Positions 1-64,000 are shown, numbered from the stretch's first letter. The stretch is DNA of 64,000 nt from Chloroflexota bacterium (GCA_023475345.1 JAMCWD010000070.1:360-64359), one strand, 5' to 3'. Numbers and translations are program-made. Notes: generated from the letters alone by a model not told the origin.

Positions 1-59
1 AGATCGAGCGCTCCTCTGGTTTCTGCAGGCAACCCCTCCTCTCGATCTCCTGTTACTGA

Positions 60-247
60 AAAAAACTGAAACATCCGGGGCGTGGACGTCGGGGTTTTTG
101 CAGTTTATCGATTCGGATTTTAAATCACACTACAAACCCGCTACCACCGGGCCGAAGCCCTTATGGTCATCCGTCCTTCAACACTCACTGCCTCCGGCTC
201 CTCGGAACACTCCCCCATTTAGCGGGAGTATCAATCCAGTCCGGGAT
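60..247 (-). ncRNA. candidate structured non-coding transcript directly downstream of cas2 (possible tracrRNA or CRISPR-leader transcript)
   Basis: There is no credible ORF here, and the segment lies just 3' of a sigma70-like promoter on the cas strand. The minus-strand RNA can pair 220-226 with 137-143. That stem encloses a GGGC-UUCG-GCCC hairpin (149-160), extended by 143-146 pairing with 164-167. A U7 run corresponds to 59-65. Confidence 0.3.
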
Positions 248-253
248 ATAAAA

Positions 254-283
254 ATTATACCAGACCTTGACTTGTTATTGCAA
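254..283 (-). promoter_or_regulatory. sigma70-like promoter TTGCAA-N18-TATAAT firing away from cas2 toward the window edge
   Basis: On the minus strand the -35 TTGCAA is at 283-278 and the perfect -10 TATAAT is at 259-254, with an 18-nt spacer. It begins 19 nt after the cas2 stop. Confidence 0.4.
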
Positions 284-301
284 CGGGTGTTTAATTCGTT
301 T

Positions 302-589
302 TTAAATAATTATCGTATTGTCTTTTTTCAGATTAAGCGGAGTTCCTATTGCTGTAATTTTCTCCGAACAATCGGCGCATAATTTTATAAATATAACCTG
401 GTCTTCTTCATCTTCAATTATCTCTTCAATTCTTTCTTTCAGGATTATCATTTTCTGCCGGGTAATCCTGCCGAAAAAAACAGACAGTTGAATATGCCGA
501 GCAAATCCCAGCAAAGTTTTGAAAACGCGGTTAAGTCGTTTGGGATCTTTTATATCATAAGTAATAAAATATGATTCAGCCTCAGCCAT
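302..589 (-). CDS. cas2: CRISPR-associated endoribonuclease Cas2
   Basis: The ORF is 95 aa, a typical Cas2 size. The N-terminus YFITYDIKDPKRLNRVFKTLLGFARHIQLSVFFG matches the Cas2 beta1-alpha1-beta2 pattern with the conserved Asp. It starts 3 nt after the cas4-cas1 stop. Confidence 0.85.
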   Translation of the reverse strand: MAEAESYFITYDIKDPKRLNRVFKTLLGFARHIQLSVFFGRITRQKMIILKERIEEIIEDEEDQVIFIKLCADCSEKITAIGTPLNLKKDNTIII

Positions 590-592
590 AAT

Positions 593-2290
593 TCACCTTA
601 CAACAAATCCTTTATACTCAGGCAGATCTCCTCTCAAATATGCCGCTAAAAAACGGCTTTGGACTTCAAACATTCTGGAATATGACATCTGATAGCCGAA
701 TATATGATGAGTAATCATCGTGTTTTTCCTGTTTTCATAAGCCGAGAAAAAATTTTTCCTCCCCCGGGAATTCAAAACGCATGAATCTTTCCAGATAATA
801 AAATCATTTATATCTATCATCCTGTTATTTATCATGGTCAGAACCACCGAATCAACAACGATCGACCTGAATTCTTCCATCAGGTCAAGGGCGAGAGAGG
901 GGCGGCCATTCTTGATGCCGTGATAGAATCCCATATATGGATCAAGTCCAACAGTCATCAATGCCGAGAAAAAATCCCTGCACAGCATTGTATATCCGAG
1001 CGACAGCATGGCATTTACGGGGTCTCTCGGCGGACGGCGGTTTCTCCCGTTCCAATGAAATTCTCCTCCCGGAACCTGGTTTTTGAAAAGAATCCCATAA
1101 TTGGAAAAATAAGTTCTTGCTGCATTGCCTTCAATGCCGAGAATAGTTTCAAGAGATCCTGCATCTTCCAGAGATTTTAAGGCATCTGCCAGGACTTTTA
1201 CAGCAAGGTTTTCGCCAGGCTCCGGCATAGACCGAAACCCTCTCATGAGGAATGTCCTGGAATTCTGAACTTTAGCATTTATAACTTCTTTTGCAAGTTT
1301 CAAGCGTATTTCGGGATTTTGAAAATAATTGAATTGCTGAAAACGAAGGGTGATATTTTTTTGAGGAGCAGGCATCAGAACAGCCTGGAACTTGCCGTGA
1401 GAGGAAAGAAAAGTCAAATTAATTCCCATATTTATAAGAGTATTCTGGGCCTGAGTAGTTATATTGACATTGCCGAATAAAACAACCTCTCTTACCGTCT
1501 GTAACGGAATTCTTTCTTTTTCGCCGTCCTTCTTGAAAATTTCAAGGTATTCCCCCTTTTTTATAATTGATGCGCCCTGATCCTGGACATAAAGAATTCC
1601 GCTGTCATAAGACTGCGGAATAACTCGATCGATCTTTTTTTCTTCGTCATAGTTACCTGTCTGTAATACGCGGATTTCTTCGGGCTGGCAAATAGCTACA
1701 AGAGAACAGGGCGGGCAGCGGTTTGACAATTCGGGATCAAGAGGAGGCGGGATCTTTCCGCTCATAACAAGCGCTTTTGCCTGTTCAATGTATTCTTTTG
1801 TTTTCCCGCGCAATTCCCGGTTAATTGATATCGACACCCTCTGATTTGAGCCGTAAAAATAAAGATAACCACACTCTATTTTTTTCTCGTATTTTTCTTC
1901 CAGCATAAGAGCCTGGGCGCATAATTGGACTGCGTCATTGTCCCAGATAATCGGCTCTCCGTCCGAATTGAGCTTGAGTTTTGACCGCTTATATTCTACC
2001 GGGTATATATCTCCGTTTTTTTCTTCGAGGAGATCCAGCCGTCCTGTTATGCTATATTCTTCTGAAGAAATCGTAACACTCCGGGTATGAATTGTATCGC
2101 GTTCTTTTCTCTGTTTCCCCGCTAATTCAGGAGCGTCGAGTCTTTTATGCTTACTCCTGCCGTCCTCTACAAATTCATTATATTCCATTACCCCCTCGAT
2201 GTGTTCAAAATAAAACCGCCTGGGACAATATATGAAGGCATTCAGCATTGAAAGGGGGATGGGATCGCTTGCGAATGAATCCATCTTCAA
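593..2290 (-). CDS. cas4-cas1: Cas4-Cas1 fusion protein (RecB-like Fe-S nuclease domain plus Cas1 integrase domain)
   Basis: The N-terminal half has Cas4 features: Cys22 in FIYCPRRFYFEH, DLLEEK...PVEYKRSK (D-E-K), and the C-terminal cysteine cluster CPPCSLVAIC. The C-terminal half has Cas1 motifs: GIEGNAARTYF, NAMLSLGYTML and GFYHG...SLALDLMEEFR. Its start overlaps the effector stop (2287-2290). Confidence 0.9.
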   Translation of the reverse strand: MKMDSFASDPIPLSMLNAFIYCPRRFYFEHIEGVMEYNEFVEDGRSKHKRLDAPELAGKQRKERDTIHTRSVTISSEEYSITGRLDLLEEKNGDIYPVEYKRSKLKLNSDGEPIIWDNDAVQLCAQALMLEEKYEKKIECGYLYFYGSNQRVSISINRELRGKTKEYIEQAKALVMSGKIPPPLDPELSNRCPPCSLVAICQPEEIRVLQTGNYDEEKKIDRVIPQSYDSGILYVQDQGASIIKKGEYLEIFKKDGEKERIPLQTVREVVLFGNVNITTQAQNTLINMGINLTFLSSHGKFQAVLMPAPQKNITLRFQQFNYFQNPEIRLKLAKEVINAKVQNSRTFLMRGFRSMPEPGENLAVKVLADALKSLEDAGSLETILGIEGNAARTYFSNYGILFKNQVPGGEFHWNGRNRRPPRDPVNAMLSLGYTMLCRDFFSALMTVGLDPYMGFYHGIKNGRPSLALDLMEEFRSIVVDSVVLTMINNRMIDINDFIIWKDSCVLNSRGRKNFFSAYENRKNTMITHHIFGYQMSYSRMFEVQSRFLAAYLRGDLPEYKGFVVR

Positions 2291-4422
2291 CGTTTCTTCA
2301 TAAAATTTGGTGACATAAGGCTGTCTAATTCGTCAGGCTGAAGAACGATTTCATCCTCTAGTTGATTCGGGATCAGATTCTCCAGGCGATTGCGGATTCG
2401 TTCTTCAATATCGCTAAACTTTACTTCGTTATTCCTGTGTCTGTAAATGCCTTTACCTATTTTTTCCGGGCGGACAAAATTGCCGTTAAATATTTTATGC
2501 AGGTTAATCGAAGCGTTGTAATCGGCATTTACCTCAAGGAGGCAGTTTTCTTCCGGGCATGCGAAGAGCTTCCCGACGGTCTCAAACCTTTTCTCAACCT
2601 GCCCGGTTTTTTTATCTTTACAAACAGAATATCTTCTTCCAAGAGAGCCGCAGCGTGAGCATACCCATGAAGAATGGTGAGGGCTTACCGTAAAAACTTT
2701 TATTCCCGCTTCCTTTCCCAGCATCTTTACCCATTCGGTAAGGTTTCTTCTGTTCCACTCCATCAAAGCCCGGTTTATTCCCTTTTGCTTTTCGGCATCG
2801 GGTATCAAGCCTGCCATCCGTTCAAGAATAATAACATCGGCATTGTGCTTAACTGCAAAGTTTACTATTTCTCTTGCGCCTTTTTTGAACCTGTCTTCTC
2901 CCATGTCTGTAATATGATCCTGAAGAGAAATAAACGATCGTTCTCCCTTTGCGGCTTGTCCTCTTTCAGAGCGGAGTTTGCCGATTTCTTTCTTGTGTTT
3001 TTTTATGTGTCGCAGTCCGACTTCATCAAGGCTGATGAAATTTACAGCAACGGGCTTGTCAGGTAGTTTTCCGTTATGCATTTGCATAATTGTAGCAACC
3101 CCCAGGTTGCGTATCCCAAGATCAACGGCACAAGTTATAAGATCAGATGGAAACTTATATTTCCCTTTTTGGGTTTTTTCATCCGATTCCACCCATTTAA
3201 TTTCTTTAGCCCTCGGAGTCAGTTCTTTGTTCTTAATATTGCATGTGAAAACAAGGTATGGAGTCCCGGTCGGCTTTGCCGGACGAAAGATCAATTTTAC
3301 TCCCTTAATATCTACTTCACGATCTATTTGAAGATTCTTATCGAAAAATGAATAGAAAGTTTTCTCTTTTTCGGTTTTTTTATGCGTGGTATGGATTCTT
3401 CTGAATTTCTTCAGCCCTTTTAATCTTTTATCCGGTTTAAAGCGAAATACAGTATAACCTTTAGGGCTCCTTTCTTCTTCTTTATCCGATGTAATGACCT
3501 TGAGTTGAATTTCGCACTTGTCGGTATCAAGGTTTTTATATGTGCTGTCTTTCTTGAAAGAAAACCATGCGGGATGCTTCTCAGGGGATGGCAGAGTGAA
3601 TGTCGGGCGGTGGCGAAAACCATCGGGATTTTTTCTTATTGCTCTTCTTCTGACAAATTCTATTTCATACTTAGAATGAACCCTGTCAAGGGCTTCCAGT
3701 TCCGGGTTGGCCTTGAAAAATTCTTCCCCCTCCATTTTCATCTTTTTACTTCTATATGCCCTTTTGATTCTTTGCTGACCCTCTGCAGGAATTGGGTTTA
3801 CGACCGCCTCTTCTCCTCTCCATGCCGCAAGTTCAGGATGCGATTTTAAGAAATCCAGATATTTGTGCCAGCGCATTCTTCTTTTTGTAAAACCTGTCCC
3901 GACTTCTTTTTCAAATTCTTCGAGTATCGGACGTGCTCTCATGTAGTTCGGGTTGCTCTCTTCAAATTTAAGTTTTTCTTTGGCCCACTCTTCATGTTCT
4001 TTTTCCCATAGTTTCTTTAGTTCTTCATGCCCGCTGATCAACTGAAAAGACATTTCAAAAAGTTTTCTTCTGAATTCGCTGGAAAAGCCGGGCAATTCCT
4101 CAAAACGGTCAAAAAGAATTTTCTTCTTTTTTGTCAATTTTTTTGCAAGTTTCGCCCAATCTTCATCTTTACCCGATTTAAATTTTAATGAAGTAACCGC
4201 TTCCATTTTAGCTATTGAATTTTGACTGCCGCCGATAGATTCAAAAATAATTTTATAAGCCTGCCCGCTCTCCTTATCATCTCCGGCTTCTCCCCTTTTC
4301 ATCTTAAACATCTGCTGAATTACAAAAGGAAGATTCTTATTGAAAATTTTATGAGTTCTCCAGAGATGAGCCTTTTCTTCATTGGTACAAATAACTTTGG
4401 CTTCCCATGCCTTGGTGGCCAT
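2287..4422 (-). CDS. cas12: compact type V CRISPR effector (Cas12-like, RuvC plus zinc ribbon), 711 aa, subtype unassigned
   Basis: The split RuvC triad is D434 in CAVDLGIRN (codon 3121-3123), E534 in VIILERM (2821-2823) and D634 in EVNADYNASINL (2521-2523). A zinc ribbon (C588-x2-C591, C622-x4-C627) lies between RuvC-II and RuvC-III. RPTFTLPSPEKHPAWFSF resembles the Cas12b motif ATFTLPDATAHPIWTRF as I recall it. The gene is operonic with cas4-cas1 and cas2. Confidence 0.8.
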   Translation of the reverse strand: MATKAWEAKVICTNEEKAHLWRTHKIFNKNLPFVIQQMFKMKRGEAGDDKESGQAYKIIFESIGGSQNSIAKMEAVTSLKFKSGKDEDWAKLAKKLTKKKKILFDRFEELPGFSSEFRRKLFEMSFQLISGHEELKKLWEKEHEEWAKEKLKFEESNPNYMRARPILEEFEKEVGTGFTKRRMRWHKYLDFLKSHPELAAWRGEEAVVNPIPAEGQQRIKRAYRSKKMKMEGEEFFKANPELEALDRVHSKYEIEFVRRRAIRKNPDGFRHRPTFTLPSPEKHPAWFSFKKDSTYKNLDTDKCEIQLKVITSDKEEERSPKGYTVFRFKPDKRLKGLKKFRRIHTTHKKTEKEKTFYSFFDKNLQIDREVDIKGVKLIFRPAKPTGTPYLVFTCNIKNKELTPRAKEIKWVESDEKTQKGKYKFPSDLITCAVDLGIRNLGVATIMQMHNGKLPDKPVAVNFISLDEVGLRHIKKHKKEIGKLRSERGQAAKGERSFISLQDHITDMGEDRFKKGAREIVNFAVKHNADVIILERMAGLIPDAEKQKGINRALMEWNRRNLTEWVKMLGKEAGIKVFTVSPHHSSWVCSRCGSLGRRYSVCKDKKTGQVEKRFETVGKLFACPEENCLLEVNADYNASINLHKIFNGNFVRPEKIGKGIYRHRNNEVKFSDIEERIRNRLENLIPNQLEDEIVLQPDELDSLMSPNFMKKR

Positions 4423-4642
4423 AACTATCCCCCCCCATTGACTGGACTTAATATCCTGAAATAATATATTTATTAATCAAGAAAGCTTTTATTTCCTGCC
4501 TGAAAAATTTATTAGAATCAAAAACTACGATAATAAACATCCGCTAGGATCGGGGTACAGCTTATAATACAGGATGAAGTTTCGATGAAATTCTGGTATC
4601 ATATCAATTGAGATTCAGTAATAAGCGCGGGGGTGTTTTTTT

Positions 4643-5356
4643 ATGCGGTACGAAGATGTAATCAAAAAACTCAGGCAGATGGCTGATCCCGAAGTGATAA
4701 GCGGGATGGCCAGGTTCGGCATAACCGCTAAAGAGGTCATGGGCGTAAAGATCCCCGATCTTCGGAAACTGGCAAAAGAAATCGGCAGAGATCACGAGCT
4801 TGCCCTGAAGTTGTGGGGGAAGGAAATCCGCGAGACAAGGATCATTGCGGCGATGATCGACGACCCGGCGCTCGTTACCGAAAAGCAGATAGAAAGCTGG
4901 GTCCGCGATTTTGACAGCTGGGAAGCCTGCGACCAGTGCTGCAGCAACCTTTTTGAAAAGACCCCTTTCGCATACGATAAATGTTTCCAGTGGAGCCAAC
5001 GGGAAGAAGAATTCGTTAAAAGGGCCGGGTTTGTATTGATGGCCCGCCTTGCGGTGAGCGATAAAAAAGCAGGAGATGAAAAGTTCGAGAGCTTTTTCCC
5101 GATTATTCTTAGGGGGGCGGCGGATGAGAGGAACTTTGTCAGGAAGGCCGTCAACTGGGCGCTCAGGCAGATCGGTAAGAGAAACCTTGCACTGAATGAG
5201 AAGGCCGTAAGAATCGGGGAAAAGATGCGGGAGATGGATTCTTCCAGCGCGAGGTGGATTGCATCCGACGCCCTGCGGGAGTTAAAGAGCCAGGCTGTCC
5301 TGGATAGGCTGAAGATGAAAGCCCGAAGCCGCCCGGCAAAGAAAACGGCAAATTAA
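4643..5356 (+). CDS. DNA alkylation repair protein (AlkD-like HEAT-repeat family)
   Basis: The ORF is 237 aa. Its length and helical-repeat pattern (VRKAVNWALRQIGKRN, FVKRAGFVLMA) are typical of the DNA_alkylation family. Confidence 0.6.
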   Translation: MRYEDVIKKLRQMADPEVISGMARFGITAKEVMGVKIPDLRKLAKEIGRDHELALKLWGKEIRETRIIAAMIDDPALVTEKQIESWVRDFDSWEACDQCCSNLFEKTPFAYDKCFQWSQREEEFVKRAGFVLMARLAVSDKKAGDEKFESFFPIILRGAADERNFVRKAVNWALRQIGKRNLALNEKAVRIGEKMREMDSSSARWIASDALRELKSQAVLDRLKMKARSRPAKKTAN

Positions 5357-5417
5357 AGAAGGGGGGTCATAGAAAGAATATCCATTGTGTCAAAAAAATG
5401 AACCCATCCTCTTTTTC

Positions 5418-5816
5418 TCAATTTTCACGCTCGACCGGATGGCTGTCCCCGCTTTTCGTCCTTTTTCTTACTTTTGCAATCCATCCCGTTATTGACTTAA
5501 TCGCCGAGCCAATAACTCCGCCTAAAAATCCTAAGATTAGGCAAGCAATAATTTGTTCTAAAACTATATTATAATAGGGGCCATGTACTACAAAAAAATA
5601 TATCACGGGGGTGATGGTAATCGTTAATGGTATCCCCCAGAGGCTACCCCACTTCTCTGCTTTAAAACCCAGCCAGATCGAAGTGAAAAATATAGAGAGC
5701 AAAAACCCAAAAATCGGGTCCTCATAGTGTCCATTAGGTATTATATTATTGCATTGGTATAAAAGACTGAATATTAGCGCCATTATAACAGCGGCTATAA
5801 AAGTTCTCCACCTCAA
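5418..5816 (-). CDS. small integral membrane protein, function unknown
   Basis: The ORF is 132 aa with about four hydrophobic helices and a basic C-terminal tail. Confidence 0.4.
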   Translation of the reverse strand: MRWRTFIAAVIMALIFSLLYQCNNIIPNGHYEDPIFGFLLSIFFTSIWLGFKAEKWGSLWGIPLTITITPVIYFFVVHGPYYNIVLEQIIACLILGFLGGVIGSAIKSITGWIAKVRKRTKSGDSHPVEREN

Positions 5817-5912
5817 TACACAATCACCCCATTTCCTTCTAATATCGAATATTCCATTTTCTGTCCTTTTAATGTCACACCTTGATCTTCCCCCGAAAAA
5901 GTGGACACGGAG

Positions 5913-6093
5913 TTAAGCTGCCTTCCCGAATTTCTCAAAGTCTTCAGGGCTTCTATAACCCGGCTAAGAACGCCTCCTTCCGATTATAAGATACTTCGTT
6001 GTACTCGAAGATTTCACTTCCTGCCTCAGACCCTGTCCTGAACTTTTCACAATACGCCGGTTCAGGCTTAGGCGTATGAAAAATTCCTTTCCT
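5913..6093 (-). pseudogene. C-terminal remnant of an IS3-family transposase (OrfB), frameshifted
   Basis: Minus-strand translation gives GIFHTPKPEPAYCEKFRTGSEAGSEIFEYNEVSYNRKEAFLAG. After a one-base shift near 5955-5960 it continues GYRSPEDFEKFGKAA-stop. This matches the conserved IS3 end (F.TR.EA...IFEYIE.FYNR.R.HS.LGY.SP..FE). No upstream catalytic part is present. Confidence 0.55.
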
Positions 6094-6340
6094 TTAATAC
6101 CGGCTCCGCGGTTATTCAGATCCTGAAACCCGGGCGGTTTTGTCGAACTCATATCATCTTGTCATTCGGATCGATTTGTTGTATTTTATTGTATAAGGGG
6201 AATATAAGCGCTTCTGATAAATCGATTATTCAACAACAAGTAAGAAGCCGAAGTTTTTTTTGAAGGGGGGATTAAATTTCAAAAATTAAAATCTGAGGTT
6301 ATAGCCGCTCAATTCCAGGCAACTAAAGGGGGGAGAAAAA

Positions 6341-7354
6341 ATGTCTCAAGAGGTTAGCTATTCTCAAGAGGTTATTAAAAAGAAAATCCTGATCATTGCA
6401 AATAAATCCTGGGAAGCCGACCCGCTCATCAATGTTCTTCTCAATGACAAGGCGTGTCCCGAAGGTTTCGGACAATTCAAAATCAAAAATCACCCGTTTC
6501 CCGAAGAGCGAAAGCGTAAAGATTACCCCTACTCGATACCGGCATCGAGAATAAAATTCGAATACAACACCCTCATAGTCAAAGACAATGACATAAAGAA
6601 AATAACGGCGGAGGTTGTTGTCTGTTGTATTCAGGATCTCATGAACCCCGCGCTCAGCTATTCGAATACAAGGGAAAAAATTCGGATACTGCCGAAGATA
6701 ATTGAAGAAGTCGAAAACCCTGATTATATTATCGCATTCGGCACGGCGGGTTTCCCCGACCTGACAAATTACGATGCTTGTACGGTTATAGGGACGCAGG
6801 CTTTCATCCACAACCCCTATGCCGACAACAGAGAATATAAGAGTGAAAGCGATTGGCCTCACGATTGGGACGATTATCTCGACACACTGCTGGAGTCGTC
6901 TCTGACCGGTTATCCGGGCGGTTTTTTTAGAAAAATTTCTTCAGAAGTTCATTATCACGCAGAGGGGCGGATGCTCCGTTCCCCGTTAAACCCGGCCCGG
7001 CCGCCGGTAATCATCCACGGGGCCAGGTATGTCGCCCTGGGAATCGTCAATGTAATCGATTATGACCATTATGTCTGGGCTGATCAACAGGCTATCGATA
7101 TCATGAAAAGCAAATACAAAAATGAACCCATAGGGTCGGTGGAAACGACACACGGCGTTATCCGCCTTGTGGCAGAAGAATCATATGGAACGAAGCCTCC
7201 GTTTCTTTTTGTTTCAGGGATAACTGACAGGGTCAAATATTTTGACATGGAACTGGTTCCGAGATCCTACGGCCAGAATTTCGTTGCCTCACACAATGCC
7301 GGAGTATCTCTTGCATGGCTTATCCCGGAGTTGGCGAAAGTCGGCGTTATATAA
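6341..7354 (+). CDS. nucleoside phosphorylase-like protein (PNP_UDP_1 / MTAN fold), divergent
   Basis: KILIIANKSWEADPL, IIAFGTAGFP, GSVETTHGV and FVSGITDRV line up with the strand, GTAG, ME(T/G)AA and R-x-ISD motifs of phosphorylase family 1. Confidence 0.4.
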   Translation: MSQEVSYSQEVIKKKILIIANKSWEADPLINVLLNDKACPEGFGQFKIKNHPFPEERKRKDYPYSIPASRIKFEYNTLIVKDNDIKKITAEVVVCCIQDLMNPALSYSNTREKIRILPKIIEEVENPDYIIAFGTAGFPDLTNYDACTVIGTQAFIHNPYADNREYKSESDWPHDWDDYLDTLLESSLTGYPGGFFRKISSEVHYHAEGRMLRSPLNPARPPVIIHGARYVALGIVNVIDYDHYVWADQQAIDIMKSKYKNEPIGSVETTHGVIRLVAEESYGTKPPFLFVSGITDRVKYFDMELVPRSYGQNFVASHNAGVSLAWLIPELAKVGVI

Positions 7355-7392
7355 CTTAAGCTGTTTAAATAAACAGGCCGGAAATAAAAAAG

Positions 7393-7465
7393 CTGGCGGG
7401 GTAGGAGTCGAACCTACAATTACCTGATCCAGAGTCAGGAGCCTTACCAATTTGGCCACCCGCCA
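7393..7465 (-). tRNA. tRNA-Gln (anticodon CTG)
   Basis: The reverse complement folds as a cloverleaf: acceptor TGGCGGG/CCCGCCA (U1-A72), anticodon arm CCTGA-CTCTGGA-TCAGG, T arm GTAGG-TTCGACT-CCTAC, and discriminator G. CCA is not encoded. Confidence 0.9.
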
Positions 7466-7962
7466 ACAATACTTTGAAAATTGTCAAAGGCATTATACCA
7501 CAGGTATCGGGAATCGTTCAATAGAAAATTCAAAATTCCTTCCCCGGGCTGTGCTGATGCTTATCCGGGTTCCTATGTAAATATTTTTTACCTGTAATAT
7601 CGCTTTGCTTTTTTGGATAATGCAGTTACCAGAGAAGGATTAATATTATTTTATAGAAATATTCATAAAGCGGGTTTGAGGGAAAAGTTATTATTATGAA
7701 CTCAAAAAACAAATTCCCCGGTTGTATCCAGATCGGAAGAAGCCTGTATTTGTTAAGGAGGAGGCACAGTTAACAGGGGACGGGCTCTCGTAACGCCGGC
7801 TTATGGGAATCCTGTAAGATCCGCTGCGTGTCCTTAAAGACGATGTGATTGACGCCTGCCCCCGTCAGGATTCTCATCCGCTCTTCATTAAATAGCCGGC
7901 GGCATGGGGGATCTTTGACAGAGAGACCGGCATCCCTGATGTGAGGAGATAAGTGGAGTAAT

Positions 7963-9522
7963 ATGAAAAAACTTGAACAACTCGAAGAAGACCTCCACAA
8001 AGCATCTTTATATAACCGGAGCCTTATCGAGGCAAGCGTTGACCCCTTTGTTACCATAAGCCATGAAGGCAAAATCATGGATGTTAATAAGGCTACGGAA
8101 GAGGCAACAGGCATTTCCCGCGAGCAGTTGATAGGCACGGACTTTTGTGATTACTTCACCGAGCCTGATAAGGCAAGAGAAGGATATAAAAAAGTATTGT
8201 CTGAGGGCATAGTCAGGAACTATCCTCTTACTATCAGGCATATAAGCGGGAAAACCACCCCCGTCCTGTACAACGCCACGATTTACACAAACGAGGTGGG
8301 GGAAGTGGAAGGTGTATTTGCCGTGGCCCGTGATATATCCGCGCGGAAGAAGGCGGAAGAAGACCTTCGCAAAGCATCTTTATATAACCGGAGCCTTATC
8401 GAGGCAAGCGTTGACCCTCTTGTTACCATAAGCCGGGAAGGTAAAATCATGGATGTTAATAATGCTACGGAAGAAGTAACCGGCATTTCCCGCGAGCAGT
8501 TGGTCGGCACGGATTTTTGTGATTACTTCACCGAGCCTGATAAAGCAAGAGAAGGATACAAAACAGTATTGTCTGAGGGCATAGTCAGGGACTACCCTCT
8601 TACTGTCAGGCATATAAGCGGGAAGACCACCCCCGTCCTGTACAACGCCACGGTTTACAGGAACGAGGCGGGAGAAGTGGGGGGAGTGCTCGCCGCAGCC
8701 CGCGACATTGCGGATGTCAAAGAAATCAAACAAAAGCTGCATAAAGCTCACCTGGAACAGGAAAGGCTTACGTCGGAGCTTAATATCGCCAAGCAAATTC
8801 AGTTATCCGTCATTCCCCAGAAGTTTCCGAAAATACCCGGGGCGGAAATTTTTGCCAGGACTCTTCCCGCCCGGGTGGTAGGAGGAGATTTTTACGATTT
8901 CTTATTTGTTGATCCCGGCCTTCTTTGTTTTGCAATCGGAGATGCAAGCGGCAAGGGAGTGCCTGCGGCGTTGTTCATGTCTTTAAGCCAGGCTTTTTTG
9001 AAGGCTACTGCGATACGAGGCTATGAGCCCGGGGAATGCCTGACTTATGTCAACGAATTGCTTGACAGGGATATTCACCTGGATATGTATATCACGCTTT
9101 TTTACGGGATACTGGATCCTCAAACCGGGGAATTGAAATACAGTAATGCAGGCCACGATTCACCTTTTATAATAGATGAAAAAGGGCGCCCGGAACATCT
9201 CCCGATAACGGGGGAGATTCCCTTGGGCATTGACAAAAACGCTCGTTATACCACGTGCATGCGTCAGCTTGAGAATGGAATTTTTCTTTATTCCGACGGG
9301 GTAACGGATGCGATTGATAAAAACGGCAACCGGTTTACAGGGCAAAGACTCCTTAAGCTCCTTAAGAAGATGGAGCCTTTTTCCCCGGAAAGTGCCGTTA
9401 ATCATGTACTGTGTAAAGTAGAAGAATACACTTCCGGTGTTCACCAGGTCGATGATATCACGCTTTTAGCCGTCAAATACCTGGGCAACGGACCTGGCAT
9501 ACAGAAAACGAAAGACAATTGA
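7963..9522 (+). CDS. PAS-PAS-PP2C (SpoIIE/RsbU-type) serine phosphatase
   Basis: Two PAS modules are followed by a PP2C-like domain (GGDFYDF, GDASGKGVPAALFMS, SDGVTDA, DDITLLAV). Confidence 0.8.
   Translation: MKKLEQLEEDLHKASLYNRSLIEASVDPFVTISHEGKIMDVNKATEEATGISREQLIGTDFCDYFTEPDKAREGYKKVLSEGIVRNYPLTIRHISGKTTPVLYNATIYTNEVGEVEGVFAVARDISARKKAEEDLRKASLYNRSLIEASVDPLVTISREGKIMDVNNATEEVTGISREQLVGTDFCDYFTEPDKAREGYKTVLSEGIVRDYPLTVRHISGKTTPVLYNATVYRNEAGEVGGVLAAARDIADVKEIKQKLHKAHLEQERLTSELNIAKQIQLSVIPQKFPKIPGAEIFARTLPARVVGGDFYDFLFVDPGLLCFAIGDASGKGVPAALFMSLSQAFLKATAIRGYEPGECLTYVNELLDRDIHLDMYITLFYGILDPQTGELKYSNAGHDSPFIIDEKGRPEHLPITGEIPLGIDKNARYTTCMRQLENGIFLYSDGVTDAIDKNGNRFTGQRLLKLLKKMEPFSPESAVNHVLCKVEEYTSGVHQVDDITLLAVKYLGNGPGIQKTKDN
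7984..8727 (+). repeat. tandem duplication of a 372-bp unit (one PAS module) inside the phosphatase gene
   Basis: GAAGAAGACCT(C/T)C(A/G)CAAAGCATCTTTATATAACCGGAGCCTTATCGAGGCAAGCGTTGACCC recurs at 7984 and 8356. The encoded 124-aa units are nearly identical. Confidence 0.9.
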
Positions 9523-9598
9523 ACAGTCTCCTGCAGCCTGCAGGACACCGCAAACGAATTTTCTTTTTGTAAGGAAGCCGGGAGAATTATATTTTCTG

Positions 9599-9644
9599 TA
9601 CCCTAAAATTGACATATTACGCTTATTATTTAAATTTGAGGGTA
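9599..9644. promoter_or_regulatory. inverted repeat TACCCTAAAATT / AAATTTGAGGGTA bracketing a putative copB promoter (TTGACA at 9609-9614)
   Basis: The arms at 9599-9610 and 9632-9644 are complementary apart from one mismatch and one unpaired base. They enclose a -35 TTGACA and an AT-rich -10 region, 78 nt upstream of the ATPase start. Confidence 0.4.
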
Positions 9645-9722
9645 AATACTTAATCATAAGGAAGATGCTTTCTTGCAGGGGATGTCTGGTTCTTTGAAAT
9701 TATAAAACCGAAGAGGTGGAAA

Positions 9723-11885
9723 ATGCCGAAAGACCCGGTCTGCGGAATGGATGTTGATGAAAAAAACGCCGTCAAGCTGGAGAAGGACGGCGAGGTTTAT
9801 TATTTTTGCAGTGATGCCTGCAAGAATAAATTCATGGCGCGTGGGAAGATGAAAATGGGCGGCATGGAGCACGAAGCGGATCAGATGGACGGAGGCCATG
9901 CAGGGCACGGGCACCATGACCATCACGCAGGCATGGTAGCCGATTTCAGGAAACGCTTCTGGATCTCGCTTGCTCTTACCGTCCCGATCCTCGCTCTTTC
10001 CCCAATGATACAACAATTCCTCGGGCTGGGAGAATCGCTCAGGTTCGCTGGTGATTCATACCTGCTTTTCAGTTTTTCTTCGATAGTGTTTTTCTACGGC
10101 GGCTTCCCTTTTCTCAAGGGTTTCTTCGACGAGATGAAAAAGGAACAGCCCGGCATGATGACCCTCATAGCGGTAGCCGTTACGATAGCTTACGCGTATA
10201 GCTCCGCCGTGGTGTTCGGGCTTGCGGGCAAGATATTTTTCTGGGAACTGGCGACATTAATCGATATCATGCTCCTGGGCCACTGGATAGAAATGAAATC
10301 CGTGATGGGCGCATCGAAAGCCCTTGAAGAGCTGGCAAGACTCATGCCTTTCGAAGCACATAAAATAATGCCCGGCGGGAGCGTTAAAGACGTGCCGTTA
10401 GATGAACTGAACGTCGATGACAGGATTATTATAAAGCCCGGTGAGAAGATCCCCGCCGACGGCGAGGTGGTAGAAGGCGAAAGCTCTGTCAACGAATCCA
10501 TGCTTACCGGCGAATCCGGACCTGTGCCCAAAAAGCCGGGTGAGGGAGTAATCGGGGGAGCTATCAACGGGGAAGGCTCTTTGACCGTGGAGGTAAAGAG
10601 AACCGGAAAAGATTCATTTCTATCACAGGTCATCGACCTTGTCAGGCAGGCCCAGGAAAGTAAGTCGAAGACACAGGATCTTGCAAACCGGGCCGCGTTG
10701 TGGCTGACCGTCATAGCACTTGCGTGCGGGGCGATAACCCTTGTTGTATGGCTCTGGGTGATGGGGAAGGATTTTGCTTTCTCTCTCGAGAGGACCGTAA
10801 CGGTCATGGTAATTACATGCCCCCATGCCCTGGGCCTTGCCATCCCGCTGGTGGTGGCGGTTTCGACGGCGCTTGCCGCCGGGAGCGGCCTTATCATCAG
10901 GAACAGGGCGGCTTTTGAAAACGCAAGGAACATCCAGGCCATAATATTCGATAAGACGGGGACGCTGACGGAAGGCAAATTCGGTGTAACCGACACGATT
11001 GCTTTTTCAGACGATACATCCGAAAATGATCTCTTGAAATATGCCGCATCGGTAGAAGCTCGCTCCGAACACCCCATTGCAAAGGGGATTGTAGAATCAG
11101 TCAAAGACTCCTTTCCGGTTGAAGAATTCAGGGCCGTTACCGGGAAAGGCGCACAGGGCAAAGTGAACGGCATGGACGTTAAGGTGGTAAGCCCGGGTTA
11201 CCTGGGGGAAAACAACATCCCGGTAACGGATGAGAGGATCGAAAAACTTGCCTCACAGGGCAAAACCATCGTATTCGTGATGATCGATGAAAAATTAAAA
11301 GGGGCGATAGCCCTTGCCGATATCATCAGGCCGGAATCAAAAAAAGCCGTTTCAATGCTCAAGGAGATGGGCATAAAGTGTATGATGCTGACCGGGGATA
11401 ATAAAAAGGTCGCTCAATGGGTATCGGAACAGGTCGGCCTGGATGAATATTTCGCGGAAGTCCTGCCACAGGAGAAGGCGTCGAAGGTTAAAGAGGTACA
11501 GGAGAGGGGGCTGATAGTGGCCATGACGGGCGACGGCGTCAACGACGCCCCGGCCCTGGCACAGGCCGATGTGGGCGTAGCTGTCGGCGCGGGGACCGAT
11601 GTAGCGGTGGAGACCGCCGACATCATCCTTGTGCGGAGCAACCCGCTGGATGTTATATCGATCCTGGGACTGTCCCGCGCCACTTACAGGAAGATGGTTC
11701 AGAACCTGGCCTGGGCGACCGGCTATAACGCTTTCGCCATCCCGCTTGCGGCAGGCGTGCTGTTCAAGTGGGGGATACTTTTAAGCCCTGCAATGGGCGC
11801 CGTGCTGATGTCTTTAAGCACGGTCATCGTGGCGGTCAACGCTGGGCTTTTAAAAAATGAAATAATGCCGAGCAATTTTCTTTAA
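9723..11885 (+). CDS. copB: copper-translocating P1B-type ATPase, CopB-like (CPH motif), with an N-terminal YHS/TRASH domain and His-rich stretch
   Basis: Motifs present are PVCGM...FCSDACKNKF (YHS/TRASH), HAGHGHHDHHAG, TGES, CPH in VITCPHALGLAIP, DKTGTLT and GDGVNDAP. Confidence 0.9.
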   Translation: MPKDPVCGMDVDEKNAVKLEKDGEVYYFCSDACKNKFMARGKMKMGGMEHEADQMDGGHAGHGHHDHHAGMVADFRKRFWISLALTVPILALSPMIQQFLGLGESLRFAGDSYLLFSFSSIVFFYGGFPFLKGFFDEMKKEQPGMMTLIAVAVTIAYAYSSAVVFGLAGKIFFWELATLIDIMLLGHWIEMKSVMGASKALEELARLMPFEAHKIMPGGSVKDVPLDELNVDDRIIIKPGEKIPADGEVVEGESSVNESMLTGESGPVPKKPGEGVIGGAINGEGSLTVEVKRTGKDSFLSQVIDLVRQAQESKSKTQDLANRAALWLTVIALACGAITLVVWLWVMGKDFAFSLERTVTVMVITCPHALGLAIPLVVAVSTALAAGSGLIIRNRAAFENARNIQAIIFDKTGTLTEGKFGVTDTIAFSDDTSENDLLKYAASVEARSEHPIAKGIVESVKDSFPVEEFRAVTGKGAQGKVNGMDVKVVSPGYLGENNIPVTDERIEKLASQGKTIVFVMIDEKLKGAIALADIIRPESKKAVSMLKEMGIKCMMLTGDNKKVAQWVSEQVGLDEYFAEVLPQEKASKVKEVQERGLIVAMTGDGVNDAPALAQADVGVAVGAGTDVAVETADIILVRSNPLDVISILGLSRATYRKMVQNLAWATGYNAFAIPLAAGVLFKWGILLSPAMGAVLMSLSTVIVAVNAGLLKNEIMPSNFL

Positions 11886-12506
11886 TCCCCGATAATTCCT
11901 TTCGGCGGGCTTCCGGGCAATTCATAGACCCGGAATAGTCCTTTACAGCAGTTTTTAATTATCCGATTGGCTAGTTCTTTTGACATATTTTTAAATACTT
12001 TATTCCTAGTTCACCCGGATTATCCGTTATATCTTCAAAAATGCGAATTAAAACCGGAAGCGTATTTATCATTGAAATATAATAACTATTTCGGGCTGTA
12101 AATTTTCCGGCCCGGGAATCGGGTATTATTCAAGTCGAATATTTTCCGGTCTGTGAAACGGGACGGCCTGTTATGATGATTGTGCATTTAAAATGAAGCT
12201 TTTATAATATATATATAAACATTCCCTATTTTTCAGTTTTTCAAGGAGGATTTTAAAAGGGGTTTTTGTCAAAAAATTTAGAACCGAGAGTGCCAACTTC
12301 CTGTGAAGAGAGATTGAGAAACAGCCGGAGCGGTTGAAGATTCCGGAAGGCTTTTGGGGTGGGAAACCTGGAGTGTCAATCTTTACAGGGGGTTGGTTTT
12401 TTTAATATTACGGGATCGGAATGAGGGGAACAAGCAGTTGTGTCATCCCCGCGGCGGGGAACCATAAGGAAATCAGACATAACACCATTTAAGTGTGCTT
12501 ATCCAT

Positions 12507-13280
12507 TTAATCCCCGGCCAGCGATTCTTCGAATTCATCTATATTATTATACCTTTCCCCGGGATCGGGATGAAGCGCCCTGCGAAGCGTTCGTTTCAAG
12601 TTTGAATGGGTTTGTGAAATGGTTCTGTCCAGCATATCGATATTCTCATGTGACGGGACTTTCAATGTTAAGAGGTAAAACAATGTTGCGCCAAGGCTGT
12701 ACAGGTCGGTTTTCGGAGCAGGCCTTTCGCCTGCCAGGACTTCAGGCGCGGTAAAGCCCGGCACGCCGGGCGGCAGGTAATCGCACAGGTCGCGTTCGGT
12801 ACAGGCAAGCTCGAGGTCGATGAGGCGGAGGCGGTTCCGGCTTTCCCTTATCAGGTTCGAAGGCCTGAGATCTCTCAGGATGACCGGCGGGATCCTCCCA
12901 TGGAGGTATCTGAAAACCTTACAGAGCTCCGCGCCCCAGTGTATTACCGTTTCGGGCGGAAACGGCAGGAGCTGCTCGCTCCCGATGGATTCCAGGTCTC
13001 TGCCCTGGATATATTCTATTACCAGGACGAAGCCGTCCGGAAGCGAAAAATATTCTTTTACCGCAGGGAGGGCCGGATGACGCAAAGACCTGAGGAGTTG
13101 GGCGGCCGATTGAAACCTCGGAAGGAGCACGTTGCCGACGGTATCGTCCCACCGGTACAACTTGAAGATCCAGTCCTTTTGTGTCCCTTCGAGAGGCTCG
13201 GCCAGATAAAGGTCGGCCATTCCGCCTCTTGCGAAAAAGCTTTTTATCCTGTATCCCTTTATTGTCGTGCCGGCTCGCAT
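12507..13280 (-). CDS. compact Ser/Thr protein kinase-like protein
   Basis: It has a Gly-rich region ARGGMADLY, a catalytic-loop-like ILRDLRPSNL, DLE in place of DFG, and FTAPEV (APE). Confidence 0.55.
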   Translation of the reverse strand: MRAGTTIKGYRIKSFFARGGMADLYLAEPLEGTQKDWIFKLYRWDDTVGNVLLPRFQSAAQLLRSLRHPALPAVKEYFSLPDGFVLVIEYIQGRDLESIGSEQLLPFPPETVIHWGAELCKVFRYLHGRIPPVILRDLRPSNLIRESRNRLRLIDLELACTERDLCDYLPPGVPGFTAPEVLAGERPAPKTDLYSLGATLFYLLTLKVPSHENIDMLDRTISQTHSNLKRTLRRALHPDPGERYNNIDEFEESLAGD

Positions 13281-13507
13281 AATTATCCCGTTGTTAACTT
13301 CTACAACATAATGCCGATCCCCTCCGGCTTAATATGGTATGGCGGCATTCCGCATATAAAATTAAATAGATTTTGCCGCCCCTCTTTAAAAGAGGAAGAT
13401 TATTCTGATTTAAAGAATAATATGCGAGGGTTTAAAAAACAACATTTTCTTTCCATTTTTTCAGACTAACCGGGAACCATCCAAATTTTTCATGGCGGCT
13501 TATCATA

Positions 13508-15118
13508 TTGACTGAAGAAAAGTATAAAGGTTTATGGCCTGATCTGGCATTACTGTTTTTACTCGGACTTTTTTTGATTGGCCTGAACTATTACTGGCTG
13601 TCGCTTGATCCCCAGTTCCCCGAATGGGACCATACCAAGCATCTGGACCAGTCTATTGATTTTTTCCGCCTTTTTTTCCAGCAGTTGAATCCTGTGTCGG
13701 TACTGGGGCCTCTTGATGAAAATCCTCCCCTGCTTTTTTTTATTACTTCACTGTTCTATCTTGTTTCAGGGTTCTCCAGGGGGGCTGCGTATTTTTCCGT
13801 GATGATATATGTATGGCCGCTATTGTTCGGGTTGTACATGGCCGGCAGAACCACAGGGAGCCGGCTGACCGCATGGATATTCGCCCTGGTTGCTTTATCG
13901 TCCCCTATCGCCGTCGATTATTCGCACAAATATTACGAAGATTATCCGACCGCTGCCTTTATTGCATTAGGGATCTGGTCCCTGTTATGGGCCGGTGATT
14001 TTTCCGACCGTAAAAAATCCATCTGGTGCGGTGTCATCCTCGGCCTGGGCGCCCTTGTCAAATTCATCCATCCCATGGTGATGTTCCTCCCTGTAATATG
14101 GACAGCCTGGATTGTATATGATCCCATACGCAGGGAAGCTAAAAAGCGCGGGAAGCCGCTTTCCTCTTTCCCCGGGTTTACAAACCTTATTTTGGCCATG
14201 GGAATAGCCGCCGTGATTGCAGTACCCTGGTACCTGCTTAAATTCGGAACATACACTAAGATGTGGGCTTTTATGACTTACCCACGCCCTGAAACTTATA
14301 AGCCGTTGTACCAGATGTTATTCGCCTACATCAGGGATTTCAACAATATTTTTTTCATGGCCTGTCCCCTGCTCATTATCGGGACAATATTGCTCCTGGT
14401 GTTTCGCGGAAAAGCAAAGGCAGGGGTACTGGCTCTAATTGCCTTTGTTTCCGGCCTTGTTTTAATCTCATTATCCAGGGTGCCGCCCACAGCCAGATAC
14501 CTGGTTGACCTGATGCCGCCTGTTGTAATTCTTTCATTCTACTGGGTGGGATTGGTAAAAAAACGCTGGCAGATATTGATATTCCCCCTTGTGTTACTGT
14601 TATCGGCATGGCAATTGACAGGGTGGATAATCCTCAAAAACCGGGGGTTTCCTCCTGATGTTAAAACGATGATAAGAACTGTATCCATGCCCGGCTCCGG
14701 GCTCAGTTCGAAATACTTCTTAATTACCGGTGGAATTCTTAAAAAAATATCAGGGGATCTTTCACACAGGAATAACAGGCCGGTTTCGATCTTTATATCA
14801 AATCACAGCGAGATCCAGGCCATGGACCTCCAATGCCTGCGCCACCAGGGAATAGAAGAGGGTCTTTTCGGATTAAATGAAATGATTATTTATTATGAAA
14901 ACAAGGGGGATCCGGAGAAAGATCTGAGAAAGTCCGATTATATGGTACTTTCGGCGGGGGATGATGAGAAAGAAGTAAATAAGATTATAGAGGACCTTCA
15001 ATCACCGGGGGAATGCAAATTCATCCCGTTGGCCCCCCCTTGGAAAATAGATTGGGAATTTAAAATCCCAAAATCGGTTAATCTATATCGCGTTGAACAT
15101 CTCCGGGAAAGCAAATAA
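13508..15118 (+). CDS. GT-C fold glycosyltransferase (ArnT/PMT family 39-like) membrane protein
   Basis: The ORF is 536 aa with many transmembrane helices and a soluble C-terminal domain. The TTG start is inferred from the ORF track. Confidence 0.5.
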   Translation: MTEEKYKGLWPDLALLFLLGLFLIGLNYYWLSLDPQFPEWDHTKHLDQSIDFFRLFFQQLNPVSVLGPLDENPPLLFFITSLFYLVSGFSRGAAYFSVMIYVWPLLFGLYMAGRTTGSRLTAWIFALVALSSPIAVDYSHKYYEDYPTAAFIALGIWSLLWAGDFSDRKKSIWCGVILGLGALVKFIHPMVMFLPVIWTAWIVYDPIRREAKKRGKPLSSFPGFTNLILAMGIAAVIAVPWYLLKFGTYTKMWAFMTYPRPETYKPLYQMLFAYIRDFNNIFFMACPLLIIGTILLLVFRGKAKAGVLALIAFVSGLVLISLSRVPPTARYLVDLMPPVVILSFYWVGLVKKRWQILIFPLVLLLSAWQLTGWIILKNRGFPPDVKTMIRTVSMPGSGLSSKYFLITGGILKKISGDLSHRNNRPVSIFISNHSEIQAMDLQCLRHQGIEEGLFGLNEMIIYYENKGDPEKDLRKSDYMVLSAGDDEKEVNKIIEDLQSPGECKFIPLAPPWKIDWEFKIPKSVNLYRVEHLRESK

Positions 15119-15208
15119 GGAGATCTACATTGATAATTTCATGCCCGATAACAAGCAACGGAGATAATGACGCTTTAAAAGAGGAAGATTATTTAGATTT
15201 AAAGAATA

Positions 15209-15913
15209 ATGTCCGGAGTTTTTCAAAAACTTGGCTGGGAGGATCATATGTTTCCTCTATTTGATCTGGGTTCTGAGGCAATGAAGTTCGGGCTGGGGAT
15301 TTTCGGAAAAATGAATATAGGACTGACCGGCTTTTACCTTGCATGTCTGGTTGCGGGGCTGGTGTATGCTATATCACTTAACATTCTGGGGCATGATACC
15401 GATGCCGCTGCCGGCGGAGGCCACGATGCAGGGGCGGGCGCCGACGGGGATGTCAGCGGAGGCGGCCACGATGCAGGCGTCCATTTTGCGCCTTTCAGCC
15501 CGATAACCATGTCTTCATTTATTTCAAGCTTCGGCGCCATCGGCCTTATAACGCTCAAAGGGTTCAGCATGTCGCCAGGCATCAGCATACTGGTTTCGGT
15601 CGTAAGCTCTTCATTGATAGCCGTTATCGTTTACACCGTATTCTACAGGTTCTTCATAATGTCACAGGCAAGCTCGGTCGTGGACGGCGAAAGCCTGATC
15701 GGGATAACCGCGGAAATTATCACCCCGGTACCGGGCGGCGGCATCGGCGAAATAGCTTACAACACCAAAGGTTCACGCATGACCGCTATGGCAAAGTCCG
15801 TAAACGGAGAAGACATGAAAAAGGGAGAAGCCGTTATAATAGACAGGATCGTGGGGAGCACGTGTTATATAAAGCCGTTCAAGCAGGATGCCGGGGAAAA
15901 GCCTGTTTCTTAA
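15209..15913 (+). CDS. NfeD-like membrane protein (C-terminal OB-fold)
   Basis: It has transmembrane segments and a C-terminal NfeD-like beta domain (GITAEIITPV...GEAVIIDRIVGSTCYIKP). It lies directly upstream of the flotillin gene. The exact start is uncertain. Confidence 0.6.
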   Translation: MSGVFQKLGWEDHMFPLFDLGSEAMKFGLGIFGKMNIGLTGFYLACLVAGLVYAISLNILGHDTDAAAGGGHDAGAGADGDVSGGGHDAGVHFAPFSPITMSSFISSFGAIGLITLKGFSMSPGISILVSVVSSSLIAVIVYTVFYRFFIMSQASSVVDGESLIGITAEIITPVPGGGIGEIAYNTKGSRMTAMAKSVNGEDMKKGEAVIIDRIVGSTCYIKPFKQDAGEKPVS

Positions 15914-15954
15914 AAATACGGATTAAATAAATTAAGCATAAAGGGGGACTAAAA

Positions 15955-17448
15955 ATGTTTGCGGATGTCAACTGGTCGATAGTAGGTCTTGCCGTACTGG
16001 CGGTCGTGGTATTTCTCATTTTCCTTGCGGCGGCTTACAGCAGCAGGTATTTGAAGGCCGGGCCGAACGAGGCCATAGTGGTTTCGGGCCGGAGGCACAG
16101 GAGCCCGGGCGGGCAGATAAGAGGATACAAGATCGTATCGGGCGGCGGCGTTTTCGTATGGCCGTTCGTCGAGAAGGCCGACCGTTTCTCCCTGGAGACG
16201 ATGACCATCGATATACGGACGCCGGAAGTTTACACCACACAGGGCGTTCCGGTATCTATCGACGGCGTGGCGCAGCTCAAAGTGAAGAATGACGACGTGT
16301 CCATCGCCACGGCGGTGGAGCAGTTCCTTTCGAAAAGTGTCGGTGAGCTGATAGAAATAGCAAGACAGACACTCGAAGGCCATCTCCGCGCCATCATAGG
16401 CACCATCACGGTTGAGGAAGTCATAAGGAACCGGGATGTTTTCGCCCAGAAGGTACAGGAAGTCTCCGCAAGTGATCTTGCAAACATGGGACTTACCATC
16501 ATCTCCTTTACAATTAAAGATATCAAGGATCAGCACGGCTACCTGGAAGCGCTCGGCAAGCCCAATATCGCCCAGGTCAAGAGAAATGCGGTGATAGCAG
16601 AAGCCGAAGCCCAGAGAGATGCAAATATAAAGTCAGCCGAAGCCAAGAGAGAAGGCGAGCTTGCCAAGTACCTCGCCGAAACCAGGATCGCCGAAGCGCA
16701 GAAAAATTATAAGAAAGAAGTTGCAAATTATACCGCCGAAGTCAACCAGAAACAGGCTGAGGCCGACCTTGCCTATGACCTCCAGAGATACAAGACCGAG
16801 CAGTCGGTGAAAGCCGAAGAAATCGAAGTTCAAACTGTGGAGAAGACCAAGCAAATCGAGGTACAGGAAAAAGAGATCTTGAGGAAGCAAAAAGAGCTTG
16901 AAGCAACGATACAGAAGCCTGCCGATGCGGAGCGCTACAGGATCGAAGCCCTTGCAAACGCGGAGCAGTTCAAACTCAAGACCACGGCGGCGGGCCAGGC
17001 CGAGGCCACCAAGCTGACGGGCTTCGCCGATGCCGATTCGAACAAGGCCAAGGGTCTTGCAAATGCTGATATTATAAAGGCTCAGGGTCTATCCGAAGCC
17101 GAAGCCATGACCAAGAAGGCCGAGGCATGGAAGTTGTATAACGAAGCGGCCATCACGCAGATGTATATCGAGCGGCTGCCCGATATCATGAAAGCTGTCG
17201 CCGAGCCTCTTTCCCGCATCGACCGTTACGTGGTGGTAAGCTCAGGCGGGGACGGAGGCGGCGCCTCCAGGATAGTGAAGGATGTTACCGATATCGTAAG
17301 CCAGCTCCCGCCGGTGCTGGAAGCCCTGACCGGACTCGATCTCGAAGAGCTTATCAAGACCGTCCCCAAGATGAAGAAGACTGTTCAGGGGAGCGCTACA
17401 GATACGGTAACCGCCGTGCCCGGGACCTATAAAGAGCATAAATCCTGA
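15955..17448 (+). CDS. flotillin (SPFH/Band 7 family)
   Basis: It has an N-terminal membrane anchor, an SPFH domain, and a long Ala/Glu/Lys-rich coiled-coil flotillin region. Confidence 0.85.
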   Translation: MFADVNWSIVGLAVLAVVVFLIFLAAAYSSRYLKAGPNEAIVVSGRRHRSPGGQIRGYKIVSGGGVFVWPFVEKADRFSLETMTIDIRTPEVYTTQGVPVSIDGVAQLKVKNDDVSIATAVEQFLSKSVGELIEIARQTLEGHLRAIIGTITVEEVIRNRDVFAQKVQEVSASDLANMGLTIISFTIKDIKDQHGYLEALGKPNIAQVKRNAVIAEAEAQRDANIKSAEAKREGELAKYLAETRIAEAQKNYKKEVANYTAEVNQKQAEADLAYDLQRYKTEQSVKAEEIEVQTVEKTKQIEVQEKEILRKQKELEATIQKPADAERYRIEALANAEQFKLKTTAAGQAEATKLTGFADADSNKAKGLANADIIKAQGLSEAEAMTKKAEAWKLYNEAAITQMYIERLPDIMKAVAEPLSRIDRYVVVSSGGDGGGASRIVKDVTDIVSQLPPVLEALTGLDLEELIKTVPKMKKTVQGSATDTVTAVPGTYKEHKS

Positions 17449-17527
17449 TAAATTCATTTTAAGATTATTCGCCGTGTCCCGGTCTTGAGGCGATGGTTCC
17501 TCTGGCGGCCCGGAAGGAGGAGATATT

Positions 17528-18673
17528 ATGTTGCTGGATGAGATCCTTGCGGCAAATTCGAAATACAACAAAACGGAACCCGAATCCGTCCCGAAGGTAA
17601 TAATAATCACCTGTATGGACCCCAGGCTTAACGCCGATTTACTGCCCTCGATGGGATTGAAAAACGGCGAAGCTTTCGTTATCAGGAACGCCGGGAACCT
17701 GGCGACTCCCGACGTTGTCCGCAGCGCTATAATAGCCGCCGTGCTTTATGATATTAATGAGATAATAGTGCTGGGGCATACCGATTGCGCCATATCGAAG
17801 TTAACCGTATCACAATTCCTGGATTCCCTTTCGCGGGAGAAAGTCCACCGGAACGCGATTCCCGATCAGAATATACGAGAGTGGCTGGGCATTTTCGTTA
17901 ACGAGAATGAAAATATAAAAAAGCAGGTGGAGTTTTTGCGCTCACATCCTTTAATGCCCGGGGATGTCCATGTTCACGGGCTGATGTTTGATGTCTCAAC
18001 GGGTAATGTTTCGGTTGTCGTTAACGGTTACCAGGCGCCTAAGGCCCTGCCCACGCACGGCGGCCAGCCGATTAAACTGGATTATAAAACGCTTTTTGAC
18101 CAGCGCAGGACGGGTAAATTCGAAGGCGAAGGCATAACGGAAATGGGTATAGATACCCCGGATTTTACACATTACGAGCTCAAATCGACCACCGACGGTA
18201 ATATCCCTGTTACTCAAAACATTGATCTGACGACGATGGAAAAGGTTTCCTTCATCACTGATTTCGACAAACCTGATACGGTCTCAACCTCGCTTCAGCC
18301 TCCCGTTGAGAAGCCTTTGCCGGTAACCGGCGCCGGCGTATCCATCAGCCGGGGTGGAGGGGAGAAAAAACAGCCTCCGAAACAGGATCGGAGTTTTTCT
18401 CAGATGGCGGAAGTGCCTAAAGAATATGCCGCGGCGGTTGATGCCGCCCACGATATGCTTCCCGAAAAATACCAGATCGTTATAGACAACCTGGGCTATG
18501 ACGCGAAGAACGTGCTCAAGCAGCTCAAGCGCCTGACCGGGAAAGACTATTCGCTTTACACGGCCGTCGGAGTCCCCATTTTGAAAAACCTCAGCAAAGA
18601 AAGGGCCGATAAAATCAAAAGCATCTGGGAAAGCTGGGGCGCAAGGATCATAGTAAAGCCTGAAGACAAGTAG
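17528..18673 (+). CDS. beta-class carbonic anhydrase-like domain fused to a C-terminal ribosomal L7/L12 CTD-like domain
   Basis: The N-terminal domain has CMDPR and GHTDCA zinc-ligand motifs. The last ~70 aa (YQIVIDNLGYDAKNVLKQLKRLTGKDYSLYTAVGVPILKNLSKERADKIKSIWESWGARIIVKPE) follow the L7/L12 C-terminal domain pattern. An RBS GGAGG precedes the ATG. Confidence 0.6.
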   Translation: MLLDEILAANSKYNKTEPESVPKVIIITCMDPRLNADLLPSMGLKNGEAFVIRNAGNLATPDVVRSAIIAAVLYDINEIIVLGHTDCAISKLTVSQFLDSLSREKVHRNAIPDQNIREWLGIFVNENENIKKQVEFLRSHPLMPGDVHVHGLMFDVSTGNVSVVVNGYQAPKALPTHGGQPIKLDYKTLFDQRRTGKFEGEGITEMGIDTPDFTHYELKSTTDGNIPVTQNIDLTTMEKVSFITDFDKPDTVSTSLQPPVEKPLPVTGAGVSISRGGGEKKQPPKQDRSFSQMAEVPKEYAAAVDAAHDMLPEKYQIVIDNLGYDAKNVLKQLKRLTGKDYSLYTAVGVPILKNLSKERADKIKSIWESWGARIIVKPEDK

Positions 18674-18711
18674 AGGCGGGGTTGTTAAAATATATTTGAG
18701 AATTCTGCATA

Positions 18712-19305
18712 ATGGAAAAGTGGATTAATCCAATTGCTAAAGGCATCGGCATAGCCGTCCTGGTTACACTTGTTGTAGTTATGCAGGGTTTGATAATGTC
18801 GGTCGGTATTTTAGGCTTCGATCTTTTCTACCAAAACTGCTTCAAGACCCATCTTCAAACGCTGGAAGCACCTGGCAAAAATATGAAGTTTGTCCTCATG
18901 ACCGACCTGGCAGGTGTTGGTGACCGTTCATGGTATGTTTATAAATCGCCTGTTGTAATTGACGTTATACAAAAAGTAGAAATGAGAATCGGCCACAATA
19001 CGGATGGAGTCCTTTTTTGGAATTACTCCGAGACAGGAGACCACTCCGATAATGCCAAACTTGAAATCCTTAAGGGGAAGTACCTGGTCTTTTCACGCGG
19101 GGGCCTCTATCACAGCTTGTATGACATTGATACGGGGCAGGTGCTCGTAAATGAAGAAAATCCGTTTGTTGCCTGGCTATGCTCAGAAGAAGATGAAAAT
19201 TCACCGGAACTTATGAGACCGCAAAACATGAAGACGACACTGGATAGCTGGGTTAGGAAGAATCTTCATGCGAAGATCGAGAAGATATTGAACGACATTG
19301 AATGA
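18712..19305 (+). CDS. hypothetical membrane-anchored protein
   Basis: The ORF is 197 aa with an N-terminal hydrophobic segment. I recognise no motif. Confidence 0.35.
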   Translation: MEKWINPIAKGIGIAVLVTLVVVMQGLIMSVGILGFDLFYQNCFKTHLQTLEAPGKNMKFVLMTDLAGVGDRSWYVYKSPVVIDVIQKVEMRIGHNTDGVLFWNYSETGDHSDNAKLEILKGKYLVFSRGGLYHSLYDIDTGQVLVNEENPFVAWLCSEEDENSPELMRPQNMKTTLDSWVRKNLHAKIEKILNDIE

Positions 19306-19470
19306 TACACATCCTCTGTGGCGATAGTCAAAGAAGTGCCATCCCGACATCCCCCGGCCCTGCGGGCCACCCCCTTTCATTAAGATACAAGGGGGATTTC
19401 GTTTTGCTAATATGCAGGTTTGAGGCCGAAATTCACGGTTCCGGACAAACAAAATCCCTGTAAAAGAAAT

Positions 19471-19498
19471 CGGGCGGGCGGGGAAACCCCGCCCCTAC
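19471..19498. repeat. GC-rich palindromic intergenic element (GGGCGGGG-AAA-CCCCGCCC), copy 1
   Basis: The sequence is CGGGCGGGCGGGGAAACCCCGCCCCTAC. A near-identical copy lies in inverted orientation at 34828-34855. Confidence 0.6.
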
Positions 19499-19654
19499 GA
19501 GGGGCTTGAAACAAGAACCCCGGGACTCTGCGGCATCATAGGGAATCCTCTGCGAACTCTGCGGTTAAAACTATTCTCAATAACCGTACAGAATTGGAGG
19601 ATTTTTCAGATTCTAAAATTTGATATTACGTCTGGAATCGCCTTAATAAAGCCG

Positions 19655-20380
19655 TTACTTTTTACGGAAATATTTCCACGAATACAACTCTTTTAAATGC
19701 TTCAGGTAATTTATGAACTCGCCCTTGGAAAGCTTGCTCCGGCCTTCCGCGCGGTTCACGAAAACATATGGGATCTCTTTAACCTTATCGTATTTGCCCT
19801 TGACGAATATCTCCAGGCCTATCTTGTAGCCGATTGCGGAAAGCTCCGCCCCGTCTATAACCGAGCGGTGGATTGCAAAAAAACCCGACATGCTGTCGGT
19901 AACGCCGGTTACCCCCCTGGAGAGCAATATCGCACCGCGTGATATTATAAACCTGACCAGCGGCCAGTTTTTGATCCCGCCTCCTTTTATATACCTGCTC
20001 CCCACCACCACCTGCGCTTCGCCCTTTTCGATCATCTCAACCATCTGCGGGATAATGCCTACATCGTGGGACAGGTCGGCGTCCGTAACGATTATAATAT
20101 CGCCTTTGGAGGCTTCGAACCCCTCCATGACCGCCGACGAAAGGCCCAGCTTCCCTGCCCGGTGGACGACGGTTATGGGCTTTTCAAGCGCCAGCTTATC
20201 CGCAAGATCCCCCGTCCCGTCGGGAGAGTTGTCATCGACTATCACCATCTCGGCATCGAGACCCGCGCCTCCGGTTACGTCGAATATCGTCGATACGAGC
20301 CTTGGCAGTCCTTCAAGCTCGTTATATGTGGGGACGATTACTGAGATCATTTCTGCTCCTAAAGCGAGATCACTTTCCAT
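19655..20380 (-). CDS. GT2 polyprenol/dolichol-phosphate mannosyltransferase
   Basis: ISVIVPTYNE, VIVDDNSPDGT and TDADLSHD are typical GT2 Dpm1-like motifs. Confidence 0.8.
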   Translation of the reverse strand: MESDLALGAEMISVIVPTYNELEGLPRLVSTIFDVTGGAGLDAEMVIVDDNSPDGTGDLADKLALEKPITVVHRAGKLGLSSAVMEGFEASKGDIIIVTDADLSHDVGIIPQMVEMIEKGEAQVVVGSRYIKGGGIKNWPLVRFIISRGAILLSRGVTGVTDSMSGFFAIHRSVIDGAELSAIGYKIGLEIFVKGKYDKVKEIPYVFVNRAEGRSKLSKGEFINYLKHLKELYSWKYFRKK

Positions 20381-20808
20381 GCCGCCATTAAGTGTTCGGT
20401 TATCGTTTCCATGTCGGAAACCGTTCCCACCTTGATCTTGCCTTCAAGGTCAAGCTCTTCGACGGATATCGCATCGATCAGCACTTTGACTTCCTGCTCT
20501 TCCAGGATGGCAAGCCTGCCGAGCATTTCGGAATCCTGGCACGCCATGGTTACGGCGGTGTTCATGAGTATGACGGCCCGCGGCTTGACCTGCTGGTTTA
20601 TAAGCGCCTGGAAGAAAAACTTCAAAAGCCTTCCGCCCAGCCCGACATCCTCATGGCCCATGTAAGGCGAAGTCAGCAATATGACAATGTTCTTCGCGCC
20701 GCCGGGGCCGCGGATTTTCAAAGGCAGAGTCTCTTCGAACTCCCCGAAATCTCCCCTTACTGTCCGAAGATAATAATTGAGATCCTTCTCTACAAAGCCT
20801 GCAGGCAT
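20359..20808 (-). CDS. DsrE-like domain protein related to the C-terminal half of selenium-metabolism protein YedF
   Basis: IVILLTSPYMGHEDVGLGGRLLKFFFQAL...VILMNTAV...KVGTVSDMETI resembles the YedF DsrE-like module. The TusA-like CPxP N-domain is absent. Confidence 0.5.
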   Translation of the reverse strand: MPAGFVEKDLNYYLRTVRGDFGEFEETLPLKIRGPGGAKNIVILLTSPYMGHEDVGLGGRLLKFFFQALINQQVKPRAVILMNTAVTMACQDSEMLGRLAILEEQEVKVLIDAISVEELDLEGKIKVGTVSDMETITEHLMAAWKVISL

Positions 20809-21066
20809 CTTAGCCTCAGGCCTGGGAAGCTCTCTTTCAGGATCTTTCAGCGCCGTTCCCTCCTGTTCGTTATACTGGGTACCGCGGCTTTTACCGCTTC
20901 GCCGGGTATCGTTACATATACTATGCCGCGGGTCTTTTCCCTTCCCGGATTATTTCCGGCTCCTGATCCGAATGGGCGGCACCCCAGTGCGGGCGGCAGA
21001 TAAGCAGGATACAACGAATTCCCATTCGAATAATTATACTTGTAGTTTAGGAGGGGAGGGAGAAAA

Positions 21067-21369
21067 ATGGAACCTGATGAAAAAGATGAAATTTCAGACC
21101 CCCATGATATATTCGGATCATTTAAGGACTTACAAAGGCTAAAAAAGCAATCCAATAAAAAAGAAGGAGGCGGCATTATAGAGTTTTTAGGGTTGATATT
21201 ATCATTTATTAAAGAAGGTTTTATAATTAAGATTTCTAACCCGGATGCCGAAAAAAAGAGAGAAGGAATATGGATAGATCTCAAGACCGGAAGGGAAAAA
21301 AACGATGACGCCGACAGTTCAGCGGATAGAGCTAAAAATTTAGGATTAACAGTCATTACACTTGAGTAG
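21067..21369 (+). CDS. hypothetical 100-aa ORF, probably the detached N-terminal part of the downstream DUF1963 gene
   Basis: It ends in the first copy of a 26-bp tandem duplication. Removing one copy joins it in frame to the ORF at 21450. Confidence 0.4.
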   Translation: MEPDEKDEISDPHDIFGSFKDLQRLKKQSNKKEGGGIIEFLGLILSFIKEGFIIKISNPDAEKKREGIWIDLKTGREKNDDADSSADRAKNLGLTVITLE

Positions 21370-21392
21370 GATTAACAGTCATTACACTTGAG
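21341..21392 (+). repeat. perfect 26-bp tandem duplication (TAGGATTAACAGTCATTACACTTGAG x2)
   Basis: The copies at 21341-21366 and 21367-21392 are identical. Confidence 0.95.
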
Positions 21393-21449
21393 CCGGAAAA
21401 AATATCGGACGATGAATATCATTCCCTTCTGATCGCAGGCAAAGCATAT

Positions 21450-22193
21450 TTGAAAAACATGAAAAAAAACGCCACACTGCTTGTTCCAATCGCATCGGAT
21501 AATCCGATCCCATTCAATCAGAGTAAAATGGGCGGCATTCCGAATTTGAATATATTCGAATCCGAATGGCCGGTATGCGAGTATTGCGGCCACCCTCTTC
21601 ACTTTGTGATACAAATATATAAAAAAGATTTCCCGGATTTTTATTTCCCTGATGGCTCGAATATTTTTTCAATTTTCAGGTGCCCTAATTTCGATTGTCC
21701 GAAATGGTACAAAACAGATGCGTTTGATCATCCCATTTTTTTGTATTTTGGCGAAGTTGACATGAACGGTGAAAATAAAACTTTTGAAAAACCTCCAGAC
21801 AGGGCTGTAAAAGAAAGATGTGAGAATGAGGTTGTCGAGTGTTATTTCAAGCCGAGAAAAGTTGACGATTACCCTGACAGGATCGATTATCCGCAAGAAC
21901 TTTTAGATTATGGGGTTGATGAGATCTTGTCGGAAGAATTCAAGCACCACCAATACACGAAGTATGGCGGCTGGCCTGCGCGGATACAGGGAGATAAAAA
22001 CCCTGATTGTAAATGCGGGAAAGTTAAATCCATGTTTTTTCAGCTCGGGACTGATGAACCTGATGACCCTGATAAGAAAGGGGAGTTTTTTGGAGATCAT
22101 GGGCTTGAGCTTGGAGATGTTGGGGTTATCACATTTTATAAATGTGACGACTGCGGCTTGAAATCGATAGAATCAATTTTCGAATGTTACTGA
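21450..22193 (+). CDS. DUF1963 (YwqG-like) domain protein
   Basis: GGIPNL...WPVCEYCGHPLHFVIQIY and the C-terminal GG-W-P and CDDCG pattern are typical of YwqG/DUF1963. The open frame extends back to 21366. Confidence 0.6.
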   Translation: MKNMKKNATLLVPIASDNPIPFNQSKMGGIPNLNIFESEWPVCEYCGHPLHFVIQIYKKDFPDFYFPDGSNIFSIFRCPNFDCPKWYKTDAFDHPIFLYFGEVDMNGENKTFEKPPDRAVKERCENEVVECYFKPRKVDDYPDRIDYPQELLDYGVDEILSEEFKHHQYTKYGGWPARIQGDKNPDCKCGKVKSMFFQLGTDEPDDPDKKGEFFGDHGLELGDVGVITFYKCDDCGLKSIESIFECY

Positions 22194-22328
22194 AAATCAG
22201 GCGCTCCGTCTCCACGGCCGGCGCTTAAAACATGAAATTCAGGCATAGGTGGGATTAAAAGGAATCTACATTGCACCGAAGAAATATAGATGTGGTAAAA
22301 ATATAAAGAGAAGGAAATCATAAATATT

Positions 22329-23357
22329 ATGCAAGCTGTATTGCAAGAAATGTTCGATTGCTTTTCAAAAGGAAACCCGGTGTACCTCCCGTCCAAATTT
22401 TGGGAATCTTATAATGAAAAGAATCTGGGACAACTGGAATCACATGGATATGACAACTTCAAACAAACTTTGGCATTGAATTATTTTACATGGATAGTTG
22501 ATCATAAACACGAGCAGTTTCAGTATCTTTTAAAGAAAATAGGGCCGTTGTCTTATTTATTTATGCTCGAAGGTTTTTTTACGAACGATTCACATTCGGT
22601 ATTGACCCGGAAACAGCAGGCTACGTTAGGTATTTTCACTAAGGTTTTATGGCATTTTGCCCGGGAACTCGATCGTGAAAAAGTCCTTCCGCTTTTGGAA
22701 GAGCCGCTTGAGGGGAATCCTCTCAGGATTTTTTCAAAAGGGAAACTGATTTCACAGGACATTGCAAATTCAGTGATTGAGTTCTATTCCATCAGAGAAC
22801 AGTTTAAGGTGCCCTTTACCCAGAGTATAACGGTTTGCGAGCTGGGTGCGGGGTACGGCAGAAACGCCTATGTGTTTTTGAAAGTTTTCCCCCGTTGTAA
22901 GTACATCGTTATTGATATTCCTCCCGCTCTGTATGTGGCTCAAAGGTACCTGTCTTCGGTTTTCAATCAAAAAAAAATATTTCAGTTCAGGGATTTTAAA
23001 AGCTTCAGTGAGATTGAAGATGAGTTTTCACAAGCCGATATCATTTTTTTGCTTCCGCATCAGGCTGATTTACTGCCCGGTAAGATAGTGGATTTATTCA
23101 TCAATATCTCTTCGCTCCATGAAATGCTGCCTGAACAGATCAAAGCCTATTTCGGCTTAATTGATCACATAACAAAGCATTATTTTTATTCGAAGCAATG
23201 GTGGAACAGTATCAATCCTTTCGATAAAATCAATATCAAGCACACGGATTACCCGGTGCCTTCCAACTGGAAAGAGCTCTATCTCAGAGATGCAAAAGTT
23301 CAGACTTCTTTCTTTGAATCGATGTATTCAATTAATGGTAACGCAGAGGGCGATTAA
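22329..23357 (+). CDS. class I SAM-dependent methyltransferase (putative sugar O-methyltransferase type)
   Basis: The SAM motif I is VCELGAGYGRNAYVF. The N-terminal SKFWE...NFKQTLALNYFTW resembles the putative sugar O-methyltransferase family. Confidence 0.45.
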   Translation: MQAVLQEMFDCFSKGNPVYLPSKFWESYNEKNLGQLESHGYDNFKQTLALNYFTWIVDHKHEQFQYLLKKIGPLSYLFMLEGFFTNDSHSVLTRKQQATLGIFTKVLWHFARELDREKVLPLLEEPLEGNPLRIFSKGKLISQDIANSVIEFYSIREQFKVPFTQSITVCELGAGYGRNAYVFLKVFPRCKYIVIDIPPALYVAQRYLSSVFNQKKIFQFRDFKSFSEIEDEFSQADIIFLLPHQADLLPGKIVDLFINISSLHEMLPEQIKAYFGLIDHITKHYFYSKQWWNSINPFDKINIKHTDYPVPSNWKELYLRDAKVQTSFFESMYSINGNAEGD

Positions 23358-23411
23358 TACGCCGTATTGTATCCGCTTTCGACGCTTCCCGCAGCATGAC
23401 TATATTTAAAA

Positions 23412-25001
23412 TCAGCCAGCTTCTACGGCGCCGGGTTCATGCCTGCCGGATTTTTCGGGCTTCCGGTTCCCTTCGTGGAAAAATAACCCTACAACAAGCC
23501 CCGCCACGCAGAGCCATGCCATGATGATGAAGGCGTCGTTATAAGCCCATGCCGCCGCCATATTCTGGTTGTACATGCTGATACCCAGGGAGCGGACGGC
23601 ATCCGCTCCTTTCGAGATGTTCATGATCCCGGGGACCCACCGCCCGGCGTGGTTTGCAATGGAGCCTGTGAAGGCTTCAAGCTGGCTCTGGAAGTGAAAA
23701 GTAGTACGTGAATTTACCAGGGTCTCCATGTAATTGATGCCGTAAGCCCCGCCGACCTGCATCAGGACTGTCTGGAGCATGGAAACTGTGCCGACATGCC
23801 TGGGTTCGACCACGTTCATGGCGCTGGACATCATGGGAGACGAAAGCATGCCCATCCCGATCCCCAGTAGCAGCATAGGCCACAGAATAGCGCTGTACGG
23901 AGAGTTCGGGGCGATGTCGCGGTAAAGCCAGAGAGACCATGCGGTTATGAGAAAACCGGGGAGGATAAGCGGCTTTGCACCGAAGCGGTCGGCAAGCCTC
24001 CCGGCTATCGGGGTGGAAAATCCGGCCACTATCGCGCCCGGTATCAGGTAAACTCCGGCCTGGAAGGCGGAATAGCCCATCAGGGTCTGCATGAAAAGCG
24101 ACAGGAAAAGCGTCCTGCCGAAAAGGGCCACCGCCCGCAGGAATGACATGATGCTGAGAAGAGTGAAAGGCAGGTCCGAAAAAAGCGACAGGTCGATGAT
24201 CGGATGTTTCGCGTACAGGTCGGATACAACAAAGACGAAAAAGCCTGCTCCTGCAAGGGAAAAGCATGTAACTGTAGCCGGGGAATCCCAGCCCCAGCGC
24301 TCCCCCTGTGAAAGGGCCAGAAGGAAGGTCGTCAGGGCCGTGCTCAATCCCAGGAAACCCGCCCAGTCGAAGGGTCGGCTTTCTCCCTTTGGGGACAGGC
24401 GCAGGACGGAAACCGACATCAAAATTCCGATAATGCCGACGGGGATATTGATCAGGAAGATGGACGGCCAGCCGATACTGTCAACCAGGTAGCCTCCCAG
24501 GGTCGGCCCCAGTACGGGCGCGAGCAGAATAACCATCCCGAACGTCCCGAATGCCGCTCCTCGTTCGCTTGGTTTGAAAGCGCGGGTGATGATTGTCATG
24601 CCTGTAGGGAGCATCAGCCCCCCGCCCACCGCCTGGAAAGCCCGGAACGCTATCATGGAATTTATATCCCATGCCCGCCCGCACATGAATGACCCGATTG
24701 TAAACAACCCCAGCGCTGCAATGTACAACCGTTCGTGCCCGAAGCGTTTGCCTATGAAATCGCTGATCAGGACTATCACGCCGTAGGAGATCATGTAAAC
24801 TGTAGCCACCCACTTCATTTTGTCGAGATCCGTGCCGAACGAGGCCATCATGTGGGGCATGGCTACATTGACGATGCTGCTGTCGAGGACGGCCATGAAA
24901 GTGCCGATCATTATGATCCCCAGGGCGCGCCACTTATAGCCGTCGTCCGGGGCAGGCGGGACGGTCGAAAATTGAGGACTTTTTTCAATATTTTCAGGCA
25001 T
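23412..25001 (-). CDS. emrB: MFS drug efflux transporter, DHA2 (EmrB/QacA) family
   Basis: The ORF is 529 aa with about 14 transmembrane helices. It has the LDSSIVNVAMP motif and lies downstream of a HlyD-type gene. Confidence 0.8.
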   Translation of the reverse strand: MPENIEKSPQFSTVPPAPDDGYKWRALGIIMIGTFMAVLDSSIVNVAMPHMMASFGTDLDKMKWVATVYMISYGVIVLISDFIGKRFGHERLYIAALGLFTIGSFMCGRAWDINSMIAFRAFQAVGGGLMLPTGMTIITRAFKPSERGAAFGTFGMVILLAPVLGPTLGGYLVDSIGWPSIFLINIPVGIIGILMSVSVLRLSPKGESRPFDWAGFLGLSTALTTFLLALSQGERWGWDSPATVTCFSLAGAGFFVFVVSDLYAKHPIIDLSLFSDLPFTLLSIMSFLRAVALFGRTLFLSLFMQTLMGYSAFQAGVYLIPGAIVAGFSTPIAGRLADRFGAKPLILPGFLITAWSLWLYRDIAPNSPYSAILWPMLLLGIGMGMLSSPMMSSAMNVVEPRHVGTVSMLQTVLMQVGGAYGINYMETLVNSRTTFHFQSQLEAFTGSIANHAGRWVPGIMNISKGADAVRSLGISMYNQNMAAAWAYNDAFIIMAWLCVAGLVVGLFFHEGNRKPEKSGRHEPGAVEAG

Positions 25002-25048
25002 AAATACCGATGGAGCAGGCTCGCAAAGCCGCTTCCGTCTCGTACTGT

Positions 25049-26338
25049 TTATTTTTTCTCAGGCGGTTTTTTCGATATGTCCACCACGGCGTTCATCCCC
25101 GGCTTGAGGAGGTGGTCCGAGTCATCTACTTTTATCCTGACAGGGATGCGGTGGGTAACCTTTATGAAATTCCCCGACGGGTTATCGGAAGGGAAAAGGG
25201 AGAATTCGGAAGAAGCGGCCGCCCCGATGAATTCCACGCTCCCATTGAAAATTTTGTTGGGATAGGCATCCAGATGCACTTTCACAGAATCTCCCGGCCG
25301 GACATACCGGATGTTGTTTTCCTGGATATTTGCAACGACCCAGATCCGCTCGTAGTCGAGGACATAAAAGAGAGGCGATCCGGGGGTGGTCATCTCGCCC
25401 ATGTTTATATTGCGGCGTGCGACACTGCCCGTAACGGGGGATTTGACCGAAGTTTCGGCCAGCATCAGCGTTTGATAGCGCACCTTTGCATCTGCTTCCT
25501 TCAGCTTTGCGGCAAGGATCTTCAGGTTCTGGCGTGATACGTTAACCCGGTCGGCTCCGATTCTGGCAAGATTAACATTGCGGCTGCTGCTTTCAAGATC
25601 GCTTTTGGAAGCTAAATACTGATTTTGCTTTATGAGTATCGTGCGCAGACCCGCCCTGGCGACTTCAAGGAGATGTTCCTGCTCCTTTACGCTTTCTTTT
25701 GCGGCGTCAACGCCGGCTTTGTCCGCGATGCGGCGGGTTTCGGCCTGTTCTTGTTCCTGCTGGGAGATGCCTCCCTGCTTGAAAAGCTGTTTTGCCCGGT
25801 CGGCGTCATGGTCAGCTTCGGCGTATTCGGCCGATGCCTTTGTGAGCGTCGTCTTTGCTAGTGCAAGGGCCGCTTCCTGGCGCTTCAGACCTGCGCGGGC
25901 GGTCTCTTCCTGCATGGAAAGGTCCTCCTGTGAAATGTCGAGCCGGTATCCCGACGAAGCCAGGGAATCGTCTGCAAGGCCGAGACGGATATCGGATTCC
26001 TTCTCCTGGAGAGGGAGGTCCTGTGACAGCCTGTCCATGTCAAGACGTATCGACTGGGCGGAGGCTTCGGCCTGTGCAAGGGTCGCAGCAAGATCCCGGT
26101 CGTCCAGGGCGGCCAGCACCCGGCCCTTTTCCACCATATCTCCTTCTTCCGCTCCGAGGCGGATGACACGGGCCGCAACTTTCGTCGAGACTCCTACCAG
26201 GTTGCCTTTCACCTGGGCGTCATCCGTGGAAACATAAAGGATGTTGTGGATCACCCAGCTTGCAAGGAAAAATCCGCCTATCAGGAGCAGGGTGGTCAGG
26301 ATGATAAGTACGGTGCGCCTGTTGTAATGGTTTTGCAT
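25049..26338 (-). CDS. emrA: HlyD/EmrA-family membrane fusion protein
   Basis: It has a single N-terminal transmembrane helix, a long coiled coil and beta-barrel/lipoyl segments. The preferred start is the ATG at 26338, which overlaps the marR stop (TGATG), rather than the ORF-track start at 26443. Confidence 0.75.
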   Translation of the reverse strand: MQNHYNRRTVLIILTTLLLIGGFFLASWVIHNILYVSTDDAQVKGNLVGVSTKVAARVIRLGAEEGDMVEKGRVLAALDDRDLAATLAQAEASAQSIRLDMDRLSQDLPLQEKESDIRLGLADDSLASSGYRLDISQEDLSMQEETARAGLKRQEAALALAKTTLTKASAEYAEADHDADRAKQLFKQGGISQQEQEQAETRRIADKAGVDAAKESVKEQEHLLEVARAGLRTILIKQNQYLASKSDLESSSRNVNLARIGADRVNVSRQNLKILAAKLKEADAKVRYQTLMLAETSVKSPVTGSVARRNINMGEMTTPGSPLFYVLDYERIWVVANIQENNIRYVRPGDSVKVHLDAYPNKIFNGSVEFIGAAASSEFSLFPSDNPSGNFIKVTHRIPVRIKVDDSDHLLKPGMNAVVDISKKPPEKK

Positions 26339-26790
26339 CAGGATTCCTCCCTGGCTTTTGTAAGGAGCTGGCGCAGTTCGTCGAATATTTCGATCAGCCG
26401 CTTTCGTTCCGGCGGTGTGAGGCGGGCTATCCGGTCCGACCATTTTTTCCTGCGCTCGGCATAGAAAGCGTTTAAACGCCGACGCCCTGACGCGCTCAGG
26501 TGGAGGCGGACAGCACGGCGGTCGTCGGGATCGATATGGCGCACTATCATGCCTTCGTTTTCCATGCGCTCCAGCATCGCAGTCAGGGAAGGCACCGCGA
26601 TGCCGAGAGCGGAGGCAAGCTCGCCTATACGGGGGGATCCCAGGCGGTTAAGGTTTATAAGAACGCGCAGCCTGGCGCTTCCGGGCTCCAGGTTCATCTC
26701 CGATACCTTTACCCCGTGGAAAATCAGCCTCATCACCTGTGAAAGGCGGTCAATCAGTTCTTCCACCTGCCGCCTGGCGGCTTCAGACAT
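26338..26790 (-). CDS. marR: MarR-family transcriptional regulator
   Basis: The ORF is 150 aa with a winged-helix core (IGELASALGIAVPSLTAMLERMENEGMIVRHIDPDDRRAVRLHLS). Confidence 0.85.
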   Translation of the reverse strand: MSEAARRQVEELIDRLSQVMRLIFHGVKVSEMNLEPGSARLRVLINLNRLGSPRIGELASALGIAVPSLTAMLERMENEGMIVRHIDPDDRRAVRLHLSASGRRRLNAFYAERRKKWSDRIARLTPPERKRLIEIFDELRQLLTKAREES

Positions 26791-26907
26791 CGTTCCTCCA
26801 AAATTATTTAGTTAGCCTTACTAAATTATAGAGACCGGGTCAGTGCCTGTCAATCCGCCGTGAAGTGATCTATTCCCCTTTGATGTTACAGGAGACGTGT
26901 CCCGTTC

Positions 26908-26935
26908 TTGACACGGGCGGCTATTTTGCTATAAT
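26908..26935 (+). promoter_or_regulatory. sigma70 consensus promoter TTGACA-N16-TATAAT for the tRNA Val-Asp-Phe operon
   Basis: Both hexamers are perfect, and the -10 ends 10 nt before the tRNA-Val 5' end. Confidence 0.6.
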
Positions 26936-26945
26936 ATCCCGAGAC

Positions 26946-27020
26946 GGGCGAATAGCTCAGCGGGAGAGCACTTGCTTCACACGCAAGGGGTCACAGGTTC
27001 AAATCCTGTTTCGCCCACCA
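26946..27020 (+). tRNA. tRNA-Val (anticodon CAC), CCA encoded
   Basis: The cloverleaf has acceptor GGGCGAA/TTCGCCC, anticodon arm CTTGC-TTCACAC-GCAAG and T arm ACAGG-TTCAAAT-CCTGT. Confidence 0.9.
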
Positions 27021-27041
27021 TTATAGGTTGAAATATTAAGC

Positions 27042-27118
27042 GGGGTCGTAGCGTAGCGGTTTAACGCGCCTGCCTGTCACGCAGGAGATCGAGAGTTCAA
27101 ATCTCTTCGGCCCCGCCA
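27042..27118 (+). tRNA. tRNA-Asp (anticodon GTC), CCA encoded
   Basis: It has acceptor GGGGTCG/CGGCCCC, anticodon arm CCTGC-CTGTCAC-GCAGG and discriminator G. Confidence 0.9.
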
Positions 27119-27128
27119 TAATTTTGGT

Positions 27129-27203
27129 GCCGGGGTAGCTCAGTGGTAGAGCAGTGGACTGAAAATCCTCGTGTCGTTGGTTCGACTCCGACCCCCGGCA
27201 CCA
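27129..27203 (+). tRNA. tRNA-Phe (anticodon GAA), CCA encoded
   Basis: It has acceptor GCCGGGG/CCCCGGC, anticodon loop CTGAAAA and T arm GTTGG-TTCGACT-CCGAC. Confidence 0.9.
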
Positions 27204-27465
27204 TTTAATTTTTCCAGATTTCCCCGTCATTATGCGGTTTCTGAGATCCCGGCCCGATCGGCCAGATACCCCCCAAAAAACCCTGAAAACCCCAAAAATG
27301 TCCATATAGGTGTCCATCGATTATCGCTTTTTTTATTTGGGCCGGGTTATATGTAAATTTATATTACGCCAAATTTTTTTAAACAGCAGCATGAATTTAT
27401 CGATCTTAAAAATGGCAGGGACCTGCGTCGAAAGATTACGGAAAAAATTCAGATGGATGCTTTGA

Positions 27466-28260
27466 CTAACCTTCGGCTCCGATGGGCCTGCAGATGCGGA
27501 TTTCAGGCTTCCTGAGAACGAAGTCTTCCAACCTGATCTCAGCCAGACACTGGAAAAATTCGTGGCTCCCCAGCTTCTCATATACTTCTTTCCGTAAAGA
27601 AGGGTCGGTCGCCACCCGCGTTGCCGCAAGGGTTCCCATCGAATGAATACCCGAAAGGATACAGATAACCTTATCCCTGTTATAGGGGTTGCGAACCCTG
27701 GTTATCAGGCCGTAATCGGTGAATGTAGGCGGGAGAGAAAACTGCCAGTCCCCCGGGATGCTGTTATAGTAATACCCCGTAACCTTATCGAAAATCTGAT
27801 ATTTCGAATTGCCCGGCTCCGACGGCTTCTGAAAAATAAAGTTACAATCGTTCTCAACCAGCCTGAAAATTTCCTTTACCACCTCATTTTGCTTCGGTCC
27901 CCCGAAGCAGATGGCGTTATGTTTTTCCAGGTCGGGCATTGCCTCGTCGATATTGCCCGCCAGAATAATCCTGGTTTCGGGCAGGTCCAGGTATTCCTGG
28001 AGCAGCGTGAACGGGGCAAGGTTGGTCAGGCGCGTCGCGAAAAAACTGTCTTCCTTGTCGGCCCTGGCAACAGACCCGAAAAATTTTATCTCCTTATCCA
28101 GGGGGATAATCCTGTTTTCGATGTTTTCAAAATGTGCTTCGAGGATATTCCGTATAAATTCCGACTTGCTTTGCCCATAATGTTTAGTAGTTTTTACCAA
28201 TAGTTTGTTTAATTCTTTAGGCATCGTTATGTTGATAATTTCGTAGCTTTTTTTATTCAT
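27466..28260 (-). CDS. ribbon-helix-helix (CopG/Arc-like) domain fused to an uncharacterised ~200-aa domain
   Basis: The N-terminus INITMPKELNKLLVKTTKHYGQSKSEFIRNILEAHF follows the RHH pattern. I could not assign the remainder (ICFGGPKQNE, DYGLITRVRNP, LSGIHSMGTLAATRV) to a family. Confidence 0.5.
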   Translation of the reverse strand: MNKKSYEIINITMPKELNKLLVKTTKHYGQSKSEFIRNILEAHFENIENRIIPLDKEIKFFGSVARADKEDSFFATRLTNLAPFTLLQEYLDLPETRIILAGNIDEAMPDLEKHNAICFGGPKQNEVVKEIFRLVENDCNFIFQKPSEPGNSKYQIFDKVTGYYYNSIPGDWQFSLPPTFTDYGLITRVRNPYNRDKVICILSGIHSMGTLAATRVATDPSLRKEVYEKLGSHEFFQCLAEIRLEDFVLRKPEIRICRPIGAEG

Positions 28261-28378
28261 ACAGACACATCCTTATGCATGTTAATTCGGCAAAACCGAA
28301 AAACCTCCTGCTTTCATTGAAAGAACATTATAATAATACCTTATAATATATTCAATAAAAATTATTATAAAATTACTA

Positions 28379-28407
28379 TTGACATTCAATAAAGCATTGT
28401 GTAAAAT
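28379..28407 (+). promoter_or_regulatory. sigma70 near-consensus promoter TTGACA-N17-TAAAAT
   Basis: The -35 is at 28379-28384 and the -10 at 28402-28407, with an exact 17-nt spacer. It lies 219 nt upstream of the VIT-domain gene start. Confidence 0.55.
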
Positions 28408-28526
28408 ATTAAGTAGAAAACAACAACAAAGGATTAAAGGCGGCGCGATGTTTAAAACAGGATTCATTCGAGGGGGATGGAGCGGGTTGCCTCAGGGAGG
28501 GAGGATAAATCCGCTGAGCCCGTTTT

Positions 28527-28562
28527 CCCGGCCGGTACGAATAAAACCCGCCGGGTTTTTTT
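28527..28562 (+). terminator. intrinsic terminator-like hairpin plus T7 run inside the 5' leader of the VIT-domain gene
   Basis: CCCGGC (28527-28532) pairs with GCCGGG (28550-28555) and is followed by TTTTTTT (28556-28562). An alternative short hairpin is AAAACCC-GCC-GGGTTTT. Confidence 0.45.
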
Positions 28563-28625
28563 ATTATACGGCCGATCTGAGGATGAAAAGCCCGGCAAAA
28601 AAATCATTGAACGGGGGAAGTAAAA

Positions 28626-30362
28626 ATGCGTAAAAAGATTTTCACGGTTTTCCTGGCGATTCTGGCAGCCCTGTTACTGTCAACCTGCATCTGGGCCGAC
28701 ACCTATTATCCTGACACCATCTATTCCTATAACCGCGACAATGGGGAATACATGCCCGTTAAATCCCTTTACAGCAGGACAGTGGTGGAAGGCCCTGTGG
28801 CCCGGACCACCCTCCATTACATCATTGAGAACAAATATACCGACCGGACCGAAGTATGCTTCAATCTCTTCCTTCCGAAAGATACACTGCTTACCGGCTT
28901 CGGCTACTATTACAAGGGAAGGTTTATCAAGGGCACGATGTACGACACCGAGGAAGCATGGAAAATTTACCGGGCGGTAACGAGCAGGGGACGTGATCCC
29001 GGCGTCATGGACCGCCCCTCTGCACAGGAGTATCACGCCCAGATCTTCCCGGTGGAGCCGAAACAGGATCTCAAAGTGGAACTCGAGCTTGTACAGGTCA
29101 TCGATACCGATGAAAAATATCTCAAGTTCGAGCTTCCCGTCGCCATGCCTTCTATAAAAGACAAACAGTTATATGCGCAGATGAGGGTGGAATGGCTCGG
29201 CGCAAAAGCGGAACAACTCAACCACAACTTCGCCGACCGGACATCCGGCCCGGAGACGAAAATCACTTCCTGGCAGGAGGGTGACAGGGCCGTAGTAAAA
29301 ATAGCCGGGCAGCTCACCCCCGACTCAAACTGGATAATCCGGAGATCCAGGCCTTCACAGGGCCTCTTAACCCTCACATATTCAGGCTTCAACGGTTGGA
29401 AGGGATATTACGTAACTCTCATCTCCCCTCCCTACGAGATGACAGACTTTAAAGCAACCCTGTCCAACCACATCGGCACCGGCCTTTCCATGCCGACCCT
29501 TTTCTCTTCTATCCCTGCTTACGGCCGCATTTACATCGCGGGAACTTACATTTACCCTGGCTGGACGGATATCAGGCTCAAAGAGAGAAGCGGCGGCAAA
29601 GCGGTAGAGACCGACGTCCGCCTTTCAGGCAGACATCTGTCATACAACGCCGCAGGCCCGATCTGGGCCGACAAAAGGATCGATATCCTCCAGAACGACT
29701 ACAGCAAAAACAACCGCGACACAGTCATCAAGTTGAGCAAAAAGTTCAATGTTGTCAGCCGGTTCACCGCACTGCTGGCCATCCCGAAGGAGGAACTGGA
29801 ATATTACAAAAACGTGCTCGCAAAGGAGAAGATCCAGACAAATACAAAATCCGTCGGCGGAGGCGGAGGAGACCCCTGGATCAGTGTCAAGGCGCCTGTC
29901 GATGCACTCCGGGTGGTGGCGGTTTTCCCCAACGGGGAAGCCAAGAGCCTGAATTATGACGAGAAAAAGAAATGCTGGAGCGGGAGGTTTGACATCCCGT
30001 TCGGGACAGCCGCCGGGACATATCGCGTAACTGTGATATTGGTTCACAAGGACGGCAAATTGACCAGGTTTATCCTGGAATACGACAACCTTCTGGGAGA
30101 AACCATCAGCGCAAACGCAACTACACTCACCGGGAAGCCGGGAGGCAGTGTCATCCTCAAAGTAACCGGCGACGGCATCGAGCGCGGTGTAGTTGTTACT
30201 CCCTGGGGCGAAAGATACAACCTCGGCAAAAAAGACGGCCACTGGGAGGCGGGCATCTTGATCCCGAAGGATACTCCCGCAGGGAAGAACATGCTGACGG
30301 TGGTTCTAATGGACGGCGCACACAACAGGACGGAAATCGAAGTTGACCTCGACATCAAGTAA
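28626..30362 (+). CDS. secreted VIT-domain protein
   Basis: It has a signal peptide MRKKIFTVFLAILAALLLSTCIWA. The N-terminal ~130 aa follow the vault/inter-alpha-trypsin (VIT) pattern. Confidence 0.5.
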   Translation: MRKKIFTVFLAILAALLLSTCIWADTYYPDTIYSYNRDNGEYMPVKSLYSRTVVEGPVARTTLHYIIENKYTDRTEVCFNLFLPKDTLLTGFGYYYKGRFIKGTMYDTEEAWKIYRAVTSRGRDPGVMDRPSAQEYHAQIFPVEPKQDLKVELELVQVIDTDEKYLKFELPVAMPSIKDKQLYAQMRVEWLGAKAEQLNHNFADRTSGPETKITSWQEGDRAVVKIAGQLTPDSNWIIRRSRPSQGLLTLTYSGFNGWKGYYVTLISPPYEMTDFKATLSNHIGTGLSMPTLFSSIPAYGRIYIAGTYIYPGWTDIRLKERSGGKAVETDVRLSGRHLSYNAAGPIWADKRIDILQNDYSKNNRDTVIKLSKKFNVVSRFTALLAIPKEELEYYKNVLAKEKIQTNTKSVGGGGGDPWISVKAPVDALRVVAVFPNGEAKSLNYDEKKKCWSGRFDIPFGTAAGTYRVTVILVHKDGKLTRFILEYDNLLGETISANATTLTGKPGGSVILKVTGDGIERGVVVTPWGERYNLGKKDGHWEAGILIPKDTPAGKNMLTVVLMDGAHNRTEIEVDLDIK

Positions 30363-30427
30363 TTAAAAAAGAAGGCGGGGGCATCATGTTGTTATGTGAT
30401 GCTCCCGCCAGGGGAAAGGAGGCGGCC

Positions 30428-32167
30428 ATGAAAAGACTGATGGTTATAGGGGCGCTTACACTGCTGGCGGCGCTGGTTTTCGCCACATGGATACCTATTT
30501 ATTCGGAGCCTGAACCTGAGCTTTATACCGAGTCAGGCCATGTAACATCGCTTGCCTTAAGTCCGGACGGCGCGGTATGGGCGGGCACGAAAGGGGGAGT
30601 CATCCGCTTTTCTCCGGGTGAGAAAAAGCCGGAGCAGTGGACTACCGCCAGGGGACTTTCAGGCAACGAAGTCCTTATGCTGGCATGTGAAAACGGCACG
30701 GTATGGGCAGGTAACGCAAACTCGCTTAACGAGATCGGGCCGGATGGAGAAGTCGGCAATATCACCGGGAGTTTTCAGGGACAGGAGATCCGCTGCCTTA
30801 CGGCTTACGGCGGCCGCCTCCGGGTCGGCACAAGCGTTGGGGTTTTTGTAAATAGCGGCAGCGGGTTTTCACCGGAATTGAAGGCGGATGTGCGCCGTTT
30901 TGTGCCGGGAGACGGGTGCTTATGGGTTATAACGGACAGGCGGTTAATCCGCCTGCCGGGCGGGGAGAGCTGGGATTTGCCCGATAAGGAAGGTAATATT
31001 ACAGGTTGGACCGTCCTGGGAGACCGGTTGTATCTGGCAACTTCCCTGGGATTCAGGTCTTTCTATAATGGAAAGTGGGAGGAGATAGCCATTCCGGGAT
31101 CGGGAGGGGCAAGCCATGTCGGCACAATTGCCGGAGACGGCGAAGTCCTCGTTGTAGGGCTTTACGGCGACGGCCTTTATTCTTTTAAAAACGGAAGCTG
31201 GTCGAAGTTCAAGCGGACTCCGGAGAGCTTCCGCTTTGTATCTGCGGCTCTTGCCGGGAATGACGGCGTTATAATCGGCACCAGGGACGATGGGGTCTGG
31301 GAAAAAACACGAAGCGGCTGGAGGAAGCTCCCGATGCCGCCGTCACTGCCGTCCGCCGATATTTACGGCATTGTGGTTTATAAAGGAGCGCTCTGGGTGA
31401 GCACCTTCGACCACGGGCTTCTGTGCCTTAATGGAAACCGTTGTATTCGCATAACAGGCAAGGACGGCCTCAGCACAGATTATCCCCGTGACCTTGTCGA
31501 ATTTAACGGGGCGCTTTACGTCAGGCATACGACAGGGGAAGTCGACATGCTGAAAGACGGGCGATGGCGTCCGGCTTATGATAAAAAGGATCTTCCAAGG
31601 AGGGAAGTTTATGCAATGGCGGCGGACGGGAGAAGGCTTTACTTCGGGCTATGGGGAGGATGGGCATCGACCGACGGGAAGGGGTGGGAGCTTCATTTCA
31701 AAGACCCCGAGATCGAGGGGGAAGTTGTTACCGCAATCGGGGCCAGTAACGGCACGGTCTGGATCGGGACTCAGAAGCGGGGCCTGTTCGCCTGGAAAGA
31801 CGGCGGTTATACCTGTTACCACGAAGCTCACGGCCTGACCGACGATTGGATCACCCGCATTCGCCCGTGCGGAGACCGCCTGCTTATCGGCACGTATAAC
31901 GGCGGCCTGCTGGAATTTACAGGAGGCAGGTTCAGGCGAATAATGGACTCCGAAGACTTCGCCGTGAGGGATATCTGCCTTTTGAAAGACAGAGGAACGA
32001 TCCTTGTGGCAACACCGCTGGGCGTTTACCGGGAAAGCAGGGATGAATGGCGGCTTATCAACCCTTCGCTATACGGAGGACTGGAGACCCAGGCTTTGTT
32101 TCCGGTCCCAGGCGGCGTCTGGGTCGGCAGCCGTACATCGCTCTCTTTTTTGAGGCTGGATATTTAA
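30428..32167 (+). CDS. secreted beta-propeller repeat protein (two-component-regulator-propeller type repeats)
   Basis: About ten repeats of the form VWAGT..GG/LWVST..GL are present. The start is chosen at MKRLMVIGALTLLAALVFA, which follows an RBS GGAGG. Confidence 0.6.
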   Translation: MKRLMVIGALTLLAALVFATWIPIYSEPEPELYTESGHVTSLALSPDGAVWAGTKGGVIRFSPGEKKPEQWTTARGLSGNEVLMLACENGTVWAGNANSLNEIGPDGEVGNITGSFQGQEIRCLTAYGGRLRVGTSVGVFVNSGSGFSPELKADVRRFVPGDGCLWVITDRRLIRLPGGESWDLPDKEGNITGWTVLGDRLYLATSLGFRSFYNGKWEEIAIPGSGGASHVGTIAGDGEVLVVGLYGDGLYSFKNGSWSKFKRTPESFRFVSAALAGNDGVIIGTRDDGVWEKTRSGWRKLPMPPSLPSADIYGIVVYKGALWVSTFDHGLLCLNGNRCIRITGKDGLSTDYPRDLVEFNGALYVRHTTGEVDMLKDGRWRPAYDKKDLPRREVYAMAADGRRLYFGLWGGWASTDGKGWELHFKDPEIEGEVVTAIGASNGTVWIGTQKRGLFAWKDGGYTCYHEAHGLTDDWITRIRPCGDRLLIGTYNGGLLEFTGGRFRRIMDSEDFAVRDICLLKDRGTILVATPLGVYRESRDEWRLINPSLYGGLETQALFPVPGGVWVGSRTSLSFLRLDI

Positions 32168-32227
32168 CTGCCTCTGTATATCGGGAGCCTGAACGCGCCC
32201 CTGAAGAAGAAATCCGGCATTAATGCA

Positions 32228-32256
32228 CAAAAGGCGCCTCCGGCAGGCGCCTTTTG
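32228..32256. terminator. bidirectional intrinsic terminator between convergent genes
   Basis: CAAAAGGCGCCT-CCGGC-AGGCGCCTTTTG forms a 12-bp stem with A/T runs on both sides. Confidence 0.7.
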
Positions 32257-32278
32257 TATTTGATCCCCTCTGCCCGGC

Positions 32279-34426
32279 TTAATTATTAAGCTCTGTCCCT
32301 ATTACATGGAGGAGAGATCTGGGATCATCGCTGTCCTTGATATCGCCGGAAAGCTCCCAGAACATTACGCCGCCCAGTCCCTTCGTCTTCAGATATTGTA
32401 TTTTTCCCGAAAGGGAAACCGGGTCTTCGTAAGTTACGAACATGCCCCCGGTAGCAAAACCGCTCAAATTCCTGCCGTAAACCCAGGGGACTTTAGCGTA
32501 ATCATCCCAATAGCGTGTATAACCCAGCGGGTTTAATAGAAGCTCCTGGATTTTCCAGTAATCGAGCATCCCGGCTTCCCAGTTGCCGGGCTGGTTCGTC
32601 GCCGGGAGCCTGGTGGAAGTCTGGAAAAGCCCCATATTATTTGCAGACACGGCTTCCCATGCCCGACCGTAAAACGGGACTCCCATATTGATCTTTTCCG
32701 CAGGCATACCGGCATCGATGTAATAACTTACAGTCCAGTCGGTGTTCAGGATCTCGCGGTCAACGGGGTTTATAGGATCGTCGGGGTTCTTGTAAAGAGG
32801 GGAGTGATGGTTGGTCCTGCTGTCCCAGCCTCCGTGATAGTCATAATTCATGATGTTCACGAAGTCGATACAACCGGCCAGCCTGTCTATCTCGAGGTTC
32901 AGCAGCTTATCGTAACCGGCAGGGCCTGCGAAACTCAGGAGGTAATGCTTCCCGTCTGCCTGGCCGGAGGTGTCGAGATGTCTTCGAAACTCCTCCATCA
33001 GGAGGGTAAAATTTCTCTTGTCGGCAGACCCCGGGTACTCCCAGTCGATGTCGATGCCGTCAAAATCATAACGTCTCATCATCTCCATACAAGACGAGAC
33101 GAAGGCCGTCCTGTCTCCTGCGGTCCCGGCGATATCGGGGAAGTTGTAGCTTAAAGTCCAGCCCCCGATGGACATCATGGTCTTTACACCGGGATAGATA
33201 GCCTTGAGTTGTTTCAGGCGTCCCAGGTTGCCCGCCTCGCCCCGTGCGGATTCGTCCCATGTCTGGTCGGGGAAGCCTTTATCCTGTGCGCCCGTGAAGA
33301 CTTTTTCGATATCGGCCCACGAATCTATCATCCTGCAGGATTTTGTCGAGCTGTCTATTGCGAAAAAGGCGTAGTTGATGTGAGTTACCTTATCGGCCGG
33401 TATGTCCGTAACAAGGTAATTGCGGGCATATATGCCCCATTGGACGAAATACCCCACGACACGCCTGCCTGATTCGGGCGGAGGAGGATCAGGCGTGGGA
33501 GAAGGTGATGGTGAAGGTGTCGGCGACGGCGTGGGTGTCGGCGTGGGAGTCGGCTGTGGATTGGGATCCCCACCGTTTATTGCGAGGTTATAGTTCACCG
33601 GCCCTGCGGATACATTGCCGGGCGCTCCCGTAAACCCCAGCGAAACCTGGCCGCCGGGAGGGATGACACCGTTGTATGATTCGGGAAGGAGCCTGTAGTG
33701 GTCGCCGTCGTGAGAGCCGACGACGGCGTTCCAGATGCCTGTAATGTTGCGGTCGAAGTCGAACTCGAGTGCCCATTGTGAAATTGGAGTGCTTCCATCG
33801 TTGGTTATGACGATGCTCCCTACGAACCCGCTCCCCCAGTCGCTTGTCGTGGCATATTGAATACCGGCCGAGCCTGAGCCAGAGCCGCCCCCGGGATCTT
33901 CCGGGGGGGCAGGCAGCTCCGCCGTGAGTTTATAGCCGTCCGGGAAGACAGTAACGGCGCCGGGCGAGCCGTTGAAGCCGAAAGATACGCTTCCGCCCGG
34001 TTCGATCCAGGAGTTCCATGACTCCCCTTTGATTACATAATGGTTCCCCTCGTGGCTTACGATGGAGCCGTTCCAGATTGTTGTAATGTTGCGGTCGAAA
34101 TCGAATTCAAGCTGCCAGTTGTTGAGCCTGCTCGAACCAAGGTTGGTAACGGTTATATCGGCGCCGAAGCCGCTTTTCCAGTCGGAGGAAAGCTTGAATT
34201 CGGCCCGGAAGCCAGATGGGTCGATCTCGCTTCGGCTGGCGGATTCGCCTGTTAAAAGCACCCTGTAATTTTCCGGGAGGCTGCTCGATGCCGTTGTTGG
34301 CCCGGCGGCGGATGTGCCGCCTCCTTCTCCGAGACAGCCGGTAAGGGGGCAGATAATAAACAGCAATAATAAAAATAATGAGATAGAACCGATAAATTCA
34401 GCCGGTTGGTTCCCGCGAAAATTCAT
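32279..34426 (-). CDS. GH18 chitinase lipoprotein with two CBM2-like binding modules and a Pro/Thr linker
   Basis: Features are a lipobox LTGC, two repeats of the W..GF...V.VTN.G......W.LEFDFDRNIT module, a PTPTPTPSPTPSPSPSPTP linker, and the catalytic FDGIDIDWEYP motif. Confidence 0.85.
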   Translation of the reverse strand: MNFRGNQPAEFIGSISLFLLLLFIICPLTGCLGEGGGTSAAGPTTASSSLPENYRVLLTGESASRSEIDPSGFRAEFKLSSDWKSGFGADITVTNLGSSRLNNWQLEFDFDRNITTIWNGSIVSHEGNHYVIKGESWNSWIEPGGSVSFGFNGSPGAVTVFPDGYKLTAELPAPPEDPGGGSGSGSAGIQYATTSDWGSGFVGSIVITNDGSTPISQWALEFDFDRNITGIWNAVVGSHDGDHYRLLPESYNGVIPPGGQVSLGFTGAPGNVSAGPVNYNLAINGGDPNPQPTPTPTPTPSPTPSPSPSPTPDPPPPESGRRVVGYFVQWGIYARNYLVTDIPADKVTHINYAFFAIDSSTKSCRMIDSWADIEKVFTGAQDKGFPDQTWDESARGEAGNLGRLKQLKAIYPGVKTMMSIGGWTLSYNFPDIAGTAGDRTAFVSSCMEMMRRYDFDGIDIDWEYPGSADKRNFTLLMEEFRRHLDTSGQADGKHYLLSFAGPAGYDKLLNLEIDRLAGCIDFVNIMNYDYHGGWDSRTNHHSPLYKNPDDPINPVDREILNTDWTVSYYIDAGMPAEKINMGVPFYGRAWEAVSANNMGLFQTSTRLPATNQPGNWEAGMLDYWKIQELLLNPLGYTRYWDDYAKVPWVYGRNLSGFATGGMFVTYEDPVSLSGKIQYLKTKGLGGVMFWELSGDIKDSDDPRSLLHVIGTELNN

Positions 34427-34827
34427 TGCCCACCTCCTTAAAATAATTGGATAAACCCTATAATTAATTATCGGCTAATAAAGGAATGAACGATAACAGG
34501 CAAATGACGTAATCAAGCGCTATTCTGGGGCTTATTTTTTCAATGAAAAAAATTCATGCCGTCCTGTATGAATAAGACTTTTGATAGCGGATATGGACCT
34601 TAATGACATACCAGACTCAGCCTGTATAGGGTATAAGAATAGTCCTTTTGGCTGTTGTCTTGTAAAATATATTGTTCGAGCCTGCCGGGAACCTCTGGAT
34701 CTTTTCCTGAAGATATTGTTCGAGCGAACATGGCGGGCCGTGAACTGTCCGAAATTTTCCATGCGCCCGCTTCGGGAGCGGGACCGAAGAATAGCTCTGA
34801 AGATCAGGATCTTAATCAGGGTCTTAT

Positions 34828-34855
34828 GTAAGGGGCGGGGTTTCTCCGCCCGCCG
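34828..34855. repeat. GC-rich palindromic intergenic element, copy 2 (inverted relative to 19471-19498)
   Basis: The sequence is GTAAGGGGCGGGGTTTCTCCGCCCGCCG. Its reverse complement matches the copy at 19471 except for one substitution and one extra base. Confidence 0.6.
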
Positions 34856-34969
34856 TTGATACAACGCATGGGCAGGCCACCGTGACTTTTCGATGATAAA
34901 CTTGCTTCGATATTATTTTCATCCAGGAGATTTACATAAAATTTTGGAAGTATTTATGCAAATTTTATA

Positions 34970-35998
34970 TCATTCCGCTTCTTCCAGCATTTGCGGTACA
35001 TATACCTGCTTAAGAGGCAGTAGACCTTTATAGCGAGAATTGAATTGCTCATAGTGCTGTAAGATTGATTCCACCAATTCATCGCCGTCAATCAGCCTGA
35101 GGTTGCTTTTTCCGTTAGCGAACCTGCGGGCCTGGGATGTGAATGTCCCCAGGGTTACCAGAAGACCGAATTCATTTGAAGATACTTTGCCGTAAAGCGC
35201 TGATACGGTAGGATCGCCTATACTGCCTTCGCTGCTTTTGACCTGAACCTTGATGATTGGTGGCTCGAAGCCAAGTTCATCCTTGTGGGCAAGAATGTCG
35301 ATACCACCGTCCGGTCCCTCGGGGGAAACACGGCACCGGTATCCCATAGATTCCAGGAGATGAGCGACAAAGTCAGCAAACGGGTGTCCCTTCAACTCCT
35401 GGGAGAGCTGCTTGATGATGAAGTCGCGGGTCGTAGCCTGGATATCTTCTGCAACGAGAGCTACCGTATCATCTTCAGAAACAGGAGGAGTCGTGATCTT
35501 GCCTTCGAGAGTCGCGAGGAATTCTTCGGCATAGGTCTTTATCTGGAAAAAACTCATTGCTGAACCAATCTCGTAAAGCGCTCCTTGGGAAAATTGAGTG
35601 CGTGGGAATTTGCGAAGCCATTTTACCGAACGGCGATGAGGATAACCTTCTTCATTTTTAGCATCATACTTATACGGGCCTTCAACGCGGCCTATATGAA
35701 TTTGCCGATCTTTTTTAGAAGGATATATAACGATATCCCCTGGCTTCATTTCATAGACAAAACGGAACATCTGTCCAGCATTATTGGGAATAGCTCCCGG
35801 CTTTTTTTCAGGATAAACTTCTCCAACTTTTGCCTTGAATGCATCCCTATCCGGCTTGAGCTTCTCCAGGTCGCCCATTTTATCCCAGCCTATTGCAATA
35901 CAATCCTTTTTAAGGAAGAGAGTGTCGGCATCCCCGGTCTTCCCGCCATGAATGCCCCATACCGTTGTTTCTTGATTTTTCATATCATAATTCTCCAA
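34970..35998 (-). CDS. Mrr-type (type IV-like) restriction endonuclease with an uncharacterised N-terminal domain
   Basis: The C-terminal Mrr_cat pattern is GPDGGIDILAH...IIKVQVKSS...LLVTLGTFTSQARRFA (D-x-D...QVK). The N-terminal ~160 aa domain is unassigned. Confidence 0.7.
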   Translation of the reverse strand: MENYDMKNQETTVWGIHGGKTGDADTLFLKKDCIAIGWDKMGDLEKLKPDRDAFKAKVGEVYPEKKPGAIPNNAGQMFRFVYEMKPGDIVIYPSKKDRQIHIGRVEGPYKYDAKNEEGYPHRRSVKWLRKFPRTQFSQGALYEIGSAMSFFQIKTYAEEFLATLEGKITTPPVSEDDTVALVAEDIQATTRDFIIKQLSQELKGHPFADFVAHLLESMGYRCRVSPEGPDGGIDILAHKDELGFEPPIIKVQVKSSEGSIGDPTVSALYGKVSSNEFGLLVTLGTFTSQARRFANGKSNLRLIDGDELVESILQHYEQFNSRYKGLLPLKQVYVPQMLEEAE

Positions 35999-36240
35999 TT
36001 ACTGATTTTTGGTAGTTCATATGTTTGACGATTATATACACGATTTTCTGCTTCTATTAGCTATTCCTAATCCTCCATATCAAGAGTTTCGAAAGCCTCT
36101 TAAGTTACTTTATTTCATCAGGTTTGTCATTATACCCTGCTTTTATTCATCTTAAATTTAGAGGCAGGGGAGATCAACCTGCTTGTCAACTTCTCCGAAA
36201 ATAAGTCTCAGTCCAATAGGTTATAGACTCATACTCCTGC

Positions 36241-36269
36241 TTGCAAAACAAAAATGATTATGTTATTAT
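36241..36269 (+). promoter_or_regulatory. sigma70-like promoter TTGCAA-N17-TATTAT upstream of tRNA-Leu
   Basis: The hexamers are at 36241-36246 and 36264-36269. The tRNA begins at 36285. Confidence 0.45.
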
Positions 36270-36284
36270 CATTTTGCAAATTTT

Positions 36285-36371
36285 GCGGAAGTGGCGGAAT
36301 TGGCAGACGCGCTAGATTCAGGATCTAGTGGGCTAAGCCCATTGGGGGTTCGAGTCCCCCCTTCCGCACCA
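36285..36371 (+). tRNA. tRNA-Leu (anticodon CAG), long variable arm, CCA encoded
   Basis: It has acceptor GCGGAAG/CTTCCGC, anticodon arm CTAGA-TTCAGGA-TCTAG and variable arm GGGCTAAGCCC. Confidence 0.9.
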
Positions 36372-36465
36372 GGTCTTCTCCCCTCCGGCGGCAGGGGAAT
36401 TTTTATATCCGGCTTTCATGATCCGCTCCTTAAAAAAACAAAACTTCAAATATTTGAAATTCGTG

Positions 36466-36494
36466 TTGACCTTTACCGGTCGTTTATGTATAAT
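36466..36494 (+). promoter_or_regulatory. sigma70 promoter TTGACC-N17-TATAAT upstream of tRNA(CAT)-tRNA-Glu
   Basis: The hexamers are at 36466-36471 and 36489-36494. Confidence 0.5.
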
Positions 36495-36507
36495 AATGCC
36501 CGTACCG

Positions 36508-36584
36508 GGGGCCTGTAGCTCAGTGGTTAGAGCGGTCGGCTCATAACCGATTGGTCCGAGGTTCGAATCCTCGCAGGCCCACCA
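36508..36584 (+). tRNA. tRNA with anticodon CAT (elongator Met type; lysidine-modified Ile2 not excluded)
   Basis: It has acceptor GGGCCTG/CAGGCCC and anticodon arm GTCGG-CTCATAA-CCGAT. It lacks the initiator features of a C1-A72 mismatch and a GGG/CCC anticodon stem. Confidence 0.85.
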
Positions 36585-36608
36585 TTAATTGAAAACAATG
36601 TTTGAGGT

Positions 36609-36685
36609 GGCCCCGTCGTCCAGCGGCCCAGGACATCACGCTTTCAATGTGAAGATCACGGGTTCGAATCCCGTCGGGGTCACCA
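36609..36685 (+). tRNA. tRNA-Glu (anticodon TTC), CCA encoded
   Basis: It has acceptor GGCCCCG/CGGGGTC, anticodon arm TCACG-CTTTCAA-TGTGA and T arm CACGGG-TTCGAAT-CCCGTC. Confidence 0.9.
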
Positions 36686-36761
36686 ATTTTTTCGGAGGGC
36701 AAATTTGCTCTCCCTTAATTTTTTAAAAGGTAAAATCCGGCCAGGCTCGAAATCTATTTTC

Positions 36762-37598
36762 ATGAAAAAATCAATATTTATAATCACAGCTTTAATCCTG
36801 CTTTTAAGCTCCGTTCCGGCATGGGCTGCGCAGCCTGCTGTTTACATCAACGGGGCGGCCGTCCCCGATTACATGCTGGTTATGCGTAACGGCGATCCGT
36901 GGATAATGGGAGAAAAGTTCCTCGGCGGATTCAAAATAGATTATGATGTCAATTACATGGGCCCGTACCTTATCATAGGCGGCAGGCAGTTCAGTCAGTG
37001 CGCCATGTTCAACAATGAAATTTACGTACCCCTCAAAGGCATGTCGGAATTCATCGGTGCCACTTACAAAATCAACGACGGCGGCATTTTTATAGACTAC
37101 AACGCGGCATCGCCTGCTGCGGTACTTCAGCCCGCAGTCAAGCAGGCTGATGAAACCCCGGATGCGCCTTCGCCTGATAAGCCCGTCCCCCTGGAAGCCC
37201 AGGAGATAGATCTCTCGATGGGCCAGAAGGACGATTTCCTCGGCGGAGAACCTCTGCTCCTGACGTTAAAGATCGCGAATACCTCTTCTTCCCAAATAGA
37301 CAGGGCGCTTGCAACGATAACGCTGGTGGATACGAAGGACAGTATAATCTCAGGGGTCAAGCTCCTCCTTTTGAGAATGGGTCCCGGGGAAAGGCGTACC
37401 GTTGTAATCAACTTCACGCGGAGCTGGGGGAATGATATGCGGTCAAGATACGAACTGACCGAACCCCTGGATGTAAAAAAGATCGTGTCCGATACCGAGG
37501 CCGAAGTTAAACCCAAATACAACTCGAAGATAGAATATTACATAGTCCATCCGGAAATACAGTTTTCCATCCCTGATCCGGGCTTCGACGGGTATTGA
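36762..37598 (+). CDS. secreted hypothetical protein
   Basis: The start is chosen at MKKSIFIITALILLLSSVPAWA (signal peptide), not the upstream ORF-track start at 36705. I could not assign a family. Confidence 0.45.
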   Translation: MKKSIFIITALILLLSSVPAWAAQPAVYINGAAVPDYMLVMRNGDPWIMGEKFLGGFKIDYDVNYMGPYLIIGGRQFSQCAMFNNEIYVPLKGMSEFIGATYKINDGGIFIDYNAASPAAVLQPAVKQADETPDAPSPDKPVPLEAQEIDLSMGQKDDFLGGEPLLLTLKIANTSSSQIDRALATITLVDTKDSIISGVKLLLLRMGPGERRTVVINFTRSWGNDMRSRYELTEPLDVKKIVSDTEAEVKPKYNSKIEYYIVHPEIQFSIPDPGFDGY

Positions 37599-37816
37599 GG
37601 GCCGGGGTTTTTTGTCGCGGTTGTCAGGGAGGCTTCATAGAGCAAATAACTGCGGGTTCGGGATTTTTTCACCGGGGCACGGGGGGAGTTATCGAACGAA
37701 AAATTTTTTCCCGAATTTTTTTCTGAGGTAAAAATTTTAAGAGGGCAAAATTTTTTTAGGGGGGCTGGAAGGATCTATCGAAAAGTTGTACAATAATTGA
37801 AAATTGAAATTTGCGT

Positions 37817-37893
37817 GGGCGAATAGCTCAGGGGTCTAGAGCGCCTCGTTTACACCGAGGATGTCCGGGGTTCAAATCCCTGTTCGCCCACCA
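37817..37893 (+). tRNA. tRNA-Val (anticodon TAC), CCA encoded
   Basis: It has acceptor GGGCGAA/TTCGCCC, anticodon arm CCTCG-TTTACAC-CGAGG and T arm CGGGG-TTCAAAT-CCCTG. Confidence 0.9.
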
Positions 37894-37903
37894 TTTTTAT
37901 TTG
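37873..37903 (+). repeat. 31-bp direct repeat, left copy (last 21 nt of tRNA-Val(TAC) plus 10 nt downstream)
   Basis: CAAATCCCTGTTCGCCCACCATTTTTATTTG is identical to 41211-41241. Confidence 0.95.
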
Positions 37904-38019
37904 TGCTATTTTTTGACATCTCTCTTAAAGGCTTCTCATTTTCGCCTTTTCTCCGGTTCAGAACCCAGCAGTTTTCATCCGTTGAAATTTTACAATCCCG
38001 AATTTCAATATCGACCACG

Positions 38020-38271
38020 TTAAGTGATCTCCTTATTCGTTGAATTTTTTTGGGACGGGCTTAACGGTTTTTTGTATTGCCTGTCGAACGCCTGTTCAAG
38101 AACTCCCGGCTGAGCAGGGGAGAATTTTCTGTCTGTCATGGATGCAATGGCGATCAAATTTTCACCGTTTTTCTTTTTGATAATATGACAGTCTTTCGAA
38201 TGACTGAAGACGTATTCTCCGAAATCCTGGGAAAGATTTTCTCCATCTTTTAAATTGATCTTATTTTCCAT
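38020..38271 (-). CDS. hypothetical 83-aa protein (islet cargo)
   Basis: This rests on the ORF alone, and I recognise no motif. Confidence 0.3.
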   Translation of the reverse strand: MENKINLKDGENLSQDFGEYVFSHSKDCHIIKKKNGENLIAIASMTDRKFSPAQPGVLEQAFDRQYKKPLSPSQKNSTNKEIT

Positions 38272-38378
38272 TGGATTGATCTCCTTTTGAAAATTCGGCT
38301 TCTTGTATACATTTTATAAGTTAGGTGATATGCTTTCTATAATAGAAAACATTACAATCCATTACAGGAGAAAAAAAC

Positions 38379-39941
38379 TTGATGAAAAGGGTTGTTGATT
38401 TTTCATTTGTTATTAGAGGTCAAAATTACAGGTTTAAAAGTTTCGGAGAGTTCCCGGTACTGGGGCGATATTATAAAATATTGAAAGAAAAAATCCCCGC
38501 AGTTTTTCCGGGCCTTCTTGATGTTGAAACTGAAGAGGGGCTTTCTGAAGAGGGTGAGGAAGACGAAAAAAAAATAGTAAAAGAGTCGCTGCCCTGGGAC
38601 GATTACAAGCGGAAACTACTTGAAGACGCCATTAAACAGGGAAAGGAAAAACATTTTTCCCGCAAAGAAAAATTACAATATTTAGCGGATTTAGACGCGA
38701 ACAGGCTCACAGAGCGGAATCATGCAATTGAGCGGGATATTGATATGGATATGGAACTTGAAAGTGGGTTGACATATATAAGCAGTGATGAAGAGGCTCA
38801 ACGGGTGCAGAGGGCGCGTCGTATGGGGGGGCTTTCGGTTTTTGATTTTCCCGATCATTGTCTCAGAACGCTTGCTTATGAAAGTTTAGATCCCGATGAG
38901 GTTGACAATTCATTGCTTACCCCAAAAAGAGAGAAGCGACAAGATTGGACTTACTTAAGACATTATGAGTGTGATGAATTTTTTAATTTAATGGGAATAT
39001 GGCCTGAAAATGAAAACGAATACCCCACCCTAACCAGGGAAGACGATGTGGTATATGGAGCAAATCCCAAACTTCTCCGCTCCCACCCGGCAGCCCGCGA
39101 ATTTTCCCATAAAAAATTATTTGTAAAAATGCTTACATATAAGGATGATCGGATGATAGTTTGTGATTATGTTCCTGAGCCGAAAACTCTTGATGACTTG
39201 AATGATAAGAAAAGCGGGTTTTGGTATAATCCGGTCGATGATAAGCACGGCTTATTTATCGAATTTAAAGACCTGGATATTTCCTCTGATGAAAAAATAA
39301 AAGAATTTCTGGAACAATACGGAGCCTTGGGTTTTATGGAATTGGGATATAATTATATTCATATTTGCGAAAAAGGGCTGATTCATGATCCCAATACATA
39401 CGAAAAACCGCCAGAAAATGGAGAATTATGGTTTGAGCCTGTAGAATGGTTCAAGGAGCAGGTATCAACTTTTAAGAAAATCATTGAAACATATAATGAA
39501 TTACAAAAAACTAAAAACAAATTAGATAAAGGTTTTTATTCAGGCACTAAAGGGGCTGACAAAGAGAAGAAGGATGAAGTGAAATTAAAAAACCTTGATC
39601 ATAATATGACGCATGAAACAATCCGTGATATAAATTTGGGCTTGCAGGGTGCTTCCGTTGTTCTTGCAGTCGATCCAGAAACATTTACACAGGGATGGCT
39701 GTTCTTTTGCTTGTATCACGCCCTTTATATTCAACTATATGAAAATGTTTTAAGTGGAAAACTCAGAATCTGTCCCAGTTGTGGAAATCCGTTTATAAAA
39801 AAAGGCAAACAAAAATACTGTAAGCCGAACTGTGGAAATAAGTTTAGAGTAAATAAATTCAGGGACAAAAAAAGGGGAAAGAAACTTGAGGTCAAGAAGG
39901 CGAGTTCAAAGAAGAAACCTGTAAAGATGAAGGCCGTATAG
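38379..39941 (+). CDS. hypothetical 520-aa protein with a C-terminal CGNR-like zinc ribbon and basic tail (islet cargo)
   Basis: The C-terminus is RICPSCGNPFIKKGKQKYCKPNCGNKFRVNKFRDKKRGKK, that is C-x2-C...C-x3-CGN-x-FR followed by Lys/Arg-rich residues. It has an acidic N-terminal third. Confidence 0.5.
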   Translation: MMKRVVDFSFVIRGQNYRFKSFGEFPVLGRYYKILKEKIPAVFPGLLDVETEEGLSEEGEEDEKKIVKESLPWDDYKRKLLEDAIKQGKEKHFSRKEKLQYLADLDANRLTERNHAIERDIDMDMELESGLTYISSDEEAQRVQRARRMGGLSVFDFPDHCLRTLAYESLDPDEVDNSLLTPKREKRQDWTYLRHYECDEFFNLMGIWPENENEYPTLTREDDVVYGANPKLLRSHPAAREFSHKKLFVKMLTYKDDRMIVCDYVPEPKTLDDLNDKKSGFWYNPVDDKHGLFIEFKDLDISSDEKIKEFLEQYGALGFMELGYNYIHICEKGLIHDPNTYEKPPENGELWFEPVEWFKEQVSTFKKIIETYNELQKTKNKLDKGFYSGTKGADKEKKDEVKLKNLDHNMTHETIRDINLGLQGASVVLAVDPETFTQGWLFFCLYHALYIQLYENVLSGKLRICPSCGNPFIKKGKQKYCKPNCGNKFRVNKFRDKKRGKKLEVKKASSKKKPVKMKAV

Positions 39942-40031
39942 AAGAAACTTGCCTAGGCGAAGGAGTGAGGATAAATTTTAAAGAATATTTTCCATGTTCT
40001 CAGAATGCCCTTCACCTTCAAGTGTCAGCTT

Positions 40032-41033
40032 TTAAGATTTGCTTCTCTTTTCTAAAGAAATTTCCAATCCTTTTTCTTTGTGAGTTTTAAATTTACGATA
40101 TATAAATCCAATAAATCTAATTATTAAAGCAACTAAAAAATAACCATTGAGCCAATTGATAACTGCTGCATGGACTTCAAGGGTGTTAAAATATCCCCCG
40201 AGAATACTTGTAAAAAAGAAGCCAAGAATGTAAATCCAAACAGATGGCTTATACAGCCGTTCTTTTAAATCTTCAGATAATTTCTTTTTTGCTGATAGCC
40301 ACATAAAGGCGGTGATAATAGCCAGCAGAAGATAGAAAAAGCCTCCATAATTTGAAAGTATAAAACCAGTCCATATTGCTATAGTTTGATAAATTGAACC
40401 ATAAGGAAAAACATATATTGCAAGGTAGTATATAGGCGAAGCAATCACTTGAAGAGAAAGGGCACCCAAAATAAATAAATTAGGAGAGTATCCAAGAATT
40501 TGTTCTGGAGAGAACTTATCATAATCTTCTGATTCAATTTCGCCTGATCCGATAATCTTTGAAGTAAAAGAGAGTTTTGAAAAGAAAAACCAAAAAATAA
40601 CCATTAAAAGTAAGGTTCCAACAGAAATAAACGCTGTAAAACCCGATTTATACCAAGCGATAAATGGAGCCGCAAAAATCGCCAGGGGAGGCAGTAGAAT
40701 TGAAATCCCTAATCCCCAAATAATATCCCAAGAGGTCATTACGTAAATTGTAAAAATAATAATCCAAGCCCATAATACTCCTTGGGCAAGTAAGAACAAA
40801 GAAATCCCAAAGATTGAGAAGGGTAAAAAAACCCATTTCTGACCAAAAGTTATTCTTTCTCCGTTTATCAAATATTTTCGAAACGCTTTAAAGCTAGCTA
40901 TAGATGCAAAAATAGGTCTTGTAAAAAGTATAAAGAATTGACGAAGAAAATTAAAAATTATTGGCAACCAAATTATAGCTGCAATTACAATTACAATCCA
41001 TAAAAAAATATCTAACAATATCTTCAATTTCAC
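40032..41033 (-). CDS. polytopic membrane protein, function unknown (islet cargo)
   Basis: The ORF is 333 aa with about 8-9 hydrophobic helices and an acidic loop (GEIESEDYDKFSPEQ). Confidence 0.45.
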   Translation of the reverse strand: MKLKILLDIFLWIVIVIAAIIWLPIIFNFLRQFFILFTRPIFASIASFKAFRKYLINGERITFGQKWVFLPFSIFGISLFLLAQGVLWAWIIIFTIYVMTSWDIIWGLGISILLPPLAIFAAPFIAWYKSGFTAFISVGTLLLMVIFWFFFSKLSFTSKIIGSGEIESEDYDKFSPEQILGYSPNLFILGALSLQVIASPIYYLAIYVFPYGSIYQTIAIWTGFILSNYGGFFYLLLAIITAFMWLSAKKKLSEDLKERLYKPSVWIYILGFFFTSILGGYFNTLEVHAAVINWLNGYFLVALIIRFIGFIYRKFKTHKEKGLEISLEKRSKS

Positions 41034-41210
41034 ACCCCACTTAGCTGGCCGTACTCATCGCCAGAAAGATTGGCTTCAATGCTAGCTTCCGTCATATCTC
41101 CATCCCCCTTAAAGTATAATCAAGAATAATTACACCCATTATTTAAATATTTCAATTCATCAAAAATATCCGGTTATCCTTTTTCTAAAGCTAAAAACAC
41201 AAAGCAATAG

Positions 41211-41241
41211 CAAATCCCTGTTCGCCCACCATTTTTATTTG
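41211..41241 (+). repeat. 31-bp direct repeat, right copy (orphan tRNA-Val 3' end)
   Basis: It is identical to 37873-37903, and no tRNA body lies upstream of it. Confidence 0.95.
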
Positions 41242-41261
41242 CGGGGGAATCAATCCCCGCT

Positions 41262-42086
41262 CTATTTTTTCCTGACAATAATCAGCATGTGGCCGCTTGC
41301 ATCGACGACAAACTGCTCGGTGCATATTTTATAATGAACGTCCAGCCAGTTTTTCCATGCCTCCGGGTGATCCTTTGCAAATTTATTGGTCGTATCCATA
41401 TCTATATTCAGGCCTTCCAGCCCGGCTTTTTCCATGATGTCAACATTTTCCGAAAGGAATATCTGTTCAAGCTCGTTACAAGTGAAGAAATGACAATAGC
41501 CGCTCCCCCTCCACCTGTAATCTTCCCCTTTGAAAACCAGCTTCTCTAAATCCTTCCTGGACGCGGCTTCATGCGGCCAGCCCGCCGGGGTCGCCGCTAA
41601 AACGCCGTACCTGCTCATCACCGAGACAAAAATTACAGAGCCGCCTTTGCCTACCCGGATCAATTCGGAAACGGCTTTTTTTCTTTCCTGTTCGGGATGG
41701 ATATGTGACAGCGGCCCACCCAGGCACAACACCGCATCAAACGAATTGTCCTTGAAATCCGACAAATCGGTTATCGATCCCCTGACAATATTTTTAACCC
41801 TTTTGCCGAGTTTATTTTTTATTATCTGCTTTTCGGCAAAATCCAGATGCTCCTGAACAAGATCCAGTAAAACGACATCATATCCCCGTTTTGCAAGCTC
41901 CACCGTGTATCTTCCCGGGCCGCCCCCGGCATCTAAAATCAAACCTTTTTTCGGAAGATGTTTTTTAAGAAATCTCATGGTGGTATCGAATTCCAGGCGA
42001 TGATAGGGGTCACTCGTAAGCCTGTCCCATTCGCTGCTCACGCTTGCCGAATATACTTCTACCGTCAGCCTGGTTTCTTTGTTCAT
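41262..42086 (-). CDS. class I SAM-dependent methyltransferase
   Basis: Motif I is LDAGGGPGRYTVELAKRGYDVVLLDL, and the ORF is 274 aa. Confidence 0.75.
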   Translation of the reverse strand: MNKETRLTVEVYSASVSSEWDRLTSDPYHRLEFDTTMRFLKKHLPKKGLILDAGGGPGRYTVELAKRGYDVVLLDLVQEHLDFAEKQIIKNKLGKRVKNIVRGSITDLSDFKDNSFDAVLCLGGPLSHIHPEQERKKAVSELIRVGKGGSVIFVSVMSRYGVLAATPAGWPHEAASRKDLEKLVFKGEDYRWRGSGYCHFFTCNELEQIFLSENVDIMEKAGLEGLNIDMDTTNKFAKDHPEAWKNWLDVHYKICTEQFVVDASGHMLIIVRKK

Positions 42087-42257
42087 CCAATTATTTTATC
42101 AGGAATAATAGAAATGTCCAGGCATCGAAGGACGTCGCAGTGCCGTGCTTTTGTGGAGCCGGTTTTTCGCCAGGTGGAAAAGTGAGGAGACCTGTCCGGC
42201 GAATATGTTATCAGATCACATTGATCAAAATGAAACTTATTTTCCCCCATAAACGGC

Positions 42258-42285
42258 AAAAGCCCCGGCATAACCCGGGGCTTTT
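42258..42285. terminator. intrinsic terminator hairpin downstream of rpsU
   Basis: AAAAGCCCCGG-CATAAC-CCGGGGCTTTT has flanking A and T runs, so it could act in both directions. Confidence 0.6.
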
Positions 42286-42306
42286 TTTGACAATGATAAA
42301 TACCTG

Positions 42307-42477
42307 TCAGTGTTTCCGCCTTGCAGCGGTCGCCTTTTTCTTCTTCTTTTTTACGGAAGGTTTCTCATAGTGTTCGCGCTTCTTGATCTCGGCCAGGACA
42401 CCGTCTTTCTGGCACTGGCGGCGGAACCTTTTGAGGGCAGAGTCAATGGATTCATTCTCTCCAACTCTGGTTTCCAT
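42307..42477 (-). CDS. rpsU: 30S ribosomal protein S21
   Basis: This 56-aa ORF falls below the ORF-track cutoff. It translates to [56 protein letters not shown], the canonical S21 pattern. Confidence 0.9.
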
Positions 42478-42525
42478 AACTTTTCCCCCCTTTCATAGCC
42501 AGTGAGAACTGTTTTATACCTTGCT

Positions 42526-43704
42526 TCATACAGCGTTCACCGGGGATTGATAAATTCCATTTAAAGTTCGAATCTCCTTTATTTCGCTGTCTTTCATAAA
42601 AAACCTTGGATGACGCTTGCCTAATAATGTGGTTACTTCATAATTTATAGTATCCATCAAAGAGGCGATATCGTCAACCGATATGTACCTGTCGAGCTGG
42701 TGCCCGATTATGACAGCCACTTCTCCCGGAAACACCTCGCCTACGGATGTCGCATCCACAAGGATGGAATCCATACAGACCCTTCCTACCACAGGCACTT
42801 CCATCCCTCTCAAAAGTACCCAGCCCCGGTTTGAAAGCATCCTGCTGTAGCCGTCCGCATAACCCAGCGGCAAGGTGGCGATGACGGATCCCCTGGGAGC
42901 GGTATATGTCCTGTCGTAAGAGAGAGTCATGTCTTCGGGAAGTTTTTTCGCATAAACCACGCGGGCTTTCAAAGATAAAACGGGCCGAAGCGGAAGCTTG
43001 TGCAGCATCTGGGGCGACGGCACCATACCGTATATAATCAGCCCCGGCCTTACCATGTTCAATTTCATTTCGGGATAATCTATCAGCACCGCCGAAGTTG
43101 CGACATGGGCGTATTTATATTTTATCCCGGCGGCCTTCAGGTCCTCCAGGACTTTATTGAAAGCGTTCCACTGCTCGTAAACGTATTCCTTATCGGGGCT
43201 TGCGGCGGTTGCAAAATGAGTGAAGACGCCTTCAAGCTCGATATTGGGAAGGTCTTGAATATAGCGGGCGATCTCAACCGCCTCATCGGGCAATATGCCT
43301 ATTCTCCCCATGCCCGTTTCAACTTTGAGGTGAACTTTCAATTCCCTGCCCTGCTTTGCGGCTTCCTCTGAAAGAGAAGACGCCATTTCGCGCGTGAATA
43401 CAGACGGTATGAAACCGAATTTTACTATGGCTGGAGCCTGCCCAGGAAGCGTGGCGCTCAGGATCTGAACGGGGATCTTGATGCCAGCCTTGTGGAGCTG
43501 CTTTGCCTCATCGACGGTGGCGACGGCGAGGCGGTCCGCCCCGGCTTCTTCAAGGACGCGCCCAACTTCCACCGCACCGTGTCCGTAAGCATCCGCCTTG
43601 ACGACACAGAGCACGGCCACGTCTTTGCCGACCCGCCTGCGTATGATATTAAAGTTGTGCCTGACAGCGCTCAAATCTATTTCGAGCCATGTCATTTTGT
43701 CCAT
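42526..43704 (-). CDS. alr: alanine racemase
   Basis: It has the PLP-lysine motif VVKADAYGHGA and the C-terminal GRVCMD motif. The ORF is 392 aa. Confidence 0.9.
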   Translation of the reverse strand: MDKMTWLEIDLSAVRHNFNIIRRRVGKDVAVLCVVKADAYGHGAVEVGRVLEEAGADRLAVATVDEAKQLHKAGIKIPVQILSATLPGQAPAIVKFGFIPSVFTREMASSLSEEAAKQGRELKVHLKVETGMGRIGILPDEAVEIARYIQDLPNIELEGVFTHFATAASPDKEYVYEQWNAFNKVLEDLKAAGIKYKYAHVATSAVLIDYPEMKLNMVRPGLIIYGMVPSPQMLHKLPLRPVLSLKARVVYAKKLPEDMTLSYDRTYTAPRGSVIATLPLGYADGYSRMLSNRGWVLLRGMEVPVVGRVCMDSILVDATSVGEVFPGEVAVIIGHQLDRYISVDDIASLMDTINYEVTTLLGKRHPRFFMKDSEIKEIRTLNGIYQSPVNAV

Positions 43705-44137
43705 TGAAAACCCGACCTTTCCGGGAACTATTATTCAAACATAATATTATAAGTCCTGCTTTTGTCTTCGAAAAATATCATCTGCAATTCCGGCCAAATT
43801 ATCATTACAGGCAGGCGAGCCGTTACTATTTATCTCATAAGGATGATAAATTTTCAAGGTATGGTGAGGCCCGGCGGTATTCGGGAAAAATTTATTATTG
43901 CCCTCTCTAGTGTAAACCATGTGCCCGGTCTATTCTGTAAATCATCTGCCCGGTCTGTACCAAACAAATTCCCCCTTAATGAAAGGGGGCGCGGGGGTTG
44001 TCGCCTAAGAAAAACCCTCATACTAAATTGTACAGAGCCGGAGAGATGGCAAAAAAACAGAGCGGCAATCCAGTCTCTAATTGACCCACCCCGCCTTTCG
44101 ACTACGCTCAAGGCACCCCTTGAAGGGGAACTATTCT

Positions 44138-44184
44138 TCTAGTCTCAAGTCTCTAGTCTCCAGTTTCTAGTTTCTAGTCTCCAG
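44138..44184 (+). repeat. degenerate short tandem repeats (TCTAGTCTC / TTTCTAG units)
   Basis: The intergenic sequence is TCTAGTCTCAAGTCTCTAGTCTCCAGTTTCTAGTTTCTAGTCTCCAG. Confidence 0.7.
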
Positions 44185-44270
44185 ACGACATCCCCCAAAC
44201 CCCCTGGCCCCCTTCGGGGACTAATAGCAAAGGAGGAATTAGATATTGTTCAAATATTGTTATAATATTG

Positions 44271-44969
44271 CTAGCCGGACTGGGCACGCCACAGAATGTA
44301 TCCCGTTATACTCCGGATCATCTTGTCAAAATGCTCTTTTTTGAGAAAGGGATGGTCGGCTCCCTTTATAACCAGCATGTCTTTTTCACATTTCAATCTC
44401 TTGTAAAACTGCTCGACTTCGTAAAGCGGGATGATGCTGTCCGCGCTCCCGTGGACTATGAAAGTGGGGGCTTTTATCCTGGGAGCGACGTTTTTTACAT
44501 GATACGGGCCTATGCCTTTCAGGAAATCGGGATCTTCCGGATCGAGCTGCTCCGGGTCGGGACCCAGGTAAACCAGAGGGCATTTCAAAACAAGGGCGAA
44601 AAGATCCCTGTCTCTTGCGGTGGCGGCGGTACACATGCCGCCGAAGCTGGAACCCATGAGGGCGATTTTTCGATAACCCATTTTCCATGCGCCCGAAAGA
44701 CACGCCCTGACATCCTCTATTCCCTCTGTGATTGTCAGGTCATCGAAGCAGCCGTCGCTTTCCCCGTGCCCGTAAAAATCCATCCTCATTACGGCAATCC
44801 CTTCGGGGACCAGCTTCTCCGATAAAATAAGGCCGGTTTCGCCGTCCTTGCTCCCGCCCGATCCGTGGCACATTATAATCAGCGGGCGGCTCGTTTTCCT
44901 GTCGGGCGAATCCAGAACCGCACAAATTTTACGATTTTTGCCTGTCCTGAAAAAAAGCTTGCGTTTCAT
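44271..44969 (-). CDS. alpha/beta hydrolase (dienelactone hydrolase/BAAT-like)
   Basis: It has the nucleophile elbow GSSFGG, then HGSADS, and a C-terminal His region. The ORF is 232 aa. Confidence 0.7.
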   Translation of the reverse strand: MKRKLFFRTGKNRKICAVLDSPDRKTSRPLIIMCHGSGGSKDGETGLILSEKLVPEGIAVMRMDFYGHGESDGCFDDLTITEGIEDVRACLSGAWKMGYRKIALMGSSFGGMCTAATARDRDLFALVLKCPLVYLGPDPEQLDPEDPDFLKGIGPYHVKNVAPRIKAPTFIVHGSADSIIPLYEVEQFYKRLKCEKDMLVIKGADHPFLKKEHFDKMIRSITGYILWRAQSG

Positions 44970-45257
44970 AACTGCTCCTTGAATATATTCGAGTTATTAC
45001 TTAAATTTTTCGGCCGTATCTCCTCTAAGGCGATTATGCTGACAAATTTATCTTTTGAAGATGACTTAATTTTAATACTATATGTAGTAGCCTATCGTCC
45101 CTTGTTAAAATTTAACGGCCTAAACTTTAATAAGTGAAACCGTTATTAAAAGTTCAGCCTCAAAATTTTAATATAAATCTGTAGATATACCTGTGGATAA
45201 GTCGTGATCCGGGCACCACCCCGATGATCAGCCTCCAACCCGGCGATCAGCCGACAA

Positions 45258-46601
45258 TCAGTTATTATTGCCCCCGACGCTTACATTCTCGATCAAAATG
45301 CTCGGGACGACAATGCCGCCGCCCACTTCCGTCAAATCGTTCCCCACGACGCTCACGGATTTCATCATCTCTACTAGGTTTCCGGCAAGCGTAATTTCCA
45401 TAACCGGGGATGTTATCTCCCCGTTTTCAATAAGCGCCCCGGATGCCGCAAGTGAAAAATCCCCGGTAACCGGGTTGCCTGCAAAGCCCATCCCACTGGT
45501 TATATAAAGCCCCCTGCCTATTCTCCCTGTTATCTCTTTCAGGCTTTCGGCTCCCGGCTTGAGAACAAGGCTGTTCGGCAGGGTAAGAGGCGCTTCCCCA
45601 TAAGACTGGCGCCTGCCGTTCCCTGTAGGCCTGCGGCCGTATTTTTTCGCGCTGTGGAGATCATATTCGAACTCTTTCAATACACCCTTATCGACTATGA
45701 CCCTGGTCTCGACAGGCACCCCTTCATCATCGAAAGGAGAACTGCCGGTATATTTCGGATCCAGGCCGTCATCCACTATCGTTACCAGGGGGGATGCTAT
45801 TTCCTTCCCTTCCATGTTCCACAGGAACGACTGGTGCATCGCCGCCGCTTTGCCGGATATCGACTGGCTCAATGTTACGAATATATGCATTACAGCTTCC
45901 GGCCCGAACAAAACAGGATATTTTCCCGTGGGGACAGGCTTCCCTCCCAGGGAAAGCAGGGCCGTCTCGGCACAACTTATACCCATCTCCTCCGGCGAGA
46001 GATCCTCCGGGTTCCTCCCACAACGGGATACCATGGATGCATAAACCGAATCGCCTTCCTGCGCGATAAACTCGGCCAGCGCAACGTAATCGCTTTCCAT
46101 GTAGCTGACCCCCAGCCCCAGCGAGTTCGCTATGCTTACATCCTTGCTCTCGTCAAAATACGCCATGTAATCGGTCCTTTTTATCCTGGGATCGTATGCT
46201 TTCCCGATCCTCTCGACATCCGCTATAAGCCTGGCCTTGTCCTCCAGGGTCATCCTCCATATACCGGGGGAAAAGATTTCCAACTCGCTGTATTTCTTCG
46301 CAGGAGAATAGAAATTGTTGTACGGGTCGGGGTCGGCAAGCCCTGCCAGCTCTATCGCCGAATCCACCATGCCGTTCAGACTTTCTTTATCAAAGCCGGT
46401 GGTGGTCGCTATCCCCATGCCCCGGTCCTTTATGACCCGCAGCGCGATGCCCCTTGTAGAGAGCGTCCTCTGGGATTCTATCTCCTGATCCTGTACCCTA
46501 ATTTCATTCTGTGTAGCCGAAATGACATACGCCTCGGCCTGGTCCGCGCCTTTTTTGACCGCCGTATTGCACAATTCTACCGCCGCTTCGAGGTCTTTCA
46601 T
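45258..46601 (-). CDS. pmbA: PmbA/TldE-family metalloprotease component
   Basis: The ORF is 447 aa and paired with tldD. The C-terminal ITSGMGFAGNPVTGDFS pattern is present. Confidence 0.8.
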   Translation of the reverse strand: MKDLEAAVELCNTAVKKGADQAEAYVISATQNEIRVQDQEIESQRTLSTRGIALRVIKDRGMGIATTTGFDKESLNGMVDSAIELAGLADPDPYNNFYSPAKKYSELEIFSPGIWRMTLEDKARLIADVERIGKAYDPRIKRTDYMAYFDESKDVSIANSLGLGVSYMESDYVALAEFIAQEGDSVYASMVSRCGRNPEDLSPEEMGISCAETALLSLGGKPVPTGKYPVLFGPEAVMHIFVTLSQSISGKAAAMHQSFLWNMEGKEIASPLVTIVDDGLDPKYTGSSPFDDEGVPVETRVIVDKGVLKEFEYDLHSAKKYGRRPTGNGRRQSYGEAPLTLPNSLVLKPGAESLKEITGRIGRGLYITSGMGFAGNPVTGDFSLAASGALIENGEITSPVMEITLAGNLVEMMKSVSVVGNDLTEVGGGIVVPSILIENVSVGGNNN

Positions 46602-46646
46602 GATATTCTCCTTTTTCCGCCGTTTATATCGATAAACCGGACCGGC

Positions 46647-48038
46647 TTATACTTCAGTCCCGCCGACCACCATGCTCTTTACAAGGATTGTCGGCTGTGC
46701 GCCGCTTACAGGCACGTTCTGGAGCTTCCCGCAAATCCCGCCGCCGGGCCAGAACCTGAAATCGTCCCCTACCATCAGGATGTCTTTAAGGACACGTGCG
46801 CTGTTCCCTATCAGGCTGGCTCCCTTTACCGGATAAGCGATTTCCCCGTTTTCTATATAATATCCTTCGACTACCGCGAAAGTGAAATCGCCGCTCGCAG
46901 GGGACACCTGGCCGCCTCCGAACCGCTTTGCATAAAACCCTCTTTTGACCTGGGACAGGATCTCTTCGAAAGTTGACCTGCCTTTTAAAAGACAGGTATT
47001 GGTCATCCTGGGTATAGGGTAAAAAAGATAAGACTGTCTTCTGCCGTTCCCTGTAAGATCCGCGCCTGCATTACGCGCCGTGAGCCGGTCATACATCAGG
47101 TTGACAAGGACCCCGTTTTCTATAAGTACCGTCCTTTTTGCTTCCGTCCCCTCGTCATCCATCCTTATGGAGCCGCCTTCCCCGCGGGCTGTGGGATCAT
47201 CGACCAGGGTAACGAGTTCCGACGCCACTTTCTCCCCCATTTTGCCGGAAAACATGGAATTGTTTTTCTGGATATGATCGGCTTCCAGGGAATGTCCCAC
47301 CGCCTCGTGAAGGAATACCGACCCGTCGGAATTCCCCAGTATCACAGGCATCTCGCCTGCCGGTGCGGGTCTTGCCGAAAGCATCGTCAACGCCATTTCG
47401 GCGGCTTCCTTGCCGAGGCGCTCGGGGACATCGCCCGAATACATATCGAACCCCCGGTAGCCGCTCCTCGCCGAGCGGCCTGAATGGCGGATTCCCCCAT
47501 CTTCTCCCAATACTTCCACTATCAGGCGGGCATAAACCTCTGTGTCGCTTGCGAAAACCCCGTCGGAATTCGCCACCGTGAACTTCCTTGTAAAATCTCC
47601 ATACCTCACCCATGCCTGGGCTATCTTATCATGACTTAAAGCCGATTCTTCGGCTCTCCTCATCCGCTCTACTTTATCCTTGCCCGGTACATTGAAATCC
47701 GATTCCAGCTCCGGATATTTCACCGGCCTGAATTCCGCCGAAACGACTCCGCCGCCTTTCTTTGCTATGTTCCCGGCCTGCTGCGCGGCCGATATCAGAA
47801 GCTCGATCTCAAGATCCTCACAGGTTGCATAACCGGTACAACCGTCCACTACAACCCTGATGCCGGCCCCCGTCGAATTTCCCGATTTAAGAGTTTTCAG
47901 CACCTTGTCTTCTATGGCGAAATCTTCGCCCCAGCGCTTTTCAACAAAGACCTCGGCGAAATCTCCCCCTCCGGAAAGTGCTGCTTCCAGTATCTTTTTT
48001 GCTTCATCGACAGAAATCATGTAATCACCTGCATTCAA
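46647..48038 (-). CDS. tldD: TldD-family metalloprotease
   Basis: It has the HEAVGHSLE (HExxxH) motif and the C-terminal GGGQVSPASGDFTF pattern. The ORF is 463 aa. Confidence 0.85.
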   Translation of the reverse strand: MNAGDYMISVDEAKKILEAALSGGGDFAEVFVEKRWGEDFAIEDKVLKTLKSGNSTGAGIRVVVDGCTGYATCEDLEIELLISAAQQAGNIAKKGGGVVSAEFRPVKYPELESDFNVPGKDKVERMRRAEESALSHDKIAQAWVRYGDFTRKFTVANSDGVFASDTEVYARLIVEVLGEDGGIRHSGRSARSGYRGFDMYSGDVPERLGKEAAEMALTMLSARPAPAGEMPVILGNSDGSVFLHEAVGHSLEADHIQKNNSMFSGKMGEKVASELVTLVDDPTARGEGGSIRMDDEGTEAKRTVLIENGVLVNLMYDRLTARNAGADLTGNGRRQSYLFYPIPRMTNTCLLKGRSTFEEILSQVKRGFYAKRFGGGQVSPASGDFTFAVVEGYYIENGEIAYPVKGASLIGNSARVLKDILMVGDDFRFWPGGGICGKLQNVPVSGAQPTILVKSMVVGGTEV

Positions 48039-48099
48039 AAATTGAATAACCGTATTCTATTATATTCCGCTTACTCCTTCATGCCTAAAATTCCCCGCC

Positions 48100-48379
48100 G
48101 ATTCCCGGTTTCCACAGGTTGGGGATTAATTTGTGGATAAATTTTTGCCGAATCCCATGAAACAGATATTTTTAAAAAAAGTTGGAAAATTTTTTCTCCC
48201 TTGAAGTAAAATGGTTTTTAAAAGTTGTCCACAGCTTTTGATTCCTATCTGTGGATATTGTGCATAACTTTCCGAAAGGAAATCAACGACAGAATGCGAA
48301 TTGCCTTAATCGTAAATTCATAACAGATGCGGTTTCCGCGTTTTGAGGGTTAAATCACGAATACGTATGGGGGAATAGT
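48100..48379. promoter_or_regulatory. oriC-like/dnaA promoter region with a DnaA box cluster
   Basis: One perfect box TGTGGATAA is at 48132-48140. One-mismatch boxes are TTGTCCACA (48225-48233) and TGTGGATAT (48250-48258). A more degenerate site, TTTCCACA, lies at 48109-48116. Confidence 0.6.
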
Positions 48380-49717
48380 GTGAAAAGCAAGGAAGACAGT
48401 TGGGAACGGTTTCTCCAGGTAATGGAGGACGCTCTTGGAAAGCCCACTTTTGAAACATGCCTTAAATTTTCAATCCTTAAGAAGATTAACAACGGCAAGG
48501 CCGTGATACAGGTGTCCAGCGCTTTCGCCAAAGAAAGGCTCGAAACCAAGTATGTAGGGATAATGAAAGACACTCTTCAGAAAATCTATGACTCTCCCGG
48601 CCTTGATCTTGCACTCGAAGTTGACGAAAACCTTTTGCCTACAAGACCCGACCTCCCCGAGCAGATGGAATTTTATAAACAGGAGCAGGACGATATCCCT
48701 GAAAACAGCTTAGATCCGAGATATACCCTGGAAAGCTTCGTCGTCGGCAACAGCAACCAGTTCGCCACCGGAGCGGCTCTGGCCGTATCGAGGTCCCCGG
48801 GTAAGGTATATAACCCGCTTTTGATATTCGGAGGAGTCGGCCTCGGCAAGACTCATCTCATGCAGGCCATCGGCAACAACGTCCTGGCAAGAAAAAAGAA
48901 AGCCAGGGTTGTTTACCTGTCCACTGAGCGTTTCATAAACGAAATGATCGATGCGATGGCCAAAAAGAAAATAGAAAAATTCAGGAAGAAATACAGGACG
49001 GTCGATGTCCTGCTGGTGGATGACATCCAGTTCCTGGTGAACAAGGAGTTCACACAGGAGGAATTCTTCCACACATTTAACGAGTTATACGGGGCCAACA
49101 AGCAGATAGTCATGACCTGCGACAGGCTACCACGCGAGCTTTTTATAGATAAGAGGCTTTCGTCAAGGTTCGAATGGGGGCTCACTGCAGATATACAGGA
49201 ACCCGATCTCGAAACGCGCGAAGCCATCCTTCGAAAAAAAGCCGAGCAGAAGGGCATATCCCTGCCTAATTCGGTTATCCACTATATAGCCGAAAGGGTT
49301 CCCTCAAACGTCCGCGAACTGGAAGGAGCTCTGCTGAGAGTGCTTGCATTCGGCACTTTCAGGCGCCAGCCCGTCAATACTGAGCTTGCCCAGGAAGCTC
49401 TCAAAGGTATTATCCCGGAAGGAAGGGAGCAGATACCGACTGTAGAAAAGATCATAGAAAAAGTCGCCTCTTACTTCGATATAAAAACTGAAGAGATAAT
49501 GAGCGACAGGCGGGACAGGAGGTTCGCATACCCACGTCAGATAGCAATGTTCCTTTCGCGGGAGATAACCAACCTCTCTTATCCCGACCTTGCAAAAAAG
49601 TTCAGGAGAGACCATACGACGGTGCTTCACGCATATGAAAAGATATCCACAAATCTCCATGATATTTCTGTGCGAAACAGTGTGGATAATATTAGATCCG
49701 CGCTGAAAGTGTCTTAA
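48380..49717 (+). CDS. dnaA: chromosomal replication initiator protein DnaA
   Basis: It has Walker A GGVGLGKTHL, Walker B LLVDDIQF, sensor motifs, and the domain IV HTTV pattern (RDHTTVLHAYEKI). The start codon is GTG. Confidence 0.95.
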   Translation: MKSKEDSWERFLQVMEDALGKPTFETCLKFSILKKINNGKAVIQVSSAFAKERLETKYVGIMKDTLQKIYDSPGLDLALEVDENLLPTRPDLPEQMEFYKQEQDDIPENSLDPRYTLESFVVGNSNQFATGAALAVSRSPGKVYNPLLIFGGVGLGKTHLMQAIGNNVLARKKKARVVYLSTERFINEMIDAMAKKKIEKFRKKYRTVDVLLVDDIQFLVNKEFTQEEFFHTFNELYGANKQIVMTCDRLPRELFIDKRLSSRFEWGLTADIQEPDLETREAILRKKAEQKGISLPNSVIHYIAERVPSNVRELEGALLRVLAFGTFRRQPVNTELAQEALKGIIPEGREQIPTVEKIIEKVASYFDIKTEEIMSDRRDRRFAYPRQIAMFLSREITNLSYPDLAKKFRRDHTTVLHAYEKISTNLHDISVRNSVDNIRSALKVS

Positions 49718-49894
49718 GCTGTGGGCAATGTTAATAAAAATAGGAATAACCCAGAGGCCGAGGAGGATGAAAACTTAACAAATAATTCAACAATTACAAA
49801 ATATAACAGACTTATGAACAATATCCCCAGGATATAATATATAAGAATAATAAATATAATAAGTCTGTATTAATATAAAGAACAAAAGGCACCT
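49681..49894. promoter_or_regulatory. perfect DnaA box at the dnaA 3' end followed by a strongly AT-rich dnaA-dnaN spacer (candidate unwinding element)
   Basis: TGTGGATAA is at 49681-49689. The stretch 49720-49890 is dominated by A/T (AATAATTCAACAATTACAAAATATAACAG..., TATAATATATAAGAATAATAAATATAATAAG). Confidence 0.45.
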
Positions 49895-49930
49895 GTGCTT
49901 AACTCTCTAAATAAAAAGGAGGCTTCTAAA

Positions 49931-51073
49931 ATGAGGATCATATGCGACAGAAAAAAACTGGAGGTTGCTACACACAACTGCATGAAAGCGGTGAGTATAA
50001 GGAGTCCTTTGCCTATTCTCAGTCATTTACTGTTTGACGTGGAGGACGGCAGAATAAAAATAAGCGCTACCGACCTGGAGTTGGGTATAGAGAGCTATGT
50101 TGAGACACAAGGCTCTGTAGAGGCGAAAAAAGATGAAAAAAGAAGCTTCACAGCTCCCGCTAAAACTTTTTCGGATATAATAGGCCAGCTTCCCGACGGT
50201 GAGGTAATACTGGAAGTTTCTGAAGGACAAATGAAGATAACTTCCCACAGGTCGGAATTTTCACTTGTTACTTTACCTTCCGCCGAATTTCCAATATTCC
50301 CAAGACCTGAAGGGGCATCGTCCCTGACTATAGACGCAGGAACTTTTAAAGAGATGGTAAGGCTCGTGCTTTTTTCGTGTGCATCCGCCGAGGAAAGCCG
50401 CGCCGTTCTTACAGGCGTCCTTATTTCAGTTAACGAAAACAAGCTGACAATGGTGGCTACCGATGGCCGGAGGCTTGCGCAGATTGAGCGGATCATAGAC
50501 CAGCTCTTCCCCGGTAAAGAGTCGAGAGTTGTTCCCCAGCACAGCCTTACCGAAATATCGAAACTGCTCAGAGACGACGACAAGGAAATAGAAATATCGT
50601 TCGGCGAAGGCCAGATATTCTTTTCGATCCCCAGGGTGTTCCTTTTCTCAAGAGTGCTCGAAGGCGAGTATCCAGATTACAGGACGCTTATAAGGAAAGA
50701 CTACAACACAAGGGCTATAATTGATCGTCTCATGCTGCTTGGCGCTGTGCGCCGTGTGATGATTACGGCCCAGGAGAGGATAAACCCGGGTCTTATAAAG
50801 CTGTCGTTCAAGGGAGACGGCCTTGAAATATCGTCAAATACAGCGGACCTCGGAAGGGCAAGGGAAACAATTCAAGTCGCCATCGAAGGAGAAGAATTGA
50901 ACATAGCTTTTAACGGCAAATACATGATGGAAGTTTTAAGCAACCTTGAGATAGAACAGATAAACCTGGACATGAAGGATCCTCATTCTTCCGGCGTCAT
51001 ATCGCCTGTAGGCGACGATTCGTATGTTTATATACTGATGCCCATAAGGATAAAAGACGAAGTTTACGCCTGA
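49931..51073 (+). CDS. dnaN: DNA polymerase III beta sliding clamp
   Basis: The start is chosen at MRIICDRKKLE, after an RBS AGGAGG. The three-domain clamp pattern is present, including LTMVATDGRRLA. Confidence 0.9.
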   Translation: MRIICDRKKLEVATHNCMKAVSIRSPLPILSHLLFDVEDGRIKISATDLELGIESYVETQGSVEAKKDEKRSFTAPAKTFSDIIGQLPDGEVILEVSEGQMKITSHRSEFSLVTLPSAEFPIFPRPEGASSLTIDAGTFKEMVRLVLFSCASAEESRAVLTGVLISVNENKLTMVATDGRRLAQIERIIDQLFPGKESRVVPQHSLTEISKLLRDDDKEIEISFGEGQIFFSIPRVFLFSRVLEGEYPDYRTLIRKDYNTRAIIDRLMLLGAVRRVMITAQERINPGLIKLSFKGDGLEISSNTADLGRARETIQVAIEGEELNIAFNGKYMMEVLSNLEIEQINLDMKDPHSSGVISPVGDDSYVYILMPIRIKDEVYA

Positions 51074-51147
51074 TCGCGGCACAGTAAATATCGGCAGATT
51101 ATGCGGTTTAAATAAATATCCGCACAAATAAATATTCGGAGACTTCT

Positions 51148-52482
51148 ATGAAAAAAAGATTCATGCTGGCGGTGTTAATCCTGCTATTCGCCCTCGTTTG
51201 CCCGGCTCTGTCTGTATGCCAGGCGGCAGGCGGCGCTACCGCATCACCGGATCATATCACGCTCACCTGGACCGATAATCCCGCGACGACAATGACCGTC
51301 ACATGGAGAACCGATGCCACAATAACAAAAGGCTTCGTGGAATATCAGAAAATGGCCGTACCGTCCGATGCTGCGAAACGTGTAAAAGCGGCGTCATTCG
51401 GCTTCACGACGGACATTCAGGCGACACGTCTGTTTACGGCCAAACTCACCGGCCTATCGCCGAACACCAAATATTCGTACCGCGTGGGAGACGGCAGCCG
51501 CTGGAGCGGCAAGCATGCGTTCATGACCGCCGACCCGAAAACTAAATCTTTCAAATTCCTTGTATTCGGCGACAGCCAGAGCCCTGCCGACGACTATTCG
51601 TTATGGGGCAAAATCGTTCATAACGCGTATAACGTTAATCCCGATGCGAAGTTTATGGTCAACGTGGGTGATCTCGTGGATGTCGGGCAGGACGGCGCAC
51701 ACTGGAACAGTTGGTTCGCGGCCGCCGAAGGTGTGATTGATAATATCCCTGAAATGCCTGTTGTTGGGAACCATGAGACATCCGGCTCACCGGATACAAG
51801 AAGGCCCGCTTACTGGAACGCACAATTCAGACTGCCGCAGAATGGGCCTGTGGGACTGAAGAACCAGGTGTACTCATACGATTACGGCCCTGTCCATTTA
51901 GTCGTGCTCGACAGCCAGCAGAGCGAGCAAAAGCAATATGGCGATATTCTTACGCCGCAGGTAAAATGGCTTGACGCCGACCTTGCTGCATCTAAGGCGA
52001 AGTGGAAGATTGTTTTCTATCACAAGGGATCTTATTCAGTCAAAGACGGCCGGAAAAACAAGAAGGTCAAAAACGCTTTCAGTCCGGTTATCGAGAAGCA
52101 CCATATCGATCTGGTGTTCAATGCTCATGACCACGGAGTCGGCCGCACCTACCCGATCAAGGGGGACGCTTATATGCCTGAACCTTCGAAGGGAACTATA
52201 TACTACGTGGCCGGGCGCAGCGGCACCAAGGCCTACGATGATGTACACAAGAGAGAATGGAACACGTTCTTTTATAACCCGCAGGATCAGCCGAATTACT
52301 TCGTTATAGATGTAACAGACACGACGCTTACTGTTAAGACGGTGAATATGGACGGCACGCTTGTCGATACGTTCGTCATTAAAAAGAATAATAACACAGG
52401 CCGGTTGAACAGGTTCGCCCGTCCGCTGGCGTTGTGGTTGAAGTCGGATCGCAGGCTGGTAGCCGCAGGCGCAGGCCGGTAA
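51148..52482 (+). CDS. secreted purple-acid-phosphatase-like metallophosphoesterase
   Basis: It has a signal peptide, an FN3-like PAP N-domain (ITLTWTDNPATTMTVTWRT), and the metallophosphoesterase motifs GDSQ, GDLVD, GNHE and HDH. Confidence 0.8.
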   Translation: MKKRFMLAVLILLFALVCPALSVCQAAGGATASPDHITLTWTDNPATTMTVTWRTDATITKGFVEYQKMAVPSDAAKRVKAASFGFTTDIQATRLFTAKLTGLSPNTKYSYRVGDGSRWSGKHAFMTADPKTKSFKFLVFGDSQSPADDYSLWGKIVHNAYNVNPDAKFMVNVGDLVDVGQDGAHWNSWFAAAEGVIDNIPEMPVVGNHETSGSPDTRRPAYWNAQFRLPQNGPVGLKNQVYSYDYGPVHLVVLDSQQSEQKQYGDILTPQVKWLDADLAASKAKWKIVFYHKGSYSVKDGRKNKKVKNAFSPVIEKHHIDLVFNAHDHGVGRTYPIKGDAYMPEPSKGTIYYVAGRSGTKAYDDVHKREWNTFFYNPQDQPNYFVIDVTDTTLTVKTVNMDGTLVDTFVIKKNNNTGRLNRFARPLALWLKSDRRLVAAGAGR

Positions 52483-52556
52483 AATAACCGGGCTTATTTA
52501 ATAAGCCCTTCCCCGAACTCCGGAAGAATCACTACAAAAGATTTTTAAGCAAAAAA

Positions 52557-52582
52557 ATACCCTGCAGTAAGCTGCAGGGTAT
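52557..52582. terminator. bidirectional intrinsic terminator between convergent genes
   Basis: ATACCCTGCAG-TAAG-CTGCAGGGTAT forms an 11-bp stem with a tetraloop, an A7 run upstream and a T-rich stretch downstream. Confidence 0.75.
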
Positions 52583-52609
52583 TTGATTTATAGGACTTCT
52601 CCGGTTCTT

Positions 52610-53572
52610 TTATTTCACGGGAACCGGGCTTTTGGTGATAAGCGTACCGTTTTTGCCATTGAGCGCTTCTTCGATGGTTTCCGGCATCGTGATTATCGCC
52701 CGTTCTCCGCCTCTTTCCAGGAAGTTGATGACGGCCTGGATTTTCGGGCCCATGCTCCCTTTTGCAAACTGGCCTTCGGCGAGGTATTTCTTCGCGTCGT
52801 CCAGGCTCAGGTAATCGAGATCCACCTGGCCGGGCTTGTTGTAGTTGAGGCTTACCTTGGAAACGGCGGTCGATATAACGAAAAGGTCCGCCTTGATGTC
52901 GCTTGCCAGGAGGCTTGAAGCGTAATCCTTGTCTATAACGGCTTCGACGCCTTTGAGCATCCCGTCGTTTTCTCTTATCACGGGTATCCCGCCGCCGCCG
53001 ACGGCCACCACTATGGTCTGATTGCCGACGAGAGTCTTTATGCTGTCAAGCTCCACTATTTCCTTCGGTATCGGGCTTGCAACCACGCGGCGGTAGCCCC
53101 TGCCTGCGTCCTCTACGATGTGCCAGCCGTCTTCCTTTGCGCGCCGGTCTGCCTCTTCCTTCGAATCCATGAAAGATCCGATAGGCTTGGAGGGGTTCTG
53201 AAAGGCCGGGTCGTTCTTATCGACGATTACCTGCGTAACTACCGTCGTTACGGGCCGCGTTACACCGCGCTTTTTGAAAATATTGTCCAGCGACTGCTGG
53301 ATCATGTAGCCTATTGCTCCCTGGGTGTCCGCCCCGCAATAATCCAGCGGCACGGTGTGGAGTTCGTGGCAGCTCAATTCAGAGCGGCGGAGTATGAAGC
53401 CGACCTGGGGGCCGTTGCCGTGCGTGACTATGACGGTGTACCCCATTTCGACCATCGTCGCGATGTGCTGGCAGGTTTCGAAAGCCGCGTTGAACTGGTC
53501 GGGTATAGTCTTTTGATCCTTGCTTTTTATTAATGAATTTCCACCTATTGCAACTACTGCTACTTTTTGCAT
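52610..53572 (-). CDS. arcC: carbamate kinase
   Basis: VVAIGGNSL, VTHGNGPQVG and the C-terminal GSMGPKIQA motifs are present. The ORF is 320 aa. Confidence 0.9.
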   Translation of the reverse strand: MQKVAVVAIGGNSLIKSKDQKTIPDQFNAAFETCQHIATMVEMGYTVIVTHGNGPQVGFILRRSELSCHELHTVPLDYCGADTQGAIGYMIQQSLDNIFKKRGVTRPVTTVVTQVIVDKNDPAFQNPSKPIGSFMDSKEEADRRAKEDGWHIVEDAGRGYRRVVASPIPKEIVELDSIKTLVGNQTIVVAVGGGGIPVIRENDGMLKGVEAVIDKDYASSLLASDIKADLFVISTAVSKVSLNYNKPGQVDLDYLSLDDAKKYLAEGQFAKGSMGPKIQAVINFLERGGERAIITMPETIEEALNGKNGTLITKSPVPVK

Positions 53573-53603
53573 CTGTCTCGTCCTCCTTAAATGATTGCTT
53601 TGA

Positions 53604-54644
53604 TTATATGTCGCCCATCGTCAGGGCCATGACCGATTTCTGAGCGTGGAGCCTGTTTTCCGCAACATCGACTATTATCGAGCGGGGTCCCGAACAGACT
53701 TCGTCGCTTACTTCATGCCCGCGGTCAACAGGCATGGGGTGTATAAACAGGCCCTTCCCGTTTCTCGTGAGCTTCATCTTGTCTTCATCGCATATCCACT
53801 GGGGATACTTGAGCGATTTTTCGATCTCTTCCTGCTTGTGGAGTTCGCCGCCGTAATAGGCCTGCGGAGACATCCAGTTGCGGGAATAAACGATATCGAC
53901 GTTTTTATAGCATTCGACGGGATCGTTCGTTTCGGTGAACGTCGCCCCGGTCTGCTTGCAAAATTCTCTGGACTTTTCCACCACTTCGGGATCGAGGTCG
54001 TATCCTTCGGGATGCGCAAGAACGATGTTCATGCCATAGCGGGGATAAAGCAGGAGGGCTTCCTGTACCGAGCACCAACTGCGGGCAAGCGCCCCGTGTC
54101 CCCAGTAAACCAGGCAGGTCTTGCCTTTCACATCTCCCATGTGTTCCTGCATTCCCATCATGTCGGCAAGTCCCTGGCAGGGGTGATACTTGTCGTGGGC
54201 CATCGAGATTATCGGGACGTCGGAATATTGGGCGTATTCTCTAAGGAGATCATCCCCTTCTCCATAGCTTGCTATCTTGTCTTCCAGGATCCTCAAGCCG
54301 ATGCCGACGCCGTACCTGCTCATTACGCGGGCTGCGTCCTCGACGGTTTCGCCTGCGGAAGTCGCAGTCTTGAGGCGCATGGCTTTGGGCTCCAGGAACA
54401 TCGCGCTTCCCGAAAGCTCGTTTGACGCGCATTCGAACGACTGGCGCGTGCGGACCGAAGGGTTATAAAAGAACATCAAAAAAGTCTTGAGCTTCAGGCA
54501 TTCGGAATAAGGATGAGTGAAACGCTGTGCTTTCATCTCATGCGCCAGCTCGAGGGCGACATCGAGTTCCTCCTTGGTCCAGTCGGCCGTGGTTATGAGG
54601 TCTTTCCCCTTGAGTAGTTTTCTTTTCTGTTCGGTTGCCAACAT
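53604..54644 (-). CDS. ygeW: YgeW-like (knotted) carbamoyltransferase
   Basis: It has SVRTRQSFE (the STRTR-type carbamoyl-phosphate motif). VLAHPEGYDLDPEVVEK...VDIVYSRNW parallels E. coli YgeW as I recall it. The start is set at MLATEQ, after an RBS AAGGAGG. Confidence 0.65.
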   Translation of the reverse strand: MLATEQKRKLLKGKDLITTADWTKEELDVALELAHEMKAQRFTHPYSECLKLKTFLMFFYNPSVRTRQSFECASNELSGSAMFLEPKAMRLKTATSAGETVEDAARVMSRYGVGIGLRILEDKIASYGEGDDLLREYAQYSDVPIISMAHDKYHPCQGLADMMGMQEHMGDVKGKTCLVYWGHGALARSWCSVQEALLLYPRYGMNIVLAHPEGYDLDPEVVEKSREFCKQTGATFTETNDPVECYKNVDIVYSRNWMSPQAYYGGELHKQEEIEKSLKYPQWICDEDKMKLTRNGKGLFIHPMPVDRGHEVSDEVCSGPRSIIVDVAENRLHAQKSVMALTMGDI

Positions 54645-54891
54645 GTTTAATAACCTCCTTAGAAAATTTACGTCACCAAAAAAAAACCGCACTAGCTTTT
54701 TTAAAACTGTGCAATATTGCGGTGGCGTTATTGCGGAGTCGCTGCAAAATAAATCATATTACCTTAAAATTAAAAAGTCAAGAGGAGATCTTTAAAAATT
54801 TTTAACCTGGAAAACCTGAAAAAACCCGTTAAAAAAAACGATTCGCGAACAGGCCTGCGCGCCTGGCTGAACCGTCTCAAAAAACAAAAGC

Positions 54892-54944
54892 GGAGTGGCA
54901 GCTCCAGAAGGTTTCTTTAAATTGCCCCAGGCAGCTACCACTCC
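54892..54944 (-). terminator. intrinsic terminator downstream of ygeY
   Basis: GGAGTGGCAGCT (54892-54903) pairs with AGCTACCACTCC (54933-54944), with one mismatch. On the minus strand it is followed by CTTTTGTTTTTT. Confidence 0.5.
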
Positions 54945-55093
54945 AATCTTTTTTCCGGATGCGCTCCGGCGCCTTTATTCTTAACGAAATTCATCATTAA
55001 GTATTCAGACATTAATTCTTTTCTCTTCTGAAACTGCAACTCCTGCAAGGTTTTGTGTTATCCTGAAAAATTTTGAAAAATATTTTTTCGGTT

Positions 55094-56299
55094 CTAACCG
55101 GCATAAAACATGGGAAAAGCCGCATAAAACTTTGCCGCACGGATCAACTGCTCTTCTTCAACCTGCTCGTCGGAAGTATGCGCGTACTTCTCAACTCCCG
55201 GCCCGAAGCCGAGAGTCGGTATCCCGGCGGCGCCCGATGTATAAACGCCGTCCGTTGAAAACACCCACGTGCTTACGGTTCCTTCCCTGCCGAAAAGCTG
55301 TTCGTATGTTTTTTTGCCCGCACGAAGAAGCCGCGAGTCTTCATCCAGGAGCCAGGGACGGAAAGCTTTCGGCATTTTCAAATGGTAGCCCCGGTAGCTT
55401 TCCTGGTCGGTATGTTCGACTTCGAATTTGATCCCGCCGCCGATTTTTTTCTCCAGTTCTTCGATGGCCGAACCGGGAGTTTCTCCGAGCGTCAGCCTCC
55501 GGTCGATCCAGCCGGTGGCGGAATCCGGGATCGTGTTCAAAGATCCCGATGAGGAAATACAACGGGTAAAAGCGATGGAGCCGTGGCCGAGGACGGGATC
55601 AAAGCCCAACTGTTTTTTATCTTCCATCTCTTTTACTTTAATTATGGCGGGCGCAAGCCGGTACAGGGCGTTGTCGCCTTTTTCCGGCATGCTGCCGTGA
55701 CAGGACCGGCCCTGTGCCGAAAGCCGGATCTCAACCCTCCCGCGCTGTCCCCGTTTCAATTCGAGGTTTGAAGGCTCAGCGAGGAGCACGGCGTCTATCC
55801 TTCCGTCTTCCATGCCGGGGATGAAGCCTTGCCTGTGGGCCTCCCCTATCGACGCCCCTTCTCCTTCCTCCTCCTGGACGACCGCCGCGACGACAAGGGT
55901 GTAGTCGCCTTCCAGGCCCAGCATCTTGATCCAGCGCCCCGCCCATACGATTGCGGCAAGGCCGGATTTCATATCGACGGCTCCGCGGCCATATATGACG
56001 CCGTCCTTACGCTTCCCCTGGAAAGGATCGAATTCCCATGAGGCCGGGTCGCCGATGCCAACCGTGTCCATGTGAGCATCGTACAATATCCTGTTCTTAC
56101 CGGTTCCTATCCTGCCGAAAACGTTTCCTATCTGGTCAACGATAACCTCGTCATAGCCCGCAGCCGTCATCGTCTTCTCGACAAACTCCGCTACTTTTTC
56201 TTCGTGACAACTGTAGCTTTTGAGCGAGATCAGGCGCCGGAGGAATCTAATCAGTTCTTCTCTTTCCTGCCCGGCAAGTTCCTCAAGCTTTTTGATCAT
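55094..56299 (-). CDS. ygeY: YgeY-family M20 peptidase/hydrolase (selenium-metabolism-linked)
   Basis: MIKKLEELAG...LRRLISLKSYSCHEEKVAEF...DQIGNVFGRIG parallels the E. coli YgeY N-terminus. M20 metal ligands are present. The start is set at the ATG at 56299, after an RBS. Confidence 0.7.
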   Translation of the reverse strand: MIKKLEELAGQEREELIRFLRRLISLKSYSCHEEKVAEFVEKTMTAAGYDEVIVDQIGNVFGRIGTGKNRILYDAHMDTVGIGDPASWEFDPFQGKRKDGVIYGRGAVDMKSGLAAIVWAGRWIKMLGLEGDYTLVVAAVVQEEEGEGASIGEAHRQGFIPGMEDGRIDAVLLAEPSNLELKRGQRGRVEIRLSAQGRSCHGSMPEKGDNALYRLAPAIIKVKEMEDKKQLGFDPVLGHGSIAFTRCISSSGSLNTIPDSATGWIDRRLTLGETPGSAIEELEKKIGGGIKFEVEHTDQESYRGYHLKMPKAFRPWLLDEDSRLLRAGKKTYEQLFGREGTVSTWVFSTDGVYTSGAAGIPTLGFGPGVEKYAHTSDEQVEEEQLIRAAKFYAAFPMFYAG

Positions 56300-56331
56300 T
56301 TTTATCTCCCCTGCCTGATTGCCTGTGGTCT

Positions 56332-57672
56332 TTAAAAGCGATCCCACATTTTCGGCGCAAGCTCGCGGGCCCTTGCCATGACTCGCTCTTCGTCAACTCC
56401 CAGGATCCTGCCTTCCCGCATGACTACCTTCCCGCCGATGATTGTCGTGCTTACGGGGGTCTGGGGGAAGCCGAACAGGCAGTGTCCCAGGAACGTGTTC
56501 CCGCTGAAAGGAGTCGGCGGGTCATAATCCAGGACTATCATGTCGGCGAATGCGCCTTCTTTGATGACGCCCAGCGGCTTGTTGAAGAACTTTCCCGCGA
56601 TGGCGGGGTTGTTCTGGAAATAGGTCTGGAAGATCTGCGGGAACGTGAACGTCCTCGGGTCTTTCGAAAGCAGCCTGTGCGGGAGCGGCATGACAGCAAG
56701 CTCCCTGAACATGTCCGATGTGAAGCCGTCGGTTCCCAGCCCCACCGTTATCTCCTTTTCAAGGAACTTCGGCACGCGGGCACAACCGACCCCGTTATTC
56801 ATATTCGATTCCGGGTTGTGGACGACAAGGACATTGTGGCCCTTGATTATATCTTCTTCCTCTTCGTTTATGTGAATACAATGGATCGCCATGAACCCGC
56901 CGTCCAGCGCGCCGCTTTTCTCAAACCTCTTCATAATGGGCATGCCGTATTTTTTCATGGAGTCTTCTTCGTCGGCCCTGTCTTCGGCGACGTGGCAGTG
57001 GAAAAAGGAGCCGTATTTCTTAACCACCTCGATGGATTTCCGGAGGGTTTCGTCTCCTATTGTAAATGCGGCATGGAGGCCGAAGGCGGCGGCTCTCAGG
57101 TCGTCGGGCTGTTCCTTGCAGAGTTTTATGAAGCGCTCGTTTTCCTCGATGCCTTCGTCTGCGATTTCCTGTCCCCAGCGGTCGGATGTCTCGTAGCAGA
57201 GGCAGTGCCGGACGCCGAGTTCCACTGCGGCCTTCGAGAGTTCGTCAAGGCTTCCCGGGATCTTGTGCTGGCTTGCGTGGTGGTCGATGATTGTCGTCGT
57301 GCCGCGGCGTATGCCTTCGATGAGCGGGATGAGCGCGCTGATGTAAATGTCTTCCATTGAAAGCGCGTTATCCAGCCTCCACCACAGGCGTTCCAGGATC
57401 TGGACGAAATTTTCGGGAGCTTCGTCTTTTATCCCCATCCCGCGGGCGAACGTGCTGTAAAGGTGATGGTGGACATTGATCATCCCCGGCATCAAAACCC
57501 TGCCTTCCAGGTCCATGTAATGCGCCCCCGGATACTCCCGGAGAAGGTCTCCGGTTGATCCGACCTTTTTAATAACGCCGTTTTCGCACAGCACGGCTCC
57601 TTTGTCTATGAACGTGCTTTTCTCATCCAGCGTTACCACGGTTGCGTTCCCGGCAAGAAGCTGATCAGACAT
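56332..57672 (-). CDS. ssnA: SsnA-family amidohydrolase
   Basis: MPGMINVHHHLYSTFARGM, LWWRLDNAL, TTIIDHHAS and GTDG match the SsnA pattern as I recall it. Confidence 0.75.
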   Translation of the reverse strand: MSDQLLAGNATVVTLDEKSTFIDKGAVLCENGVIKKVGSTGDLLREYPGAHYMDLEGRVLMPGMINVHHHLYSTFARGMGIKDEAPENFVQILERLWWRLDNALSMEDIYISALIPLIEGIRRGTTTIIDHHASQHKIPGSLDELSKAAVELGVRHCLCYETSDRWGQEIADEGIEENERFIKLCKEQPDDLRAAAFGLHAAFTIGDETLRKSIEVVKKYGSFFHCHVAEDRADEEDSMKKYGMPIMKRFEKSGALDGGFMAIHCIHINEEEEDIIKGHNVLVVHNPESNMNNGVGCARVPKFLEKEITVGLGTDGFTSDMFRELAVMPLPHRLLSKDPRTFTFPQIFQTYFQNNPAIAGKFFNKPLGVIKEGAFADMIVLDYDPPTPFSGNTFLGHCLFGFPQTPVSTTIIGGKVVMREGRILGVDEERVMARARELAPKMWDRF

Positions 57673-57731
57673 TTAATTTACCTCCAATAAATTTTTGTAG
57701 CGGCTCCGGGAATAAAAATCCCCGGAAGCCT

Positions 57732-58703
57732 TTAAACGGCACGGTTTGCCGCGGGTTGTTTTTTCCTTTCGAAAGTTTCCAGCACAGCTTTTTTTATAAA
57801 GCGGGAAGTCAGGCCGAACTCCTCCAGCAGTTCCTCCGGCTGGCCGGATTCTCCGAAGCGGTCTTCGATCCCTACCAGCCTCATCGGGACAGGGCAGTTC
57901 CGGACTACGACCTCGGCTATAGCTGAGCCCATCCCGCCTGCCGCCTGGTGCTCCTCGGCCGTAACTATGGCGCCGGTTTCCTTTGCGGCCTTTACGATGG
58001 CCTCTTCATCGATGGGCTTTATGGTATGAAGGTTTATTACGCGGACGGACAACCCGTTTTCCTTTTCAAGCTCTTCGGCGGCGGCAAGCGCTTCCCCGAC
58101 TTCATAGCCGCATGCTATTACCGTTATGTCGGAGCCGTCCCTGAATGTCAGGGCTTTGCCGAATTCGTAAGGCGTGTCCTCATCGGTGATGACGGGGGTT
58201 TTCTCCCTCCCGAACCTTATATATACCGGCCCCTGGATTTCCACTGCGGCAAGCGTTGCCTTCCTGGTCTCTATGGCGTCGCACGGGACTATTACGTTCA
58301 TGTTGGGCAGGACGCGCATCAGCGCGATTTCTTCAAGCGACTGGTGGGTGGCGCCGTCAGGCCCGACCGATATGCCGCCGTGCGCTCCCCCGATTTTAAC
58401 ATTGAAACAGCCGTAGCAGACGGTAGTCCTTATCTGGTCCCATGCCCTCCCGGAAACGAATACACCGTAGGTGGTAACGAAGGGGATCTTGCCTGCCTTT
58501 GCAAGCCCTGCCGCCGTCCCCATCATATCCTGCTCGGCTATGCCCATGTCGAAAAACCTGCCGGGAAATTTTTCTGCGAACCTGTTGGTCAATGTTGACT
58601 TCGACAGGTCGGCGTCCAGGACGACTATGTCGGGATTTTCCTCGCCGAGGATGAGGAGCGCCTCGGCATAGCCTTCCCTCGTTGCCTTCATCTTATTTTC
58701 CAT
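57732..58703 (-). CDS. transketolase, C-terminal (pyrimidine-binding) subunit
   Basis: The ORF is 323 aa. It has FFDMGIAEQDMMGTAAGLA and lies downstream of the N-terminal subunit gene. Confidence 0.9.
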   Translation of the reverse strand: MENKMKATREGYAEALLILGEENPDIVVLDADLSKSTLTNRFAEKFPGRFFDMGIAEQDMMGTAAGLAKAGKIPFVTTYGVFVSGRAWDQIRTTVCYGCFNVKIGGAHGGISVGPDGATHQSLEEIALMRVLPNMNVIVPCDAIETRKATLAAVEIQGPVYIRFGREKTPVITDEDTPYEFGKALTFRDGSDITVIACGYEVGEALAAAEELEKENGLSVRVINLHTIKPIDEEAIVKAAKETGAIVTAEEHQAAGGMGSAIAEVVVRNCPVPMRLVGIEDRFGESGQPEELLEEFGLTSRFIKKAVLETFERKKQPAANRAV

Positions 58704-58730
58704 CCGGAGGTCTCCTTTAAAACGTTTATA

Positions 58731-59636
58731 TTATTGCGCATCGAGTTCGCGTAAAGCCAGGGCGAGTTGTTCGGCATCGGGCGCTTTCCCGTGCCAGTCC
58801 GCCTTGTTTTCCATGAAAGACACGCCCTTCCCTTTCACCGTGCTGCAGATCAATACAGTCGGCTTCCCCCTGAACGAGCGGGCGCTTTCGAAAGCGTCCA
58901 TCAGGGCTTCGATGTCGTGGCCGTTTACCTTTATGACGTTCCAGCTGAACGCCCGGAACTTGTCGTCTAGCGGCGCTATCCCCATAACGTCCTCGACGAA
59001 GCCGTCAATCTGGAGGTTGTTATAATCGACTATCGCGCAGACGTTATCGAGCTTGTAGTGGGCCGAAGTCATGACGGCCTCCCACACCTGGCCTTCCTGG
59101 AGTTCGCCGTCGCCCATAAGGCAATAAACCCGGTTCGGTTTCTCATCCATCTTCATGGCCATCGCTATGCCGTTTGCTATGGAAAGGCCCTGGCCCAGGG
59201 AGCCGCACGATATCTCGCAGCACTCCAGCTTTTTCCAGTCGGGGTGCCCCTGGAGCAGGCTTCCGAATTTTCTGAGAGTGAGGAGGTCCCCCGGCGGAAA
59301 ATATCCCGCCGCCGCATGGACCGAATACAAGAGCGGGCATGTATGACCTTTTGAAAGGATGAAGTAATCCCTGTCAGGCGAGCAGGCGTTTGCCGGGTTG
59401 ATCTTCATTTCATAAAAGAAGAGCACGGTTAAGATATCGGCGGAGCTGAGGCTCCCTCCCGGATGGCCGGAACCCGCGCCCTGGATCGCTATGAGAAGCG
59501 CCTTGCGTATCCTGCGGGCCAGTTCCTCGTACCGGGGGATCATTTTCCTTCGGATGCCCTTCGGCGCGGATAAAATCTCGCCGGAAAACGGCTTGAAATC
59601 AGGGATTTCGAAAACCTTGTCTTCTTTTACCGCCAT
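58731..59636 (-). CDS. transketolase, N-terminal (thiamine diphosphate-binding) subunit
   Basis: SGHPGGSLS, GSLGQGLS and GDGELQEGQVWEA motifs are present. Confidence 0.9.
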   Translation of the reverse strand: MAVKEDKVFEIPDFKPFSGEILSAPKGIRRKMIPRYEELARRIRKALLIAIQGAGSGHPGGSLSSADILTVLFFYEMKINPANACSPDRDYFILSKGHTCPLLYSVHAAAGYFPPGDLLTLRKFGSLLQGHPDWKKLECCEISCGSLGQGLSIANGIAMAMKMDEKPNRVYCLMGDGELQEGQVWEAVMTSAHYKLDNVCAIVDYNNLQIDGFVEDVMGIAPLDDKFRAFSWNVIKVNGHDIEALMDAFESARSFRGKPTVLICSTVKGKGVSFMENKADWHGKAPDAEQLALALRELDAQ

Positions 59637-59827
59637 AGCCGGTCTCCTTTCATACTCCTGAAAAAGGCACCGGCTTCCCTCAACCGATGCCCGCCCGTAA
59701 CAAATATTTCATTCTCCCATTTTTATTTTAATCCTTTTCCGGCAAACCATCCCGTTTCATCGCTTGCAAAAATGCCGGGGGTTGGAATACAATTATTTAT
59801 AGTCGAAAACAGGGGGCCTGGAAAATA

Positions 59828-60841
59828 ATGGATCAGGTAAAGACGAAAAAGGAAACAATAGCGATAATAGGGGCAGGGCCATCGGGCCTGGCCTGTGCTT
59901 ATTTTCTCGGCGGCATGGGATATAAAACCGAGATATTCGACGAGAACGCCGTTCCCGGTGGTCTGCCGATTTATGCCGTGCCCTCTTCCAGGATCCATAC
60001 CGACACGATAATGAATGAAGTGGAAAACCTGAAAAAGACAGGCGCTGTTTTTCATAATGGTGTAAAGGCGGGCGGAGATATCAATATAGATTCATTATTC
60101 AAGGAGGGCTTCGATGCAATATTCATCGGGGCAGGCCTGTGGAAGCCCGCCGGGCTTGATGTCCCGGGCATAAATTTGAAAGGCGTTTACGCCGCACTTG
60201 ACTTTTTAATCAGGTTCAATATTTATGACAGGAAGCTCATACCCGGCGCCGCGCCTCCTGAAGCAGGCGATAAGGTCGTGGTTATCGGGGGCGGAAACGT
60301 GGCTATAGACTCGATCCTGGCGGTGAAATCCCTCGGGGCAAAGGACGCATCGATCCTCTGCCTTGAGGCCGCAGAGGAGATGCCCTCGTATAAAAACGAG
60401 TGGGAAGAGGCTCTGGCGCTTGGAGCCGTATTTTACAACAGGGCAAGAACCCTTGAGATAACGGGCGAAAACGGCAGGGTATCCGGCGTGAAAGCCGTAA
60501 AAGTCGCGCTGAAAGAGGGAGAGAAGTTCGGCATCGATAACCTTGAGGATATCCCCGGAAGCGAATTTTTTATCGAGGCGGACACAGTTATCGAAGCAGT
60601 CGGGCAGAGGCCCGACGAGGGATTTACGTCAACCCTTACGGGCGTTGACCTGACGGAGCGGGGCCTGATCAAAACCGACGCCGAAACGCTGAAGACGAGC
60701 CGGGCCGGGGTTTTCGCAGGCGGCGACATAGCCGAAGGCCCTTCGAATATCGCCGTTGCGATTAAAGACGGGAAGAAAGCTGCATCTTCAATCGATAAAT
60801 ATCTGAAGTCTCTCAAAGCCTACGGCGTCAATATAGCCTGA
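59828..60841 (+). CDS. FAD/NAD(P)-dependent oxidoreductase, glutamate synthase small-subunit-like (no N-terminal Fe-S domain)
   Basis: Two dinucleotide-binding motifs are present: IAIIGAGPSGLACA and VVVIGGGNVAID. The C-terminal region has GVFAGGD. Confidence 0.7.
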   Translation: MDQVKTKKETIAIIGAGPSGLACAYFLGGMGYKTEIFDENAVPGGLPIYAVPSSRIHTDTIMNEVENLKKTGAVFHNGVKAGGDINIDSLFKEGFDAIFIGAGLWKPAGLDVPGINLKGVYAALDFLIRFNIYDRKLIPGAAPPEAGDKVVVIGGGNVAIDSILAVKSLGAKDASILCLEAAEEMPSYKNEWEEALALGAVFYNRARTLEITGENGRVSGVKAVKVALKEGEKFGIDNLEDIPGSEFFIEADTVIEAVGQRPDEGFTSTLTGVDLTERGLIKTDAETLKTSRAGVFAGGDIAEGPSNIAVAIKDGKKAASSIDKYLKSLKAYGVNIA

Positions 60842-60861
60842 TCGAGATCCCCCGTGCCCGG

Positions 60862-61491
60862 TTATCTGGAGATGAAGTCCCGGATGCTTTCGATGCTTAT
60901 GAATTCGTCCGCCGCATCCAGCAACTGGTCGGACGCCCTGTAATGCGCGTTCCTGAAGGCGTCCTCATGCTGGGTGCTGACCACGACGACGCGGACACCG
61001 CGCCCTGCAACAGCATTTACAAGAGGCACGAAATCACTGTCCCCGGAAACCAGGATCTGCTTTTCGCATCTATCGGAAAGCGTCAACATGTCGATGGCGA
61101 TTTCAAGATCCAGGTCGGCCTTTATCCTGACTTCCCCGTCCGCGTCCTTGAACACCCGGACAGGCTTCCTTATTACCTTGTAGCCGTTCCTGTCCAGGAA
61201 CCGGAGGAACCGGCGGTCTGCGTCCCTGGATTCTTCCAGCTCCCTTTTCCTGGTTTCGGGGTCGAACGGGCTCGTCAGCCTGATGTAGTGGCTGATGGCG
61301 GCGTCGTCCCATTCGCCGGTATAATAATAAGCTCTCAAAAGGATCGAGTTGTGCGCGAGATACTCCAGGAACTTGATGTAGTCGATCTTGATGCCGAAGG
61401 AGTCGTAAGTTGCGTACTTGAAATTCCAGCCGTCGATAAAAATAGCCAGCCTTTCCACAGGCATGATCCCGACAGGGGGTCTGTGATCCAT
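60862..61491 (-). CDS. NYN/LabA-like (PIN-related) domain protein
   Basis: LAIFIDGWNF and ILVSGDSDFVPLV motifs are present. Confidence 0.7.
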   Translation of the reverse strand: MDHRPPVGIMPVERLAIFIDGWNFKYATYDSFGIKIDYIKFLEYLAHNSILLRAYYYTGEWDDAAISHYIRLTSPFDPETRKRELEESRDADRRFLRFLDRNGYKVIRKPVRVFKDADGEVRIKADLDLEIAIDMLTLSDRCEKQILVSGDSDFVPLVNAVAGRGVRVVVVSTQHEDAFRNAHYRASDQLLDAADEFISIESIRDFISR

Positions 61492-61650
61492 GTTCCCTCC
61501 TCAATAAAATAGTTTGAAAGAATTTTTAAAAGGACTCATCACATCCAGTTTAAGAAATAAAACAGCTAAGAGCCTTTACAACGAAAGATTATCAAATAAC
61601 GGTGTCTTCGTCAAATGCCGCCTGCGGGTTAACAAATTCAAAAATTGAAC

Positions 61651-61680
61651 TTGACAGGCATAAGTTTGGCAAGTTATAAT
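61651..61680 (+). promoter_or_regulatory. sigma70 consensus promoter TTGACA-N18-TATAAT upstream of rpmH
   Basis: The hexamers are at 61651-61656 and 61675-61680, 50 nt before the rpmH start. Confidence 0.55.
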
Positions 61681-61729
61681 ATGCGGGCATTGAAAACCGG
61701 CTCAGTTCAGATTAATATGGAAGTGTAAT

Positions 61730-61864
61730 ATGAAACGCACGTATCAGCCGAAAAAGAAAGTCAGGAAAAAGGTCCACGGTTTTTTGGCCCGCAATTCATC
61801 TCCAGGCGGGAAAAAAGTCCTATCCCGGCGCCGCGCAAAGGGCAGGAAGAAATTAACTGTATAA
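61730..61864 (+). CDS. rpmH: 50S ribosomal protein L34
   Basis: This 44-aa ORF falls below the ORF-track cutoff. It translates to [44 protein letters not shown]. Confidence 0.95.
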
Positions 61865-62202
61865 AACCATTTTCCAGTCTTAAAAAACAGTGGAATTTTA
61901 TACGGGTTATCGAAGAAGGGTGCCGTATAGTTTCTCCTTATTTTGTGGTTTTCACCATGCCGGGGCTCGAACACGGTCACAGGGCCGGCATAAGGATCAG
62001 CCGTAAGCTGGGGGGAGCCGTTAAAAGAAACCGGCTGCGCAGGATTTTGAAGGAAACACTGAGAAACAATTTATCAGCAGCCGTACCGGGACAGGATATC
62101 GTTATCATAACGAGGAGCGCGTGTCTAAAACAGAGTGTAAATGTTCTGAAGCAGTCCATGATACGGATTTTGGAAGAAGAAAACCTTTTAGACCGGCAGT
62201 AA
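61861..62202 (+). CDS. rnpA: ribonuclease P protein component; the start codon is unresolved (no canonical start upstream of GTG 61945)
   Basis: The RNR motif region [15 protein letters not shown] is present. A conserved-looking N-terminus, [25 protein letters not shown], is encoded in frame from 61879. In that frame only ATT (61852) and ATA (61861, overlapping the rpmH TAA) could serve as starts. Confidence 0.7.
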
Positions 62203-62411
62203 TACCCAGAATTATTTACGGGGGGCTTATCAGGATCTACCAGGTAACTACTTCGTTTTTCCCTCCGGTCTGCCGGTTCCAGCCGACCTGCTCGGAATAT
62301 TCAAGGCAGGCGGTATTGAAACACGGGATTATGAAGGGTTTATGGTTTACCCTTTTGCGATTGGGAAGATGCCACCCGGGCCATCCGGGCGGCTACGACC
62401 CTGTGCCCTGA
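62121..62411 (+). CDS. yidD: membrane protein insertion efficiency factor YidD
   Basis: The hallmark sequence is IRIYQ...CRFQPTCSEYSRQAVLKHG...LRLGRCHPGHPGGYDPVP. The start is taken from the ORF track and overlaps the rnpA 3' end. Confidence 0.8.
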   Translation: MSKTECKCSEAVHDTDFGRRKPFRPAVIPRIIYGGLIRIYQVTTSFFPPVCRFQPTCSEYSRQAVLKHGIMKGLWFTLLRLGRCHPGHPGGYDPVP

Positions 62412-62430
62412 GAGGAGACCCGCTTTTTAA

Positions 62431-63186
62431 ATGATTGACCAAATAGCAAATGCCTTAATGTACCTGCTCAATATCATGAAGGGGCTTACGGGGAGTTATG
62501 CGTGGGCGTTGATCCTCCTGGCGGCCCTTGTCAAGCTCGTATTCTTCTCGCCGACGCAGAAACAGTTCCAGACCATGAAGGATATGCAGCTTATCCAGCC
62601 GGAGATAAAAAAACTCCAGGAACTCTACAAGGACGAGCCGGAAAAGCTTCAGAAAGAACAGCTCCTCCTCTTCAGAAAACATAAGATAAACCCGCTCGGC
62701 GGCTGTCTCCCCATGCTCATCCAGCTCCCCGTGTTATGGGCGATATTCGTGGTTATAAGGAACCATACCGCCGTATTCATGGACTCCGGGTTCCTGTGGA
62801 TCGGGAGCAACCTCTCCCACATGTACCCGAAATACCTGGCGACAAGCCTCGCCACCGCAGACATCCCGCTTCTGCTGATGTACGGCTACAGCATGTATGT
62901 TACGTCGAAGATGTCGGCCACCGACACGCAGAGCCCGTCCCAGCAGATGATGTTCACCCTGATGCTACCGATTGTTTTTACTTACATGATGTATAAATGG
63001 AATTTGCCGTGCGCCCTTGTGTTGTACTGGCTGGTGTATAACATATTGAGCATAATACACCAGAGTTACATGATGCGCAAACCGTCTCCGGTGCGCATTG
63101 TTAAATCCGAGCCCGAAGAACCCGGAGAAATCGAAGGGGCCGGAAAAAGAAAATCCAGATCTAGAAAGAGGAGGAAAGCCGAATGA
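62431..63186 (+). CDS. yidC: YidC/Oxa1-family membrane insertase (short form)
   Basis: It has KINPLGGCLPMLIQLPVLWA, five transmembrane segments and a basic C-terminal tail. Confidence 0.9.
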   Translation: MIDQIANALMYLLNIMKGLTGSYAWALILLAALVKLVFFSPTQKQFQTMKDMQLIQPEIKKLQELYKDEPEKLQKEQLLLFRKHKINPLGGCLPMLIQLPVLWAIFVVIRNHTAVFMDSGFLWIGSNLSHMYPKYLATSLATADIPLLLMYGYSMYVTSKMSATDTQSPSQQMMFTLMLPIVFTYMMYKWNLPCALVLYWLVYNILSIIHQSYMMRKPSPVRIVKSEPEEPGEIEGAGKRKSRSRKRRKAE

Positions 63187-64000
63187 AAAGCATTGAACAG
63201 ATCGGCAAAACTGTTGAAGAGGCAAAACAGCAGGCGATGGAAAAACTCGGCCTGAAAGACGAGAGCCAGATGGAGGTTGAAATACTGGACGAGGGGACCA
63301 AGGGGGTCTTCGGCTGGGGCACAAAGTATGCAAGGATCCGCGTTAAGGTGCCCGATGATATGGTTGTTGAGGATGAGGGGATAGAGGAAGAGGCAGGCTC
63401 ACCGGAAGAAGAGGTCGAATTTGACGAAGCCGGCGAGGAATATGAAGCAGATGATGAAGACGAAGAAGAAGATGATGACGAAGACGATGATGAAGAGGAA
63501 GCGGCAGAGGAGCCTGTTGACGAGGAGCCTGTCGATATCAAGGGGATAGTTTCAGAACTGCTTGCATTGATGGAGCTTAAGGCCGATGTAGAAGAGGTAA
63601 AAGAAGGAGACAGGACCCAGGACAGGGTAAATGTTTTCGGGGAAAACCTGGGCGCCCTTATAGGGAAGCACGGCCAGACGCTGGAAGCGTTCCAGTTTGT
63701 CATCAACCTTATAGTCAACAAGCAGAGGATTAACAAGAAAAAAGTAATCATAGACGTCGAAGGATACCGCGCAAGGAGAGAGCAGAGCCTCCACGACCTG
63801 GCCGTCCGGTCGGCTCAGCGCGCAAAACGGGAAAGAAGAAACGTCATCCTGGAGCCGATGGTTCCGAGCGAGAGACGGATAATACACATGGCGTTGAAAA
63901 ATGACCCCGATATTTCGACATATTCAAACGGCCAGGAGCCGCTCCGCAGAGTGGTCATAGCGTCCCGCAAAGCCGAAAGGCATGAGGGAGGAGATGTCCG
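63183..64000 (+). CDS. jag: Jag/KhpB RNA-binding protein (Jag_N, acidic linker, KH, R3H); 3' end runs off the window
   Basis: My own translation gives MKSIEQIGKTVEEAKQQAMEKLGL...GTKGVFGWG (Jag_N), GALIGKHGQTLEAFQ (KH) and LEPMVPSERRIIHMAL (R3H). The ATG overlaps the yidC stop (ATGA). Confidence 0.85.
   Translation, partial: MKSIEQIGKTVEEAKQQAMEKLGLKDESQMEVEILDEGTKGVFGWGTKYARIRVKVPDDMVVEDEGIEEEAGSPEEEVEFDEAGEEYEADDEDEEEDDDEDDDEEEAAEEPVDEEPVDIKGIVSELLALMELKADVEEVKEGDRTQDRVNVFGENLGALIGKHGQTLEAFQFVINLIVNKQRINKKKVIIDVEGYRARREQSLHDLAVRSAQRAKRERRNVILEPMVPSERRIIHMALKNDPDISTYSNGQEPLRRVVIASRKAERHEGGDV

Follow-up and report, generated by a model that had tools for sequence, protein, structure and literature searches.

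Near one edge of a 64,000-nt stretch of bacterial DNA (hereafter, the window), a small RuvC nuclease is encoded together with a Cas4-Cas1 fusion and a Cas2, raising two questions: what kind of type V effector is this, and does it belong to a complete CRISPR system? To the first, the original prediction had offered two answers—an unclassified type V subtype or a strongly miniaturised Cas12b.

Gene content and effector family

Three minus-strand genes make up the locus:

2287..4422, minus strand: cas12b2 effector, 711 aa, ATG start (ORF call)
593..2290, minus strand: cas4-cas1 fusion, 565 aa from TTG at 2290 or 563 aa from ATG at 2284
302..589, minus strand: cas2, 95 aa, beginning 3 nt past the cas4-cas1 stop

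The predicted coupling of these genes was borne out by the ORFs, the 3-nt gap, and the junction sequence, where a TTG (2290-2288) overlaps the TGA that ends the effector (2289-2287) and is followed by an ATG at 2284-2282; the start of cas4-cas1 either overlaps the effector stop (TTG) or directly abuts it (ATG). This small CRISPR nuclease operon is real and intact, and its full-length genes, conserved catalytic residues, and translational coupling argue for ongoing selection.

The adaptation genes are, as had been proposed, a V-B-type Cas4-Cas1 fusion and Cas2. The fusion product matches Pfam Cas_Cas4 (E 1e-20) and Cas_Cas1 (E 2e-94), is 44% identical to the fusion of one relative (locus L036), and falls into one family with those of L004, L005, L007, and L036. 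The cas2 product matches Pfam CRISPR_Cas2 (E 4.7e-21) and scores above cutoff with TIGR01573. Like type I-G systems, the locus has a Cas4-Cas1 fusion that passes the NCBIfam model for the I-G fusion (NF049935; 645 bits, cutoff 560), but cas3, cas5, cas7, and cas8 are not near it; fusions of bona fide V-B2 loci reach 642-696 bits, and the two kinds of fusion, I-G and V-B2, are not told apart by this model.

The effector itself matches a short Cas12b/V-B profile from PADLOC at E 1.3e-171 (aa 19-646 against profile positions 2-673 of 720) and a second such profile at E 1.2e-148, the matching V-B profiles spanning 664-720 columns. Its homologues of 670-810 aa number 155, and identity to 119 family members is 37-49% at 85-100% coverage. 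These include, at 43% identity over aa 1-645, a protein from Planctomycetes bacterium RBG_13_46_10, whose scaffold_1401 (here L005) we take to be the V-B2 representative locus; the 2020 classification reportedly names RBG_13_46_10 as the V-B2 reference. Cas12b2 proteins are described as 700-800 aa long, with a Cas1-Cas4 fusion and Cas2 in some loci (PMC10691335), and the 711 aa of the effector fit this range. The predicted layout of the protein is as follows:

aa ~1-260: WED/REC1
aa ~270-425: WED beta-barrel
D434: RuvC-I
aa 498-525: very short REC2-like helix pair
E534: RuvC-II
C588/C591/C622/C627: TNB zinc ribbon
D634: RuvC-III

Several features first read from the sequence alone held up at this level. 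In the family alignment, which holds 120 members, at least 90% keep each residue of the RuvC triad (D434, E534, D634), and the four cysteines of the zinc ribbon between RuvC-II and RuvC-III are invariant; RuvC-I and RuvC-II lie 100 aa apart, as estimated; and the segment thought to be Cas12b-like, TFTLP..HP.W..F, does align with BthCas12b and AacCas12b when solved structures are searched with a profile. An AF2 model (pLDDT 90.2, pTM 0.84), compared with Cas12b, Cas12f, and Cas12g as had been suggested, found its top Foldseek matches in BthCas12b (5wti, TMq 0.65) and AacCas12b (5u30, TMq 0.64), with lower values for Cas12g (0.47) and Cas12f (~0.3); 5wti was also the best match in the profile search of PDB sequences (E 2.6e-29). 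The modelled fold is nearest to Cas12b among solved Cas12 structures and, with the V-B profile matches, it upholds the placement of the effector in the Cas12b lineage of type V. From the full-length profile match, the identity to the RBG_13_46_10 protein, the fit in size, adaptation module, and clade, the residues, and the fold, we conclude with high confidence that the effector belongs to type V-B2 (Cas12b2).

Guide RNA and array

No CRISPR array was found in the 64-kb window by Tandem Repeats Finder, a direct-repeat search, or a k-mer chain finder, in agreement with the initial reading. In at least 20 relatives, an array of 36-nt repeats follows the effector on the same strand at a consistent distance of 350-490 nt (up to 41 repeats; 193 diverse spacers recovered), and a conserved, covarying tracrRNA of ~160 nt sits between the two. 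This gap RNA comprises 32 pairs, 94% paired and 19 with compensatory changes, a degree of pairing reached by 0 of 500 shuffles, and slid controls score far lower. The V-B2 family thus has a covarying tracrRNA. Relatives carry a -35/-10 promoter immediately upstream of it, and a same-strand anti-repeat occurs in essentially all array-bearing V-B2 loci examined. Its GUGUC motif pairs with GACAC at the 3' end of the repeat, and both have switched in concert to GUGGU and ACCAC, by which we distinguish, at the level of sequence, two co-evolving tracr/repeat classes. The tracrRNA family is defined in the present analysis and is not part of the published V-B2 definition; it is not in Rfam, and our literature search found no description of it.

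A comparable set of elements fills the space between cas2 and the window edge:

254..283, minus strand: sigma-70-like promoter, TTGCAA-18 nt-TATAAT with a TG-extended -10 box, directed away from cas2 and toward window position 1
56..247, minus strand: candidate tracrRNA of ~190 nt just downstream of cas2 (covariance-model match)
~222-216, minus strand: 5' hairpin of the candidate, GCUAAAUGG loop
187-177, minus strand: motif GUGAGUGUUGAA of the candidate, predicted to pair with the repeat 3' end
within the candidate, minus strand: inner hairpin GGGC-UUCG-GCCC enclosed by a long-range stem GGACG...CGUCC
72-56, minus strand: candidate anti-repeat, GUUUCAGUUUUUUUCAG
1..48, minus strand: strong hairpin after the candidate anti-repeat, AGAUCGAG...CUCGAUCU (from its fold and its counterparts in the gaps of L004 and L036)

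The promoter is among the four best scorers (10/12) in a scan of the locus. Built on the V-B2 gap RNA, covariance model R2 matches 221-83 on the minus strand over its full span and nowhere else in the 64-kb window; both site and strand are those expected. The match is weak at 10 bits (E 0.65 when 155 kb is searched, E 0.019 for the 4.7-kb locus alone with filters off), and a second model (R1) matches 247-83 at E 0.19. The candidate shares sequence strings with L004 and L036 and has diverged strongly from the model of the family; its fold is no better than that of shuffled sequence (z -1.35), and a terminator-like site overlaps its anti-repeat. The hairpin at 1..48, which L004 and L036 also have in the corresponding place, holds CAGAGG, complementary to CCUCUG of the putative repeat, and is either a terminator or a second part of the anti-repeat. 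The order and spacing of promoter, tracr-like RNA, hairpin, and a leader-sized spacer of ~130 nt match those of L004 and L036, both array-bearing. Because the covariance-model score is weak, we regard 56..247 as a probable rather than a proven tracrRNA, one that we infer to be functional. The earlier expectation that the effector is probably tracrRNA-dependent seems right as worded, by extrapolation from Cas12b1.

Public contigs allowed the leftward extension that had been advised. One, L001, overlaps the locus and reaches 162 nt beyond the window on the left; its last 30 nt are repeat-like. L002, which also overlaps the locus, breaks off ~40 nt before that edge is reached, so that the two ends differ. 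In the tail of L001, 17 nt are complementary to the candidate anti-repeat (a score reached by 1 of 300 shuffles), in a match that is rich in A/T runs and equalled or bettered by chance elsewhere in L001; the tail also shares a CTCTGA(A/T)AAA core with the L004 and L036 repeats. Two metagenome scans yielded no match to the locus organism. Short-read contigs typically break at arrays, and since Logan assemblies use k = 31, a contig would be expected to stop ~30 nt into a 36-nt repeat. Given that the 162-nt extension ends in what resembles a repeat start and can pair with the predicted anti-repeat, the array probably begins ~133 nt beyond the left edge of the window. Its absence from the window is probably an edge effect, as the arrays of relatives follow the tracrRNA region and the tracr-like region here fills the ~250 nt at the window edge; an array presumably follows the candidate here as well.

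It might instead be supposed that this V-B2 operon is orphaned or decaying, its array lost or reduced to a remnant and its immunity inactive, for example after a recent transfer or with use in trans. Such a history would accommodate an array-free 64 kb, a tracrRNA-like region so diverged from the model, and a repeat-like string that is only partial, but it sits poorly with three full-length, translationally coupled genes that retain their catalytic residues, with an arrangement of elements that precedes arrays in L004 and L036, and with a contig stop that k = 31 would be expected to produce. We consider it unlikely, though deserving of some weight, and retain the reading of a V-B2 system whose array probably lies just beyond the window.

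Alternative classifications

The case for a new type V subtype, or for a secondarily miniaturised Cas12b, draws on the distance of the effector from curated references: NCBIfam models for Cas12b, Cas12f2, and TnpB all score far under their cutoffs, Pfam detects the TNB domain only, the nearest relative is at most ~50% identical (the effector represents its own 50%-identity cluster), and the gene order is unlike that of every relative examined. This case is very improbable in light of V-B profiles that match end to end, full-length alignment to 119 members including the RBG_13_46_10 locus, and a family already described as V-B2—the deepest, ancestral-like branch of Cas12b and not a reduced one, from which Cas12b1 grew by insertions (PMC10691335). 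Of the original interpretation, the Cas12b-lineage effector and V-B-type adaptation module stand; its claim of novelty fails on the full-length, high-coverage match to V-B2/Cas12b2, and its claim of miniaturisation on the position of that branch.

Within V-B2, the locus shares the size class, full-length homology, RuvC triad, zinc ribbon, Cas4-Cas1 and Cas2, and a candidate tracrRNA-like element with family motifs, and differs in its identity of at most ~50%, the strong divergence of that candidate, its host, and its gene order. Here, the adaptation genes stand between effector and tracrRNA candidate (effector-cas4cas1-cas2-tracr); in L004, L005, L007, L011, and L012 it is cas4cas1-cas2-effector-tracr-array, in L036 effector-tracr-array-cas4cas1-cas2, and other relatives have no adaptation genes at all. 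The locus is chromosomal, and its host, whose DnaA is closer to those of Armatimonadota and Bacillota than to those of Planctomycetota, is an uncultured bacterium and not a planctomycete.

Cas12b1 (V-B1), source of the best structural and solved-sequence matches, has in common with the effector the N-terminal WED strand, the TFTLP..HP.W motif, the RuvC motifs, and a fused Cas4-Cas1, and its dual RNA is comparable in that the repeat 3' end (..GCAC) pairs with an internal tracr segment besides the main anti-repeat duplex. It differs in length (~1,100-1,300 aa), in its larger REC1, in the large REC2 that is inserted between RuvC-I and RuvC-II (~278 aa in AacCas12b, against 100 aa here), and in missing the four zinc-ribbon cysteines in the aligned segment. 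Membership in V-B1 was rejected on this short spacing and on the NCBIfam Cas12b equivalog NF033949 (39 bits, cutoff 150, aa 523-599 only). Cas12g (V-G; 6xmf), the second-best structural match, is similar in size (~770 aa), tracrRNA-dependent, and alignable over the RuvC/TNB region (E 4e-18), but only in the C-terminal half; V-G loci have no adaptation genes, and the target of Cas12g is RNA. With Cas12f/Cas14 (V-F) and TnpB, the effector shares a core of RuvC plus zinc-ribbon TNB, but its N-terminal 430 aa are unmatched and Cas12f is a dimer of 400-550-aa subunits; the Cas12f2 model NF049972, although the best NCBIfam match, covers aa 433-643 only (75 bits, cutoff 450), and V-F (Cas12f2/Cas14b) was rejected on this and the low TMq.

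Scarcely credible is a TnpB-type transposon nuclease beside an unrelated type I-G adaptation module: public databases do name relatives "IS605 OrfB / TnpB transposase", guided_TnpB and TIGR01766 match in part, and the Cas4-Cas1 passes an I-G-named model, but guided_TnpB (NF040570) reaches 54 bits against a cutoff of 100, TnpA, I-G effector genes, and IS ends are absent from the neighbourhood, the 3' end of the effector gene overlaps the cas4-cas1 start, relatives adjoin arrays of up to 41 repeats, and reference V-B2 fusions pass the I-G model equally, such that membership in TnpB (IS200/IS605 accessory) was rejected.

Proposed mechanism and implications

On the favoured reading, Cas4-Cas1 and Cas2 would acquire spacers into an array outside the window, most likely starting ~133 nt to the left of position 1, and the tracrRNA would be made as its own transcript, encoded immediately downstream of cas2. 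Its 3' anti-repeat would pair with the body of the 36-nt pre-crRNA repeat and its internal GUGU(C/U) motif with the last five repeat bases; the 711-aa Cas12b2, loaded with this dual RNA, would then cut complementary DNA at its single RuvC site, assisted by the TnpB-like zinc-ribbon TNB domain. By analogy with Cas12b1, the target may be PAM-flanked dsDNA. Cas12b2 has been described as experimentally uncharacterised (PMC10691335), and our literature search found no later characterisation of a V-B2 effector; DNA cleavage, PAM, and tracrRNA requirement are accordingly extrapolated from Cas12b1. Taken as a whole—a complete or nearly complete V-B2 system, with guide RNA and array as proposed and Cas12b1-like cutting—this explanation seems to us fairly likely. 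More tentatively, and with somewhat less than even confidence, we suggest a complete and active V-B2 system of previously unseen gene order in a non-planctomycete host, with a ~190-nt tracrRNA that would clamp the repeat at two sites.

The subtype V-B2 itself was already known; new here is its tracrRNA family. Should the enzyme cut dsDNA, it would rank among the smallest tracrRNA-guided monomeric Cas12 nucleases with an adaptation module of their own, and the system, if as proposed, would offer a view onto the transition from TnpB to Cas12b.

Identity of the effector and its operon

The cas locus at the left end of the window is a divergent new member of the known type V variant V-B2, whose effector is the small Cas12b2, and it stands out by its gene order and its host. 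Three genes make up the operon:

2287-4422, minus strand: effector, 711 aa (open reading frame)
593-2290, minus strand: Cas4-Cas1 fusion, 565 aa (open reading frame; Pfam and NCBIfam)
302-589, minus strand: Cas2, 95 aa (open reading frame; Pfam and NCBIfam)

Their coordinates and overlaps bear out the original description of a coupled minus-strand unit—the effector ends in a TGA (2289-2287) that overlaps a TTG (2290-2288), an ATG follows at 2284-2282, and cas2 starts 3 nt past the cas4-cas1 stop.

Pfam recognized only a TNB zinc-ribbon domain in the effector, and the NCBIfam scores fell below cutoff for Cas12f2 (75 vs 450), TnpB (54 vs 100), and Cas12b (39 vs 150). The protein looked unclassified because these two collections do not cover V-B2; this gap, along with public records that name the family “transposase,” is what gave rise to the flag of a new subtype. 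PADLOC profiles for Cas12b and CAS-V-B (664-720 columns) match the effector end to end (E = 1.3e-171 over aa 19-646; E = 1.2e-148 over aa 1-645). Among the 28 loci found by scanning one genome per species is scaffold_1401 of Planctomycetes bacterium RBG_13_46_10 (L005), which we take to be the locus that stands for V-B2 in the 2020 classification, and whose protein is 43% identical to the effector over aa 1-645. AlphaFold2, given the family alignment, produced a confident model (pLDDT 90.2, pTM 0.84) whose top PDB matches were BthCas12b and AacCas12b (query-normalised TM 0.65 and 0.64), with Cas12g at 0.47 and Cas12f at ~0.3. Searching the sequences of the PDB by profile gave a consistent result (5wti, E = 2.6e-29), in which the N-terminal strand, all three RuvC motifs, and the TFTLP..HP.W segment were aligned. 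Across an alignment of 120 family members, conservation is at least 90% for D434, E534, and D634 and complete for C588, C591, C622, and C627; the zinc cysteines, in contrast, are absent from the aligned segment of the large variant, Cas12b1.

Given the full-length V-B profile matches, the identity to L005, and the Cas12b-like fold, the suggestion of an unclassified subtype was abandoned, while the V-B-like and probably tracrRNA-dependent character proposed alongside it was retained. Nor is the protein a “strongly miniaturised” Cas12b, since Cas12b2 is the deepest Cas12b branch and Cas12b1 grew from it by helical insertions (PMC10691335). The same source describes Cas12b2 as an experimentally uncharacterised protein of 700-800 aa, mostly from Planctomycetota and accompanied in some loci by a Cas1-Cas4 fusion and Cas2 (PMC10691335). 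The 2025 classification retains the V-B variants and adds Cas12b3. For genome scanning, the “new subtype” flag is chiefly instructive as a false alarm.

A search of 5.8 billion proteins returned 155 homologues of 670-810 aa, mostly unnamed or annotated “transposase/TnpB” and many of them from Planctomycetota MAGs, the closest apart from the effector itself being 47% identical. When 1.84 billion cluster representatives were scanned exhaustively with HMMER, only 64 clusters reached E<=1e-30, and the window effector represents a cluster of its own; the family is therefore small and this member divergent.

The Cas4-Cas1 fusion, 44% identical to that of L036 (a related V-B2 locus), exceeds the cutoff of an NCBIfam type I-G model (645 bits vs 560). 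Borrowing from a type I-G system was considered and dropped, because the fusions of the V-B2 loci L004, L005, L007, and L036 pass the same I-G-named model (642-696 bits), so that the label does not discriminate between types.

A covarying V-B2 tracrRNA and its two sites of pairing with the repeat

At least 20 related loci have a CRISPR array on the effector strand, 350-490 nt past the effector stop, with repeats of 36 nt and spacers of 30-39 nt. These relatives show active spacer diversity, with 193 distinct spacers recovered; BLAST of all 193 against the DNA fetched in the analysis found no protospacers, and no PAM was therefore inferred. The adaptation genes sit upstream of the effector in five loci (L004, L005, L007, L011, and L012), beyond the array in L036, and beyond the array on the other strand in L023; the window, unlike any of these, has them between the effector and the gap region.

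Individual relatives have peculiarities of their own. The query aligns to the cas12b2 gene of L004, from a Thermodesulfobacteriota MAG (6131-8608), as two segments (aa 1-85 and 82-681) some 390 nt apart, which suggests a ~130-aa REC1 insertion or an intervening element. Two spacers of the same locus, at 10205 and 10719, overlap by 26 identical nt and are two acquisitions from one protospacer region; in L014, a spacer is duplicated (3914 and 3980).

The V-B2 family has a covarying tracrRNA that pairs with the repeat at two sites. Between effector and array, the relatives carry a -35/-10 pair and then a conserved element of ~160 nt marked by GUGGAGCAA, GCUAUAGGC, UGAGUGUCAA, CUGGCCCUACGGCC-UUCG-GGCC, and GCGGCGGCAC; an anti-repeat on the same strand, whose complement is repeat nt ~7-31, lies ~190-230 nt past the effector stop. 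Of the 32 pairs in the RNAalifold structure, 19 show compensatory changes, and 94% of the alignment cells are paired, a result that none of 500 shuffles matched on any of five measures and that dropped to 32-58% in a slid-partner control. The covariance model places the element directly 3' of the effector in all relatives whose available sequence covers that region. At the second site, an internal GUGUC of the tracrRNA is complementary to the last five bases of the repeat, GACAC, in 16 loci, while a second class (L031 and L033, the motif being visible also in L034, L035, and L003) has GUGGU in the tracrRNA and ACCAC at the repeat end—that is, two pairs have changed in concert. This clamp mirrors the guide of Cas12b1: in the AacCas12b sgRNA, a stretch inside the tracr pairs with the 3' end of the repeat. 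Rfam, searched with the window and with the V-B2 locus L009, holds no family for this RNA, and we found no description of a V-B2 tracrRNA or of its two classes in the literature searched.

Candidate tracrRNA and array at the window locus

Immediately past cas2, the window has a promoter match that ranks among the best in the locus:

283-254, minus strand: promoter TTGCAA-18-TATAAT with a TG-extended -10 box

Downstream of it, R2, the broader of our two covariance models of the gap RNA, has its single match in the whole window (221-83, minus strand), which spans the full model but scores only 10 bits (E 0.65 in a 155-kb search; E 0.019 in the 4.7-kb locus with filters off). We estimate the chance of a random top match in the ~300-nt strand-specific target at ~0.2% (300/128,000). 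The other model, R1, gave no match in the window with default filters and aligned to 247-83 with filters off. Comparison with L004 and L036, the two nearest “GACAC-class” relatives, was made by motif and order, a three-way MAFFT alignment being uninformative. The candidate shares AGUGAGUGU(U/C)(G/A)AA(G/A)GACGGAUG and CGACGUC(C/A)AC..GAU with L004, and UAAGGGCUUCGGCC and GCAAAA(A)CCCCG with L036; where the family has a GUGCUG...CGGCAC stem, the window instead has GGACG...CGUCC. Its minimum free energy fold is no better than that of shuffles (z -1.35), so thermodynamic stability lends it no support. A terminator-like site overlaps the candidate anti-repeat (72-56). On the plus strand, an ORF at 98-382, antisense to the candidate tracrRNA and the cas2 3' end, lacks a family match and is probably spurious; it is called as a 149-aa gene in a public contig (L001 7646-8095).

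As originally noted, the 64-kb window contains no CRISPR array, a result on which three methods agree. The contig just mentioned, L001 (Logan, SRR10267473), has the window's exact sequence throughout the locus and reaches 162 nt further left, ending in the 30 nt GTGATCCCCCCCTCTGAAAAAACCTGAAGC, whose CTCTGA(A/T)AAA core is common to the repeats of L004 and L036. Its last 17 nt are complementary to GUUUCAGUUUUUUUCAG (window 72-56) through 15 Watson-Crick pairs and one G-U pair, a score reached by 1 of 300 shuffles; the pairing is A/T-rich, and at another place in L001 a match scoring as well or better arises by chance. The GUUUCAGUUUUUUUCAG segment is placed exactly as the start of the L004 anti-repeat, immediately after ‘..GAU’, and a hairpin comes next (window 48-1), as in L004 and L036, holding a second complementary piece (CAGAGG vs CCUCUG). 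A stop ~30 nt into a 36-nt repeat is the expected product of a Logan assembly with k=31; L002, another public contig overlapping the locus, has a different end point. A 24-nt exact pattern from the end of L001 had no match in the metagenome collection, and the source organism appears to be absent there, because a Cas2-based scan of that collection gave only loci 47-48% identical. On balance we favor an array starting ~133 nt to the left of window position 1.

Host context and significance

The window is chromosomal, with dnaA (48380-49717), dnaN (49895-51073), eight tRNAs, and ordinary housekeeping genes; the replication-origin region lies ~44 kb from the CRISPR locus, and cumulative GC skew has its minimum near 46-48 kb. 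Except for one JGI protein (83%), nothing exceeds 53% identity to DnaA, and the named neighbours of DnaA belong to Armatimonadota, Bacillota, and Eremiobacterota, not Planctomycetota, which points to a host from a poorly sampled lineage that is not a planctomycete. Further V-B2 loci come from MAGs bearing the labels Thermodesulfobacteriota, Acidobacteriota, Verrucomicrobia, and Bryobacterales, indicating that V-B2 moves between phyla.

Elsewhere in the window, a 372-bp tandem duplication (7984-8680; 1.9 copies, 92% identity) falls within a 519-aa gene (7963-9522), the duplicated segment looking, from its translation, like a PAS sensor domain, and a perfect 26-bp tandem duplication gives two copies of TAGGATTAACAGTCATTACACTTGAG at 21341-21392. 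The segment 38000-42100, with low GC (38% vs ~48-55% around it) and a sharp GC-skew reversal, adjoins tRNA-Val (37817-37893) and may be a horizontally acquired island. Two large ORFs in it, 38379-39941 (plus) and 40032-41033 (minus), have no PADLOC match or significant Pfam match, the former having a sub-threshold CGNR zinc-finger match (20.7 bits vs a cutoff of 24). It also encodes a SAM methyltransferase (41262-42086), for which PADLOC gives a weak “mad2” match.

The operon's genes are intact and translationally coupled, its effector retaining the catalytic and zinc residues and a Cas12b-like fold. In the mechanism we propose, Cas4-Cas1 and Cas2 would integrate spacers, and the tracrRNA and pre-crRNA would form a duplex that host RNase III presumably processes, as it does in other systems with a tracrRNA (PMC12669027); Cas12b2 with this dual RNA would then locate PAM-flanked DNA and cut it through its single RuvC site. 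Cas12b editors are in wide use, and Cas12b2 is their small relative on the deepest branch; the present locus enlarges the Cas12b2 group by a divergent member whose adaptation module is intact. Together with its relatives, it gives a concrete tracrRNA:crRNA design—tracr core, anti-repeat, and GUGUC:GACAC clamp—that would permit guide RNAs to be built and a ~700-aa nuclease to be tested, and it is this tracrRNA model that makes the compact family directly testable.
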